Shown piece after piece: positions 1 through 37,547 of a stretch of DNA of 37,547 bases (its first letter is position 1; the number at the start of each line of letters is the position of its first letter). This DNA comes from an uncultured Candidatus Saccharibacteria bacterium (lineage in GTDB: Bacteria; Patescibacteriota; Saccharimonadia; Saccharimonadales; EFPC-124). The stretch is from the NCBI GenBank assembly GCA_964436805.1, contig CAYTEG010000004.1, forward strand, positions 1 to 37,547, in the 5' to 3' direction. The position numbers were made by a program, and so were the translations under genes. The notes beneath the pieces are model-generated. The model was given only the letters and a program-made list of their open reading frames with translations. It did not search any database and had not been told where the DNA came from.

Positions 1-111
1 CAAAAGTAACGTAAAAAAATCTACTAGCCCTTCACCAATTTCTTTTGCCTCCTCAAATGTATAGGTTCGCCCGCTCTGTTTGTCTAAAATCTGTCGCAAT
101 TTTTCGTACAT
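1..111 (-). CDS. Small hypothetical protein, runs off the window start (MYEKLRQILDKQSGRTYTFEEAKEIGEGLVDFFTLLL...)
   Basis: Manual translation from ATG at 111 (an in-frame TAA lies immediately upstream); open to position 1. Not in the ORF track. Resembles short helical CPR proteins. Confidence 0.55.
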   Translation of the reverse strand, partial: MYEKLRQILDKQSGRTYTFEEAKEIGEGLVDFFTLLL

Positions 112-204
112 TTAGTCGCTAATTTCGGCCATAGCAAACCTCGCCGATCGTGGTATAAAAGGTTTGGAAGATGTTCAATATCCCCAGCCATGAAATTATT
201 CCGC

Positions 205-236
205 AATATAACCCCCCCAAAAAAAGGGGTTATATT
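205..236. repeat. Perfect 11-bp inverted repeat AATATAACCCC-N10-GGGGTTATATT
   Basis: Arms at 205-215 and 226-236, loop CCCAAAAAAA, followed by a T run; intergenic. Confidence 0.6.
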
Positions 237-338
237 TTTGCCATCACTCGCCAACCTCCAGATTGAGCTCGACCAACTTTTGGAACGTAGCAATTAGATA
301 ACGGTAAGTATGGCCGCCAGCTTTGCTATGATTAATCC

Positions 339-950
339 ATGCATCTTACAAACATCGCCGCCTTCCTCTCGACCGCCATCGCGATTTACTGCACCATTCC
401 GTACATACGGGCTATTTTAAAAGGCAAAACAAAGCCGCACCAACTAAGTTGGCTGGTGTTCGTTATTATGAACGGGATTATTTTATTTTCGCAGTATTTT
501 GAAGGCGGGCGGCAATCAATCCTGATCGCGCTCACCTTTTTTATTGGCAGCGTGATTGTTCTTTTATTGTCGTTTAAATATGGCACGCGCGACACTTCTA
601 AATGGGATAAGCTGCTTTTTGGCTTTGCGCTCGCAACGATCGCCTTATGGCTAGTAACCAGAAGCAACGCTTTTGCCATTTGGCTCACCGTGCTTATTGA
701 TGTTGCGGCGACCACCATGATGATCTTAAAAGTACGTGCAGAGCCTCACACCGAAGATCCTCTCCCCTGGTTTCTTGCGATCGTTGCCTACGTCTTTTCT
801 TGCTTGTCGCTTATTGGCAGCTCTGATTATATTTTGTATGTGCGCCCAATTTTTGGTGGGTTTGTGTGCAACGGCGCCCTATTGTTGGCTATTTTATATT
901 ACCGAAAATCAAAAAATAAGGTTGATACTATAAGCCCGGCTGAGTTGTAG
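339..950 (+). CDS. Multi-pass membrane protein (PQ-loop/SemiSWEET-like duplicated helical bundle)
   Basis: About 7 hydrophobic segments; IPYIRAILKGKTKP..SW and second-half AEPHTE..PW motifs; TGcTATGAT -10 box 6 nt upstream. Confidence 0.7.
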   Translation: MHLTNIAAFLSTAIAIYCTIPYIRAILKGKTKPHQLSWLVFVIMNGIILFSQYFEGGRQSILIALTFFIGSVIVLLLSFKYGTRDTSKWDKLLFGFALATIALWLVTRSNAFAIWLTVLIDVAATTMMILKVRAEPHTEDPLPWFLAIVAYVFSCLSLIGSSDYILYVRPIFGGFVCNGALLLAILYYRKSKNKVDTISPAEL

Positions 951-976
951 ACCTCCAGGCTTTCGTTGGTTAAACT

Positions 977-1005
977 TTGCAAAATCTATTTTTTGCTTAT
1001 AAAAT
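977..1005 (+). promoter_or_regulatory. Sigma70-type promoter TTGCAA-N17-TAAAAT
   Basis: -35 at 977-982, -10 at 1000-1005, upstream of the GGAGG SD at 1028-1032. Confidence 0.55.
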
Positions 1006-1036
1006 AAGTTGTCTGTTCGAACCCTTTGGAGGCGTG

Positions 1037-1618
1037 ATGCCCATACCTACGCAGCAAGATCTTTTGGAGCTCACGCGTCAGGTGTTTACTGGCGCTGTGA
1101 CCCGCGCCCAGTTGGCGGCCAGGTCTTCCCGCGAGCAAGTGTTCGTGGCCACCGGCATTATGCTGGTTGTGCGCGACAAGTACCTTTACGACGACTATAC
1201 GGTTAAGGGGGTGTACAGCAAGGCGCTCGAAGAGCTGTTGATACGAGGCACCGTAAATGTTTTCGTCGAGAGAGGCAGCATCGGCGCCCAGGCGCTGATC
1301 TCTGCGGCTCGAAACTCCGGGCTGTACTCTTCAACTCCAGGCCGGGGCGGTATCAAGCCAATTGTTTTGGAGCCACCAGCTGAATTGGTCGAGCTTGTAC
1401 GTGAGCTTGGCCGCACTGACGCAATTACCGCTTTCCTGCGCGACGCCGAAGCTGGCGCCCGACAGTATGAGCAGTGGGTCGACGAATGGAACGCCGCGCT
1501 TGACAGTAAACATCGCCAAGAATATCTGGAGCGGGTGCTCGAAGAAGTCGCCAGTCGCTGTGGGTCTTCTGGCCTGGAAGACCTACGCTCGATGATCGAG
1601 GAGCGGCTACGGCAGTAA
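1037..1618 (+). CDS. Hypothetical protein
   Basis: ORF 977..1618; start moved to ATG 1037 (or GTG 1034) behind the GGAGG SD. Confidence 0.65.
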   Translation: MPIPTQQDLLELTRQVFTGAVTRAQLAARSSREQVFVATGIMLVVRDKYLYDDYTVKGVYSKALEELLIRGTVNVFVERGSIGAQALISAARNSGLYSSTPGRGGIKPIVLEPPAELVELVRELGRTDAITAFLRDAEAGARQYEQWVDEWNAALDSKHRQEYLERVLEEVASRCGSSGLEDLRSMIEERLRQ

Positions 1619-1631
1619 ACACAGACGCATT

Positions 1632-1669
1632 TGTTACCACCCGCGCTTTCTGTGGTGCGGGTGGTAACA
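1632..1669 (+). terminator. Long GC-rich hairpin without U-tract
   Basis: TGTTACCACCCGC...GCGGGTGGTAACA, 13 nt after the stop codon. Confidence 0.6.
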
Positions 1670-1732
1670 GGTACCTATTCATATGTACTATAATCGGTGC
1701 TGGGCATTTCTCTACTCGTACTAGGAGCGCGT

Positions 1733-2392
1733 ATGATCGCCGAAATGATCGCCCTTGCCAAGATACTCGCTCAGGCTAAAAGCTTCGCGGGCCTTCTTAC
1801 CCAGGAGCGCGATAGAGCGGTAGCCTTGTTGATGCAAACGATTGGCAAAGTCCATATCAAAACAGCCGTAAAGCAGTTGATGGCAACGGAGCACAGCACC
1901 GAACCCGAAAAGGAGCGAAACAACGCCATCAACAACTTCGAAGTCGCGGCCGAGTTTTTGCGCCAATCGCTCACAAAAAAGATATTTCTGCGCCGGTTAC
2001 TATGGGGCTACACCAAACGGCTGCAGCAGACGTATCTTAAAATTACCGGCTGCCACTTAATGATCGCCTGGCTTTACATGAGCTATAACAACATTGCTTT
2101 GGCTAGCCGGCATGCAGCCGATGCGTCGGAGGCTTTTGAGCGTTATGCCGCAATTGAGCGCAACCAATTGGTGCATGCTCTGCTTATAGAATTCACCTGG
2201 AACTGCGGTGGCGATCAGCAGCCTAAAACGTGCTACGTCAATAACAGAAGGACGTGGACGCTTTTGAGGAGATTTGGAGTGGAAGGTCTGCTCGATGAGG
2301 ACACGCTGCCCCAATTGGCGCATAACATAGTAGAGGCCGAGCGAACTGCGCTTTTTGAGTGTCTCGAACCACTCAAGGGTGGGCTCAGCTAA
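1733..2392 (+). CDS. Hypothetical alpha-helical protein
   Basis: ORF 1697..2392; ATG 1733 preceded by AGGAG; TATAAT at 1689-1694. Confidence 0.65.
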   Translation: MIAEMIALAKILAQAKSFAGLLTQERDRAVALLMQTIGKVHIKTAVKQLMATEHSTEPEKERNNAINNFEVAAEFLRQSLTKKIFLRRLLWGYTKRLQQTYLKITGCHLMIAWLYMSYNNIALASRHAADASEAFERYAAIERNQLVHALLIEFTWNCGGDQQPKTCYVNNRRTWTLLRRFGVEGLLDEDTLPQLAHNIVEAERTALFECLEPLKGGLS

Positions 2393-2410
2393 GCAGAGTT
2401 TGCCCTTCTA

Positions 2411-2450
2411 AGTACCCTGGTCACCGAGCAATGTGGGTGGCCAGGGTACT
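2411..2450 (+). terminator. Long hairpin without U-tract
   Basis: AGTACCCTGGTCACC-N10-GGTGGCCAGGGTACT (15-bp stem, one G-U pair). Confidence 0.6.
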
Positions 2451-2559
2451 GATGTCGCCTGTAAAAGCCGTGCTCCCCCAGCCCTGTTTATTTGTAAATA
2501 AATTAGTATACTTAACATTGCCTGAAGGTATTCACTAAATCGAGCAGAAAGCCGGGGCG

Positions 2560-3228
2560 ATGGAACAAAGAGCAGAAATACAAACACGTAAGCGCGCCAC
2601 TGGTTTTATGACGGCACTCGGCGTCATGGCCGACATTAGCGCGGTGGCGGTATTAGTGTTTAACAAAGATTTTTCGCTGTTCGTGCAGTTTGCGTCGGTC
2701 GCCGGCGCTGCGGTCGGCGTGTATCTGCTCATTCGCCAGTGGGGCAAGCCGGTAGGCGTACGCGTGCTGTTTGCCGTCGCCTGCATTACCGCTGGTTGCG
2801 TGGCAGGGGCGTTGTCGCTTGCTGCAGGGGCGCCAGCTGGTGCGGGCACAGTCGCGCCGCCCGGTAAGGGCACTGCGTTTCAGTTCCGGCTAACTCCCTA
2901 TCAGGGAATCGACCTCGATAGCAATAAGCGGCAGGTTATCGACACAGATGGCCCTAACGGTGATGTCGATATATTTATGGCCCAATTTACCTATTTAGAG
3001 GTCAATAACGGGTCGTTCTATATTGACACCGAAGGCCCAGACAGCGAGATCTATAGCCGCTGCACAAGAGCACTGAGCACCCAGCGCAACCCGCAATCTC
3101 AGGTACTACCCCAAAAAGATGTGCGGGTGTGTTTTAAAACATCGGCCGGTAAGATTGGCTGGATACGGGTGAACGATTTTTCGATGAGGGGCCAGGAATA
3201 CGCGGTGCTGAACGTGCAGTTGTGGTAG
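2560..3228 (+). CDS. Membrane protein, 3 N-terminal TM helices plus C-terminal extracellular beta domain
   Basis: Three hydrophobic segments, Ala/Pro/Gly linker, then GIDLDS...C...CFKTSAGKIGWIRV domain with two Cys; reminiscent of actinobacterial proteins (inference). Confidence 0.7.
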   Translation: MEQRAEIQTRKRATGFMTALGVMADISAVAVLVFNKDFSLFVQFASVAGAAVGVYLLIRQWGKPVGVRVLFAVACITAGCVAGALSLAAGAPAGAGTVAPPGKGTAFQFRLTPYQGIDLDSNKRQVIDTDGPNGDVDIFMAQFTYLEVNNGSFYIDTEGPDSEIYSRCTRALSTQRNPQSQVLPQKDVRVCFKTSAGKIGWIRVNDFSMRGQEYAVLNVQLW

Positions 3229-3240
3229 AGGCTTTTAGGC

Positions 3241-3275
3241 GCCGCCTGGCCCTCGGTAGGAGAGGGTCGGGCGGC
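3241..3275 (+). terminator. GC-rich hairpin between convergent genes
   Basis: GCCGCCTGGCCCTC-N7-GAGGGTCGGGCGGC (14-bp stem with G-U pairs). Confidence 0.55.
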
Positions 3276-3303
3276 ACGGTCATTATCGCTGGTTTCTGCC
3301 CGG

Positions 3304-3819
3304 CTACTCGTGTCCCAAATATGGCCACATCGCCTTGAGGTAAGTAAGGTAGTACACGGCTACAAAAACAATCAGCACAATGGCCACCAGCCCCATGCCT
3401 CCGCTGGCTGCAACAATCAGCGCGAGCGCGAACACAGGGAAAAGCACATGGTTCTGCGAGTACAGTTTAAGTGAGGCGTTTGCCGACGCTTGCAGCAGGC
3501 GTTCGTCGTCGCCGATAACCTCGTTTGGCCGTAACGAAAATGGCCGCAGCTTTTTGCTATGTTTTTTGTTGTAGCGGCTGCAAATAACGCTGTACGCAAC
3601 GAGCGCCAAGATACCAAGCAATAGAGTAGTGGTGAGCCAAAGGTTTAAGCTAATTGAGCTGGTTTGCCCGGTCGGTGTTTGCTCGAGCGTTATAATTGCT
3701 TGCCCAGAGGTGCCCAGAACAAATATTTCATACAGTGTGGTGGCGATGAGCATACCGGTAATAGCAAACACCATTTGCCAGATTGGTGAGTGCACCGAGA
3801 AAAGTTTTTTTGAAATCAT
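3304..3819 (-). CDS. 4-TM membrane protein coupled to the XRE regulator
   Basis: Four hydrophobic helices with a central DDER motif typical of membrane partners of XRE regulators; ATG overlaps the regulator stop (ATGA). Confidence 0.7.
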   Translation of the reverse strand: MISKKLFSVHSPIWQMVFAITGMLIATTLYEIFVLGTSGQAIITLEQTPTGQTSSISLNLWLTTTLLLGILALVAYSVICSRYNKKHSKKLRPFSLRPNEVIGDDERLLQASANASLKLYSQNHVLFPVFALALIVAASGGMGLVAIVLIVFVAVYYLTYLKAMWPYLGHE

Positions 3820-4028
3820 GATTCATCCTCGAGCCAAAAAAGCTCATTAATTGGTGTGTGGAGCGCGGCCGCCAAGCGCAGCGCAAGCAAAACAGAGGGC
3901 GAATAATCGCCTTTTTCGATCGCCGCAATTGTTTGGCGGGTAACTTCGACCTTTTCTGCTAGTTGTATTTGCGTAAGGCCGTTTACTTTGCGGCGGATGC
4001 TTATATTATTTTTTAATTTTGTGGCCAG
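3816..4028 (-). CDS. XRE/Cro-C1 family HTH transcriptional regulator, probable CTG start
   Basis: Manual translation: (M)ATKLKNNISIRRKVNGLTQIQLAEKVEVTRQTIAAIEKGDYSPSVLLALRLAAALHTPINELFWLEDES*. Classic HTH_3 pattern; no in-frame ATG/GTG/TTG upstream; AGGGG SD-like element 7 nt before CTG 4028. Confidence 0.85.
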   Translation of the reverse strand: MATKLKNNISIRRKVNGLTQIQLAEKVEVTRQTIAAIEKGDYSPSVLLALRLAAALHTPINELFWLEDES

Positions 4029-4056
4029 TGTAGTACCCCTATTTACTACAATCGAG

Positions 4057-4095
4057 TGTAAAGTAAACTTAACATTATGTAAACATTTATTAACA
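4057..4095. promoter_or_regulatory. Tandem imperfect palindromes TGTAAA-N6-TTAACA, probable XRE operators
   Basis: TGTAAAGTAAACTTAACA (4057-4074) and TGTAAACATTTATTAACA (4078-4095), 21-bp period, directly upstream of the XRE gene. Confidence 0.6.
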
Positions 4096-4176
4096 TTTTA
4101 GTTCGAACGTTTGCGGTTATTTTGCCTTCGTTCGCGTTAAGCGTCGCTGGCAAGTATTTAAGCGGCAAACCGTAAG

Positions 4177-4440
4177 CTAACCGCGGCTCGCAAACCGCGC
4201 CCGCGCCTTTGCGGCTTCTTCTTCGCGGTTTTTATACGGCGCGTTTGTGTTGAGCGCCAGCAAAAGTTTGCGGGTCGCCACCGCCACTTCGCCAATCGCC
4301 GCGTCAAAAGCGGCCTGGTTAACCTGCGACGGCTCGTTGTATCCGCTTACCTTGCGCACAAATTGTAGCGCGGCCGCCTTTATTTCGTCGTCGGTTGCGG
4401 GTGGGTCAAAATGAAAGAGGGGTTTGATGTTTCGGCACAT
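4177..4440 (-). CDS. DUF2277 family protein
   Basis: MCRNIKPLFHFDPPATDDEIKAAALQFVRKVSG signature; real start at ATG 4440 with TACAAT 6 nt upstream. Confidence 0.85.
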   Translation of the reverse strand: MCRNIKPLFHFDPPATDDEIKAAALQFVRKVSGYNEPSQVNQAAFDAAIGEVAVATRKLLLALNTNAPYKNREEEAAKARARFASRG

Positions 4441-4506
4441 GGCATTATTGTAGCACTCGCGCCCACGCTTCCGCTCCCCCGTTTTTAGCGGTATACTATA
4501 AGCATT

Positions 4507-5976
4507 ATGCGCGTTTTCCGGCTTACCAAACAGTCGTTTAAATTGCCGCTGCTGGCGGCTTTGGCGCTTGTGGTTGCTGCTGCCGGCGTGCTGTACCGCC
4601 AACCGGCGCCGGCGCACGGCGCAACTAATGGCAAGATCGTTTTTTCGCGCACCGACGCTGATTCGCGCATTTTCGTGATGGACGCCGACGGCACCAACAT
4701 GCACGAAATCATCACGGCCGACCCTGGCAACTACCCAATGTGGTCGCCGGACGGCACAAAAATCGCCTACAGCACCCTTGTAAGCGGCGTGTACCAAATT
4801 GCCGTCATGAACGCCGACGGTAGCGGCCAAACCCAGCTTACCCATGCAACCGAATTTATGATCGGCCCCAGTTGGTCGCCCGACGGCAGCAAACTGGCCT
4901 TTTTATGTTACGACGGCGTCGACACCCAACTGTGCACTATAAACGTCGACGGCTCCAACCAAACGCAAATCACCCACAGCTCCACCATTTTTGGTTTGCC
5001 CGATTGGTCGGTGGCAAACAAAATTGCCTACACTTGTTACGACGGCGTCCATACTCAAATTTGCACGATCAACCCCGACGGCAGCGGCGATACGCAAATT
5101 ACCCACGATGTCATCGACCACGAGTGGGCGTCGTGGTCGCACGACGGCACCCGGCTGGTGTACCAGGAGGCCGGCACGTTTTACGTGTACCGCCTGGCGA
5201 TTATTAACGCCGACGGCACCGGCTTGCAACACCTCACCACAACCACCACCAATGTGCAGACGCCGCGCTGGTCGCCCGATAATTCCAAAATTGTGTATTC
5301 TAACTTTAATGGCAGCACCGACGCCACGCAGCGCATTTACACCATTGGTGTTGATGGCACGGGCGAGACGGCGATTTCTGACGACGACGGTATATATTCG
5401 GATCTTCCGTCGTGGCAGCCGTTGGTAACCAGCGACCAAGATGGTGACGGTTCGCTTTCGGCCGCCGAACAGACTGCGCCAAACGGCGGCGACGCCAACA
5501 ACGACGGCGTTGGCGATTTTGCGCAGCCAATGGTAACGAGCATGGTAAATGGCGTCACGAGCAAATATGTTGCGCTGCAATCGGATTGCGTGGCGAACGC
5601 CGGTGTTTCGGCCGCCGCAGCGACTCACACGGACGCTGGTTTTACCTACCCTGCCGGGCTGCTGAGCTTTACGTTAGACTGTTCGGTTGGCGCAACCGCC
5701 ACGGTGACGCAGTATTTTTACGGGCTCAGCGCTAACAGTACGTTTGTGCTCCGCAAGTACAACGCCAGCACCAACCAGTATGCCACCGTGCCCGGCGCGG
5801 TAATTTCGGCCGTGACGATCGGCGGCCAGGCGGCCACAAAAGTGGTATACCAAATTGCCGATGGCGGCCCGCTCGACCAAGACGCTACCGCTAACGGCAC
5901 AATTGTCGACCCTGTCGGCGTGGCACTGCCTGCCGCCGGCGTGCCAAACACTGGCCTTGGCGGGTTACTGCGCTAG
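4507..5976 (+). CDS. Secreted TolB-like beta-propeller (PD40 repeats) + choice-of-anchor U-like domain, C-terminal VPNTG
   Basis: Signal peptide; repeated P.WSPDG.KIAY and NADGSGQTQLT units; DGGPLDQDATANGTIVDPVG motif; ends VPNTGLGGLLR. Confidence 0.85.
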   Translation: MRVFRLTKQSFKLPLLAALALVVAAAGVLYRQPAPAHGATNGKIVFSRTDADSRIFVMDADGTNMHEIITADPGNYPMWSPDGTKIAYSTLVSGVYQIAVMNADGSGQTQLTHATEFMIGPSWSPDGSKLAFLCYDGVDTQLCTINVDGSNQTQITHSSTIFGLPDWSVANKIAYTCYDGVHTQICTINPDGSGDTQITHDVIDHEWASWSHDGTRLVYQEAGTFYVYRLAIINADGTGLQHLTTTTTNVQTPRWSPDNSKIVYSNFNGSTDATQRIYTIGVDGTGETAISDDDGIYSDLPSWQPLVTSDQDGDGSLSAAEQTAPNGGDANNDGVGDFAQPMVTSMVNGVTSKYVALQSDCVANAGVSAAAATHTDAGFTYPAGLLSFTLDCSVGATATVTQYFYGLSANSTFVLRKYNASTNQYATVPGAVISAVTIGGQAATKVVYQIADGGPLDQDATANGTIVDPVGVALPAAGVPNTGLGGLLR

Positions 5977-7572
5977 ACGCGGTGTTTTTGCCGCGGCGCC
6001 GTCGTCGTAAAAAAGCAGTGTTTCTTTGGGTGATTCATGGCTGCCGGCAATAATTACCTCTGTCGACGGTTTGCCGTATTGCTGCTCGATTAATTGTTTA
6101 GTGCAGGTTTGCTGCGGCACGCCAGTCGCCTGCGCGGTAAGCAAATACGCAAAACTATGTGTCAGCACCTCTGGCCGCCACGTGCGGCTAGTGAGCACGG
6201 GCGTTTTTTGTATGCAACCCTGCAGCGGCATAATTGCCTGGCTGGCTTGCGGCGTGAGCGCCCGGATTGGCACGACGCGCCAGTAATTACCGGCCACAAA
6301 CTCAACGTGGTGCTGCTGCAATGCGGTTGCGATTTTTTGGTTGCGCTGGGCCAGAGCGTTTTGCGCGGCAAGCTGGGTATTGTGCTGCAGCGCCGCGCCT
6401 AGTGCCAGCGCCACAATGCACGCTCCGGCCACAATAAACGGCGTCATTTTTGGCAACCGCACCGTGCGCAGCCAAACGGCAAGTACAATAAAGCCCGCAA
6501 AAAATGCAAAACTTAGGTAGCGGGCATTTTGCACATACGGTTGGTTGGTAAGCGCAAATCCGCCAACAGCAGCAATAGCCGTGGCCAGCGCCATTGCCGC
6601 AAAATGCATGGCCGCCGGTTGCTTACTTGTTTTAAATAGCTGTTTAACAAGCCACACCGCCGCCCACACAACAAGCCCCAAAACAACGGCGTTTAACGCA
6701 AAAGCCGGCCACGCGCCAACGCCAGCGCGAGCCGTCAGGCCAAAATTGAGTGCCAGCGCCTGGGCGGTGCCCGCCACTCCCTGCCAGGCTTCGGGCAAGC
6801 TTGCGACTGGCTCATACCCCAGCGGATACGACACTAAATGAGTGAGCGTTTGGGTAATAACCGCCAGCCATGCCAGGCTGAGCGCCCACGCCGCGACACT
6901 CCCGGCCAGCCAAAAGCGCGCCAACCGTTTAAAAGCCAGGTTTTGCTGCAAAAGCGCGGCCATGCCAAAAACAAGCGCGCCGCCAACGCTAAAGTACATA
7001 AACAGATTGTCGTTGGCGAATAGCAGCGAAAGCAGCGCGGTGCCGCTCGCCCACCGCTTGGCACGGAGGCTGGGCGTTTTAAGGTACAGCAGTAGGACGC
7101 CAATAAATATAACGTACTCAATGTTGCGGCCGGTCAACATCGCCAGGCTCAGCGGCGCGGCGACTCCGCCATCGAACACTTGCACTGGCACGAGCACCAA
7201 AACCGAGGCCAACAAAATGCATAGCGTGTCAAACACCCGCGGCGTTCGTTTGCAGATGCGGTACAAAACATACAGTAATCCGGCGATTGTCACCACCGCA
7301 AGCAAAACAGTTAGCCCAACATACAGCGCTGGCGCAAAATGCCAAACACTCAGCAGCGCAAACAGCGGCCATTTTATAAGCTGCGTATGTTCGAGCGGAA
7401 AGATCGCGCCACTAAACGTCTGCGGCGACTCAAACAAAAACCCGTTCACCAGTTGGTCAGCGTTTTGGGCTTGCAGCAGTGCGGCCGAGCCAGCGGTAAT
7501 TGCCGTAACCCCAAGCGCAAGTGCCGCCGGCCACCACCGCAGCGCGGCGCGAAGTTGTAACCAAAGCTTCAT
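5965..7572 (-). CDS. Polytopic membrane protein, probable GT-C-type glycosyltransferase/surface-modification enzyme
   Basis: More than 10 TM segments, N-terminal NAD motif, RY motif before the last TMs, GNYW in the C-terminal extracellular domain; start at ATG 7572 avoids overlap with the sortase. Confidence 0.6.
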   Translation of the reverse strand: MKLWLQLRAALRWWPAALALGVTAITAGSAALLQAQNADQLVNGFLFESPQTFSGAIFPLEHTQLIKWPLFALLSVWHFAPALYVGLTVLLAVVTIAGLLYVLYRICKRTPRVFDTLCILLASVLVLVPVQVFDGGVAAPLSLAMLTGRNIEYVIFIGVLLLYLKTPSLRAKRWASGTALLSLLFANDNLFMYFSVGGALVFGMAALLQQNLAFKRLARFWLAGSVAAWALSLAWLAVITQTLTHLVSYPLGYEPVASLPEAWQGVAGTAQALALNFGLTARAGVGAWPAFALNAVVLGLVVWAAVWLVKQLFKTSKQPAAMHFAAMALATAIAAVGGFALTNQPYVQNARYLSFAFFAGFIVLAVWLRTVRLPKMTPFIVAGACIVALALGAALQHNTQLAAQNALAQRNQKIATALQQHHVEFVAGNYWRVVPIRALTPQASQAIMPLQGCIQKTPVLTSRTWRPEVLTHSFAYLLTAQATGVPQQTCTKQLIEQQYGKPSTEVIIAGSHESPKETLLFYDDGAAAKTPRLAQ

Positions 7573-7579
7573 TACCCCA

Positions 7580-7602
7580 AGTGTAGCACTAGCTGCTACA
7601 CT
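7580..7602. promoter_or_regulatory. Symmetric divergent extended -10 promoter pair
   Basis: AGTGTAGCA-N5-TGCTACACT, a perfect 9-bp inverted repeat; each arm reads TGcTACACT and lies 6-7 nt from an ATG (7572 minus, 7609 plus). Confidence 0.65.
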
Positions 7603-7608
7603 GGGTAT

Positions 7609-8253
7609 ATGCGTAGGAGGATTTTGTGGCTTGGCGCAGGCGCCTGCCTTGTTGTTGCCGCTGGCGTACTGTTTTTTGTGATGCGCCCTGCTCCTAAAGC
7701 TGCCGCTCCTGCTGCTGCGCCCCAGCCGCAAAATGTCGTCACTTATTCGACCGACACGCCGTCGGAAGAGCCGGCGACGGTACATACGTATCAATCGAAG
7801 GCCAAGGGTAACGAGCCAAAATATATTACGCTGCCTAGCCTTAACGCCGGCGGTTATGTCGAGGCGGTCGGGCTCGACCAACACGGCGCCGTGGCCGTGC
7901 CGAGCAATATTAACTTGGCCGGCTGGTACGTGGGCACGCTGGCGCCGGGGCTTGCCGGCCTAAGCGTCATCGACGGCCATGTAAACGGCCAAAAGTTGCC
8001 CGGCGTTTTTGCCGATTTAGCAAAGTTAGCGGCCGGCGACACTTTTACGGTAGAGCTGGCAAACGGCACCGTGCACCATTTTACGGTTAAAAGCGTCAGC
8101 CAGGTGCCAGCCGACGCAGCTGGCACCGCACTTTTTGCCCGCGACAACACTATTGCCAGCCAGCTCAACCTTATTACCTGCGGCGGCGAGTTTAACCGCA
8201 GCAAAGGCGTGTACCAAGACCGCATAATTGTGGTAGCGGCGTTGGTTGATTAA
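7609..8253 (+). CDS. Class F sortase
   Basis: N-terminal TM; AGWY..PG..G.SVIDGH, LNLITCGG and downstream R (His-Cys-Arg triad). Confidence 0.9.
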   Translation: MRRRILWLGAGACLVVAAGVLFFVMRPAPKAAAPAAAPQPQNVVTYSTDTPSEEPATVHTYQSKAKGNEPKYITLPSLNAGGYVEAVGLDQHGAVAVPSNINLAGWYVGTLAPGLAGLSVIDGHVNGQKLPGVFADLAKLAAGDTFTVELANGTVHHFTVKSVSQVPADAAGTALFARDNTIASQLNLITCGGEFNRSKGVYQDRIIVVAALVD

Positions 8254-8255
8254 CT

Positions 8256-9293
8256 TTATTTGTCGCAATTAGCGTCAGAAACAATAGTTATGACTATATT
8301 CCGCGCTGTTGACTTAGCAGCTTCGTCGTTTTCGAGCCCACTACCGTACGCACCTACATTACTGGGTGCGTCGAGCACAACATATGCTGCTGGCACCCCT
8401 TGGGCTTTGAGCGTATCAATAACCTTCTGTGCGCGTTGGTTGGCAAACGATAAGTCGGCTGCTGCCGTGGTTGCAACGTTTCCTTGTACGTGAATGGTGA
8501 ATGATTTTGCGCTATTCGACTTATAAAAATCGGCAAAAGCGGTAATTGTGTCTGCGGCTAGTTGTGCGTTGTCGTAGTTTAAGGAATCAGCCAAAAAGTG
8601 CAGGTTTTGGGTATATTCTACCGTGCTTTCTGGTGAGTACAGTGCGTCACTTGGCCGCGAGCCGCCGTTTATGTCGGAGTAAACGCCGTTATAGTCGCTC
8701 GATACTAAGCACTTATTGGCAGCAGGTGTTGGGGTGGTGGCTGCTGTAGAGGGCTGGCTTGTATCGCTACTGCTTGATGGCATAAGTTTGAGCGCGTTTT
8801 GGCTATACACAAACGAATCCACGCCCCACTTGCCATTACTGTTTTTTACAATAACGCGGGCGTATTTATTGCTGGAGCCGTCAAGCGTGTACAAGTAATA
8901 GCCAGTGTCAGACTGAAATTGGCTCTCGGATAGCTTAGACGTGCCTTTTACCTTGGTTGCGCTTGACGCTATAAAATCTTTATTTTCCTGGCTGGTCGTA
9001 GTACTTAACGCGGCTGCCTCATCTGTTTTACCGGTCGTGATGGCCTGCATAAAAGCGTTTGCTGCCTGCATTGCCTGCGCTGACGGGCTAAACATAGTTG
9101 TGTATATAAAATAGGCCGCAACAGCAAGCGCAATAACTGCCGCACCCACGATAAGGCCAATGATCAGGCCTTTTGGTTTGCCACCAGGCTGTTTTGCTAA
9201 AGGCGGCGCAGATGGCGGCGGGCTTGTTGGCGGTTGCATTACCGTTTGCGGCATTTGTGGCGGGGTGTTTGGTTCTGTTGATTGAGGGTTCAT
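8256..9293 (-). CDS. Single-TM protein with C-terminal OmpA-like (peptidoglycan-binding) domain
   Basis: Pro-rich N-terminus, TM, NTF2/DUF4878-like segment, S/T linker, then IHVQGN...LSFANQRAQKVIDTLKAQGVP...ARNIVITI. Confidence 0.65.
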   Translation of the reverse strand: MNPQSTEPNTPPQMPQTVMQPPTSPPPSAPPLAKQPGGKPKGLIIGLIVGAAVIALAVAAYFIYTTMFSPSAQAMQAANAFMQAITTGKTDEAAALSTTTSQENKDFIASSATKVKGTSKLSESQFQSDTGYYLYTLDGSSNKYARVIVKNSNGKWGVDSFVYSQNALKLMPSSSSDTSQPSTAATTPTPAANKCLVSSDYNGVYSDINGGSRPSDALYSPESTVEYTQNLHFLADSLNYDNAQLAADTITAFADFYKSNSAKSFTIHVQGNVATTAAADLSFANQRAQKVIDTLKAQGVPAAYVVLDAPSNVGAYGSGLENDEAAKSTARNIVITIVSDANCDK

Positions 9294-9397
9294 ATGGTTC
9301 CTTTTATAAGCATTACCTTTATACTAAAGTCAAAAGGGTAAAAGCTCAAGCCCCGCAGTCCATCACTTCTAACCTTAACCATGTTACACTAGCATAC

Positions 9398-10714
9398 ATG
9401 AAGGTTATTGAGCCTTTATCTAAAAACATCAAGCCCGACCTAGATCCGTCGGCGGGTAAAAAGACGCACCTTGCAGCAGTGCCTGTTACGCATTCGCCGG
9501 CGCCACCTTTGCCAGGTGTGTTGCCGCAAAATGCAGCCCCTCACGCCGAGCCACTCACCAACGAGGATAAAGATACTCGCTGGACATACGCACCATATCT
9601 TTTCGTTTTTGGCGCGCTCCCCGGTGTATTTTACTACGTGCTGTACAGCTTTGTTGCGACGCACATCCCAGGGAGCGTATGTGCGCAGATTATTGCGTCT
9701 GATTGCTCGCATACATTGCTAACCGGCGTGCTCACCGCTGCCGCTTTGTTTTTAGCTGGTGGCGTTATAGGCAGCCTTATGCTCCGCAAAAATTTTTTAC
9801 TGCCATTTTTTATAGGCGGTTTGGGTGTTGCGTTGTTTACTTTTTTGGAATTTGCAATGCTCGCCAACCGTTACCTTTTGCCGGCGCTGTCGTGGCTATA
9901 TACCCAGCATATTTTAAACGAGTGGGTCATTCCGGCGGCTCTTGGCGGTATTTTTGTGGCGCTGGCGAGCGCTGCAACGTTTTATCTGCAAAAGAAAACA
10001 AAGGTGTTAATTGGCGCGGCCGCAGTGGTTGCGAGCGCCTTGCTTATTGTATTTTTACCAAACGCCAGTGCCAATTTTGCCGCCCAACAAACGCAGGCGG
10101 CTGTTAAAGACCGCCACGAAGAACTTATTACGCTCATGCAAAAGTCCGACGTGCCGCTGTATACCCCCAAAAATTACAGTGGCCCGCTTACGGTCACCTC
10201 GTTTACTACCTCGATCGGCAACCAATATTTCGAACCTGGTTACGAAGTGATTTATAATTTTACTAACCCTTACCACGCCCAACTCGGCGCAGCCCGCATA
10301 TATATCCACAAAGCCGCGGCCACCGGCTTTAACCCGCCTACTACCTGCGGCGAAAACGCCTTGCCGCATGTTTCGAGCGGGCCGGTTGTTGCTACATTTG
10401 TGCCATGCAGCTTGTTTATAACCACCGCAAAGGGCCGGCAGGTGTATGGCTATGTTCCGTCGTGGAAGTTTGGGCAGCTCCACATAAAAGAAGGCTCAGC
10501 CGAGGCGAGTGCCGTGCCGCCAGATACGTATTATGTGCACATTAATGATATTGTTTTAAGCTTTAACGGCCCCACTGCAAACGGGCGTGAGGATACCGTC
10601 GAAACCAAAACGCCACTTACACCTGCAGTTATCGAACAATTCGTCGATAGCCTAGAACCATTGCAAGGCAATGACCTAGTGCAGTTCGCCCATTCCTATC
10701 TTAAGAATCAGTAG
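9398..10714 (+). CDS. Membrane protein (about 5 TM) with C-terminal extracellular domain
   Basis: ORF 9173..10714; start moved to ATG 9398 (TGtTACACT 7 nt upstream, no overlap with the divergent gene). Confidence 0.65.
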   Translation: MKVIEPLSKNIKPDLDPSAGKKTHLAAVPVTHSPAPPLPGVLPQNAAPHAEPLTNEDKDTRWTYAPYLFVFGALPGVFYYVLYSFVATHIPGSVCAQIIASDCSHTLLTGVLTAAALFLAGGVIGSLMLRKNFLLPFFIGGLGVALFTFLEFAMLANRYLLPALSWLYTQHILNEWVIPAALGGIFVALASAATFYLQKKTKVLIGAAAVVASALLIVFLPNASANFAAQQTQAAVKDRHEELITLMQKSDVPLYTPKNYSGPLTVTSFTTSIGNQYFEPGYEVIYNFTNPYHAQLGAARIYIHKAAATGFNPPTTCGENALPHVSSGPVVATFVPCSLFITTAKGRQVYGYVPSWKFGQLHIKEGSAEASAVPPDTYYVHINDIVLSFNGPTANGREDTVETKTPLTPAVIEQFVDSLEPLQGNDLVQFAHSYLKNQ

Positions 10715-10728
10715 GGTACAATACATAT

Positions 10729-11037
10729 ATGCCTACAAAAATCTCTGGCGGCACCGTGCACACTATGCCTGCGGATTTACGCAAAGCCTTGCTTGCCAGC
10801 CCCAAAGTGTTGGCGCTGTGGGAAGATATCACCCCCCTCGCCCGCAACGAATATATTTGCTGGGTGGTCAACGCTAAAATGATCGAAACCCGCAAGCGCC
10901 GCGTTAGGCGCACCGGCGAAGAACTGCTAGAGGGCAAACGCCGGCCGTGCTGCTGGGTCGGCTGTATTCACCGCACCGATAAGCCACTGAGCGCATCGGC
11001 AAAATGGGTGCTCGCCAAACAAGCTAAAAAATCTTAG
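10729..11037 (+). CDS. YdeI/OmpD-associated family protein
   Basis: [49 protein letters not shown]. Confidence 0.85.
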
Positions 11038-11393
11038 CTGGCTTTACGCAAAATTTTTTCCATCGGCCGGCCTTTTGCCAGTTCGTCAATAAGTTTGTCC
11101 ATGTAGCGGATTTCGCGCATCGTGGGCTCTTTTATTTCTTCGAGCCGCACACCGCAAATCATGCCGGTAATTAAGCTGCGCGCCGGGTTTAGCCGTGGCG
11201 CTTCGGCAAAAAATTCTTCGAGCGTCGTTTGTTTGGCGATTTGTGCGTGCAGCTCTTTTTGGTTATAGCCAGTAAGCCAGCAAATAACCTCTTCGACCTC
11301 GGCTTTGGTGCGTGCTTTGCGTTCGACTTTGGTAATGTACAGCGGGTACACACGGGCAAAAGTTATAGTGTAAATGCGGTGGGATGTGTTCAT
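11034..11393 (-). CDS. DUF2200 family protein
   Basis: [29 protein letters not shown]...[23 protein letters not shown]. Confidence 0.9.
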
Positions 11394-11467
11394 AGTCGCA
11401 TCACCATCTTAGCAAATGGCGCCCAGCTGCGATAGCAAAGTGCTTACATAGCCGTTACAATAAAAGT

Positions 11468-12751
11468 ATGTCAGAAGCTACCGATCGGAATCCTCACGAC
11501 GACCCTACCCAAGAGTCGTTGGATGAGCCTACAGACAGCAAAGCAGCAGTCCACCTTGCCCGCTATCAAAAAAACGAAGCCGGCCAGCCAATGCCTGCCC
11601 CGCCTCTGCCAGAGGTAGAAGATGCAATTTATCGCCATTTCGAAAAAATAGCACAAGAAATGAGCGAGACGCTTACGTCTAAAGAAGATGGCCTCGATAT
11701 GGCAAGGGCCCGAGAATTTATTGAATTACTTGGTTTAAGCCCCGACGCCCAAATATTTATCCTCGACGACGATGATTATGCAATATACGAAGAACGTTTT
11801 GCGGCATTGCTTAATACGGCTATGAGCGAACGCGAAGGTTCTTATGCGCCGTCGGCAAATATTGTTGCCGTGCACCGTGACCGCGCGCTCGAGGAGCGTT
11901 TTGGCCCGGCTATTACCGAGTACCGTTTGATACATGAGTTAGCCCACGCATCGGCCAAAGGCCAATCCTATTTATATACCGCCAATGACGAGGCGGGTAA
12001 GGATATAGAAATAATGCCTGGGCGCGTCGGCTACCTTACGGTTGTCGCTGGCAACCGCGAAGAATTTAGCGGCAGTTACCTAGAAGAAGGGTTTGCCGAC
12101 ATGATTGCCTGGCAATATGTTGTCGAGGCCGGCATTACGGCCGGGTTTGGCGACAACACCGAGCCATTGGTTTTGTCTACTATGGATGGAGTGGTTGAAG
12201 TGTCGGTAGATATGCAAATAGACGGCGACGCCACCAAAGCGGCCGTTGCCACGACTGGCTTACGCCTTTTGTTTAAAGAAGACCCGACGTTACTTGAGTC
12301 GTTTATTGCTGCCCGAAATGACCCAAAAGCGGCAAAAGAAGTAGCCGTTAAAATAACCAACATTGGCCAAAAGATAGGGTACCCAACCTTGTACAGGGAT
12401 ATATGGAAATGCGGCATTGGGCTCGACGATTTTATCGACACAACCCGAAAAATTGTCTTAGCCATCGACCCTGCCCTCGCCGCCCAATGGGACGAACGCG
12501 ACTTTGCGTCGGAAAATGACGGGGACGAAGATGAGGAAGGCAAAGTTGATACTGGCCCTACCACCGACACAAGTACCGCCGAAGATTTTAATGCTGATTT
12601 AGCCTTTATTGACGAGCGGATTAACCTGTTATTAGCACAGGCAGCCGGCAGAGAATTGACGCCTGCCGAGAGCCAACAACTAGATAATCTTAAGTCTAAC
12701 CGGCAGCTTACGCTCGATGAGTTAAAAGCGGCTTTACGAGCTAAGGTTTAG
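11468..12751 (+). CDS. Acidic protein with zincin-type HExxH motif
   Basis: LIHELAHA plus downstream LEEGFAD (gluzincin-like third ligand); no signal peptide. Confidence 0.65.
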   Translation: MSEATDRNPHDDPTQESLDEPTDSKAAVHLARYQKNEAGQPMPAPPLPEVEDAIYRHFEKIAQEMSETLTSKEDGLDMARAREFIELLGLSPDAQIFILDDDDYAIYEERFAALLNTAMSEREGSYAPSANIVAVHRDRALEERFGPAITEYRLIHELAHASAKGQSYLYTANDEAGKDIEIMPGRVGYLTVVAGNREEFSGSYLEEGFADMIAWQYVVEAGITAGFGDNTEPLVLSTMDGVVEVSVDMQIDGDATKAAVATTGLRLLFKEDPTLLESFIAARNDPKAAKEVAVKITNIGQKIGYPTLYRDIWKCGIGLDDFIDTTRKIVLAIDPALAAQWDERDFASENDGDEDEEGKVDTGPTTDTSTAEDFNADLAFIDERINLLLAQAAGRELTPAESQQLDNLKSNRQLTLDELKAALRAKV

Positions 12752-12826
12752 CTTCCAATAGATCATTTTGGAGTAATATATAGCTATGAGCGTAGCGACA
12801 ACCGAGCGTTTAAGACGGAGGCAACT

Positions 12827-13675
12827 ATGAAACCACGCCAAACAAAAAACGACGTCATATTGGTAAGCCTTGCGGCCGGTTTTACGCTTGTCACTACAAT
12901 TGCCAGTTTGGCCATGAACAACCTTAGCACTATGCAGCTCCTGGGTACGACCCAAACGCTGCTTTTGGTGGCGTTTGCAGTGTGGCATGCCATCATGCGC
13001 TACGGGTTTAAAGGCCTGGCGGTGTTCTTTTTAGCCTCGCAAATTGTCAGCCATGCGCTCGAGAACCTAAGCATTTCGACTGGCTTCCCCTTTGGTAATT
13101 ACCATTACAGCCAGGGCTTGGCGTTTTTGTTTCAGGTACCGATTGTTATTGGCATCGCCTATTTTGCCTACGGCTATTTGGCCTGGATGGTCGCCAATGT
13201 GCTGCTTGGCAAACTCGACGAGCGCCTAAAACAATGGGCGACGGTTATTTTGCCGCTCACGGCCGCCTTTGTAATGGTGATGTGGGATGTGGTGATGGAT
13301 CCGATCAACTCGACCGTCAGGCATTATTGGATTTGGGAAGAAGGCGGCGGCTACAACGGTGTGCCGCTCACTAACTACTTGGGTTGGTTTTTAACAGTGT
13401 ACTTGTTTTACCAGATTTTTGCGCTGTACGTACGCGCCTACGCGCCATCTGTTAAACAGGCCAGCGCCGTATTTTGGGCAACTCCTGTTGTAGTATATTT
13501 AGTAACTGGGCTGTCGTTTGTACTTATGTATTTTGTTGTCGATGCCGCGGTTGTGACCGACGCCGCCGGCCATGTTTGGGATAAACGGGGCATTTACGAA
13601 ACCGCCGCGGTTGTAAGTTTGTTTACCATGGTATTTACGTCGTTTTTGGCGATCGTTAAGCTCAAAAAACTTTAG
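12827..13675 (+). CDS. Carotenoid biosynthesis family membrane protein (CruF/DUF422-like)
   Basis: ENLSISTGFPFGNYHY, VP, WDVVMDP, YWIW, GVPLTNYLGW motifs; GGAGG SD. Confidence 0.85.
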   Translation: MKPRQTKNDVILVSLAAGFTLVTTIASLAMNNLSTMQLLGTTQTLLLVAFAVWHAIMRYGFKGLAVFFLASQIVSHALENLSISTGFPFGNYHYSQGLAFLFQVPIVIGIAYFAYGYLAWMVANVLLGKLDERLKQWATVILPLTAAFVMVMWDVVMDPINSTVRHYWIWEEGGGYNGVPLTNYLGWFLTVYLFYQIFALYVRAYAPSVKQASAVFWATPVVVYLVTGLSFVLMYFVVDAAVVTDAAGHVWDKRGIYETAAVVSLFTMVFTSFLAIVKLKKL

Positions 13676-14721
13676 TAACGGCTTGTTTTGTTAAACACGT
13701 AGGCGGCGTACAAAAACATCGCGCCACCGATAATAGAAAGTAGCATCGTGGTGAGGCTGGCGAACATTGGCGCTTGGCCGGTCGTGAGCCACACTAACCG
13801 GATCATCAACAACACGAGCCCACCCATTGCCATGGCGACCGCCGCCACAATAAGGCACAAAATCGCTTTTTTATACAGCGACCCAACTTTGCGCACGACC
13901 GCCCGGCCAAGCGCCACGCTTATGCAGGCAAAAACGGTAAGCAGCCCGACGCCGACAACCGACGCGTCGTAAATAGGTTCGGGCAGGTCGGTTGCTGCGT
14001 GCGGCAGTAAAATACACACAATTACTACTGGCACGACGGCAAATGCGACGTTTTTAAAAGCGACAAGCGCCGAGTTTATACTTAACTGCTTGGCAAATGT
14101 ACGGAACGCCAGGTACAGAAAAATACCAATCGCCGCGTCGAACACCGTAAACGCCCATGTTTTGACCCACCACGAATCTGCCAAAATACCAAACAGCGTA
14201 AATTGGCCAATCAGCAGTGCGCTACACATAACCACAAGGCAAAGCATGACGTACGCCTGCCGCAGCTGCTTGTTGAACGTGCGGGCAGCTTCGGCCAGCA
14301 AAAAGATGGCGCCGACACAAAATGTTACAAAGCCAGCTAAATACGGTGTTTGCGGCACGGCCGACGACCCGCCGGCCAGGCCAATGCCCAGCCCTAGCCC
14401 GACCGACAGGCCAATAATAACCCCCACTAACACCCTTAGTCGGTTGTAGCGCTGGTGACCTTGTATATTTTCGTACAGTTTTTGCTCTAAAACGTCAGGT
14501 TCGAAGCGCCGGAACGGATCTTCTTTTACCAAATAATCTTTTAGTTTAGATTGCAGGCCAAGCAACACTTGTTCGTCTTGCGGCGCCAGCGGGCTGTTGG
14601 CGTCTTGCCGCGACGTGATAACTCGCAAACGGTCGAGCCATGGGTCGATATGCTTCACGTCCGAAACAAGCGACGCGAGGTATAAAATGTTATTAACAAG
14701 AGTTTGGTGGGTTTCGGTCAT
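13672..14721 (-). CDS. Membrane protein, N-terminal soluble helical domain plus about 8 TM
   Basis: Hydropathy pattern of the 349-aa ORF. Confidence 0.7.
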   Translation of the reverse strand: MTETHQTLVNNILYLASLVSDVKHIDPWLDRLRVITSRQDANSPLAPQDEQVLLGLQSKLKDYLVKEDPFRRFEPDVLEQKLYENIQGHQRYNRLRVLVGVIIGLSVGLGLGIGLAGGSSAVPQTPYLAGFVTFCVGAIFLLAEAARTFNKQLRQAYVMLCLVVMCSALLIGQFTLFGILADSWWVKTWAFTVFDAAIGIFLYLAFRTFAKQLSINSALVAFKNVAFAVVPVVIVCILLPHAATDLPEPIYDASVVGVGLLTVFACISVALGRAVVRKVGSLYKKAILCLIVAAVAMAMGGLVLLMIRLVWLTTGQAPMFASLTTMLLSIIGGAMFLYAAYVFNKTSRY

Positions 14722-14736
14722 ATTTTTATAGGTGTT

Positions 14737-15228
14737 TTAGGATTTACCCTCAAATGCGGCTTCGAGCGCTGCGACGTCGATTTTGTGCATGGCCATCATC
14801 GCCTTCATGGCGCGGTTGGCTTTTTGGGTGTCAGGGTCGCTAATAAGTTCGCCCAGGCGCTTTGGGATAATTTGCCAGCTAATCCCAAATTTGTCTTTGC
14901 ACCAGCCGCATTGTTCGGCTTTGGGGTCACTCGACAACCTTTCCCAGTAATAGTCGACTTCGGCTTGGTCTTTGCAATCTACCATAAACGAAACCGCTTC
15001 GTTTGGTTTAAAAATTGGGCCGCCGTCCAGGCAAATAAATTTTTGGCCGTCGAGCTCGAACTCGCCGTTAATTACTTTGCCGCCCATGCCTTTAAAGTGC
15101 TCGTCTAAAGATTCGTCGGGGTACTTATCGACCCGCAAAATTTTGGAGTTTTTAAACACGCTCACGTAATAATTCATCGCCTCTTCGGCGTTCATGTCGA
15201 ACCATAAACAAGCTGCTATTTTTTGCAT
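14737..15228 (-). CDS. VOC family protein (PhnB / 3-demethylubiquinone-9 3-methyltransferase-like)
   Basis: MQKIAACLWF..AEEAMNYY..F, QAEVDYYWERLS, CGWCKDKFGISWQI. Confidence 0.9.
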   Translation of the reverse strand: MQKIAACLWFDMNAEEAMNYYVSVFKNSKILRVDKYPDESLDEHFKGMGGKVINGEFELDGQKFICLDGGPIFKPNEAVSFMVDCKDQAEVDYYWERLSSDPKAEQCGWCKDKFGISWQIIPKRLGELISDPDTQKANRAMKAMMAMHKIDVAALEAAFEGKS

Positions 15229-15296
15229 AGTTGTCCTTTTTTGTTAGGTGCCTATCATGTTTATTATAACGAATTGCCTTGAGGGTGCTAATTCTT

Positions 15297-17045
15297 TTAG
15301 CGTAGTTTGCCTATAATAACGGCCGCAATCCACACCAGCGCAATGCCGCCAGGGATTATGAGTAGCCACGCGAGGTCTGGGTTATTTGATTGAGGCTGGT
15401 CGGTTGTGTTTTGGTTTTGAGTGTTATTGTGCGTGGTCGTTGGCGAGGTTTCGGCTGGCGTTGATGCTGCAGTTGTGGCTGGTGTTTCTTCGGTTACGGC
15501 CGCATTGGTTGTTGACGATGCTGTGGCTGCGCTCCCCAATGACGACCCGCTGCTGCTTACCGCGGCCGCCACTGTGCTGGTAATAAACCCAAGCCACACG
15601 CCGTTGCCTTTGGCGTTGTTTGCCCGCACTTGTATGTAATAAGTGGTGGATGGGCTCAGGTTGGTGATTGTGTATGTAAGCGTCGCAGCCGACAAGCCAG
15701 ATACATCGTTATTAAACGTGGTACCGTCGGTGCCCCACTGCAAATCGTAGCTGGTGACGGCGCTGCCGCCGGTGTCGGCTGGTGGATCCCACATGACTTT
15801 TAGCGTGGTGTCGCCGCGCGTGACGCGCACGTTGTCGGGCCGCCCTGGTACGCTTTGCAAGGTTGGGTAGCTAGTAGCGTTGGTGCGCCAAATGGTCGAA
15901 AAATCCCAGTGGTTGAGCGGCGCGTTGGTGTGGTTGTTAAAAAAGTAGTTGGGCGCGGCGTTCGACACATTTACGCCCGTGCAGTCGACGGTGATTTGCA
16001 AATCCCCCACGCAGTCGGCTTGGCCGCTGCGCGAAACGTCCCAGTAGCTGCTAATAATGTCACCTGGTAGTCCAGCGTTGGTAACGCCCACAAAGCCGCC
16101 CGCAGTAAAGCCGCTCACGCTGCCAACCGAAAAGCTGTCGGTAATAACGCCGTCGTCGAGCCCGCCGGCAAAACCGCCCACGTTGCTGCCGGTGGCGGTT
16201 ACACTACCGCTGGCGTAGGCGTGCACGTAGGCGCTGTCGTTTACGCGGCCCGACATGCCGCCAACGTAGTTGTGGCCAGTCACGTTGGCGGTGGTAAAAC
16301 TGTCTTCGATGTTGGCGCCGTTGCCGTCGGTGCCGGCAAACCCGCCGGTGTACTGCGCCTGCGTTGGGTCGTCGATGTTGGCGGTCACACCACCACCCAG
16401 CACATAACTGCGGCTGACGTCGGCCATGTTAACTTCGCCGGCAAACCCGCCAATTTCGCTGGTTGCGCCCGAGCTATTGGTGCCGTTAACGGTGGTGTTA
16501 GAGGTGCCGCTGTCGGACGCGCTGCAGCGGAACAAACTGCCAGCCAGGCCACCAATAAGCGCCAAGCCCATGGCGTTGCTGTTAGTAATGGTGACGTGTT
16601 CGATACTGCAAAACCCGGCCGTGCCGCCAGTGAGCACACCCACGTAACTTTCGCCCTGCACCGCCGAATCGGTGATGGTGAGGTTGCTCACCGTTGCGCC
16701 GTTTACAAGGCGGAACATGCCTACATGGTGGCCCGAAAGTTCAATAGCGTTTATACCACTTATGGTGTTAAAGCCGCCGTCGAGCGTGCCGGTAAAACCG
16801 GGGCCGGTGTTGCCAATGGGGGTAAACATCGACGCCGAGCAGTCGATATTATTCATTATTTTGTAGCTAGCGGCGAGGTCGCTGCCAATTTCTTGCAGCT
16901 GGGCGCAGGTAGTGATTTTGAACGGGTTAATTGGCGTGCCCGCGCCCGCACCGCTAAACGCCAACGCAGCGGGAACGTTAAAAAACGACGCAAAAACGCT
17001 CAGCAAAAATAACGCAGCAAACACCAGGCTCTCTCGTCGCCTCAT
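15297..17045 (-). CDS. Surface protein: GLUG-motif beta-helix + fibronectin type III domain + S/T linker + C-terminal TM
   Basis: Signal peptide from ATG 17045; FSGAGAGT..PF.I start; repeated VGG(L/F)AG; WDPPADTGGSAVTSY..LSPSTTYYIQVRA.N..G.G; C-terminal hydrophobic helix ending KLR. Confidence 0.85.
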   Translation of the reverse strand: MRRRESLVFAALFLLSVFASFFNVPAALAFSGAGAGTPINPFKITTCAQLQEIGSDLAASYKIMNNIDCSASMFTPIGNTGPGFTGTLDGGFNTISGINAIELSGHHVGMFRLVNGATVSNLTITDSAVQGESYVGVLTGGTAGFCSIEHVTITNSNAMGLALIGGLAGSLFRCSASDSGTSNTTVNGTNSSGATSEIGGFAGEVNMADVSRSYVLGGGVTANIDDPTQAQYTGGFAGTDGNGANIEDSFTTANVTGHNYVGGMSGRVNDSAYVHAYASGSVTATGSNVGGFAGGLDDGVITDSFSVGSVSGFTAGGFVGVTNAGLPGDIISSYWDVSRSGQADCVGDLQITVDCTGVNVSNAAPNYFFNNHTNAPLNHWDFSTIWRTNATSYPTLQSVPGRPDNVRVTRGDTTLKVMWDPPADTGGSAVTSYDLQWGTDGTTFNNDVSGLSAATLTYTITNLSPSTTYYIQVRANNAKGNGVWLGFITSTVAAAVSSSGSSLGSAATASSTTNAAVTEETPATTAASTPAETSPTTTHNNTQNQNTTDQPQSNNPDLAWLLIIPGGIALVWIAAVIIGKLR

Positions 17046-17120
17046 TCCCCGCAAACCCCTTATGATTAATAGTGTATAGTAAAATGCGGCCTGCGCCAAC
17101 AGGTTTGCTATGATTGTAGT

Positions 17121-17666
17121 ATGTCTATAAAAATCACCTATTTTGTGCACGGCACCACGACCGATAACGAAAAAGATATGTCCTCTGGCTGGAACGACGC
17201 GCCGCTTTCTGAGCTTGGCGAGCAGCAATCGAAAGAGCTAACCGCCAAAACGGCGCAACATACCTTTGACGTTGTGTTTACGTCGGATTTATCGCGCGCG
17301 GTTAATTCTGCCAAAATTACCTGGGGCGACAAGTACAACATTGTGCAAGATGCGCGCCTGCGCGAGTGTAACTACGGCGACTACAACGGCAAGCCCAGTG
17401 TAGTTGTTGAGCCGCTGCAAGAAAAATCAATCACCACGCCCATGCCCGGCGGCGAAAGTTACGAGCAGGTTAAACAAAGAATCGCCGCGTTTTTAGCCGA
17501 CATAAAAAAAGATTACGACGGCAAACACATTGCAATTGTCGCCCACAAAGCGCCGCAACTGGCGCTCGATGTTTTGCTGCGCGGCATGACGTGGGAGCAG
17601 GCTTTCGCCAACGACTGGCGCGTCACAAAACAGTGGCAGCCCGGCTGGGAATATATGTTAAATTAA
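17121..17666 (+). CDS. Histidine phosphatase (phosphoglycerate mutase) family protein
   Basis: VHG (RHG variant), SDLSRA, LRECNYG, GGESY, IVAH motifs. Confidence 0.85.
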   Translation: MSIKITYFVHGTTTDNEKDMSSGWNDAPLSELGEQQSKELTAKTAQHTFDVVFTSDLSRAVNSAKITWGDKYNIVQDARLRECNYGDYNGKPSVVVEPLQEKSITTPMPGGESYEQVKQRIAAFLADIKKDYDGKHIAIVAHKAPQLALDVLLRGMTWEQAFANDWRVTKQWQPGWEYMLN

Positions 17667-17667
17667 T

Positions 17668-18096
17668 ATGGGAGTTAACGAAAATATGAATATAAAAAGC
17701 TGGCAGGTTTTAGTAGGGATTGTCGTCTTAGCGGTTGCAGGCGTCGTGGCGTGGCTGTGGTTAACGCCAAAAACCCTCGTCATCAACGAAATTGGCTTAA
17801 CGCTAAAAGCGCCCGTCGACCTTGGTAATGTTACCTACAAAACAAACGGCCCGCAAAGCATTTTAATTTACAGTAGCGCTTAGGAAGCACTCGACAAAAC
17901 CTGTAGAGAGCACCATATTGCCGAGTTACTGCTGGGCGGTACCCCAGGGATTGCGCCGGGCAGCGACATAGATATTAGCGCACATTCAAGCTACCACTAC
18001 GCGCACGTTATTATGCACCCCATGGACGCTTGCGCTGGCAATAGTGCCCAAGAAACAGCGCTGTACGACTCGGCAAAACACATGCTTTTGCCTTAA
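17668..18096 (+). pseudogene. Membrane-anchored hypothetical protein interrupted by an in-frame TAG at 17881-17883
   Basis: The frame stays open for 70 sense codons after the TAG (EALDKTCREHHI...DACAGNSAQETALYDSAKHMLLP) and ends at TAA 18094-18096, overlapping the convergent gene stop. Confidence 0.7.
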
Positions 18097-18824
18097 TGGT
18101 TGATTGACCGCTCGAATCCGCTGATTGGGTCGTACCAGCCCTGTTCGAGCACAAATGCCTGCAGCGTTTTATCGAGCCCAAACATAACCGCAAGGCCGAC
18201 TACTATAAATGCCACACCTACAACCCGCCGAAAAATCCCTTTGGGATTGCTGAGCCATTTTAATTTGCTCACAAGCGACTGGCCAAGCCAGGTTATAACC
18301 AGCAGGCTGGCGCTTAGGCCGACCGCGTACGCGGCCAAATACAGCAGACCTTCGGCGAACGATGCCGGCAGAATGCTGGCGACAATCAGCGCGTAGGTTG
18401 GGCTGCAACTGCTAAATACCGGCCCGAGCGCCGCGCCAATTAAAATGGCGCCGAGCACGCCGTTTTTGCGCGATGCGTTGCCGAGCGCCGTGTTGGTTTT
18501 AGTAAAAAATCCGCTCCGCGCCGAAAGTTGCTCGTACAGTTTTGGCCACAAAAAATCAATTCCCAAAAGTAATACCAGCCCGCCCGACATCACCTGCCAC
18601 ACCATTTGCGGCACGCCCAAAAGCGCGGTGCTGGCCTTGAGTGCAACCGAAAAAACAACCACCGATACCGCCAAACTTGCCGTTACAACGAGCGGCCGCA
18701 GAGCGGATTGTTTTTGCCCGCCCACCACCGATCCGCCGACAATTACTGGCAGCAGCGGCAAAATGCACGGCGCGGCAACGGTTAAAACGCCGGCCACAAA
18801 CGATACGACCAACAATGTAAACAT
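18093..18824 (-). CDS. ccdA: Cytochrome c biogenesis CcdA/DsbD-family membrane thiol-disulfide transporter
   Basis: AGVLTVAAPCILPLLP and GPVFSSCSP motifs; about 6 TM; coupled to a thioredoxin gene. Confidence 0.85.
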   Translation of the reverse strand: MFTLLVVSFVAGVLTVAAPCILPLLPVIVGGSVVGGQKQSALRPLVVTASLAVSVVVFSVALKASTALLGVPQMVWQVMSGGLVLLLGIDFLWPKLYEQLSARSGFFTKTNTALGNASRKNGVLGAILIGAALGPVFSSCSPTYALIVASILPASFAEGLLYLAAYAVGLSASLLVITWLGQSLVSKLKWLSNPKGIFRRVVGVAFIVVGLAVMFGLDKTLQAFVLEQGWYDPISGFERSINH

Positions 18825-19276
18825 TATTGCACCCCTTTAAGTGCGGCGGCGAGCGTCGGGTCGTCGTAGGCCACAAATTTTTGCAGCATGTTGCCGGCGT
18901 CGTCGACCCGCACAAATGTGGTTTGGATTGTCACGCCGTATTTTTGGCGCAGCGCTTGGTTTGAATCGTAATCGACTTTAATAATCGTCGTGTCGTCGGG
19001 CACGCCTTTTGCCTTAATATCGGCGTCGAGCATACGGCACTGTGGGCACCACGGCGCGTAAAAAAACAGCAGCTTGGTGCCTGGCGTTTTTGCGATACTA
19101 TCGGCCGAATAGTCAATATAAGTACCAAAGGTCTGGGTGGCCGGCAGGTCGGTAACGGGCGGAGCGGTTTGTTGCGTGGTGGGAGCCATCGCGCTGCGTG
19201 GCATCATAACATACGCAAATGCGGCAAAAATTAAGGTTACTATCGCAATCGCGGCAAATAGTATTTTTTTATGCAT
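18824..19276 (-). CDS. Membrane-anchored thioredoxin family protein
   Basis: N-terminal TM; FFYAPWCPQC; KVDYD..LRQKYGVTIQTTFV; ATG 19276 with TATAAT 6 nt upstream. Confidence 0.9.
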   Translation of the reverse strand: MHKKILFAAIAIVTLIFAAFAYVMMPRSAMAPTTQQTAPPVTDLPATQTFGTYIDYSADSIAKTPGTKLLFFYAPWCPQCRMLDADIKAKGVPDDTTIIKVDYDSNQALRQKYGVTIQTTFVRVDDAGNMLQKFVAYDDPTLAAALKGVQ

Positions 19277-19337
19277 GTTAGCATTATACAACGCTTGTGG
19301 TTTTGTGGTATGCTATGGGTAATAACAACAAACAAAA

Positions 19338-20378
19338 ATGCCGCCAAATACTCTTCCACCAAATGATATTCCGCCAATTATTGTTGGTGGCCAAAACCCG
19401 CACAGTAGTGTGTGGCAGGTTATTTTTGGTGGCAAGCGCTTGATCGCCTGGATTATTGCCGGAGTGATCGGCCTTGGCTCGATCGGCGGCCTCACGTTTT
19501 ATTCGGTGATGCAGCAAAATAAACCGGCCGAACAAACAACCGCGCCGCAAGCCCAGCCCAGCACTGTTGGTACCACACAACCCGACTCCACAACGCAACA
19601 AACCACGACACCCCAGCCAACAGACACGCCGACGCAAACGACGCCGACTACAAATAGTACCCCTAAAAAAAGCACTTCGGGCGGGAGCACGGGCAGCAGC
19701 ACGGGCGGCGGCACAAGCAACAGTGGCGGCGGAGGCGGCACCGGTGGCGGTGGCAGCACGCCGCCGGCTAAAATTGCGCTTAAAATTATGCCACTCGGCG
19801 ATTCGATCACCCAGGGCGGCGTTGGTGGCGACCCCAACACAATTAACAGCTACCGTTTGCAAGTATGGAACGATTTGTTAGATGACTACACCATCGACTA
19901 CGTGGGCTCGTGGCAAAACGGTAACTCCAGCCTCCCCGACAAAGACCTTAACGGTTTTAGCGGCAACTGTATTAAAACCGACCCATGCCACGGCGACGTA
20001 CCGCTGTACAACCAAACCGCTGGCTGGATTACCGCCGAAGACCCCGACCTTGTCATTATGCAAGGCGGCGGCAACGATTTTGTCGACCCAACCATGACCG
20101 AAACAAAGGTAGAAGGCTACATGGAAGACTGGATTGCCCTGGTATTCGCCACCAAACCCAGCGTCAAAATTATTGTCACCGGCGCGCCGCAGTGGTACCC
20201 TAACTATTCAACCGCGCTCGAAAACTATGTGACCCAGCAAAGAAACCTCGGCAAGCCTATTCGCTACGTAACATACGACGATGTCGCGACCCTAGACGGT
20301 ACCCACCCGTCTCTTGCCGGCTACGTAACCTGGGGTGATGCGCTGGCCGCAAAAGTGCGCGAGCTGTTTCCAAATTAA
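19338..20378 (+). CDS. Membrane-anchored SGNH/GDSL hydrolase (carbohydrate esterase-like)
   Basis: TM, T/P/G-rich linker, IMPLGDSITQG, GGGND and DGTHPS blocks. Confidence 0.85.
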   Translation: MPPNTLPPNDIPPIIVGGQNPHSSVWQVIFGGKRLIAWIIAGVIGLGSIGGLTFYSVMQQNKPAEQTTAPQAQPSTVGTTQPDSTTQQTTTPQPTDTPTQTTPTTNSTPKKSTSGGSTGSSTGGGTSNSGGGGGTGGGGSTPPAKIALKIMPLGDSITQGGVGGDPNTINSYRLQVWNDLLDDYTIDYVGSWQNGNSSLPDKDLNGFSGNCIKTDPCHGDVPLYNQTAGWITAEDPDLVIMQGGGNDFVDPTMTETKVEGYMEDWIALVFATKPSVKIIVTGAPQWYPNYSTALENYVTQQRNLGKPIRYVTYDDVATLDGTHPSLAGYVTWGDALAAKVRELFPN

Positions 20379-20379
20379 C

Positions 20380-20766
20380 TTACAGCCGCACTAACTCGCC
20401 GCGCCGTTTGACAATATTTTTGTAATCCCACTGGATGGCTTCGGCTTTTTGCAGCCAGCGCTGTAAATCGCCAACGTTAATTTGGTCGGCGCTGGTGTAG
20501 CGCATTTGGGCGGCTTTAAAGGTGCCTTCGGCTTGCAGGCCGGGCTCGTCGAACGATTGCCCGCTCCAAAATAACAGCTGAATATCGTTTTTAAGCGCGG
20601 CGTACCCCGCCACCGGGTTGCCATGTATAAACCACACCGGCGAGCGGTGCCACACTTTGCTTTCGGCGCTGGGCAATGCTTTTTGGATTTCGGCCGCCAG
20701 CTGCTCGCAAATTGCGCGGCGCTCCCCTTCTAACGCGTGGTTGTATGCAGTAATATCTTTGTTCAT
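20380..20766 (-). CDS. DUF1801 (YdhG-like) protein
   Basis: ESKVWH.SPVWF..GNPVAGY...LLFWSGQSFDEPGL..EG.FKAA...IQWDYKNIVKR.G. Confidence 0.85.
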   Translation of the reverse strand: MNKDITAYNHALEGERRAICEQLAAEIQKALPSAESKVWHRSPVWFIHGNPVAGYAALKNDIQLLFWSGQSFDEPGLQAEGTFKAAQMRYTSADQINVGDLQRWLQKAEAIQWDYKNIVKRRGELVRL

Positions 20767-20788
20767 ATACTTATTGTACGCGCAAATA

Positions 20789-21454
20789 CTACGCGTCGGC
20801 GCGGATCGTCAAAACAAAAGGTTTGTCGGTATTTTTTATCATTGCCGTAACAAGCTGTAGGCAGCCGGGCACAAACGCTGTTTCGTTTTGGGCGGGCAGC
20901 GACTCGGCATCAATAGAAACAAGGTGTGCGGGGAGCGGATTTGGCAACGCCCCAAGTTCTGCCTTATGTGCATAGACCGTCATGTGTGTAATTGGCTCGC
21001 CGTCTTTATAAATAGACATATCGGCCGTGCCGCAAAAGGTGGGTTTTGTAATATGCAGGCCGCATTTTTCGTGCACCTCGCGCACGGCAGCGTCAGCGGC
21101 TTCTTCGCCAAAATGGATTTTCCCGCCAATCGGCTCCAGCAAACCGCGGTATGGCTCTTTGTGTTTGTGCATTAAAAGCAGTTGCCCGTTATGGGTAAGC
21201 AGCGTATACGTAATAACCTTTGGCATAAGCGCCGGTTTGTCGCGGCCAACCGACATATATTCGATCGCCGCCAGCCCGGCATGGGTAAGGCTATATTGGC
21301 CGCGCGATTCTTTTTGTAACAGCCCCTGGTTTTGCAGCGATTTTAAGTGGTACTGAAACTGGCTGCTTACTACATCTTTGGGCAGCATATCACTGTAACT
21401 AAGCGGTTGTTTAAACCGTAACTTTTCTAAAATATCTCTTTGCAGGCGGTGCAT
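20789..21454 (-). CDS. Winged-HTH + NUDIX fusion protein (putative regulator)
   Basis: N-terminal FQYHLKSL..GLL.K..G.YSLT..G wHTH; Nudix box GGKIHFGEEAADAAVREVHEKCGL. Confidence 0.8.
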   Translation of the reverse strand: MHRLQRDILEKLRFKQPLSYSDMLPKDVVSSQFQYHLKSLQNQGLLQKESRGQYSLTHAGLAAIEYMSVGRDKPALMPKVITYTLLTHNGQLLLMHKHKEPYRGLLEPIGGKIHFGEEAADAAVREVHEKCGLHITKPTFCGTADMSIYKDGEPITHMTVYAHKAELGALPNPLPAHLVSIDAESLPAQNETAFVPGCLQLVTAMIKNTDKPFVLTIRADA

Positions 21455-21500
21455 ACATTTATTTTACTTCTTATTTACCCGAAAAGCTTGTAAAATCATA

Positions 21501-21524
21501 TTTTGTAAAGTCAATTTTACAAAA
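21501..21524. promoter_or_regulatory. Palindrome TTTTGTAAAG-TCAA-TTTTACAAAA in a divergent intergenic region
   Basis: 9 of 10 arm positions are complementary; lies between the wHTH-NUDIX gene and the IDI-like NUDIX gene. Confidence 0.55.
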
Positions 21525-21573
21525 GTCGGCTTTACCAACGTCAGTACAACCGACAGACCAGGGAGGAAGGCAG

Positions 21574-22212
21574 ATGGCGATCGAGTTGATCGACGTCTAC
21601 GACCGGTTCATGCGTTGGACGGGCGAGCGACTGCCCAAGGATGAGCTGCACGCCCAGGGCAAGCTGCACATTTGCGTGCACTGTGTTATCACCAACGGTA
21701 ATTGTGAGGTACTCGCACAGTTCCGCGGCAAGGTCGGGCACATGCCGGAAGTTTGGGACGCCATGAGCATTGCCGGGCACATTACGGCGCTCACCGACGA
21801 AGAGCGCGCCGACCCGGCGATGTGGGACGTGCTTTGGCAGGCGTGGCGCGCGGCGCAGCGTGAAGGCCAAGAAGAGCTTGGCGTAGAGTTGCCCGACAAC
21901 ATGTTGCTGGGCGACGACTGCCGGTTGGTGGGCGTTACGCTCGTCGACCAACTCACCGTTGCCGGCTGGCGCGACCACGCGTTCTGCATCAACTTCATGG
22001 TGCGGCTGCCCGAGCTCGAGATTTCGCAGCTCAAGCTCGAGGTGCCGAAGGTCACTGCTGCGAAGTGGGTGCACGTCAGCGACATCGAAGCCTGGCTCGA
22101 AAGTCGCGAGGGCGCGCCGTATGCCACGCGCATGCCCGACGACTACGAACTGCTGCAAAGCGTGGTAGATACTGCCCGCCGCATGTTGATCGTGGAGCAG
22201 GACGACGAATGA
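21574..22212 (+). CDS. NUDIX hydrolase, IPP-isomerase type 1/YfcD-like
   Basis: ELIDVYD..TG...K..H..G.LH..VHC.I.N....L.Q.R.....P..WD..AGH...AAQRE..EELG; GGGAGG SD. Confidence 0.8.
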   Translation: MAIELIDVYDRFMRWTGERLPKDELHAQGKLHICVHCVITNGNCEVLAQFRGKVGHMPEVWDAMSIAGHITALTDEERADPAMWDVLWQAWRAAQREGQEELGVELPDNMLLGDDCRLVGVTLVDQLTVAGWRDHAFCINFMVRLPELEISQLKLEVPKVTAAKWVHVSDIEAWLESREGAPYATRMPDDYELLQSVVDTARRMLIVEQDDE

Positions 22213-22226
22213 CCTGACGAAAGTGT

Positions 22227-22263
22227 GGTGAGTAGTGCGGGCGATCTGCCTGCACTACTCACC
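22227..22263 (+). terminator. 16-bp-stem hairpin without U-tract
   Basis: GGTGAGTAGTGCGGGC-GATCT-GCCTGCACTACTCACC. Confidence 0.65.
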
Positions 22264-22288
22264 CACCGCAATATCGCTAAAATTTTAA

Positions 22289-22330
22289 ACGGCTGGCAGC
22301 CACACCCCGAAGGGCATGGCCACCAGCCGT
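22289..22330 (-). terminator. Imperfect hairpin just after the stop of the minus-strand gene
   Basis: ACGGCTGG...CCC-CGAA-GGG...CCAGCCGT. Confidence 0.5.
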
Positions 22331-22335
22331 AATTG

Positions 22336-22980
22336 TTACGCGCCGAACCATTCGCCGGGCGGGTAGAGCACGATGTACACCGACTTGCCGTTGAGATATA
22401 CATCGAGCGCATACCGGCCACCCGACGCCTTGCTCGGCATGGCCTCGGCCAGGTCGAACGTGATGTCCTTGCGGCCGCTGGGCTCGCCGTACACACCGAA
22501 CTGCCCGTCGTACGCGTCGTACGACAGACGCAGCGTCGGCTGGTCGCCCAGCGTCAGCGTTGGTGCGGCGGCCAGTTTGCCCTCGCTCTTGGCGTAGGAC
22601 GCGCCGAACTGCCGCTCCCGGTAGTCGATACGAACATGCCCGGTGGCGTACTGCTTCAGCCGGCCGAAGTGCGCCAGGTCTTCGACCCACGTGCGCACGG
22701 GCTTGTAGCCCCACGCCGCGGCCTTCGGGCCTTTCGGGCTGTCGACCATCTTGACGACGATCCACTCCAGTCGGCGCGTGCCCTTCCACCACCGCGGCTC
22801 GCGGTCGCAGAGGCGGTTGGTCAGCTGGGGCGCCTCGGGCGTGCCCTCCACCTCGCGGCATGCGCTCATGTGGAAGAACACCCGGTAGCGCCCGGCTTCG
22901 GCGAACCCGAACTTCTTGACCGGGTCGTAGCACGACACGTGCGCGATGACCGTGCCGTCAGTGCTGGTTGTGCTGTCCAT
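22336..22980 (-). CDS. Protein with N-terminal cold-shock-like OB domain and unknown C-terminal domain
   Basis: YDPVKKFGFA (RNP1-like), RVFFHMS (RNP2-like), KGPKAAAW; AAGGAG SD before ATG 22980; GC-rich. Confidence 0.7.
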   Translation of the reverse strand: MDSTTSTDGTVIAHVSCYDPVKKFGFAEAGRYRVFFHMSACREVEGTPEAPQLTNRLCDREPRWWKGTRRLEWIVVKMVDSPKGPKAAAWGYKPVRTWVEDLAHFGRLKQYATGHVRIDYRERQFGASYAKSEGKLAAAPTLTLGDQPTLRLSYDAYDGQFGVYGEPSGRKDITFDLAEAMPSKASGGRYALDVYLNGKSVYIVLYPPGEWFGA

Positions 22981-23030
22981 GGCTTCTCCTTGAATGGCTG
23001 GAACGGGGGAACCCGCACCAGACACCAGGA

Positions 23031-23197
23031 TTGACCATCAAGCTGGCGCGAGCACCGGCGAAACGCTTAAAGCCCAGCTCGACAAAATTTCGTTCGACGG
23101 TGTCACCGGCCACATTTCTTTTGACAAAAACGGTGACGTGAGTGGTAACTTTCAGGTGTCTATAATTAAAGACGGCAAACCGCAGCTGCAAAAATAA
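23031..23197 (+). pseudogene. C-terminal remnant of a branched-chain amino acid-type ABC substrate-binding protein
   Basis: AGASTGETLKAQLDKISFDGVTGHISFDKNGDV...IIKDGK matches the LivJ/LivK-type C-terminus; roughly 300 N-terminal residues are missing; 5' boundary approximate. Confidence 0.7.
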
Positions 23198-23266
23198 CAT
23201 AGGCGCATAAGTAAAACAGAATGGTGGGCATACAGTGAAATCGGCAAACAGGGTATCTGCGTTGCT

Positions 23267-25471
23267 ATGAAGATAACACAAAAGCTCCTCATTCTGTTTT
23301 TGCTTAATGCGGTGTTGCCGGTGACGGTGGTGGCGGTGTTTTCGTACTTTAATACCGCGCAGGCGCTGCGCACGCAAATCGACACGGGCATTACAAACAC
23401 CGCCAAACGCCAGGCCGACCGTATTGCGGCGCAGTACGAGTCCAACCTCGACACCTTAGGGTTGTTCCCTACTCTTATTACGGTCGACCAATCAATGGTT
23501 GATTATTTGGCAAGCCCCACTGCCGCAAACCAAAAAAAGCTTAATGAGGCGCTCGACGATACGCATCGGTTCGATACAAGTTACCGCCGCCTAAACGTGC
23601 TTAATATGGAAGGCGCGGTTATTGGTTCGACCGACCGTTCGGCGATTGGCAAAAGTTATAAAGATATGCCAATATTTGCCGAGCGTTCGGCGGGCAATGT
23701 CTCGGTATTTTTTAAAGACGCCGACGGCAAGCTGGCGCATTATGCGTTTGGGCCAATGCGCTGGGGCAATAAAGTGATTGGCTATGCCCTGCTCGAGGCG
23801 CCGGCCGAAGATTACGCTTTAATCACCCAGGATTATTCTGATTTAGGCACAACCGGCGAAACGCTTTTGCTCGGCAAAAACGATGCCGGCAAGCCGCAAT
23901 ATATGATGTCGGGCCGGTTTAATGCCGACCTTGCGCTCACCGCCTACAACACCGAATACGCCCAGGATAACCAGGATTACCGCGGCCACGCCGTACTCAC
24001 CGCCGAACGTGATGTCGAAGGCACGCCCTGGCGCATCGTGGTAAAAATGGATCAAGACGAAGTGTTTCAATCGTTGTACCAGCTTCGCAATGTCGCGGCG
24101 GTTATTACGCTCACTGCAACAGTGGTGATTGTGGCGCTGGGTTTGTATTTTTCGCGGCGCATTACTAACCCGATCCGGCAGTTTACCGACATCGTTAAGC
24201 GTATTCAGGCTGGTAATTACAATTTGCGCGTGCCGGTGACGTCGCGCGACGAAATCGGTACGCTCAGCGTGGCGTTTAACAATATGACCGACCAACTGGC
24301 CGAATCGAACCGCCAACTCGAAATGAAAGTCGCCGACCGCACCAAAACACTAGACCAAAAAGTCAAAGAGCTTGGCGACGCGAAAGCCCAGGACGATGCC
24401 ATACTTGATAGCATCGGCGACGGCATGGTCGTCACCGACGACGGCGGCAATATTTTGCTTATCAACGCCATTGCGGCTAATTTTTTGGGAGTCGACAAAG
24501 CAAAGGTTTTGCAAACATCGGCGGTTAATTTGCCACTGTACGACGAAATGGGCCAGTTATTGCCCGCCGGCCAACAGCCCATGAGCAACGCCCTTAAAAC
24601 TGGCGAAAAGATCGAAGCCCGCGTGGGGTCAATTAAAGTTGGCGGCAGCAAAATGGCTTTGGCGGTAACGGCTACCCCTGTGCTGCAGCAAGGCCAGGTG
24701 ATCGGCGCGATCCAAACAATCCGCGACGTTACCAAAGAACGCGAAGTCGACCGCATGAAAACCGAATTTATCTCGCTGGCTTCGCACCAACTACGCACGC
24801 CGCTTAGCGCCATTAAATGGTTTAGCGAAATGCTGGTAAATGGCGACGCCGGCAAGCTCACCAAAGACCAGGCCGAATTTGCCACCAACATTAGCGCTTC
24901 GACCGAACGCATGATCGACCTCGTAAATGCCTTGCTTAATATTTCGCGCATCGAATCGGGCCGGATTATTGTGCAGCCCCAACCCACCGACGTGCAAGAA
25001 CTGGTTAGTGGCGTGGTCAACGACCTAAAAGGCAAAACCGAAGCCAAAAAGCAAACTATTGTGGTAAGCGTGCACCAGGATTTGCCAAAGGTCAACCTCG
25101 ACCCACACCTTATGAGCCAGGTATACATGAACTTTTTGACCAACGCCATAAAATATACGCCCGAACACGGCGAGATTTCGGTGTTTGTGTCGCGCAGTGG
25201 CAAAGAAATCGTGTCGCAAATTACCGATAACGGGTTTGGTATTCCAAAAGAGCAGCAAAACCGCGTGTTCCAAAAATTCTTCCGCGCCGAAAACATTGTT
25301 AAGCTCGAAACCGATGGCACTGGGCTTGGCCTTTATTTGGTAAAAGCGATTATCGAATCGTCAGGCGGCCGCGTGTGGTTTAAAAGCGAGCCCGGCAAGG
25401 GCACGACCTTTTGGTTTGCTATTCCGCTGAGCGGCATGCAGGCCAAAGTGGGCGAAGTGACACTCAGTTAA
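23267..25471 (+). CDS. Sensor histidine kinase (TM-Cache-TM-HAMP-PAS-HisKA-HATPase)
   Basis: ITNPI...SRDEIGTL..AFN HAMP; ILDSIGDGMVVTD PAS; ASHQLRTPL H-box; NAIKYT, DNGFGIP, GTGLGL and GKGTTF boxes. Confidence 0.95.
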   Translation: MKITQKLLILFLLNAVLPVTVVAVFSYFNTAQALRTQIDTGITNTAKRQADRIAAQYESNLDTLGLFPTLITVDQSMVDYLASPTAANQKKLNEALDDTHRFDTSYRRLNVLNMEGAVIGSTDRSAIGKSYKDMPIFAERSAGNVSVFFKDADGKLAHYAFGPMRWGNKVIGYALLEAPAEDYALITQDYSDLGTTGETLLLGKNDAGKPQYMMSGRFNADLALTAYNTEYAQDNQDYRGHAVLTAERDVEGTPWRIVVKMDQDEVFQSLYQLRNVAAVITLTATVVIVALGLYFSRRITNPIRQFTDIVKRIQAGNYNLRVPVTSRDEIGTLSVAFNNMTDQLAESNRQLEMKVADRTKTLDQKVKELGDAKAQDDAILDSIGDGMVVTDDGGNILLINAIAANFLGVDKAKVLQTSAVNLPLYDEMGQLLPAGQQPMSNALKTGEKIEARVGSIKVGGSKMALAVTATPVLQQGQVIGAIQTIRDVTKEREVDRMKTEFISLASHQLRTPLSAIKWFSEMLVNGDAGKLTKDQAEFATNISASTERMIDLVNALLNISRIESGRIIVQPQPTDVQELVSGVVNDLKGKTEAKKQTIVVSVHQDLPKVNLDPHLMSQVYMNFLTNAIKYTPEHGEISVFVSRSGKEIVSQITDNGFGIPKEQQNRVFQKFFRAENIVKLETDGTGLGLYLVKAIIESSGGRVWFKSEPGKGTTFWFAIPLSGMQAKVGEVTLS

Positions 25472-25592
25472 ACGTTGGTTAAAAAGGGTTACCAGAGTTT
25501 TTTGTGATGCGCAGCACAATTTGCTTAATGAAGTTAATTATGTTATAGTTATACGTAGCAAAGTTATCTTTAAACTCAGAAAGTGCTTACTC

Positions 25593-26267
25593 ATGCCGAG
25601 CCTGATCGCCAGCTATGCTGTTGCTTCTGTTATTACCGGAGACACTTCAACACTTGCGACACCTTCTTTTACGCCCAGCAACGGCGAAATGATTGTGGTA
25701 AAAGCGGCAACGTGGGATACCGGCACGGCAAGCGGAACCCCCAGTGGTGGCAGCCTGGTCTACACCCGCCAGGTAACGGCACAGCCCGGCGGCTTTAACG
25801 GCTACGGCACTATTTTTACCGCTGTGGTATCGGGCTCGCCTGGCTCGATGGTCGTGACTCTTTCGGCGCCGGCCGCGACCTGTTATCACAGTATGACGGT
25901 TGAGCGTTGGTCGAGCGCCCAAGTTGCCGGCACGCCCGCGACAAACAGCACCATTAACGGGTCGGGCGCGCCATCGGCAACACTTACAACGACGGCCAAC
26001 AACTCAATTATTACCTGGCTTAATGTCGACCTTGCCAGCCAAGACCCAGCATCGCGCGCCTACCGTTCGAGCGCAGTCGAAGACGGCCTGGCCGACGGCC
26101 ATCTTAACACCAACAGTGTGCATTATTATGCGTACCAAACCGCAGCCGTCGCTGGCAGCCAAACTATTGGCTTAACCGCGCCGGGCAGCCAAACCTGGAC
26201 AATGACCGGCATCGAAATAAAAGACGCTCCCCCGGCCGGCGCCGTGACCTGGATGTTTAGCGCTTAG
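25593..26267 (+). CDS. Thr/Ser/Ala-rich beta-sandwich protein without signal peptide (phage tail/surface-like domain)
   Basis: ORF 25521..26267, likely ATG 25593 after an AT-rich intergenic stretch; beta-strand pattern ending WTMTGIEIK. Confidence 0.6.
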   Translation: MPSLIASYAVASVITGDTSTLATPSFTPSNGEMIVVKAATWDTGTASGTPSGGSLVYTRQVTAQPGGFNGYGTIFTAVVSGSPGSMVVTLSAPAATCYHSMTVERWSSAQVAGTPATNSTINGSGAPSATLTTTANNSIITWLNVDLASQDPASRAYRSSAVEDGLADGHLNTNSVHYYAYQTAAVAGSQTIGLTAPGSQTWTMTGIEIKDAPPAGAVTWMFSA

Positions 26268-26775
26268 TCGCCTTATATAAAATCGCAATTGTTTTGGTGT
26301 CGGTGATTTGGTTGCTGTCGACCATGGTTTGTAACTCTTTAACCGGCAGCCATTTGTGCGAATCTACGGCTTCGTCGTTTGTTTTTTTAGGTGTGTCGGT
26401 TAGGTTGGTCGCCTCAAAAATGTAGGCTTTGTGCCTTGAAATGCCGACCGCGTCGTCGAGCTCGCACAAAAGCCGCCAGTTTTTGGCAGTGTAGCCAGTT
26501 TCTTCGGCCAGCTCGCGCTTGGCTGCAGCCAGTGGTTGCTCACCTTCTTCGATGCCGCCCGCCGGGAATTCGATTGTCGTGGCGTTAAGCGTAAACCGAT
26601 CCTGCTGTACCATTAGTAATTCGTCGCCCCGGCGCGCCACAACCATAATAAACGGCCGCGTCTCGATAATTGTGTAGGTGCCCGGCTTACCCGCCGGCGA
26701 TATAACGTCGCTTTTTACAAGGCTCAACCAGTTATTTTTAAAGACAATGGTGCTGCGCAGTGTTTGCCAGGGCAT
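26257..26775 (-). CDS. NUDIX hydrolase (ADP-ribose pyrophosphatase-like)
   Basis: Canonical box EFPAGGIEEGEQPLAAAKRELAEETGY; N-terminal G..GTY; C-terminal ITDTKT. Confidence 0.9.
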   Translation of the reverse strand: MPWQTLRSTIVFKNNWLSLVKSDVISPAGKPGTYTIIETRPFIMVVARRGDELLMVQQDRFTLNATTIEFPAGGIEEGEQPLAAAKRELAEETGYTAKNWRLLCELDDAVGISRHKAYIFEATNLTDTPKKTNDEAVDSHKWLPVKELQTMVDSNQITDTKTIAILYKATKR

Positions 26776-26847
26776 AATAATCCTTTTTTATCGAACTTGT
26801 ATTATAATACTACCACTAGATTGCCTTCCGCGCCCTAGGAGGTTTCG

Positions 26848-27711
26848 ATGGACGGTATGGTATATGTCCCTGGAGGCAGCTTTCTTCAGGGAACACCCCG
26901 ATGGGTGCTAGATTGGCTCAACAAGCAGGACGGCCAGGCCTTCCCGCCTGGGTGGTTTGCCGATGAGACGCCGCAGTTACTCGTCGACATCGCTTCTTAT
27001 TACATCGACCAGCATTTGGTGACGAACTTCGGGTTTGCGCGCTTTTGCGCCGACACCGGCTACGTCACCGACGCCGAGCGATGCGGTTACGGTATGGTCT
27101 ATACCGATTACTGGGAGGAGCGACAAGGCGCAAACTGGCAGGCGCCCGCCGGCCCCGGCAGCACAAACGCCGGGCGCGAAGACCACCCCGTTGTGCATAT
27201 TTCGTGGCCGGACGCGAATGCATATGCGCTGTGGGCGGGCAAACGGTTGCCGACCGAGTCAGAATGGGAGCTCGCCGCTTGCGGCCGAAACTTCCGTTTG
27301 TGGCCATGGGGTAACCAATGGGATAGCCGGCTGGCAAACACGGCCGAACTACATGCTGGCGAGCTGGGCACGCTCGAAGCGTGGCGCGCATGGTGGCAAC
27401 GCGTGTACGCTACCCACGGCCCAATGCCGCAGACAACGCCGGTGGGCGCGATAAGCGCCGGCCGCAGCGATTACGGCGTTTGCGACATGGCCGGCAACGC
27501 GTACGAGTGGACGGCAACATTGTCGCACTTGTACGATCCAACCGTCGAATGCGACCCGATGCTCCGCCTCGTCATGGGCAAGTACCGGGTTATACGCGGC
27601 GGTTCGTGGATGAATTTTCGGTACCAAGTGCGGTGTTCCGAACGCATCCACGGCGACCCTGCCGGCTGGTCGAACTTTGCAACCGGGTTCCGATGCGCGA
27701 AAGACGCGTAG
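26848..27711 (+). CDS. FGE-sulfatase (SUMF1/EgtB/PvdO) domain protein
   Basis: MVYVPGGSF, DETP, VTN..FARF, HPVVHISW.DA.AYA.WAGKRLPTESEWE, DMAGNAYEW, RGGSW, GFRC; AGGAGG SD. Confidence 0.9.
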   Translation: MDGMVYVPGGSFLQGTPRWVLDWLNKQDGQAFPPGWFADETPQLLVDIASYYIDQHLVTNFGFARFCADTGYVTDAERCGYGMVYTDYWEERQGANWQAPAGPGSTNAGREDHPVVHISWPDANAYALWAGKRLPTESEWELAACGRNFRLWPWGNQWDSRLANTAELHAGELGTLEAWRAWWQRVYATHGPMPQTTPVGAISAGRSDYGVCDMAGNAYEWTATLSHLYDPTVECDPMLRLVMGKYRVIRGGSWMNFRYQVRCSERIHGDPAGWSNFATGFRCAKDA

Positions 27712-27727
27712 TACAAAAGGAGGAAGC

Positions 27728-27994
27728 GTGGCCACATTGACCCTCTCTTCTGCGTGGACGCAGGGGGGACAGTCGAAATTCGAGGTGGCGGCGGGCAACC
27801 TGCACGATGTGCTCAAGGGTTTCGCCGCCGCACAGCCACAGTTCGCCAGCCGGATCCTCGGTGCCAATGGCGAACCGTTCACCTTCTACAACATCTACAT
27901 CAACGACGAGGCGATCCAGCGCTCGGCGCGGGCCTCGACGGTCGTGGCCGATGGCGACGAGATCACCATCGTGCCGCCGCTGGCGGGTGGCTGA
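27728..27994 (+). CDS. MoaD/ThiS (CysO-like) ubiquitin-fold protein
   Basis: 88 aa from GTG 27728 (AGGAGG SD); NIYINDE, DGDEITIVPPLAGG C-terminal diglycine. Confidence 0.9.
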   Translation: MATLTLSSAWTQGGQSKFEVAAGNLHDVLKGFAAAQPQFASRILGANGEPFTFYNIYINDEAIQRSARASTVVADGDEITIVPPLAGG

Positions 27995-28278
27995 TGGCCA
28001 TCCGGCATATCACCCTGTTCAGACTGGACGATACCGTCAGCGAGGCCGACAAGGACGAGGCGCTTGCGCGGCTGCGAAGCCTGCGCACGAGCCTCGACCT
28101 GGCCGACTGGGAAGTGGCGGAGTCGCTCGACACGCGGCGCGGGATGGTGCTGGTAGTAAACAGCACCTTCGCCGACGTCGCAGCGCTGGCGGCCTTCGCC
28201 GCCTCGCCGGCACATATCGAAGTCGCAAACTTCATGCGCGGCATCGCCGCCTGGCTGGTGGCCGACTACGAAGTGTGA
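27994..28278 (+). CDS. Dabb (stress-responsive dimeric A/B barrel) family protein
   Basis: MAIRHITLFRL...L..L.SL...F.D..AL..F..SPAH.......ADYE; TGATG coupling to the MoaD gene. Confidence 0.85.
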   Translation: MAIRHITLFRLDDTVSEADKDEALARLRSLRTSLDLADWEVAESLDTRRGMVLVVNSTFADVAALAAFAASPAHIEVANFMRGIAAWLVADYEV

Positions 28279-28286
28279 CGACAAAC

Positions 28287-28312
28287 GGCGGGCCAGAGCC
28301 ATCTGGCCCGCC
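28287..28312 (+). terminator. Perfect 11-bp-stem hairpin
   Basis: GGCGGGCCAGA-GCCA-TCTGGCCCGCC. Confidence 0.65.
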
Positions 28313-28354
28313 ACCAACCAAGTATTATTTTATGAGTCGTTTTGGGGCTAAGGG

Positions 28355-28840
28355 TTAGCGCACTGGGTTTGGGGTATCCTGGTAATTTGCCAGGAGCGCG
28401 GCGCATTGTTGTTGCAAAATGCCGCCTTGCACATGCATTTGCGCGTCGCTGCGCAGGTTCATGTGCGAGGCCATTGACTCGTCGTCGGGGTGGATAGTGT
28501 CGAACAAGTTGGGGCCGACATCTTTGCGGTAAGCGCCAAAATAGATGTTGGCGATTCTCGCCCAAGCGGCCGCGCCCAGGCACATCGAACAGGGCTCGAG
28601 CGTCGTATATAAGGTGTAATCAAAAAGGTCGTCGTTGCCTGTTTGCTGGCATGCGGCGCGGATGCAGTTTATTTCGGCGTGCGACGTCGGGTCTTTAGTG
28701 GCGCTTACCAGGCTTTCGCCGGTCGCCATTACTTTGCCGCTTGCGGTGTGTACCAATATAGCGCCAATAGGAATGCCGCCATCTTTTTGTGCGGCTTGGG
28801 CGGCCTGAATGGCCAGTTTCATGTAACCGTCGGTTTGCAT
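28355..28840 (-). CDS. Zinc-dependent nucleoside/nucleobase deaminase (TadA/GuaD-like)
   Basis: PIGAILV, DPTSHAEI, LYTTLEPCSMC motifs. Confidence 0.9.
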   Translation of the reverse strand: MQTDGYMKLAIQAAQAAQKDGGIPIGAILVHTASGKVMATGESLVSATKDPTSHAEINCIRAACQQTGNDDLFDYTLYTTLEPCSMCLGAAAWARIANIYFGAYRKDVGPNLFDTIHPDDESMASHMNLRSDAQMHVQGGILQQQCAALLANYQDTPNPVR

Positions 28841-28909
28841 TTACTTTATGATAATAAGCTATTTGGGCCGCAAATAAAATAAGCGTTGGCGTATTATGCG
28901 CCGCGGCCC

Positions 28910-29110
28910 TTAAGGCCCGTAGTCGCGTTGGCCGTAATTTATAGTGCCGTCTTTTTTTTCGTTGCGGCTCAGCACGCCAACTAATGCCGACAACCCAAAC
29001 AAGGCCGACACGCCCAGCCCGAGCGTGCCTAAAAACTGCTTGCGCGTCATTGGCGTTGCCAGCAGTTTGTCGACTTTAGCCTTAATCGTCTTTGGGTTTT
29101 TCTCCACCAT
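28910..29110 (-). CDS. Small membrane protein with Tat-like MTRKQFL motif and C-terminal YG repeats
   Basis: 66 aa; MTRKQFLGTLGLG + hydrophobic helix; ends NYGQRDYGP. Confidence 0.65.
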   Translation of the reverse strand: MVEKNPKTIKAKVDKLLATPMTRKQFLGTLGLGVSALFGLSALVGVLSRNEKKDGTINYGQRDYGP

Positions 29111-29151
29111 CTCGCTATTAAGCTTACGTTAGGTTGCCGGGCGGCGCAATA

Positions 29152-29763
29152 CTAGTTGGCCACCGCTGTGTAGGTTACCTGGGTGCTGTACGAACCGCTG
29201 GCGACGTTGGTGTTGGCGCAAACGCCGTACCAAATCGTTGTCGCAACAGCCGGGTTGGCCGCCGAAGTGGTACTTGCGATGATGTCGGCACTGGCGTTAC
29301 TGGCTTTTATAGCAGCAAAAGACGTGGCATTGGGGCTGATGTTGCTTTGTGCTGTCGTTGGCCCGCTGCCAAAACTGCCGAGCCCGTCGACCCGGTATCC
29401 CCATGCATTGGGAGTGAGCGCCGCCGGGCTTGCCAACGTGCCGCCCCCGGCGTTAATTGAGCTGCCGCCGTTTACCAATGCCGTATTTGTGGTTGCGTCA
29501 GAAAGCATTAATGTGTAGCCGTTGGCGTCGTCGGTTTGTACCGACGCTTGGTCGCTTTGTACCGTGCAGTTGCCGCTGGCTGTGGGCGTAACGTTAAGGG
29601 CGACGTTGCCGTTACTAATAAGGGTGACGCTGCATACGGCGCCGTAGTTGCACGACCCGTATGTGCTGCTGCCGTATGTTCCGCTGGTAAGGGCAAATGC
29701 CGGCATACACACGGCGAGCAACATGCTAACCGCCGCGCTTAACCCGACTATGCTGCGTTTCAT
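29152..29763 (-). CDS. Secreted pilin/WxL-like subunit, paralog 3 (YG-rich, Cys-containing N-terminus)
   Basis: Signal peptide ending AFA; shares GYTL, WGYRVDG.G.FG.GPT and G.Y...VTYTA.AN with paralogs 1-2; four Cys in the mature part. Confidence 0.75.
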   Translation of the reverse strand: MKRSIVGLSAAVSMLLAVCMPAFALTSGTYGSSTYGSCNYGAVCSVTLISNGNVALNVTPTASGNCTVQSDQASVQTDDANGYTLMLSDATTNTALVNGGSSINAGGGTLASPAALTPNAWGYRVDGLGSFGSGPTTAQSNISPNATSFAAIKASNASADIIASTTSAANPAVATTIWYGVCANTNVASGSYSTQVTYTAVAN

Positions 29764-30668
29764 GGCGATTTTTTGTAGGATGTCTTTTTGGCTGCACGTT
29801 TGCGGGCCATAAACCGCATGGCAATCACAATCGTCGCGCCGGCCAGCATAATGATCAGCCCAATTTTAACCGGCATCGACATTATAAACACCCATTTTGT
29901 TGGCAATTGCTGGGTTTGGCCAAGCATTTGTATGTTGCCAGTGATTTGGAAGATGCCGATAAACGGCGTGTCGTTCCAGGCAATCGGCACTTTGCGGATC
30001 GTTTGCGGCAGGATTTCTTTTGTTGTCTCGAGGCTATACTTTGACTGGCCAAAAATATCGCGCACGTTTACTTGTATCGTTGCCGGGTAATGCACGCCGC
30101 CGGTGTTAACCAGCCTAATGTTGGCCAAAAGCGGCGGTTCTTGCAAAAAGTCGCTATCCCAATTAAGCAGCGCGCCTTTTTCGCTCACCTGCCCCGCAAC
30201 CTTAATGTAAAATATTTCGCCGACCCGTTTGTTGAGCGTAATGCTGCCAGGTTGCTCGGGGAAGGCTGTTTGGGCAAAAACGACCGCGTAGTAGCCGCCC
30301 GGCGCAACGTCTTTTGGTACGGTAATCGTGTATTTTATGGTGGCTGCCTGCCCGGCTTTTAGTTCGCCGCCGGCGCCCGAAAAGCTAAACCATTTGTCGG
30401 CCGGCGTAACGCTTGGCAGCGGTGTGAAATCGGGAGTGTATTCTTCGCCCGAGACATGGTACGGGGCGCTGCTCACCTGAAACGGGTAATCGGTTTGCCC
30501 TTGGTTTAAAATTTGGAACGTGCCTTCTTGCGATGCTCCGGGTGTGATCTCGGGGCTCGCCGAAGTTGGCGTTATAGTTATTTCTTGTGATGCTGCGTGG
30601 GCAGCGCCTGGCAAGGCCAGTGCCGCCACAATCATGGCCGGTATAAGTAAGTGACGCAGTATTTTCAT
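29760..30668 (-). CDS. DUF916/WxL-interacting-like Ig-fold protein with C-terminal TM anchor (chaperone-like)
   Basis: Signal peptide; ITP, N.G, W, YTITVPKDVAPGGYYAVVFA, NTGGVH, ILPQTIR; C-terminal TM followed by a basic tail. Confidence 0.75.
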   Translation of the reverse strand: MKILRHLLIPAMIVAALALPGAAHAASQEITITPTSASPEITPGASQEGTFQILNQGQTDYPFQVSSAPYHVSGEEYTPDFTPLPSVTPADKWFSFSGAGGELKAGQAATIKYTITVPKDVAPGGYYAVVFAQTAFPEQPGSITLNKRVGEIFYIKVAGQVSEKGALLNWDSDFLQEPPLLANIRLVNTGGVHYPATIQVNVRDIFGQSKYSLETTKEILPQTIRKVPIAWNDTPFIGIFQITGNIQMLGQTQQLPTKWVFIMSMPVKIGLIIMLAGATIVIAMRFMARKRAAKKTSYKKSP

Positions 30669-30669
30669 A

Positions 30670-31266
30670 TTAATTTGCGGTTAAAGTATACGTGACGCTG
30701 TTGGTGTAGGTGCCAGACGGTTGCGACGTGTTTGCGGCAACGCCAAACCACACGGTCGTGGTGTCGCTGGTTGCCGTGCCAGCTGTTGTTTTAATGGTGT
30801 TGGGCGAAGCCGTGGCCGGCACCGCCGCAAACTTAATGCTGCCGCTGACCGCTGCGCTACTTTGGCCAGATGTTGGCCCAGCGCCAAACCCGCCTAAGCT
30901 ATCAACCCGGTACCCCCAGGTGTTGTTGACCATTGCGATTGGCACCGCCTGAGTACCCGCCGATGCCGGGATGCTGTTGCCGCCAGATACCAGCGCCGAG
31001 CTGCCGGTTGTTTCGGCCAGCTGCAGGGTGTAGCCCGATGAGTCGTTGGTGCTGACCGTAACGGTGTCGCTGGCGATTGTTTGCGCGCCCGACGCCGTTG
31101 GTACGACGTTAGCGTTTACGGTGGTACTGGTGGTAAATAATCCAATAACAGGGCTCACGACCGAGCTTATCGTTGTCGAGGCAGTCGCTGCAAACACAAC
31201 GGCCGATGTGCCAAAAAATACAGCAATTACAGCAATTAGATAAACGGCAAGTTTTAGCTCTTTCAA
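30670..31266 (-). CDS. Secreted pilin/WxL-like subunit, paralog 2
   Basis: Likely TTG start at 31266 behind GGGAG (ORF extends to 31305); signal peptide ending VFA; C-terminus PSGTYTNSVTYTLTAN. Confidence 0.75.
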   Translation of the reverse strand: MKELKLAVYLIAVIAVFFGTSAVVFAATASTTISSVVSPVIGLFTTSTTVNANVVPTASGAQTIASDTVTVSTNDSSGYTLQLAETTGSSALVSGGNSIPASAGTQAVPIAMVNNTWGYRVDSLGGFGAGPTSGQSSAAVSGSIKFAAVPATASPNTIKTTAGTATSDTTTVWFGVAANTSQPSGTYTNSVTYTLTAN

Positions 31267-31571
31267 CTGGTTCTCCCTCGGTAGCAACTTAAGCTTGATG
31301 ACCACAGCTTAACACGCTTACGCTACTAAGAGCAATGCTTTTTGTGTAATTAATTAGCAATGCCGGTATACGTGACGCTGTTTGTGTAGGTGCCCGTTGG
31401 GAGCGTGGTGTTGGCTACCACGCTAAACCAAACAGCGGTGGTGTCGTTTGTGGCGGTCGACGACGTGACTTTAATAGTGTTGGGGCTGGCACTTGCCGGC
31501 ACTGCCGCAAAAGTGGCGGCACTTACGGCTGCGCTACTTTGGCCAGATGTTGGCCCAGCGCCAAACCCGCC
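30851..31571. repeat. 44-bp exact direct repeat shared by paralogs 1 and 2 (30851-30894 and 31528-31571)
   Basis: GCTGCGCTACTTTGGCCAGATGTTGGCCCAGCGCCAAACCCGCC in both copies. Confidence 0.9.
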
Positions 31572-31976
31572 GATTCCATCGACCCGGTATCCCCAACTAT
31601 TTGCGGTGAGCGCGCTTGGTGAAGCCTGGGTGCCGGGTGCCGCAGGGATAGTGTCGGCGCCAGAAACAAGCGCCGATTCGGCCCCGGTGCGCGAAATTTG
31701 CAAAGTGTACCCGTTTTGGCCACTGGTGCTTACGGTTATGGTGTCACTGGCGATTGTTTGGGTGCCGGCCGCAGACGGGGTAATATTAACGTTTACCGCG
31801 CCGCTCGAGGTAAATAATCCCATGACAGAGGTAACCGTCGAGCTGATGGTCGTTGCTGCCGTTGCCGCCGAAACAGCCGTGGCCGTCAGCATGACGCCGC
31901 TGCAGGCCACGCACAACGCTAAAACAATCTCGGTAATAAGGGCTAAATGGGGCGCGTGTTTTTTTGTGTATGCCAT
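31350..31976 (-). CDS. Secreted pilin/WxL-like subunit, paralog 1
   Basis: Signal peptide ending VSA; collinear with paralog 2; C-terminus PTGTYTNSVTYTGIAN. Confidence 0.75.
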   Translation of the reverse strand: MAYTKKHAPHLALITEIVLALCVACSGVMLTATAVSAATAATTISSTVTSVMGLFTSSGAVNVNITPSAAGTQTIASDTITVSTSGQNGYTLQISRTGAESALVSGADTIPAAPGTQASPSALTANSWGYRVDGIGGFGAGPTSGQSSAAVSAATFAAVPASASPNTIKVTSSTATNDTTAVWFSVVANTTLPTGTYTNSVTYTGIAN

Positions 31977-32131
31977 GTTGGTTTTGTATGCAAACGCTTA
32001 CGTTTAAGTATAGCTAATCGTTTATTGAATGAAAAGTATTTTTAGGCGGCATTGCCTGCACTATGGCGCTCATGGTAACATACAATTAATTACGATCAAA
32101 AAGGGGAAGCCTCGGCGGCGAGCACAATATT

Positions 32132-32545
32132 ATGACACGTTTACCTACTCCCGGCGGCGATGGCAACAACTGGGGAACGCTTTTAAATGACTTTTTGCAG
32201 CAGGCGCTCGCGAGCGACGGCACTTTAGTTACCGGCGCGACCAACACCTACACTGGCGCCGCAAACACTAACCTGGCCAGTGGCAGCAAGCCGGGTTTGG
32301 TGCAGCTGGCCGGCGATTTAAGCAACACGGCCGCCTCGCCCACCGTTGTTGGGTTACGTGGCCGCGTGGTTGATTCGGCAACGCCCAGTAACGGCGATGT
32401 TTTAACCTGGAACACTAGTGCCAGCAAGTGGCAGGCCGTCCAGCCGGCCGCTGGCGGCAGCGGGCTCACCGGCGATATCGACGGCGGCAACGCATCGTCA
32501 ACCTACGGCGGCGTCACCATCATCGACTGCGGAGCTTCGGCTTAA
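32132..32545 (+). CDS. Small fibre-associated protein with RLPTPGGD..WG.LLNDFL N-terminal motif
   Basis: N-terminal motif recalled from Saccharibacteria fibre-like proteins; GLVQLAGDL, P.NGDVLTWN....W and IDGG are tail-fibre-like motifs. Confidence 0.7.
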   Translation: MTRLPTPGGDGNNWGTLLNDFLQQALASDGTLVTGATNTYTGAANTNLASGSKPGLVQLAGDLSNTAASPTVVGLRGRVVDSATPSNGDVLTWNTSASKWQAVQPAAGGSGLTGDIDGGNASSTYGGVTIIDCGASA

Positions 32546-33580
32546 ATGGCCACGCAAATTCAGTTTAGGCGCGATACAGCCGCCAACTGGATATCGGCAA
32601 ACCCGGTGTTGGCCGTTGGCGAGGTCGGGCTCGAAACCGACACAAATTCGTATAAAATCGGCGATGGCGCGACCGCCTGGACAAGCCTTGGCTACCGGCA
32701 GCTCGCGCCCGAAATCACTACATTATTAATGGACGGCCAAAGCAGCGACGCTTCGGCCCCGACGGCTGGTGATTTAACAGTGTACGCCAAGGCAATTGGC
32801 GGCCGCATGATGCTTAAACAAATTGGCGCGAGTGGGCTTTCGACTGCCCTGCAGCCGTTTTTGGCGCGCAACAAAGTTGGTTATTGGGATCCGCCTGGCA
32901 ACGCCACCACGGTGCCCGGCGTGTTTGGTTACACCGCGCTTACCACAACCGGTACGGTTACGGCGCGTACGGTGGCCACAACCAACACCTTTACTTTAAT
33001 GCGTCGTTTGGGGTTGGTATCTTCGGCGACCGCCGGTAACTTAGCGGTTGGCCGCGTTGCCGTGGCGCAGGTAACACTTGGCGACGGCGCCGGCAATGGC
33101 GGTTTTTACAAAATTTGCCGGTTTGGCTGCAGCGACGCGCTTACTGTGGCGGGCGCGCGCCAGTTTGTTGGCGTGAGCTCGTCGACATCGGCGCCGACCA
33201 ACGTTGAGCCATCGACGCTCACCAACAGTATTGGCGTTGGCCATGGCGCGGCCGACACCAACCTCAAAATGTTTTATGGCGGGAGCGCCGCCCAAACGCC
33301 AATTAACCTTGGCGCCAACTTTCCGGCCAACACGCTCAGCACCGACGTATACGAGCTTGCTTTGTTTTCGCCGCCCAACGACAACAACCACGTGTACTAC
33401 GAGGTTACGCGCATAAATACCGGCCATGTGGCGGCCGGCACGCTTACCGGCACGGCGGGCACGGCTTTGCCGGCTTCTTCGACGTTGTTGGTATACCAGA
33501 TGGCGTGGCGCTCAAACAACGCAACGGCCAAGGCGGTGGGGCTCGATATTATGAGCGACTACATCGAAACGGACAACTAG
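32546..33580 (+). CDS. Phage tail-fibre-like protein, Mtd_N/hyaluronidase-N-type N-terminal domain (copy 1)
   Basis: QIQFRRDTAANWISANPVLAVGEVGLETDTNSYKIGDGATAWTSL; no signal peptide. Confidence 0.8.
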   Translation: MATQIQFRRDTAANWISANPVLAVGEVGLETDTNSYKIGDGATAWTSLGYRQLAPEITTLLMDGQSSDASAPTAGDLTVYAKAIGGRMMLKQIGASGLSTALQPFLARNKVGYWDPPGNATTVPGVFGYTALTTTGTVTARTVATTNTFTLMRRLGLVSSATAGNLAVGRVAVAQVTLGDGAGNGGFYKICRFGCSDALTVAGARQFVGVSSSTSAPTNVEPSTLTNSIGVGHGAADTNLKMFYGGSAAQTPINLGANFPANTLSTDVYELALFSPPNDNNHVYYEVTRINTGHVAAGTLTGTAGTALPASSTLLVYQMAWRSNNATAKAVGLDIMSDYIETDN

Positions 33581-33582
33581 CC

Positions 33583-34608
33583 GTGGCTGTGCAAATTAAA
33601 TGGCGGCGCGATACAGCGGCAAACTGGACGGCGAATAATCCGGTGTTGGCGGCTGGCGAACCGGGGTTCGAAACCGACACCGGCGCGTATAAAATCGGCA
33701 ATGGCTCGGCTGGCTGGAATTCGCTCACCTACGGCGCGTTTTCGGCCAACCCAATTGCCGCTCTGTTTTCTGGCCGCGCAACCGACCCGTCGGCGCCGGC
33801 CGCCGGCAATTTAACCGTATATAGCAAGGCGATCGCCGGCCGTCAGATGCTTAAACAAGTTGGCCCGAGCGGGCTTTCGACGGCAATCCAGCCGTTTTTG
33901 GGCCGTAACAAGGTTGGCTACTGGTTGCCACAGGGTAATTCTACGACGGTGCCGGCTGTTTTTGGCTACACGGCGCCAACTGGCATTGGCACCGCGACCG
34001 CAGTAAACGTCACGACCACCAATGTATTTACGCGTATGCGGCGTTTAAGTTACGTCACAACCACCGCGGCCACTGCATACGCCGGCCAGCGCGTCGCGGC
34101 CAACCAAATTTGCATGTTTGGCGGGTTTTACAAAATTGTGCGTTTTGGCATAAGCGATCCGGTGGTTGCCTCGCCGTCACTTATGTTTGTGGGAGTCAGC
34201 GCCGCCAACGCCGCTCCATCTGGCGGTGGCGACCCGTCGACGCTGGTAAACAGTATTGGCGTCGGGCATGGTGGCTCCGACACCAACCTCAAACTATATT
34301 ACGGCGGCAGCACCGCTCAAACGCCTATCGATTTAGGCGCCAACTTTCCTATTAACACCACAAACACCGACGTTTACGAACTGGCGTTGTTTGCGCCAGC
34401 TGGCAACTCGAACGATATTTACTACGAAGTCACGCGCATTAACACCGGCGACGTCGCCACCGGCCTGATCGCTGGCGACGGCAACGGCATAGTGGTGCCC
34501 GCCCCAATGACCTTGTTAAACTATTGCTACCACTGGCGCTGCAACCTGGCGACCGCCCTTGTGGTGAGCATAGATATAATGAGCGACTACATCGAAACCG
34601 ACAACTAA
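33583..34608 (+). CDS. Phage tail-fibre-like protein, Mtd_N-type N-terminal domain (copy 2)
   Basis: GTG start at 33583; QIKWRRDTAANWTANNPVLAAGEPGFETDTGAYKIGNG; collinear with copy 1, same C-terminus DIMSDYIETDN. Confidence 0.8.
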   Translation: MAVQIKWRRDTAANWTANNPVLAAGEPGFETDTGAYKIGNGSAGWNSLTYGAFSANPIAALFSGRATDPSAPAAGNLTVYSKAIAGRQMLKQVGPSGLSTAIQPFLGRNKVGYWLPQGNSTTVPAVFGYTAPTGIGTATAVNVTTTNVFTRMRRLSYVTTTAATAYAGQRVAANQICMFGGFYKIVRFGISDPVVASPSLMFVGVSAANAAPSGGGDPSTLVNSIGVGHGGSDTNLKLYYGGSTAQTPIDLGANFPINTTNTDVYELALFAPAGNSNDIYYEVTRINTGDVATGLIAGDGNGIVVPAPMTLLNYCYHWRCNLATALVVSIDIMSDYIETDN

Positions 34609-34958
34609 CGCGGTATTTGGCTAATAATCCAAAACGGTGCCGTGTTTTGCTGTTTGGTGTATATTGTGCCGGCGCGCGCGGTGTCGATGTGCGCCATAAT
34701 TGTGGTGTATTCTTTTAAAATCGCGGGAGTAAGTGCCGATGTTTCGTCGCCGCAGTACACAACAGGGGTGACTGGCTGCCTGGTGTTGCTTGTAATTTGT
34801 GTAATGTGCCCGCGCACGTCAACTTGTATGGTGCGCACGCCCGCAACGGTGGCGCTGATGGTTATGCTCGCCTGGGCTTTGGCGATAGGCGCTAGTCCTA
34901 TTGCAAACAACACCCAAATAACAACAAACGCCACGGTTCGTCGCCCAGAATAAATCAT
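34605..34958 (-). CDS. Small secreted protein
   Basis: Signal peptide ending AKA; mature start QASITISATV. Confidence 0.6.
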   Translation of the reverse strand: MIYSGRRTVAFVVIWVLFAIGLAPIAKAQASITISATVAGVRTIQVDVRGHITQITSNTRQPVTPVVYCGDETSALTPAILKEYTTIMAHIDTARAGTIYTKQQNTAPFWIISQIPR

Positions 34959-35056
34959 ACGTATACTTTAAACTATTATTTACTTTTAATAAATAAAGTT
35001 GTAAAGCATAAGTAGTTTGTGATACTGACACTCCAAACAGCTGCTATAGTAAAAGT

Positions 35057-35395
35057 ATGAAAAACCGCAGCGCCAGCCGCTTTGATGTCAAAAATTGTAT
35101 TTGCGGGCGCCGGCCCGAGCTTAACCACGCTAAAACTGCGGGCGCACACCCCGATACGTTCCAGCTGCGCGCGGGCGTCGTGTGTTTTGTTATAATCACT
35201 TTTGTTTTTTATTTGGTTGGATGGTTGTTTGCTGTACTGCCAGCGCTATTTTTGATAGTTTTTGCAATCGTGGCGGCGATTGTAAAAAGAATCCGTGGGC
35301 ATACGACGTGGTGTGCTATGCGCGGCGCGTTTTTGCTGAGTGTCGCATTTTTTGCCAATGTGATCGAGGTGCTAAACCCTGCAAATTGGTTTTAA
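35057..35395 (+). CDS. Small membrane protein
   Basis: Three hydrophobic segments; TGcTATAGT 6 nt upstream. Confidence 0.55.
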   Translation: MKNRSASRFDVKNCICGRRPELNHAKTAGAHPDTFQLRAGVVCFVIITFVFYLVGWLFAVLPALFLIVFAIVAAIVKRIRGHTTWCAMRGAFLLSVAFFANVIEVLNPANWF

Positions 35396-35396
35396 C

Positions 35397-36197
35397 ATGG
35401 ATTATTCGATTATTACCAACTCGGCGCGCTACCAAGCCGATAAAAACAAAAAGAAGTTACCAGTATGGCTGCAACTTTTGCCACCGGTGTGGGTGCTGGC
35501 GATTGTGTGGTTTTTTGTGCGGATTCCGCTGCTGCTTGCCCGCCAAAAAGAGCGCAGCACACTGCTTGGCGATTTCGCAGCAGCCCACAGCATGACCTAC
35601 CGCAGCATCGCGACCGATGTTGGCAAACAACAAAGCCTTGGTTTTGCGTCACTTTTAAGCATGCCGTACGAATCGGTTAAAATCGACCGCGTTGCCGACC
35701 GCATTATGGGCAACATTGGCAACATGCCTTTTGAGTACACCGCCGCGTCGGTTAAGCTGGTCAATCCGCTCAACAATAAAAAAGACGCCCGTGGCATACC
35801 TATTACCACGACATTTTTTAGGTTGCGCGTGCCGGTTGATTTGCCAAACGTTTATTTACAGCCAAAATTTGGTTTTCATCGCGGCGTGCATGTGCCGCCG
35901 AGCGGGTTCGAGCATCCACACAAATATGTGCTCGAAGGCAATTTTGTTAATTTTTACGATGTCATTGGCGAGCGCGACGAACGGCTCGATATTTACCAGG
36001 TGCTTTCGCCCGAAGTTATGGAAGCGCTGGTTGAACATTCGTTTTACGACATTTGGCTGCACGGCCGCGAAATCGTGTTGGTCGGCTATGGCGCCGGCCG
36101 CGAGCAATATTTTACGCAGCTGCCCATCGCCTTTACGGTCGCCACCATGCTTACCCGCGATGTTGACCGCATCGCCCGTGCGCTGCGTCACAAATAA
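35397..36197 (+). CDS. Hypothetical protein, N-terminal TM (DUF3137-like fold possible)
   Basis: LP.VYL, LEGNF..FY.V and LSPEVMEAL motifs. Confidence 0.65.
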   Translation: MDYSIITNSARYQADKNKKKLPVWLQLLPPVWVLAIVWFFVRIPLLLARQKERSTLLGDFAAAHSMTYRSIATDVGKQQSLGFASLLSMPYESVKIDRVADRIMGNIGNMPFEYTAASVKLVNPLNNKKDARGIPITTTFFRLRVPVDLPNVYLQPKFGFHRGVHVPPSGFEHPHKYVLEGNFVNFYDVIGERDERLDIYQVLSPEVMEALVEHSFYDIWLHGREIVLVGYGAGREQYFTQLPIAFTVATMLTRDVDRIARALRHK

Positions 36198-36316
36198 TAC
36201 AAACCCGTAGCACACTATTGAATTTAAGCGCTACAAAGACTATAGTAGTACCACAAGCAATACATGAACAGCCGGTCTATTTCGTCTGGCTTTTTATTTA
36301 CCTAAAAAGGAGGAAC

Positions 36317-37547
36317 ATGTGCGGTATTACGGGGTTTGTTGACTGGCGCAAGGCGCCGGGCGGCGACTCGATTATTAAGGGCATGGTAAAAACGCTGGCG
36401 CGGCGCGGGCCCGATGGCAACGGCGTCTGGACGGGCGAACATGTGGCGCTCGGCCACACCCGGCTGTCGATTATCGACATCGCCGGCGGTGCCCAGCCGA
36501 TGGTGGTAAAAGGCATGCGCGGTAACCTGGTTATCACTTTTAACGGTGAACTTTTTAACTACCGCGAACTGCGCGAGGTACTAAAAGCGCACGGCCACAC
36601 CTTCGAGTCGGCATCTGATACCGAAGTTATTATGCGTGCCTACGACGAGTGGGGCGTCGATTGCGTCAAACGCTTTACGGGCATGTTTGCCTTTGCGATT
36701 TGGGACGACGACAAAAAGCAATTATTTATGGCGCGCGACCCACTGGGCGTTAAGCCGCTGTATTATTACAAAACACCGCACGGATTGGTGTTTGGCAGCG
36801 AAGAAAAATCGCTGTTCGCCCACCCCGATGTTACGCCGCAAATCGACCGCACCGGTTTGGCTGAGCTTTTTTGCATGGTGCCAATGACCAACCCCAGCGG
36901 CGCGATTTTTAAGGGTTTTACGCAGGTGCGGCCGGGGCATTCGGTAACGATTGACGCCCAAAAAATGCTAACCCGCTGCTACTGGAAGCTCGAAGCCCTG
37001 CCACACACCGACACCGAACAGCAAACTGTTAAAAATTTGCGCCGGCTTTTTGACGCGTCGGTACAAAGCCAATTGGTTGCCGACGTGCCGCTTGGCGCAA
37101 TGCTTTCGGGCGGAGTAGATTCGAGCGCTGTCGCCGCCTACGCCGCCAAAGCCCAACACGCGGCCGGCAAAGAATTACCAACATTCGACATCGACTACGA
37201 ATCAGACGGCAAAAGCTACCACGCGTCGGCGTTGCACGTTGACCGCGACACGCCGTGGGCGCAAAAAGTGGTCGCACACATACAGTCAAAACACTCGACC
37301 CATTTTGTGGCGGTTGCCGATTTGGTGCCAGCGCACAAAGCGACGCTCGAGGCGTGGGGCCGGCCGGGTTACTCGCCGGTAAACGTGTCGCTGTATTTGC
37401 TGTTTAAACACATCCGCGCATCGGGCGTGCGCACGCTTTTGGGCGGCGAAGGCGCTGACGAAGCGGTAGCTGGTTACCGTTGGTGGCGCGATCACGAAGA
37501 CGTCAATTACGACGGCTACCCTTGGCATCGCACCTACCGCTCGGCCG
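36317..37547 (+). CDS. asnB: Asparagine synthase (glutamine-hydrolysing) family amidotransferase, 3' end outside the window
   Basis: MCGITG, RRGPDG, LGHTRLSIID, FNGELFNY, SDTEV, GMFAFAIWD, ARDPLGVKPL, LSGGVDSS, GEGADE; AAGGAGG SD. Absent from the ORF track because there is no stop in the window. Confidence 0.95.
   Translation, partial: MCGITGFVDWRKAPGGDSIIKGMVKTLARRGPDGNGVWTGEHVALGHTRLSIIDIAGGAQPMVVKGMRGNLVITFNGELFNYRELREVLKAHGHTFESASDTEVIMRAYDEWGVDCVKRFTGMFAFAIWDDDKKQLFMARDPLGVKPLYYYKTPHGLVFGSEEKSLFAHPDVTPQIDRTGLAELFCMVPMTNPSGAIFKGFTQVRPGHSVTIDAQKMLTRCYWKLEALPHTDTEQQTVKNLRRLFDASVQSQLVADVPLGAMLSGGVDSSAVAAYAAKAQHAAGKELPTFDIDYESDGKSYHASALHVDRDTPWAQKVVAHIQSKHSTHFVAVADLVPAHKATLEAWGRPGYSPVNVSLYLLFKHIRASGVRTLLGGEGADEAVAGYRWWRDHEDVNYDGYPWHRTYRSA

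Follow-up and report, generated by a model that had tools for sequence, protein, structure and literature searches.

Bacteria of the CPR group are found attached to other microbes, and little is known of how they get to their hosts and keep hold of them. The first fibres specific to CPR bacteria for which a structure exists are the Pam pili. The window, i.e., the whole stretch of 37,547 nucleotides analyzed here, comes from an uncultured Candidatus Saccharibacteria bacterium whose genome assembly of 102 contigs is 92.8% complete. Four of its genes raise the question of whether a pilus can be encoded by small single-domain subunits and one membrane-anchored chaperone. The locus is probably a minimal pilus of the chaperone/donor-strand-exchange (Pam) type, made without usher and without sortase in a monoderm CPR bacterium. 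The support for this reading is wholly computational. The features considered are the following.

31350..31976, minus strand: S1, putative major single-domain pilin, 208 aa (ORF; signal peptide, N-terminal donor strand, Pam-CTD-like domain)
30670..31305, minus strand: S2, putative major single-domain pilin, 211 aa as longest ORF (ORF)
29760..30668, minus strand: putative membrane-anchored pilus chaperone, 302 aa (signal peptide, two beta-sandwich domains, C-terminal TM helix, basic tail)
29152..29763, minus strand: S3, strand-less cysteine-bearing subunit, 203 aa (ORF; probably an acceptor-only cap or tip, PamT-like)
31977..32131, no strand: divergent intergenic region between S1 and the oppositely oriented, conserved orf137, probably with the operon promoter

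The operon and its proteins

The sequence-only reading had described four co-oriented genes, and all four ORFs were found on the minus strand. According to the coordinates, 2 bases separate the end of the S2 ORF from the start of the chaperone ORF, and the chaperone stop overlaps the S3 start by 4 bases; this gene spacing indicates that S1, S2, the chaperone and S3 form one operon. All four proteins begin with a hydrophobic, signal-like segment (the true start of S2 may lie about 13 codons downstream, most homologs having 197-213 aa). A sigma-70-like site is present on the minus strand at 32035-32007, in the S1/orf137 intergenic region. The scan gave 2 sites vs. 2.5 expected by chance, so that this site is no evidence alone, and promoter and terminator counts are not above those of shuffled sequence.

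The order S-(S)-chaperone-S3 is conserved among 34 related loci. The numbers of upstream and downstream subunit genes are 1+1 in 19 of them, 2+1 in 5, 0+1 in 6, 1+0 in 3 and 2+0 in 1. Co-occurrence with the chaperone gene, on which the sequence-only reading had made its proposal depend, is complete among these close loci, i.e., an adjacent co-oriented subunit gene is present in 34/34. Given 1119 subunit homologs (E ≤ 1e-3), 73 chaperone homologs and the conserved gene order, the operon is not a chance pattern. The small-subunit family is found in 64/301 sampled Saccharimonadia genomes.

The operon is divergently adjoined by two Mtd_N (tail-fibre-like) proteins and by the conserved 137-aa ORF, which recur in 14 and 23 of 57 related loci, respectively. 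These neighbours would suit a phage-derived receptor-binding module, comprising the operon and the adjacent Mtd_N genes, rather than a cellular pilus. Such an origin is most improbable: (i) no other phage gene was found among the 44 window ORFs scanned; (ii) signal peptides are present in all four operon proteins while none is apparent in the neighbours (N-termini inspected by eye); (iii) a pilus purified from cells has parts with homology to the chaperone and subunit families (PMC13278184).

S1, S2 and S3 are paralogs, as had been claimed: the motifs GYTL, WGYRVD, FGxGPT and the C-terminal G-[TS]-Y-x3-VTYT are common to the three, and S2 and S3 are respectively 62% and 43% identical to S1. 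Each (203-211 aa) has a single domain, preceded by a signal peptide and a short N-terminal segment. S1 matches the profile of the subunit family (50 sequences) with an E value of 1.5e-83. Its mature chain begins near residue 38, and the N-terminal strands quoted in the sequence-only reading are exact (residues 38-54 of S1, 40-56 of S2). The strand of S1 is of a conserved, cysteine-free «upstream type»; 32/34 upstream-type proteins are cysteine-free with the conserved strand in common, and no other part of the upstream-type subunits is as well conserved as this strand.

In S3, a Gly/Ser/Tyr-rich segment with two Cys is located where S1 and S2 have the donor strand. An S3-type subunit lies downstream of the chaperone in 30/34 related loci, and 27/30 of these downstream proteins contain exactly four Cys (crude count). 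Since S3 has no donor strand and S3-type proteins have about four Cys, S3 is probably a distal cap or tip subunit, i.e., an acceptor only. The description of three pilin-like subunits thus applies to S1 and S2 but not to S3 as a polymerising subunit, the donor strand being absent.

The subunit-subunit contact by donor strand that had been proposed is found in the predicted S2 homotrimer, where the N-terminal strand lies in the groove of the neighbour. Three copies of S2(40-211) scored 0.55, 0.56 and 0.57 in three runs, vs. 0.00 for the best of three controls, with at least 95% of contacts common to the runs and a partner pLDDT of 87. The calibration mark for this score is reached by 20/30 proteins solved as pairs and 1/23 solved as single chains, under conditions that differ from those of the S2 trimer (three copies and a custom alignment). 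Such a score may also owe something to chaperone-usher complexes on which the prediction model was trained. Residues 40-53 of one copy face residues 54-70 and 193-208 of the next, as well as core positions 76, 105, 107, 112, 130, 189 and 191; residue 44 pairs with 206, and residue 50 with 195-200. In the neighbour, the donated strand is flanked by the first strand and by the last, to which it is antiparallel. The AlphaFold2 monomer of S2 is poor (pLDDT 56), and no fold comparison with any structure rests on it. When solved structures were searched by sequence, with the subunit profile and with the chaperone, no match below E 1.3 was obtained.

The fourth protein had been read as Ig-like with a C-terminal TM segment and a basic tail. 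The AlphaFold2 model (pLDDT 89.2; two beta domains plus a TM helix at 265-298) and a second hydrophobic segment (about 258-289) followed by the basic tail both agree with this.

The subunit domain also occurs at the C-terminus of longer proteins (24/150 best cluster representatives, 343-1773 aa), which carry varied N-terminal payloads. A strand-like segment is kept ahead of the domain in the 10 long forms examined (of 24), i.e., the Pam layout. A beta-propeller protein of the window (4507-5976) resembles the payload of some of these long relatives; the subunit domain is absent from it, and it was rejected as a candidate.

Comparison with Pam pili

Pam pili of CPR bacteria were described in a cryo-EM preprint of 2026 (PMC13278184) and are represented in NCBIfam by NF058581. 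In Ca. Mycosynbacter amalyticus, the system comprises the pilins PamA/PamB, the chaperones PamC/PamD and the tip pilin PamT; the pilus was purified from cells, and cryo-EM shows donor-strand polymers (PMC13278184). In the published model, the chaperones are anchored by TM segments, the tip pilin is strand-less and an usher is absent; mixed filaments are allowed (PMC13278184).

The curated cut-off of NF058581 (CPR_Pam_pilin_C) is 55 bits. S2 matches positions 15-147 of the 148 of this profile with 21.8-23.2 bits, i.e., below the cut-off, while S1 and S3 have no match at E ≤ 1. Among 29 family representatives, 15 match nearly the whole model (17.6-40.2 bits), none of them at the cut-off. By hhalign, the subunit-family profile (50 sequences) and 21 canonical Pam C-terminal regions align with a probability of 86.4% (E 4.7e-6), and the 139 aligned columns cover the domain from end to end. 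None of the ORFs of 8 canonical Pam operons was matched by the subunit-family HMM (E ≤ 10). The chaperone-family profile finds a full-length homolog (330-360 aa) in 8/8 canonical Pam operons fetched, with E values of 5e-17 to 2e-32. The chaperone thus belongs to the PamC/PamD family, this homology being judged via the chaperone genes of canonical operons and not via the PamC/PamD sequences themselves, and it has a WxLIP-like fold.

The operon is a single-domain form of the known Pam-type system. It resembles Pam by (i) the same bacterial class; (ii) a chaperone of the same sequence family with a C-terminal TM helix; (iii) a domain of S1-S3 remotely homologous to the C-terminal domain of the pilins, with donor-strand assembly predicted; (iv) a strand-less small subunit (S3, cf. 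PamT); (v) the absence of an usher; and (vi) a tail-fibre-like gene as conserved neighbour, here and in PMC13278184. It differs in several respects. One domain (about 170 mature residues) is present here, whereas Pam pilins (38.7 and 55.3 kDa) have an N-terminal sandwich, a linker and a C-terminal domain; the donor strand is the mature N-terminus here and the interdomain linker in Pam pilins. S1-S3 lack the nine-strand N-terminal domain of both solved Pam pilins, and the Pam fibre geometry is therefore not transferable to them. Moreover, only one of the four operon genes encodes a chaperone, none of the four was recognised as PamE- or PamR-like, and the major subunits S1 and S2 are cysteine-free.

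At least eight sampled genomes have a canonical Pam operon and the small-subunit family at separate loci (G026, G101, G152, G158, G206, G208, G215 and G223). Together with the mixed filaments of the published model (PMC13278184), this would fit small proteins acting as minor or adaptor subunits that enter, or initiate, canonical Pam filaments encoded elsewhere. This role is quite unlikely, since a dedicated chaperone is present in 34/34 close loci and a cap-like downstream subunit in 30/34. Furthermore, no pilin of the window genome exceeds the NF058581 cut-off (at 92.8% completeness and 102 contigs, a canonical Pam operon may have been missed), and six further genomes with the small-subunit family likewise have only sub-threshold NF058581 matches (G029, G036, G041, G103, G121 and G244).

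Comparison with chaperone-usher and WxL/Elr pili

The absence of an usher from the window is confirmed by Pfam for its 44 ORFs. In the whole 92.8%-complete genome, no match to the usher family PF00577 was found at E ≤ 1 (E. coli control positive), and PapD_N (PF00345) gave no sequence signal. The similarity of the subunits to classical pilins is negligible, the SCPU domain being matched by 2/50 members (E 0.029). Classical chaperone-usher systems, including class 5 CFA/I (CfaA/CfaB) and archaic Csu, differ from the present one, where outer membrane and usher are absent and the chaperone is membrane-anchored. The proposed independence from sortase also agrees with the data: no window ORF has a credible LPxTG sorting signal. 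A sortase gene is present at 7609-8253, 21 kb from the operon, of which it is no conserved neighbour.

The Elr/WxL pili of Enterococcus faecalis and other Bacillota, likewise described in 2026, use the pilin ElrD and the DUF916/DUF3324 chaperone ElrE; the WxL protein ElrD is a donor-strand polymer by cryo-EM, and the system is reported only in Bacillota (bioRxiv 10.64898/2026.10.17.759780). [quoted passage not shown] The phylum differs, and the LPxTG base subunit is absent here.

A resemblance to WxL + DUF916 clusters had been suggested by the sequence-only reading. It holds for the chaperone, whose closest structural match is WxLIP, solved 1:1 with a WxL protein (9i25), and which shares with WxL/Elr systems the C-terminal TM tether and this WxLIP-like structure. 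At the sequence level, the operon chaperone matches neither PF06030 (WxLIP_PGBD) nor PF11797 (WxLIP_HBD), and neither is among the 25 of 48 families listed for 61 chaperone homologs. The window genome has a single PF06030 match (E 0.29), which falls on a second chaperone encoded on contig 81; a PF11797 match (E 0.074) is located elsewhere. Across the class, Pam-operon chaperones reach the Pfam cut-off of PF06030 (DUF916) in 71/301 Saccharimonadia genomes (124/301 at E ≤ 1e-3), which is new here and links Pam and WxL pili; PF11797 is over its cut-off in 0/301. PF06030 matches are located inside the chaperone genes of 5/8 canonical Pam operons examined, and they adjoin subunit genes of the small-subunit family in 6 genomes. 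In one Saccharimonadia genome (G091), a true Pfam-WxL pilin is directly upstream of a homologous chaperone.

The resemblance is unproven for the subunits, where no PF13731 (WxL) signal was found: S1-S3 have no match at E ≤ 1, 50 family members none at E ≤ 10, and the genome none. Aligned by hhalign to 15 CPR WxL-type pilins, the subunit family reaches a probability of 2% (the top register is the expected one, strand to first WxL motif, and is not significant) and the canonical Pam C-terminal domains 1.7%; the single G091 pilin reaches 0.9% against the subunit family. A WxL affinity of the subunits is favoured only by a language-model lead, 7/30 nearest clusters being listed under the WxL set, with a best score of 0.92.

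The Pam-WxL link is absent from both preprints, that on Pam being without WxL or DUF916 and that on Elr without CPR, Patescibacteria or Pam, and a literature search combining WxL and CPR returned papers in which no mention of WxL was found. We lean slightly towards considering Pam pili (CPR) and WxL/Elr pili (Bacillota) as two branches of one ancient single-membrane pilus system, the present operon having the CPR layout closest to WxL. The common origin is well supported for the chaperone half and unproven for the pilin half.

Before 2026, WxL/Csc clusters were seen as cell-surface complexes binding the wall or the host. In the same manner, the small proteins could be monomers or short oligomers on a membrane-anchored WxLIP-like protein, i.e., a non-filamentous surface complex. 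The 1:1 stoichiometry of the WxLIP structure is in keeping with this, as is a DUF916/DUF3324 binder reported to link bacterial and host surfaces (PMC10599100), and the small-subunit family is known from genes, without a filament observed. Nevertheless, this alternative is unlikely: the trimer prediction is a head-to-tail strand-in-groove chain and not a capped monomer, the N-terminal strand is the part best conserved in upstream-type subunits, and the homologous Pam proteins as well as ElrD are donor-strand polymers by cryo-EM (PMC13278184; bioRxiv 10.64898/2026.10.17.759780).

Proposed assembly and significance

Computation shows the homology, the fold of the chaperone, the conservation of gene order and a predicted interface of strand and groove; the following scheme for a minimal pilus is inferred. 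S1 and S2 would be exported by Sec, each with a donor strand at the N-terminus and a single incomplete beta-sandwich domain that has homology to the C-terminal domain of Pam pilins. By occupying the groove of each newly arrived subunit, the membrane-anchored chaperone may prime it; the likely candidate for the chaperone strand is its conserved N-x-RVGEIFYIKV segment (146-157). This strand would then be displaced by the N-terminal strand of the following subunit, and a thin, linear fibre would grow from the membrane outwards. With a groove domain and no donor strand, S3 could only accept a strand and would most likely be the first, distal subunit. The anchored chaperone probably keeps hold of the last subunit and would in this way tether the fibre. 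As has been suggested of Pam pili (PMC13278184), the fibre is likely to serve in contacting a host cell. The earlier proposal of an usher-less, sortase-independent fibre formed by donor-strand exchange on a membrane-tethered chaperone thus holds in silico, and such systems are already known as Pam pili.

The locus presents the same machinery in a stripped-down form, i.e., one-domain subunits, one chaperone and one cap. Current curated models leave this small single-domain form unnamed, while it may be the only pilus of Pam type in some genomes, that of the window included. It offers a small, tractable system for usher-free, chaperone-driven donor-strand exchange. Finally, the Pam and WxL systems have each been described as restricted to one group, CPR bacteria and Bacillota, respectively; the relationship of their chaperone sequences suggests a shared origin of the two, and bears on the evolution of surface fibres in single-membrane bacteria.

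Operon and gene order

The probable pilus operon is formed by four genes, i.e., those of three small paralogous pilin-like subunits (S1, S2 and S3) and that of a membrane-anchored chaperone-like protein:

31350-31976, minus strand: S1, 208-aa ORF
30670-31305, minus strand: S2, 211-aa ORF
29760-30668, minus strand: chaperone-like protein, 302-aa ORF
29152-29763, minus strand: S3, 203-aa ORF

The 302-aa ORF starts 2 bases after the end of S2 and its stop overlaps the start of S3 by 4 bases, which indicates a single operon. Identity to S1 is 62% for S2 and 43% for S3. The sequence-only reading had described four co-oriented genes, three of them paralogs, and this is confirmed by the ORFs and identities. 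The other features it had listed are found as well: the motifs GYTL, WGYRVD, FGxGPT and C-terminal VTYT in S1-S3, the N-terminal strings quoted for two paralogs (exact match), a hydrophobic signal-like N-terminal segment in all four proteins and, at the C-terminus of the 302-aa protein, a second hydrophobic segment followed by a basic tail. Named homologs of the operon proteins come from Candidatus Saccharimonadales and Saccharibacteria, which places the organism in the CPR, class Saccharimonadia.

The genome of the window (958,882 bases, 102 contigs) is 92.8% complete; neither an usher nor a PapD_N domain is detectable in it. No LPxTG substrate is found within the window.

Scanning species-representative genomes with the chaperone profile gave 57 loci in Saccharibacteria and other Patescibacteria. 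In all 34 loci with a close chaperone, one or more subunit genes lie next to it in the same orientation; this conserved neighbourhood agrees with the initial reading. The numbers of subunits upstream and downstream of the chaperone are 1+1 (n=19), 2+1 (n=5, the arrangement of the window), 0+1 (n=6), 1+0 (n=3) and 2+0 (n=1). Of the 23 loci with a distant chaperone, only 4 have a neighbour recognised by the subunit profile, and these matches are weak (E 3e-6 to 1e-4). It must be noted that distant chaperone homologs also occur on contigs labelled Gammaproteobacteria/Pseudomonadales, from co-assembly bins (loci L040, L041, L048, L051, L056, L058, L059 and L062); either CPR contigs may have been mis-binned there or the distribution may be wider.

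The two positions flanking the chaperone correspond to two distinct subunit types. The upstream type has no cysteine after the signal peptide (32 of 34 proteins) and its conserved N-terminal strand has the consensus x-T-A-x-T-T-I-S-S-x-I-S-x-V-I-S-L-F. In the downstream, S3-like type this strand is replaced by a Gly/Ser/Tyr-rich segment with two cysteines; a crude count gives exactly four cysteines in 27 of 30 proteins.

Relation to Pam pili and predicted assembly

Pam pili are donor-strand pili of CPR bacteria. [quoted passage not shown] Mycosynbacter amalyticus, assembled through donor-strand exchange and without usher, FimC/PapD-like chaperones with a C-terminal TM helix (PamC, PamD) and a single-domain, strand-less tip pilin (PamT).

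S1-S3 have no match in Pfam. S2 matches the NCBIfam family NF058581 (CPR_Pam_pilin_C) over profile positions 16-147 of 148, weakly (21.8 bits, cut-off 55). A profile of 50 subunit family members, searched against 1.84 billion cluster representatives, retrieved 1293 proteins at E<=1e-3, most of about 200 aa. Among the best 150 of these 1293, the domain forms the C-terminal end of 24 proteins of 343-1773 aa, whose payloads vary (TolB-like propellers, PARCEL repeats, others); the 10 long forms examined all have a strand-like segment ahead of the domain. NF058581 matches were found in 15 of 29 scanned representatives, always below the cut-off (17.6-40.2 bits). The comparison set consisted of eight canonical Pam operons. 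The subunit profile has no match in them at E<=10. Compared profile to profile with 21 canonical C-terminal regions, the family aligns over 139 columns that cover the whole domain (86.4% probability, E 4.7e-6). The subunits thus share remote homology with the C-terminal domain of Pam pilins and form a separate subfamily devoid of the N-terminal domain.

The chaperone is closer. Its profile matches a gene of 330-360 aa in 8/8 canonical operons (E 5e-17 to 2e-32, mostly full length), so that by sequence the 302-aa protein clearly belongs with the Pam chaperones. The protein itself matches nothing in Pfam or NCBIfam; for its 61 homologs, DUF916, DUF3324 and PapD are absent among the listed 25 of 48 families. 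The AlphaFold2 model obtained with the alignment of 61 homologs is confident (pLDDT 89.2) and contains a pair of beta-sandwich domains as well as a helix (265-298). When the PDB is searched with Foldseek, WxLIP from Enterococcus faecium ranks first (9i1y, 9i25; E 1.8e-11), ahead of CfaA, CsuC, YadV, FimC, SafB and EcpB.

The model of the S2 monomer is poor (pLDDT 56). Three mature copies (residues 40-211, family alignment) gave 0.55, 0.56 and 0.57, vs. 0.00 for the best of three controls; the mark of the calibration is reached by 20 of 30 proteins with a structure solved as a pair and by 1 of 23 with a single-chain structure, a calibration from which the present run departs (three copies, own alignment), and the pass may be a memory of solved complexes. 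At least 95% of contacts are common to the runs and the partner pLDDT is 87. The segment 40-53 of one copy packs against residues 54-70 and 193-208 of its neighbour, and also contacts core positions 76, 105, 107, 112, 130, 189 and 191. Pairing of residue 44 with 206 and of residue 50 with 195-200 sets this strand antiparallel to the last one of the neighbour; relative to the first strand it runs parallel, with residue 48 beside 64-67 and residue 50 beside 69. The predicted interface fits the requirements of donor-strand exchange, and the subunit-subunit contact proposed at the outset is supported in silico.

S3 has no counterpart of S2 residues 40-53, so that it would accept a strand without donating one; it can be read, by analogy with PamT, as a putative distal cap. 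New subunits would be primed by the chaperone, through which the fibre would be tethered. The models lend support to the usher-less, sortase-independent fibre on a membrane-tethered chaperone that had been put forward.

Relation to WxL pili

According to the available text of a second preprint, of October 2026 (bioRxiv 10.64898/2026.10.17.759780), the elr operon of Enterococcus faecalis forms a pilus whose subunit, the single-domain WxL protein ElrD, is joined through donor-strand exchange after priming by ElrE, a TM-anchored chaperone with DUF916/DUF3324; this pilus is reported there only from Bacillota. As described, its layout is the same as that of the present operon.

In the language-model atlas, 7 of the 30 clusters nearest to S2 fall under the WxL set (best 0.92, 172/256 features in common, Pfam WxL on 60% of members), and a Saccharimonadota cluster near the chaperone has PF06030 (WxLIP_PGBD, former DUF916) on 20% of members. 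Of the 301 sampled genomes, 124 have a PF06030 match at E<=1e-3 and 71 have one over the Pfam cut-off. By coordinates, the PF06030 matches sit inside the chaperone genes of 5/8 canonical operons; many others are within 1 kb of above-cut-off Pam pilin matches, and a sub-threshold one is beside a subunit of the present family in 6 genomes. G091, a Saccharimonadia genome, encodes a 263-aa pilin over the Pfam WxL cut-off (34.3 bits) directly upstream of a TM-anchored chaperone homologous to that of the operon (75.6% probability, E 2.4e-5).

On the other side, the chaperone of the window matches neither PF06030 nor PF11797 (WxLIP_HBD), PF11797 is over its cut-off in 0/301 genomes and Pfam WxL is not found in the subunit family. 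Compared by profile with 15 CPR WxL-type pilins, the subunit family and the Pam C-terminal domains give 2% and 1.7% probability, neither significant. A common origin of Pam and WxL pili is thus well supported for the chaperones and possible for the pilins. In their available text, the two preprints do not mention each other's system (PMC13278184; bioRxiv 10.64898/2026.10.17.759780), and the literature searches listed no paper linking Pam and WxL pili.

The G091 locus (L105, contig 2: 13498-16686) has a G-W-S-L motif in the pilin, of which fifteen relatives were aligned (A5), and its chaperone (312 aa) has a near-threshold PF06030 match (25.5 bits). This WxL-type operon is outside Bacillota, the only phylum of the Elr preprint system in its available text (bioRxiv 10.64898/2026.10.17.759780).

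Neighbouring genes and distribution

The following other genes of the window were noted:

32132-32545, plus strand: 137-aa ORF, divergent neighbour of the operon
32546-33580, plus strand: Mtd_N protein 1 (Pfam Mtd_N, E 1e-15)
33505-34608, plus strand: Mtd_N protein 2 (Pfam Mtd_N, E 4e-16), tandem paralog of protein 1
28910-29110, minus strand: 66-aa ORF just downstream of S3, with one hydrophobic segment after T-R-K-Q-F-L
26848-27711, plus strand: FGE-sulfatase protein (C-type-lectin-like fold), in a patch of 63% G+C vs. 50-55% nearby
15297-17228, minus strand: fibronectin-type-III surface protein, 643 aa
7609-8253, plus strand: sortase-domain gene

Mtd_N is the N-terminus of the phage major tropism determinant. 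No signal peptide is seen by eye in the 137-aa ORF or in either Mtd_N protein. Among the 57 related loci, 23 have homologs of the former and 14 have homologs of the latter, in most cases directly upstream and in opposite orientation; the available text of the Pam preprint gives a tail-fibre-like protein as conserved neighbour (PMC13278184). These genes may encode, for example, a host-binding partner of the fibre. The T-R-K-Q-F-L stretch of the 66-aa ORF looks like a twin-arginine signal; homologs of this ORF are downstream of an S3-type gene in 5/57 loci, and one further locus has it upstream in opposite orientation. In CPR bacteria, diversity-generating retroelements commonly target proteins with a C-type-lectin-like fold; the scanned ORFs of the window showed no reverse transcriptase. 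The sortase-domain and fibronectin genes, 13-21 kb from the operon, are not conserved neighbours among the loci examined.

The genome of the window contains another subunit-chaperone pair, which is more divergent and divided between contig ends: a partial subunit of 130 aa, open at the contig end (contig 68: 4485-4875, i.e., L005 1498-1887; E 4e-9 to the family profile), with a Gly/Phe-rich, cysteine-free N-terminus, and a chaperone homolog (contig 81: 179-877, E 6e-12) bearing the sole, not significant, PF06030 match of this genome (E 0.29).

NF058581 is above its cut-off in 134 of the 301 sampled genomes of the class; in the genome of the window, the sub-threshold match at this locus is the only one. 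The subunit family, present in 64/301 genomes at E<=1e-10, shares at least 8 genomes with canonical Pam operons; at least 6 further genomes, like that of the window, combine it with only sub-threshold NF058581 matches. Since this kind of system is already described, sequences and models identify the operon as a probable single-domain variant of the Pam pilus, the variant being new. The added observation is that Pam chaperones and the chaperones of Gram-positive WxL pili fall within one sequence family.

What the first reader, a model, noticed from the sequence alone, without database searches (positions are those of the whole stretch)
32132..34608. Phage tail-fibre-like three-gene operon with no phage around it, divergent from the pilin-like operon
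Seen: a tightly coupled operon (0- and 2-nt gaps) encoding a 137-aa protein with an RLPTPGGD..WG.LLNDFL start and IDGG near its end, then two collinear ~340-aa paralogs with Mtd_N/hyaluronidase-N-type N-termini. None has a signal peptide, and the window has no capsid, terminase or integrase. The operon shares a 155-bp intergenic region with the pilin-like operon. Inference: domesticated trimeric receptor-binding fibres displayed through an adaptor, perhaps as tip adhesins of the adjacent filament, exported by an unknown route.
Basis: partly seen in the sequence, partly recalled or inferred. Interest (0 to 1): 0.72.

Follow-up and report, generated by a model that had tools for sequence, protein, structure and literature searches.

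The report
Phage-derived lectin fibres beside Pam pilus
A group of soil Saccharibacteria has kept, next to the genes for a recently described pilus, three genes taken from a phage tail fibre (a short stalk and two sugar-binding-type tips), which are good candidates for how these tiny parasites grip other cells.

Summary
Three tightly packed genes (32132-34608, +) encode a 137-aa protein and two 62%-identical paralogs with Mtd_N heads. None has a hydrophobic N-terminus, and no virion gene was found in the window.

The C-terminal 280 aa of the paralogs is a widespread phage fibre-tip domain. It is 59% identical to the tail-fibre-position protein of Rhodobacter phage RcKemmy. Its model (pLDDT 92.5) has a concanavalin-A-like lectin fold.

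This is not prophage debris:
- 13 of 14 Saccharibacteria loci keep the fibre genes beside the same pilus genes; the 14th has no upstream sequence.
- Both paralogs form old orthologous clades.
- dN/dS is 0.06-0.17 where it can be computed.

The neighbouring "pilin-like operon" is a Pam-type donor-strand-exchange pilus operon, described in a 2026 preprint. That preprint mentions a co-localised "tail fibre-like protein" in one sentence only.

The 137-aa protein looks like a stalk or adaptor. Its terminal double-DGG motif recurs just upstream of Mtd_N genes in two phage contexts. Complex prediction gave only weak support (0.56; best control 0.00).

The export route and any attachment to the pilus remain unknown. 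One lead is a small Tat-associated membrane protein in all 11 loci (window included) that cover its position.

Verdict: a domesticated lectin-tipped fibre module, and a new variant of a known kind.

The parts
32132..32545 (+). g1: 137-aa signal-less stalk/adaptor protein. It has an N-terminal RLPxPGGDxxNWGxxLNxxL anchor motif, short phage-fibre shaft motifs (weak DUF5907 match) and a C-terminal double DGG motif.
   Evidence: ORF and motifs. Pfam DUF5907 at E 1.3e-3, below cut-off. 84 near-length homologues, with Saccharibacteria-type names among the few that are named. Alignment A3. dN/dS 0.10-0.17. Longer proteins share its N-terminus. No PDB sequence match. No phage tblastn match.
32546..33580 (+). 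g2: 344-aa fibre tip protein, with an Mtd_N head (aa 5-43) and a ConA-like lectin-fold C-terminal domain (aa ~60-344, phrog_13925 / SO2946-like).
   Evidence: AF2 model pLDDT 92.5. Fold searches. dN/dS 0.06-0.10.
33583..34608 (+). g3: 341-aa paralogue of g2 (62% identity) with the same architecture. It is the orthologue of the second-position copy in the other genomes.
   Evidence: Tree with a separate position-2 clade (support 100/99). dN/dS 0.09-0.13.
31977..32131 (.). 155-bp divergent intergenic region between the first pilin gene and g1; presumably holds both promoters.
   Evidence: Sequence. One weak consensus promoter-like site on the - strand at 32035-32007; the scan found 6 sites in the region against 3.7 expected, so it is not informative.
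31350..31976 (-). Short Pam-type pilin-like protein (208 aa, signal peptide).
   Evidence: Paralogue of the 211-aa protein. No family match of its own.
30670..31305 (-). Short Pam-type pilin-like protein (211 aa, signal peptide).
   Evidence: NCBIfam CPR_Pam_pilin_C at E 1.6e-4, 21.8 bits, below the cut-off of 55. Atlas look-alikes include 7 WxL-domain clusters (score 0.92).
29760..30668 (-). Membrane-anchored PapD-like pilus chaperone (302 aa): signal peptide, two beta domains and a C-terminal transmembrane helix. PamC/PamD-like and WxLIP-like.
   Evidence: AF2 model pLDDT 85.9. Best PDB matches are WxLIP of E. faecium 9i1y/9i25 (E 1.9e-12), then the chaperones CfaA, CsuC and FimC. Sub-threshold WxLIP_PGBD hits in 5 of 15 family members.
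29152..29763 (-). Short Pam-type pilin-like protein (203 aa, signal peptide).
   Evidence: Same family F1 as the other two. The L003 orthologue matches CPR_Pam_pilin_C at E 2.9e-3.
28910..29110 (-). 66-aa small membrane protein of the 'Tat system-associated' family (TRKQFL motif, one transmembrane helix, short YG tail). It is a constant member of the cluster.
   Evidence: NCBIfam NF038009 TatB_1 at E 2.1e-10, below cut-off. Present in all 11 loci (window included) that cover this position. First gene of the fibre operon in L008, L012, L013 and L022.
34605..34958 (-). 117-aa secreted protein of unknown function, convergent with g3. Membership of the module is uncertain.
   Evidence: Homologues lie directly downstream of g3 in L003, L006 and L011, and elsewhere in L007. 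The N-terminus holds RR before the hydrophobic stretch in 4 of 5 copies. No family match.

Best explanation
The three genes are a phage tail-fibre module that a lineage of environmental Saccharibacteria captured once, duplicated, and now keeps as a cellular accessory of its Pam-type pilus locus.

- **g1** is a short stalk or adaptor. Its conserved N-terminal motif would dock on a cellular partner that is not yet known. Its C-terminal double-DGG end would carry the Mtd_N head of the tip proteins.
- **g2 and g3** are the tips: an Mtd_N head followed by a concanavalin-A-like lectin-fold domain that most likely binds a carbohydrate.

The assembled fibre would serve glycan-directed adhesion, most plausibly to the envelope of the bacterial host or prey, working together with the pilus.

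**Shown here:** phage ancestry, non-prophage context, conservation and purifying selection, linkage to the pilus operon, the lectin fold, and the absence of signal peptides.

**Inferred:** trimer formation, g1-g2/g3 binding (weak computational support), surface display, carbohydrate binding and the target.
For: **Phage ancestry**
- Both paralogs carry Mtd_N and match many tail-fibre PHROGs at the N-terminus.
- aa 59-343 match the C-terminus of phrog_13925 at E 1e-26.
- g2 aa 77-343 is 59% identical to the C-terminus of gp22 of Rhodobacter phage RcKemmy. That gene lies between the large tail protein and the holin.
- All 5 non-Saccharibacteria loci I scanned with PHROGs showed matches to phage protein families around the homologue. 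Named virion or tail families were matched in 4 of them: L029, L027, L020 and L014. In L025 only families of unknown function were matched.
- The domain is always C-terminal, on proteins of 259-1604 aa. There are 990 cluster representatives at E <= 1e-30.

**Fold**
- The AF2 model has pLDDT 92.5 and pTM 0.82.
- PDB matches are SO2946 (2a5z, E 7.8e-8), many legume lectins, and the CBM2 of phage J-1 Dit (5ly8).
- BFVD matches reach TMq 0.81 and include proteins labelled ConA-like lectin/glucanase and SO2946-like.

**Domestication**
- 1602 homologues at E <= 0.001 among the 8000 candidates scored. The best 120 are 338-349 aa, 64-100% identical (the first row is the window's own protein), and lie on contigs of up to 1.1 Mb.
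- Of the 31 related loci found, 14 are of Saccharibacteria type.
- The position-1 and position-2 paralogs form separate clades, with support 93/92 and 100/99.
- dN/dS is 0.06-0.17 in the pairs where dS is computable: 10 of 36, 5 of 45 and 6 of 45 pairs for g1, g2 and g3. dS is saturated in the rest.
- Flanks in L013 and L022 are housekeeping genes: tilS, ftsH, murJ, lepA, tatC.
- No virion genes were found in the window.

**Linkage to the pilus**
- Pilin and chaperone genes lie beside the fibre genes in 13 of 14 loci, in two different arrangements.
- Pam identity is supported by NCBIfam. The L022 pilins score 141-147 bits, above the cut-off. PamR matches at E ~1e-50, below its cut-off.
- The chaperone fold supports it too.
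- The Pam preprint notes a tail fibre-like protein central to the pamA neighbourhood.

**Adaptor**
- A g1-type gene sits directly upstream of the tip gene in 12 of 12 loci that have upstream sequence.
- The same double-DGG end is found in the gene just upstream of Mtd_N-lectin genes in phage contexts L029 and L025.
- The one g1-like protein among the 14 loci that lacks this end (L013) precedes a tip without Mtd_N.
- Complex prediction of 3 x g2(1-110) with 3 x g1 gave weak support: score 0.56 (runs 0.57, 0.53, 0.56), best of 3 controls 0.00. The runs agree in at least 91% of contacts and the partner's pLDDT is at least 80. The mark was reached by 116 of 157 solved complexes and 2 of 215 mismatched pairs. 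At 0.60 or under, it was reached by only 18 of those 157 solved complexes and by both mismatches that passed.

**Shared anchor**
- 37 longer proteins (245-1468 aa) share the g1 N-terminus. Some carry Beta_helix or Pectate_lyase_3 domains.
- One of them lies on the same 1,087,182-bp contig as g1 and g2 homologues.
Against: - None of the three proteins has a signal peptide or transmembrane segment, so surface display needs a route that I could not identify.
- The tips are unusually conserved for receptor-binding proteins. They are 50-70% identical to homologues encoded in genomes and MAGs labelled Proteobacteria and in a Rhodobacter phage, with low dN/dS. That fits a common ligand or a structural role better than host-specific recognition.
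- No sugar- or metal-binding site was identified. Lectin function rests on fold alone, at 7-14% identity to the lectins.
- The complex prediction is only weak support. Trimers were not tested.
- The window and its closest relative L003 lack PamR. The window's pilins reach the Pam pilin model only below its cut-off, or not at all.
- The preprint's pilus model has PamT at the tip and Sec-exported parts only.
- No expression data were available.
Confidence: 0.55

Rival explanations
1. The fibre's lectin domains bind the Saccharibacterium's own surface, for example its wall polysaccharide or glycosylated Pam pilins, or play a purely structural part. On this reading the module decorates, bundles or anchors the pilus rather than recognising the host.
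For: The C-terminal domain is very highly conserved across hosts and in Saccharibacteria, which is unusual for host-range determinants. The module is constantly linked to the pilus genes. The preprint leaves open whether pilins are modified.
Against: In phages the same domain sits at the distal C-terminal end of fibre proteins, the usual place of receptor binding. There is no evidence for pilin glycosylation here.
Confidence: 0.2
2. The genes encode fibres for a virus-like particle (prophage, tailocin or gene-transfer-agent-like element) whose other genes lie elsewhere in the genome. On this reading the position next to the pilus operon is inherited gene order without functional meaning.
For: Gene transfer agents are known to keep fibre genes away from the main cluster (recalled, not tested). 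The best phage match is in a Rhodobacter phage whose neighbouring gene is annotated as a GTA TIM-barrel-like protein. The proteins lack signal peptides, as virion parts do.
Against: The fibre genes stay with the pilus genes through two different gene orders, which argues for selection on the linkage. No virion gene lies within 10 kb in the loci I scanned by family search: the window, L022, and parts of L023, L007 and L008. Only those were scanned. The contigs that look like whole chromosomes are about 1.1 Mb.
Confidence: 0.07
3. The genes are a decaying prophage remnant without function.
For: The proteins are homologous to phage fibres and no other phage genes are nearby.
Against: The frames are intact with constant length (338-349 aa) in the 120 best homologues. 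Both paralogs are kept as orthologous clades. dN/dS is 0.06-0.17. Synteny is conserved.
Confidence: 0.02
4. The proteins act in defence against phages, for example as decoys that occupy or mask the receptor used by Saccharibacteria phages with similar fibres.
For: A TM7 phage carries an Mtd_N-type N-terminus on a pectate-lyase-type protein (hit H20), so related fibres are used by phages of this phylum.
Against: PADLOC was not searched. The conserved pairing with the pilus genes is not explained by this reading, and there is no precedent that I know of (recalled).
Confidence: 0.04

Closest known systems
The 'tail fibre-like protein' of the pam (CPR pilus) gene neighbourhood (Troman et al., bioRxiv 10.64898/2026.03.03.709456, June 2026)
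   Same: A tail-fibre-like gene is consistently co-localised with a donor-strand-exchange pilus operon in Saccharimonadia. The window's neighbours match the Pam pilin (sub-threshold), PapD-like membrane-anchored chaperone and, in 9 relatives, PamR families.
   Different: The preprint gives the fibre one sentence and no analysis. I read the abstract, Results parts 2-3 and the Discussion, and ran a term search; figures and supplements were not available to me. I could not check whether its protein belongs to the family found here. The three-gene layout, the lectin fold, the adaptor, the paralog pair, the missing signal peptides and the Tat-associated gene are not in the text I read.
Mosaic adhesive trimer (MAT) fibres of Bdellovibrio bacteriovorus (Caulton et al. 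2024, PMC10769870; passages read)
   Same: Phage-tail-fibre-like proteins are used by a bacterium that lives at the expense of other bacteria. They have a conserved N-terminal part, variable adhesive tips that include lectin-type folds, and several family members per genome. Compare the longer proteins that share the g1 N-terminus.
   Different: [quoted passage not shown] Here the fibre is split into a stalk and separate tips, has no signal peptide, carries an Mtd_N head with a ConA-like tip, and is tied to a pilus operon. Sequence relatedness to MATs was not tested.
Mtd of Bordetella phage BPP-1 (the Pfam Mtd_N founder)
   Same: The N-terminal Mtd_N domain, at E 1e-15. The tip protein is separate from the fibre shaft (recalled).
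   Different: Mtd's receptor-binding domain is a C-type lectin fold diversified by a retroelement (recalled). Here the fold is ConA-like. No reverse transcriptase was found among the window ORFs scanned. The only repeats are the 72-79% paralogue similarities.
Phage fibre tip domain phrog_13925 / SO2946-like C-terminal domain (e.g. Rhodobacter phage RcKemmy gp22, Curvibacter phage P26059A_0006)
   Same: The C-terminal domain is homologous: 59% and 44.5% identity, with the same position at the protein's end.
   Different: Those proteins sit in phage genomes. Here the domain is chromosomal, duplicated and linked to a pilus. No function has been assigned to the phage domain either; it is annotated 'hypothetical protein' or 'unknown function'.
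WxL / WxLIP surface loci of Gram-positive bacteria (PDB 9i1y, 9i25; PMC10599100 and bioRxiv 10.64898/2026.10.17.759780, listings and abstract starts only)
   Same: The window's chaperone model is closest to WxLIP. The pilin-like protein has WxL-domain look-alikes.
   Different: This concerns the neighbouring operon, not the fibre genes. The window proteins do not reach Pfam thresholds for WxL or WxLIP. No phage-fibre partner was mentioned in the parts of those papers I saw.

Membership tests
Pfam Mtd_N (PF18454) | Match to the profile above the curated cut-off of 26.3 bits | tested here: met
   g2 scores 57.7 bits and g3 59.1 bits over aa 5-43.
Phage fibre-tip domain phrog_13925 / SO2946-like (ConA-like lectin fold) | Sequence match to the C-terminal part of the family profile | tested here: met
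   E 1.3e-26 and 2.4e-25 over aa 59-343, matching profile positions 365-639 of 640.
Phage fibre-tip domain phrog_13925 / SO2946-like (ConA-like lectin fold) | Jelly-roll ConA-like fold | tested here: met
   The model has pLDDT 92.5. Matches are 2a5z at E 7.8e-8 and legume lectins with target-normalised TM 0.51-0.62, plus BFVD entries labelled ConA-like and SO2946-like.
Phage fibre-tip domain phrog_13925 / SO2946-like (ConA-like lectin fold) | Carbohydrate binding | not testable with these tools
   No ligand site could be assigned. Identity to the lectins is 7-14%.
Prophage tail module | Neighbouring tail, baseplate, head, packaging, lysis or integration genes | tested here: not met
   None among the 38 ORFs scanned with Pfam or the 39 scanned with PHROGs. 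No tRNA gene. The relatives' flanks are housekeeping genes.
DGR variable protein (BPP-1 Mtd type) | C-type lectin variable domain, a template repeat and a reverse transcriptase nearby | tested here: not met
   The fold is ConA-like. No RT domain was found among the window ORFs scanned. There is no near-identical repeat pair, only paralogue similarity of 72-79%.
Pam pilus locus accessory (CPR) | Adjacent Pam pilins (NCBIfam CPR_Pam_pilin_C) | tested here: inconclusive
   Of the window's three pilin-like proteins, one matches at E 1.6e-4, below the cut-off, and two do not match. The relative L022 has three pilins at 141-147 bits, above the cut-off, in the same cluster as its fibre gene.
Pam pilus locus accessory (CPR) | Membrane-anchored PapD-like chaperone (PamC/PamD type) | tested here: met
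   Signal peptide, two beta domains and a C-terminal helix at 265-299. Fold matches to WxLIP and to the chaperones CfaA, CsuC, FimC and SafB.
Pam pilus locus accessory (CPR) | PamR anchor protein in the cluster | tested here: not met
   Absent from the window by tblastn and from L003. Present in 9 of the 14 related loci, and confirmed as PamR-like at E ~1e-50, below the cut-off, in the 3 scanned.
MAT fibres (Bdellovibrio) | Signal peptide followed by a conserved ~130-aa N-terminal domain on one long chain | tested here: not met
   No hydrophobic N-terminus, and the fibre is split into 137-aa and ~340-aa proteins. Sequence comparison with MATs was not done.
Tat substrate | N-terminal twin-arginine signal with a hydrophobic stretch | tested here: not met
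   The RR at residues 8-9 of g2 and g3 lies inside the folded Mtd_N domain and is followed by no hydrophobic stretch. g1 has a single R.

The most novel reading that the evidence does not exclude
The fibres fold and trimerise in the cytoplasm, as phage fibres do. They are then carried across the membrane already folded, by the Tat system.

The escort would be the small Tat-associated membrane protein that is a constant member of the cluster and the first gene of the fibre operon in four genomes. That protein, or the shared g1 N-terminal motif, would then hold a whole repertoire of lectin- and depolymerase-tipped fibres on the cell or on the Pam pilus.

This would give these tiny parasites a phage-like, exchangeable host-recognition kit. 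It would be a new way of displaying signal-less phage proteins on a cell.
Probability: 0.1. Interest if true: 0.85.

Novelty: new variant of a known kind. Interest (0 to 1): 0.62.

Why it matters
How Patescibacteria find and hold their hosts is a central open question. Type IV pili and, since 2026, Pam pili are the known filaments, but no receptor-binding part has been named for Pam pili.

This locus offers a concrete candidate that can be expressed and tested: a stalk plus two lectin-fold tips of phage origin. It is under strong purifying selection and is genetically tied to the pilus operon.

It also poses a clear cell-biology problem, namely how signal-less phage-type fibres would leave the cell, with a testable Tat lead. 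And it adds a second, independent case, after Bdellovibrio MAT fibres, of a bacterium that lives on other bacteria borrowing phage fibres.

Tried and rejected
- **g1 against phage genomes:** tblastn found no match.
- **g1 profile against PDB sequences:** no match.
- **Atlas look-alikes of g1:** only viral small proteins, including a T4 gp9/gp10 N-terminal cluster at 0.91. This is a lead, not evidence.
- **Fusion search:** I looked for a fusion of g1 with the tip protein among longer homologues of g2 (9 fetched). None shows the g1 motifs or a clear Mtd_N before the lectin domain, so there is no fusion support.
- **DGR reading:** rejected.
- **Promoter and terminator scan:** at background level, so not informative.
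- **First guess for the neighbouring operon:** I took it for a WxL locus of the Firmicutes type. That was overtaken by the Pam assignment, though the structural likeness to WxLIP stands.
- **Twin-arginine reading of the RR in g2 and g3:** rejected, because the RR is part of the Mtd_N fold.
- **Literature:** no paper in the held library combines WxL with Saccharibacteria. Neither of the 2 papers holding 'tail fiber', 'Saccharibacteria' and 'adhesin' is relevant. In two broader searches, all 15 listed papers had zero occurrences of 'WxL' or of 'major tropism determinant'; only the top 15 of 1628 and of 724 were listed.

**Not checked**
- The metagenome and viral contig collections, which were closed.
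- bioRxiv supplements and all figures, which may name the preprint's fibre protein.
- Whole genomes of the organisms concerned.
- Expression data.
- PADLOC.


Full report
**1. The observation**

- g1 is 32132-32545 (137 aa).
- g2 is 32546-33580 (344 aa). Its ATG directly follows the g1 stop.
- g3 is 33583-34608 (341 aa from a GTG, 2 nt after the g2 stop). The longer mechanical ORF from 33505 overlaps g2 and is not supported by the orthologues.
- The divergent gap to the first pilin-like gene (31350-31976, -) is 155 bp.

g2 and g3 both match Pfam Mtd_N above the curated cut-off and are 62% identical. g1 carries the quoted N-terminal motif and an IDGG near its end.

None of the three has a hydrophobic N-terminal stretch. 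The maximum 15-residue hydropathy in the first 60 aa is 0.38-1.15, against 2.1-2.9 for the secreted or membrane neighbours.

I scanned 38 selected ORFs with Pfam and 39 with PHROGs. None matched a capsid, portal, terminase, tape-measure, integrase or lysis family as such. The only PHROG rows in virion categories were generic domain matches: fn3 to a 'minor tail protein' family, and NUDIX to a 'portal protein' family. No tRNA gene was found.

**2. What the proteins are**

The N-termini of g2 and g3 match many tail-fibre PHROGs. Residues 59-343 match the C-terminal part of phrog_13925 (unknown function) at E 1e-26.

Against phage genomes, g2 aa 77-343 is 59% identical to the C-terminus of gp22 of Rhodobacter phage RcKemmy. 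That 716-aa protein is encoded between the large tail protein and the holin, which is the usual place of a tail fibre. A second match, at 44.5%, is to a Curvibacter phage protein.

A scan of 1.84 billion cluster representatives found 21,133 proteins at E <= 0.001 and 990 at E <= 1e-30. In the 150 listed, the domain is always at the extreme C-terminus of proteins of 259-1604 aa.

An AlphaFold2 model built on 66 sequences is confident (pLDDT 92.5, pTM 0.82).
- Its C-terminal domain is a concanavalin-A-like jelly roll.
- The best PDB matches are SO2946 of Shewanella (2a5z), a long list of legume lectins, and the carbohydrate-binding module of the Dit protein of Lactobacillus phage J-1.
- Among predicted viral structures the best matches are uncultured tailed phages, with TMq up to 0.81. 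Some giant-virus proteins also match, including ones with collagen repeats.
- Sugar binding is inferred from fold only.

g1 has no curated family. Its only Pfam match is a weak DUF5907 repeat hit, and it has no PDB relative by sequence.
- Its alignment shows a conserved N-terminal motif, interchangeable short shaft motifs of phage-fibre type, and one of two alternative C-terminal ends. The commoner end is a double DGG motif.
- 37 longer proteins (245-1468 aa) share its first 30-110 residues and continue into other fibre or spike parts. Some carry Beta_helix or Pectate_lyase_3 domains.
- One of these lies on the same 1,087,182-bp contig as g1 and g2 homologues.
- This is the pattern of a shared anchor with exchangeable distal parts.

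**3. Not a prophage remnant**

g2 has 1602 homologues at E <= 0.001 among the 8000 candidates scored. The best 120 are all 338-349 aa and 64-100% identical; the first row is the window's own protein. Several lie on contigs of 0.8-1.1 Mb. The few that carry names are mostly Saccharibacteria or Saccharimonadales.

- 13 are titled Saccharibacteria or Saccharimonadales.
- 1 ('bacterium UBA6025') has the same context.
- 17 come from other taxa.

All 5 of the other-taxon loci I scanned with PHROGs (L029, L027, L025, L020, L014) showed matches to phage protein families around the homologue. Named virion or tail families were matched in four of them:
- L029: after a central tail fibre J-like protein.
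- L027: after a very large tail protein.
- L020: among a head protease, a major tail protein and a neck protein.
- L014: after a tape measure.

In L025 the neighbours matched only phage families of unknown function.

The 14 Saccharibacteria-type loci look different.
- 6 (L003, L004, L007, L009, L010, L023) repeat the window's whole layout.
- 2 (L006, L011) show g1-g2-g3 plus the downstream small gene, with a pilin fragment at the contig edge.
- 5 more distant ones (L008, L012, L013, L022, L031) have the tip gene next to chaperone and pilin genes in a different order.
- 1 (L005) begins inside the tip gene and is uninformative.
- In L013 and L022 the cluster follows tilS, ftsH, murJ, lepA and tatC.

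A maximum-likelihood tree separates first-position and second-position paralogs into clades, with support 93/92 and 100/99. The duplication is therefore older than these genomes, and both copies were kept.

Synonymous sites are mostly saturated. Where dS could be computed, dN/dS is:
- g1: 0.10-0.17 against the window, with a median of 0.16 over 10 of 36 pairs.
- g2: 0.06-0.10, over 5 of 45 pairs.
- g3: 0.09-0.13 against the window, with a median of 0.14 over 6 of 45 pairs.

**4. The neighbouring operon is a Pam-type pilus operon**

NCBIfam holds models for a 'Pam pilus system' of CPR bacteria.
- One of the window's three short pilin-like proteins matches the pilin model below its cut-off (E 1.6e-4).
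- L022 has three pilins above the cut-off (141-147 bits).
- The ~365-aa protein found next to the cluster in 9 loci matches PamR at E ~1e-50, below its cut-off of 300 bits. This was checked in the 3 copies I scanned.

The source is a June 2026 preprint by Troman et al. (bioRxiv 10.64898/2026.03.03.709456). I read the abstract, parts 2 and 3 of Results, and the Discussion, and ran a term search. The preprint reports the following.
- Cryo-EM structures of PamA and PamB filaments of Ca. Mycosynbacter amalyticus.
- Donor-strand exchange as the assembly mechanism.
- Membrane-anchored PapD-like chaperones, PamC and PamD.
- A tip pilin, PamT, and an anchor, PamR.
- Sec signal peptides on all parts.
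- One sentence that 'a tail fibre-like protein' occupies a central position in the pamA neighbourhood network.

It does not analyse that protein. The words phage, lectin and Tat do not occur in the text. Figures and supplements were not available to me. I therefore could not check whether their fibre protein belongs to the family found here.

My model of the window's 302-aa protein (pLDDT 85.9) has a signal peptide, two beta domains and a C-terminal helix. It matches WxLIP of Enterococcus faecium best (9i1y and 9i25, E 1.9e-12). The next matches are the chaperones CfaA, CsuC, FimC and SafB, and RbmA. The window and L003 lack PamR.

**5. Is g1 an adaptor?**

- A g1-type gene lies directly upstream of the tip gene in 12 of 12 loci that have upstream sequence. 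Eight are of the 134-137-aa form and four of a 159-174-aa form with the same N-terminal motif.
- The double-DGG end also closes the small proteins encoded just upstream of the full-length Mtd_N-lectin genes in the Paracoccus locus L029 and the contig L025. That is 2 of the 3 phage-context full-length homologues; in L020 the upstream gene is on the other strand.
- The one g1-like protein among the 14 loci without this end (L013) precedes a tip whose N-terminus is not Mtd_N.
- A complex prediction with three copies each of g2(1-110) and g1 gave 'weak support'. The score was 0.56 (runs 0.57, 0.53, 0.56) and the best of three controls was 0.00. The runs agree in at least 91% of contacts, and the partner's pLDDT is at least 80.
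- By the tool's calibration, the mark was reached by 116 of 157 solved complexes and 2 of 215 mismatched pairs. Scores of 0.60 or under were reached by only 18 of the 157 solved complexes and by both mismatches that passed.

Taken together I think the adaptor reading is likely but not shown. Trimer formation was not tested.

**6. Export and anchoring**

This is the main gap. One lead concerns the 66-aa protein at the end of the window's pilus operon (28910-29110).
- Seven copies of this small protein were scanned, the window's and six from the related loci. All 7 match NCBIfam 'twin-arginine translocation system-associated protein' (TatB_1) at E 2.6e-13 to 2.2e-6, below the cut-off.
- It is present in all 11 loci, window included, that cover its position.
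- In L008, L012, L013 and L022 it is the first gene of the fibre operon, 3-4 nt before the g1-like gene.
- TatC lies in or beside the cluster in 6 of 14 loci, at three different relative positions. Pfam confirmed it at E 1e-42 to 1e-49 in the 4 scanned. TatC is not in the window.

The RR in g2 and g3 belongs to the folded Mtd_N domain and is not a Tat signal. A Tat route for pre-folded fibres is therefore only a hypothesis. I give it about 0.1.

**7. Comparison with what is known**

- The closest functional analogue is the MAT fibre family of Bdellovibrio (PMC10769870, passages read). These are phage-like trimeric fibres with lectin-type tips, used by a predator. They are single long chains with signal peptides.
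- Bordetella phage Mtd shares only the N-terminal domain.
- The association with Pam pili has been noted in print in one sentence.
- The architecture, fold, adaptor, old paralog pair, selection, lack of signal peptides and the Tat-associated gene were not in any text I could read.
- No paper in the held library combines WxL with Saccharibacteria. Neither of the 2 papers holding 'tail fiber', 'Saccharibacteria' and 'adhesin' is relevant.
- Term searches in the 2023 Cell paper on Saccharibacteria genetics and in the 2025 Mycosynbacter paper found no mention of fibres.

**8. Verdict**

This is a new variant of a known kind, namely phage-fibre-derived adhesins of bacteria that live on other bacteria. 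Its distinctive traits are the split stalk-and-tip form, the missing signal peptides and the tie to a donor-strand-exchange pilus.

The strong conservation of the tip domain, both in Saccharibacteria and in homologues from genomes labelled Proteobacteria, cautions against calling it a host-range determinant.

Noticed in passing
window 29760-30668 (-) and 30670-31305 (-); L022 18882-19925; L013 14716-15708: The Pam-type chaperone model is structurally closest to WxLIP of Enterococcus faecium (9i1y, 9i25; E 1.9e-12). 5 of 15 family members give sub-threshold WxLIP_PGBD hits in the same register. The pilin-like protein has WxL-domain look-alikes in the Atlas.

The Pam preprint calls Pam pilins exclusive to CPR. 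An October 2026 preprint on WxL pili does not mention Pam or CPR. The two systems may be the same kind of machine.
   Followed up: partly
window 28910-29110 (-); L022 9270-9473; L012 5451-5660; L013 8898-9104; L008 9191-9472: A 58-93-aa membrane protein of the 'Tat system-associated' family is a constant member of the pilus-and-fibre cluster. It has a conserved (T/D)RK(E/Q)FL motif, one transmembrane helix and a C-terminal YG tail. TatC lies nearby in 6 of 14 loci, at changing positions.
   Followed up: partly
window 34605-34958 (-); L003 12064-12480; L006 2922-3332; L011 2954-3382; L007 4243-4683: A small secreted protein of unknown family is convergent with g3. 4 of its 5 copies have two arginines just before the hydrophobic signal stretch. 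ORF starts were not verified.
   Followed up: no
L007 608-2734: A 708-aa protein with an N-terminal signal peptide carries a distant copy (27% identity) of the same C-terminal lectin-fold domain, 7 kb from the fibre operon. This shows that the domain class also occurs on a Sec-exported Saccharibacteria protein.
   Followed up: no
L022 11125-14109: This locus has extra fibre-like genes between the tip gene and the pilus genes: a 234-aa protein with the g1 N-terminus and another end, a 143-aa protein, and a 549-aa protein with very weak T4 gp36 / minor-tail hits at E 0.1-0.5.
   Followed up: no
proteins P0379, P0384, P0382, P0355, P0360: A family of signal-less longer proteins (245-1468 aa) shares the g1 N-terminal motif and continues into other fibre or spike parts. 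Some carry Beta_helix or Pectate_lyase_3 domains. At least one is on the same chromosome-sized contig as the g1 and g2 homologues.
   Followed up: partly
fold search of the g2 model: The same tip domain appears on giant-virus proteins: Fadolivirus, and collagen-repeat proteins of Indivirus, with TMq 0.72-0.78.
   Followed up: no
window 5965-8253: A class F sortase (7609-8253, +; NCBIfam E 1.2e-33, below cut-off) overlaps the end of a 639-aa ORF on the other strand that has no family match. A 643-aa fn3-containing protein lies at 15297-17228. These may be further surface proteins.
   Followed up: no
window 22001-23000 and 27001-28000: These are the two highest G+C stretches of the window (0.644 and 0.630, against about 0.53 elsewhere). 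The first holds long overlapping ORFs on both strands (22277-23034) with no family match.
   Followed up: no
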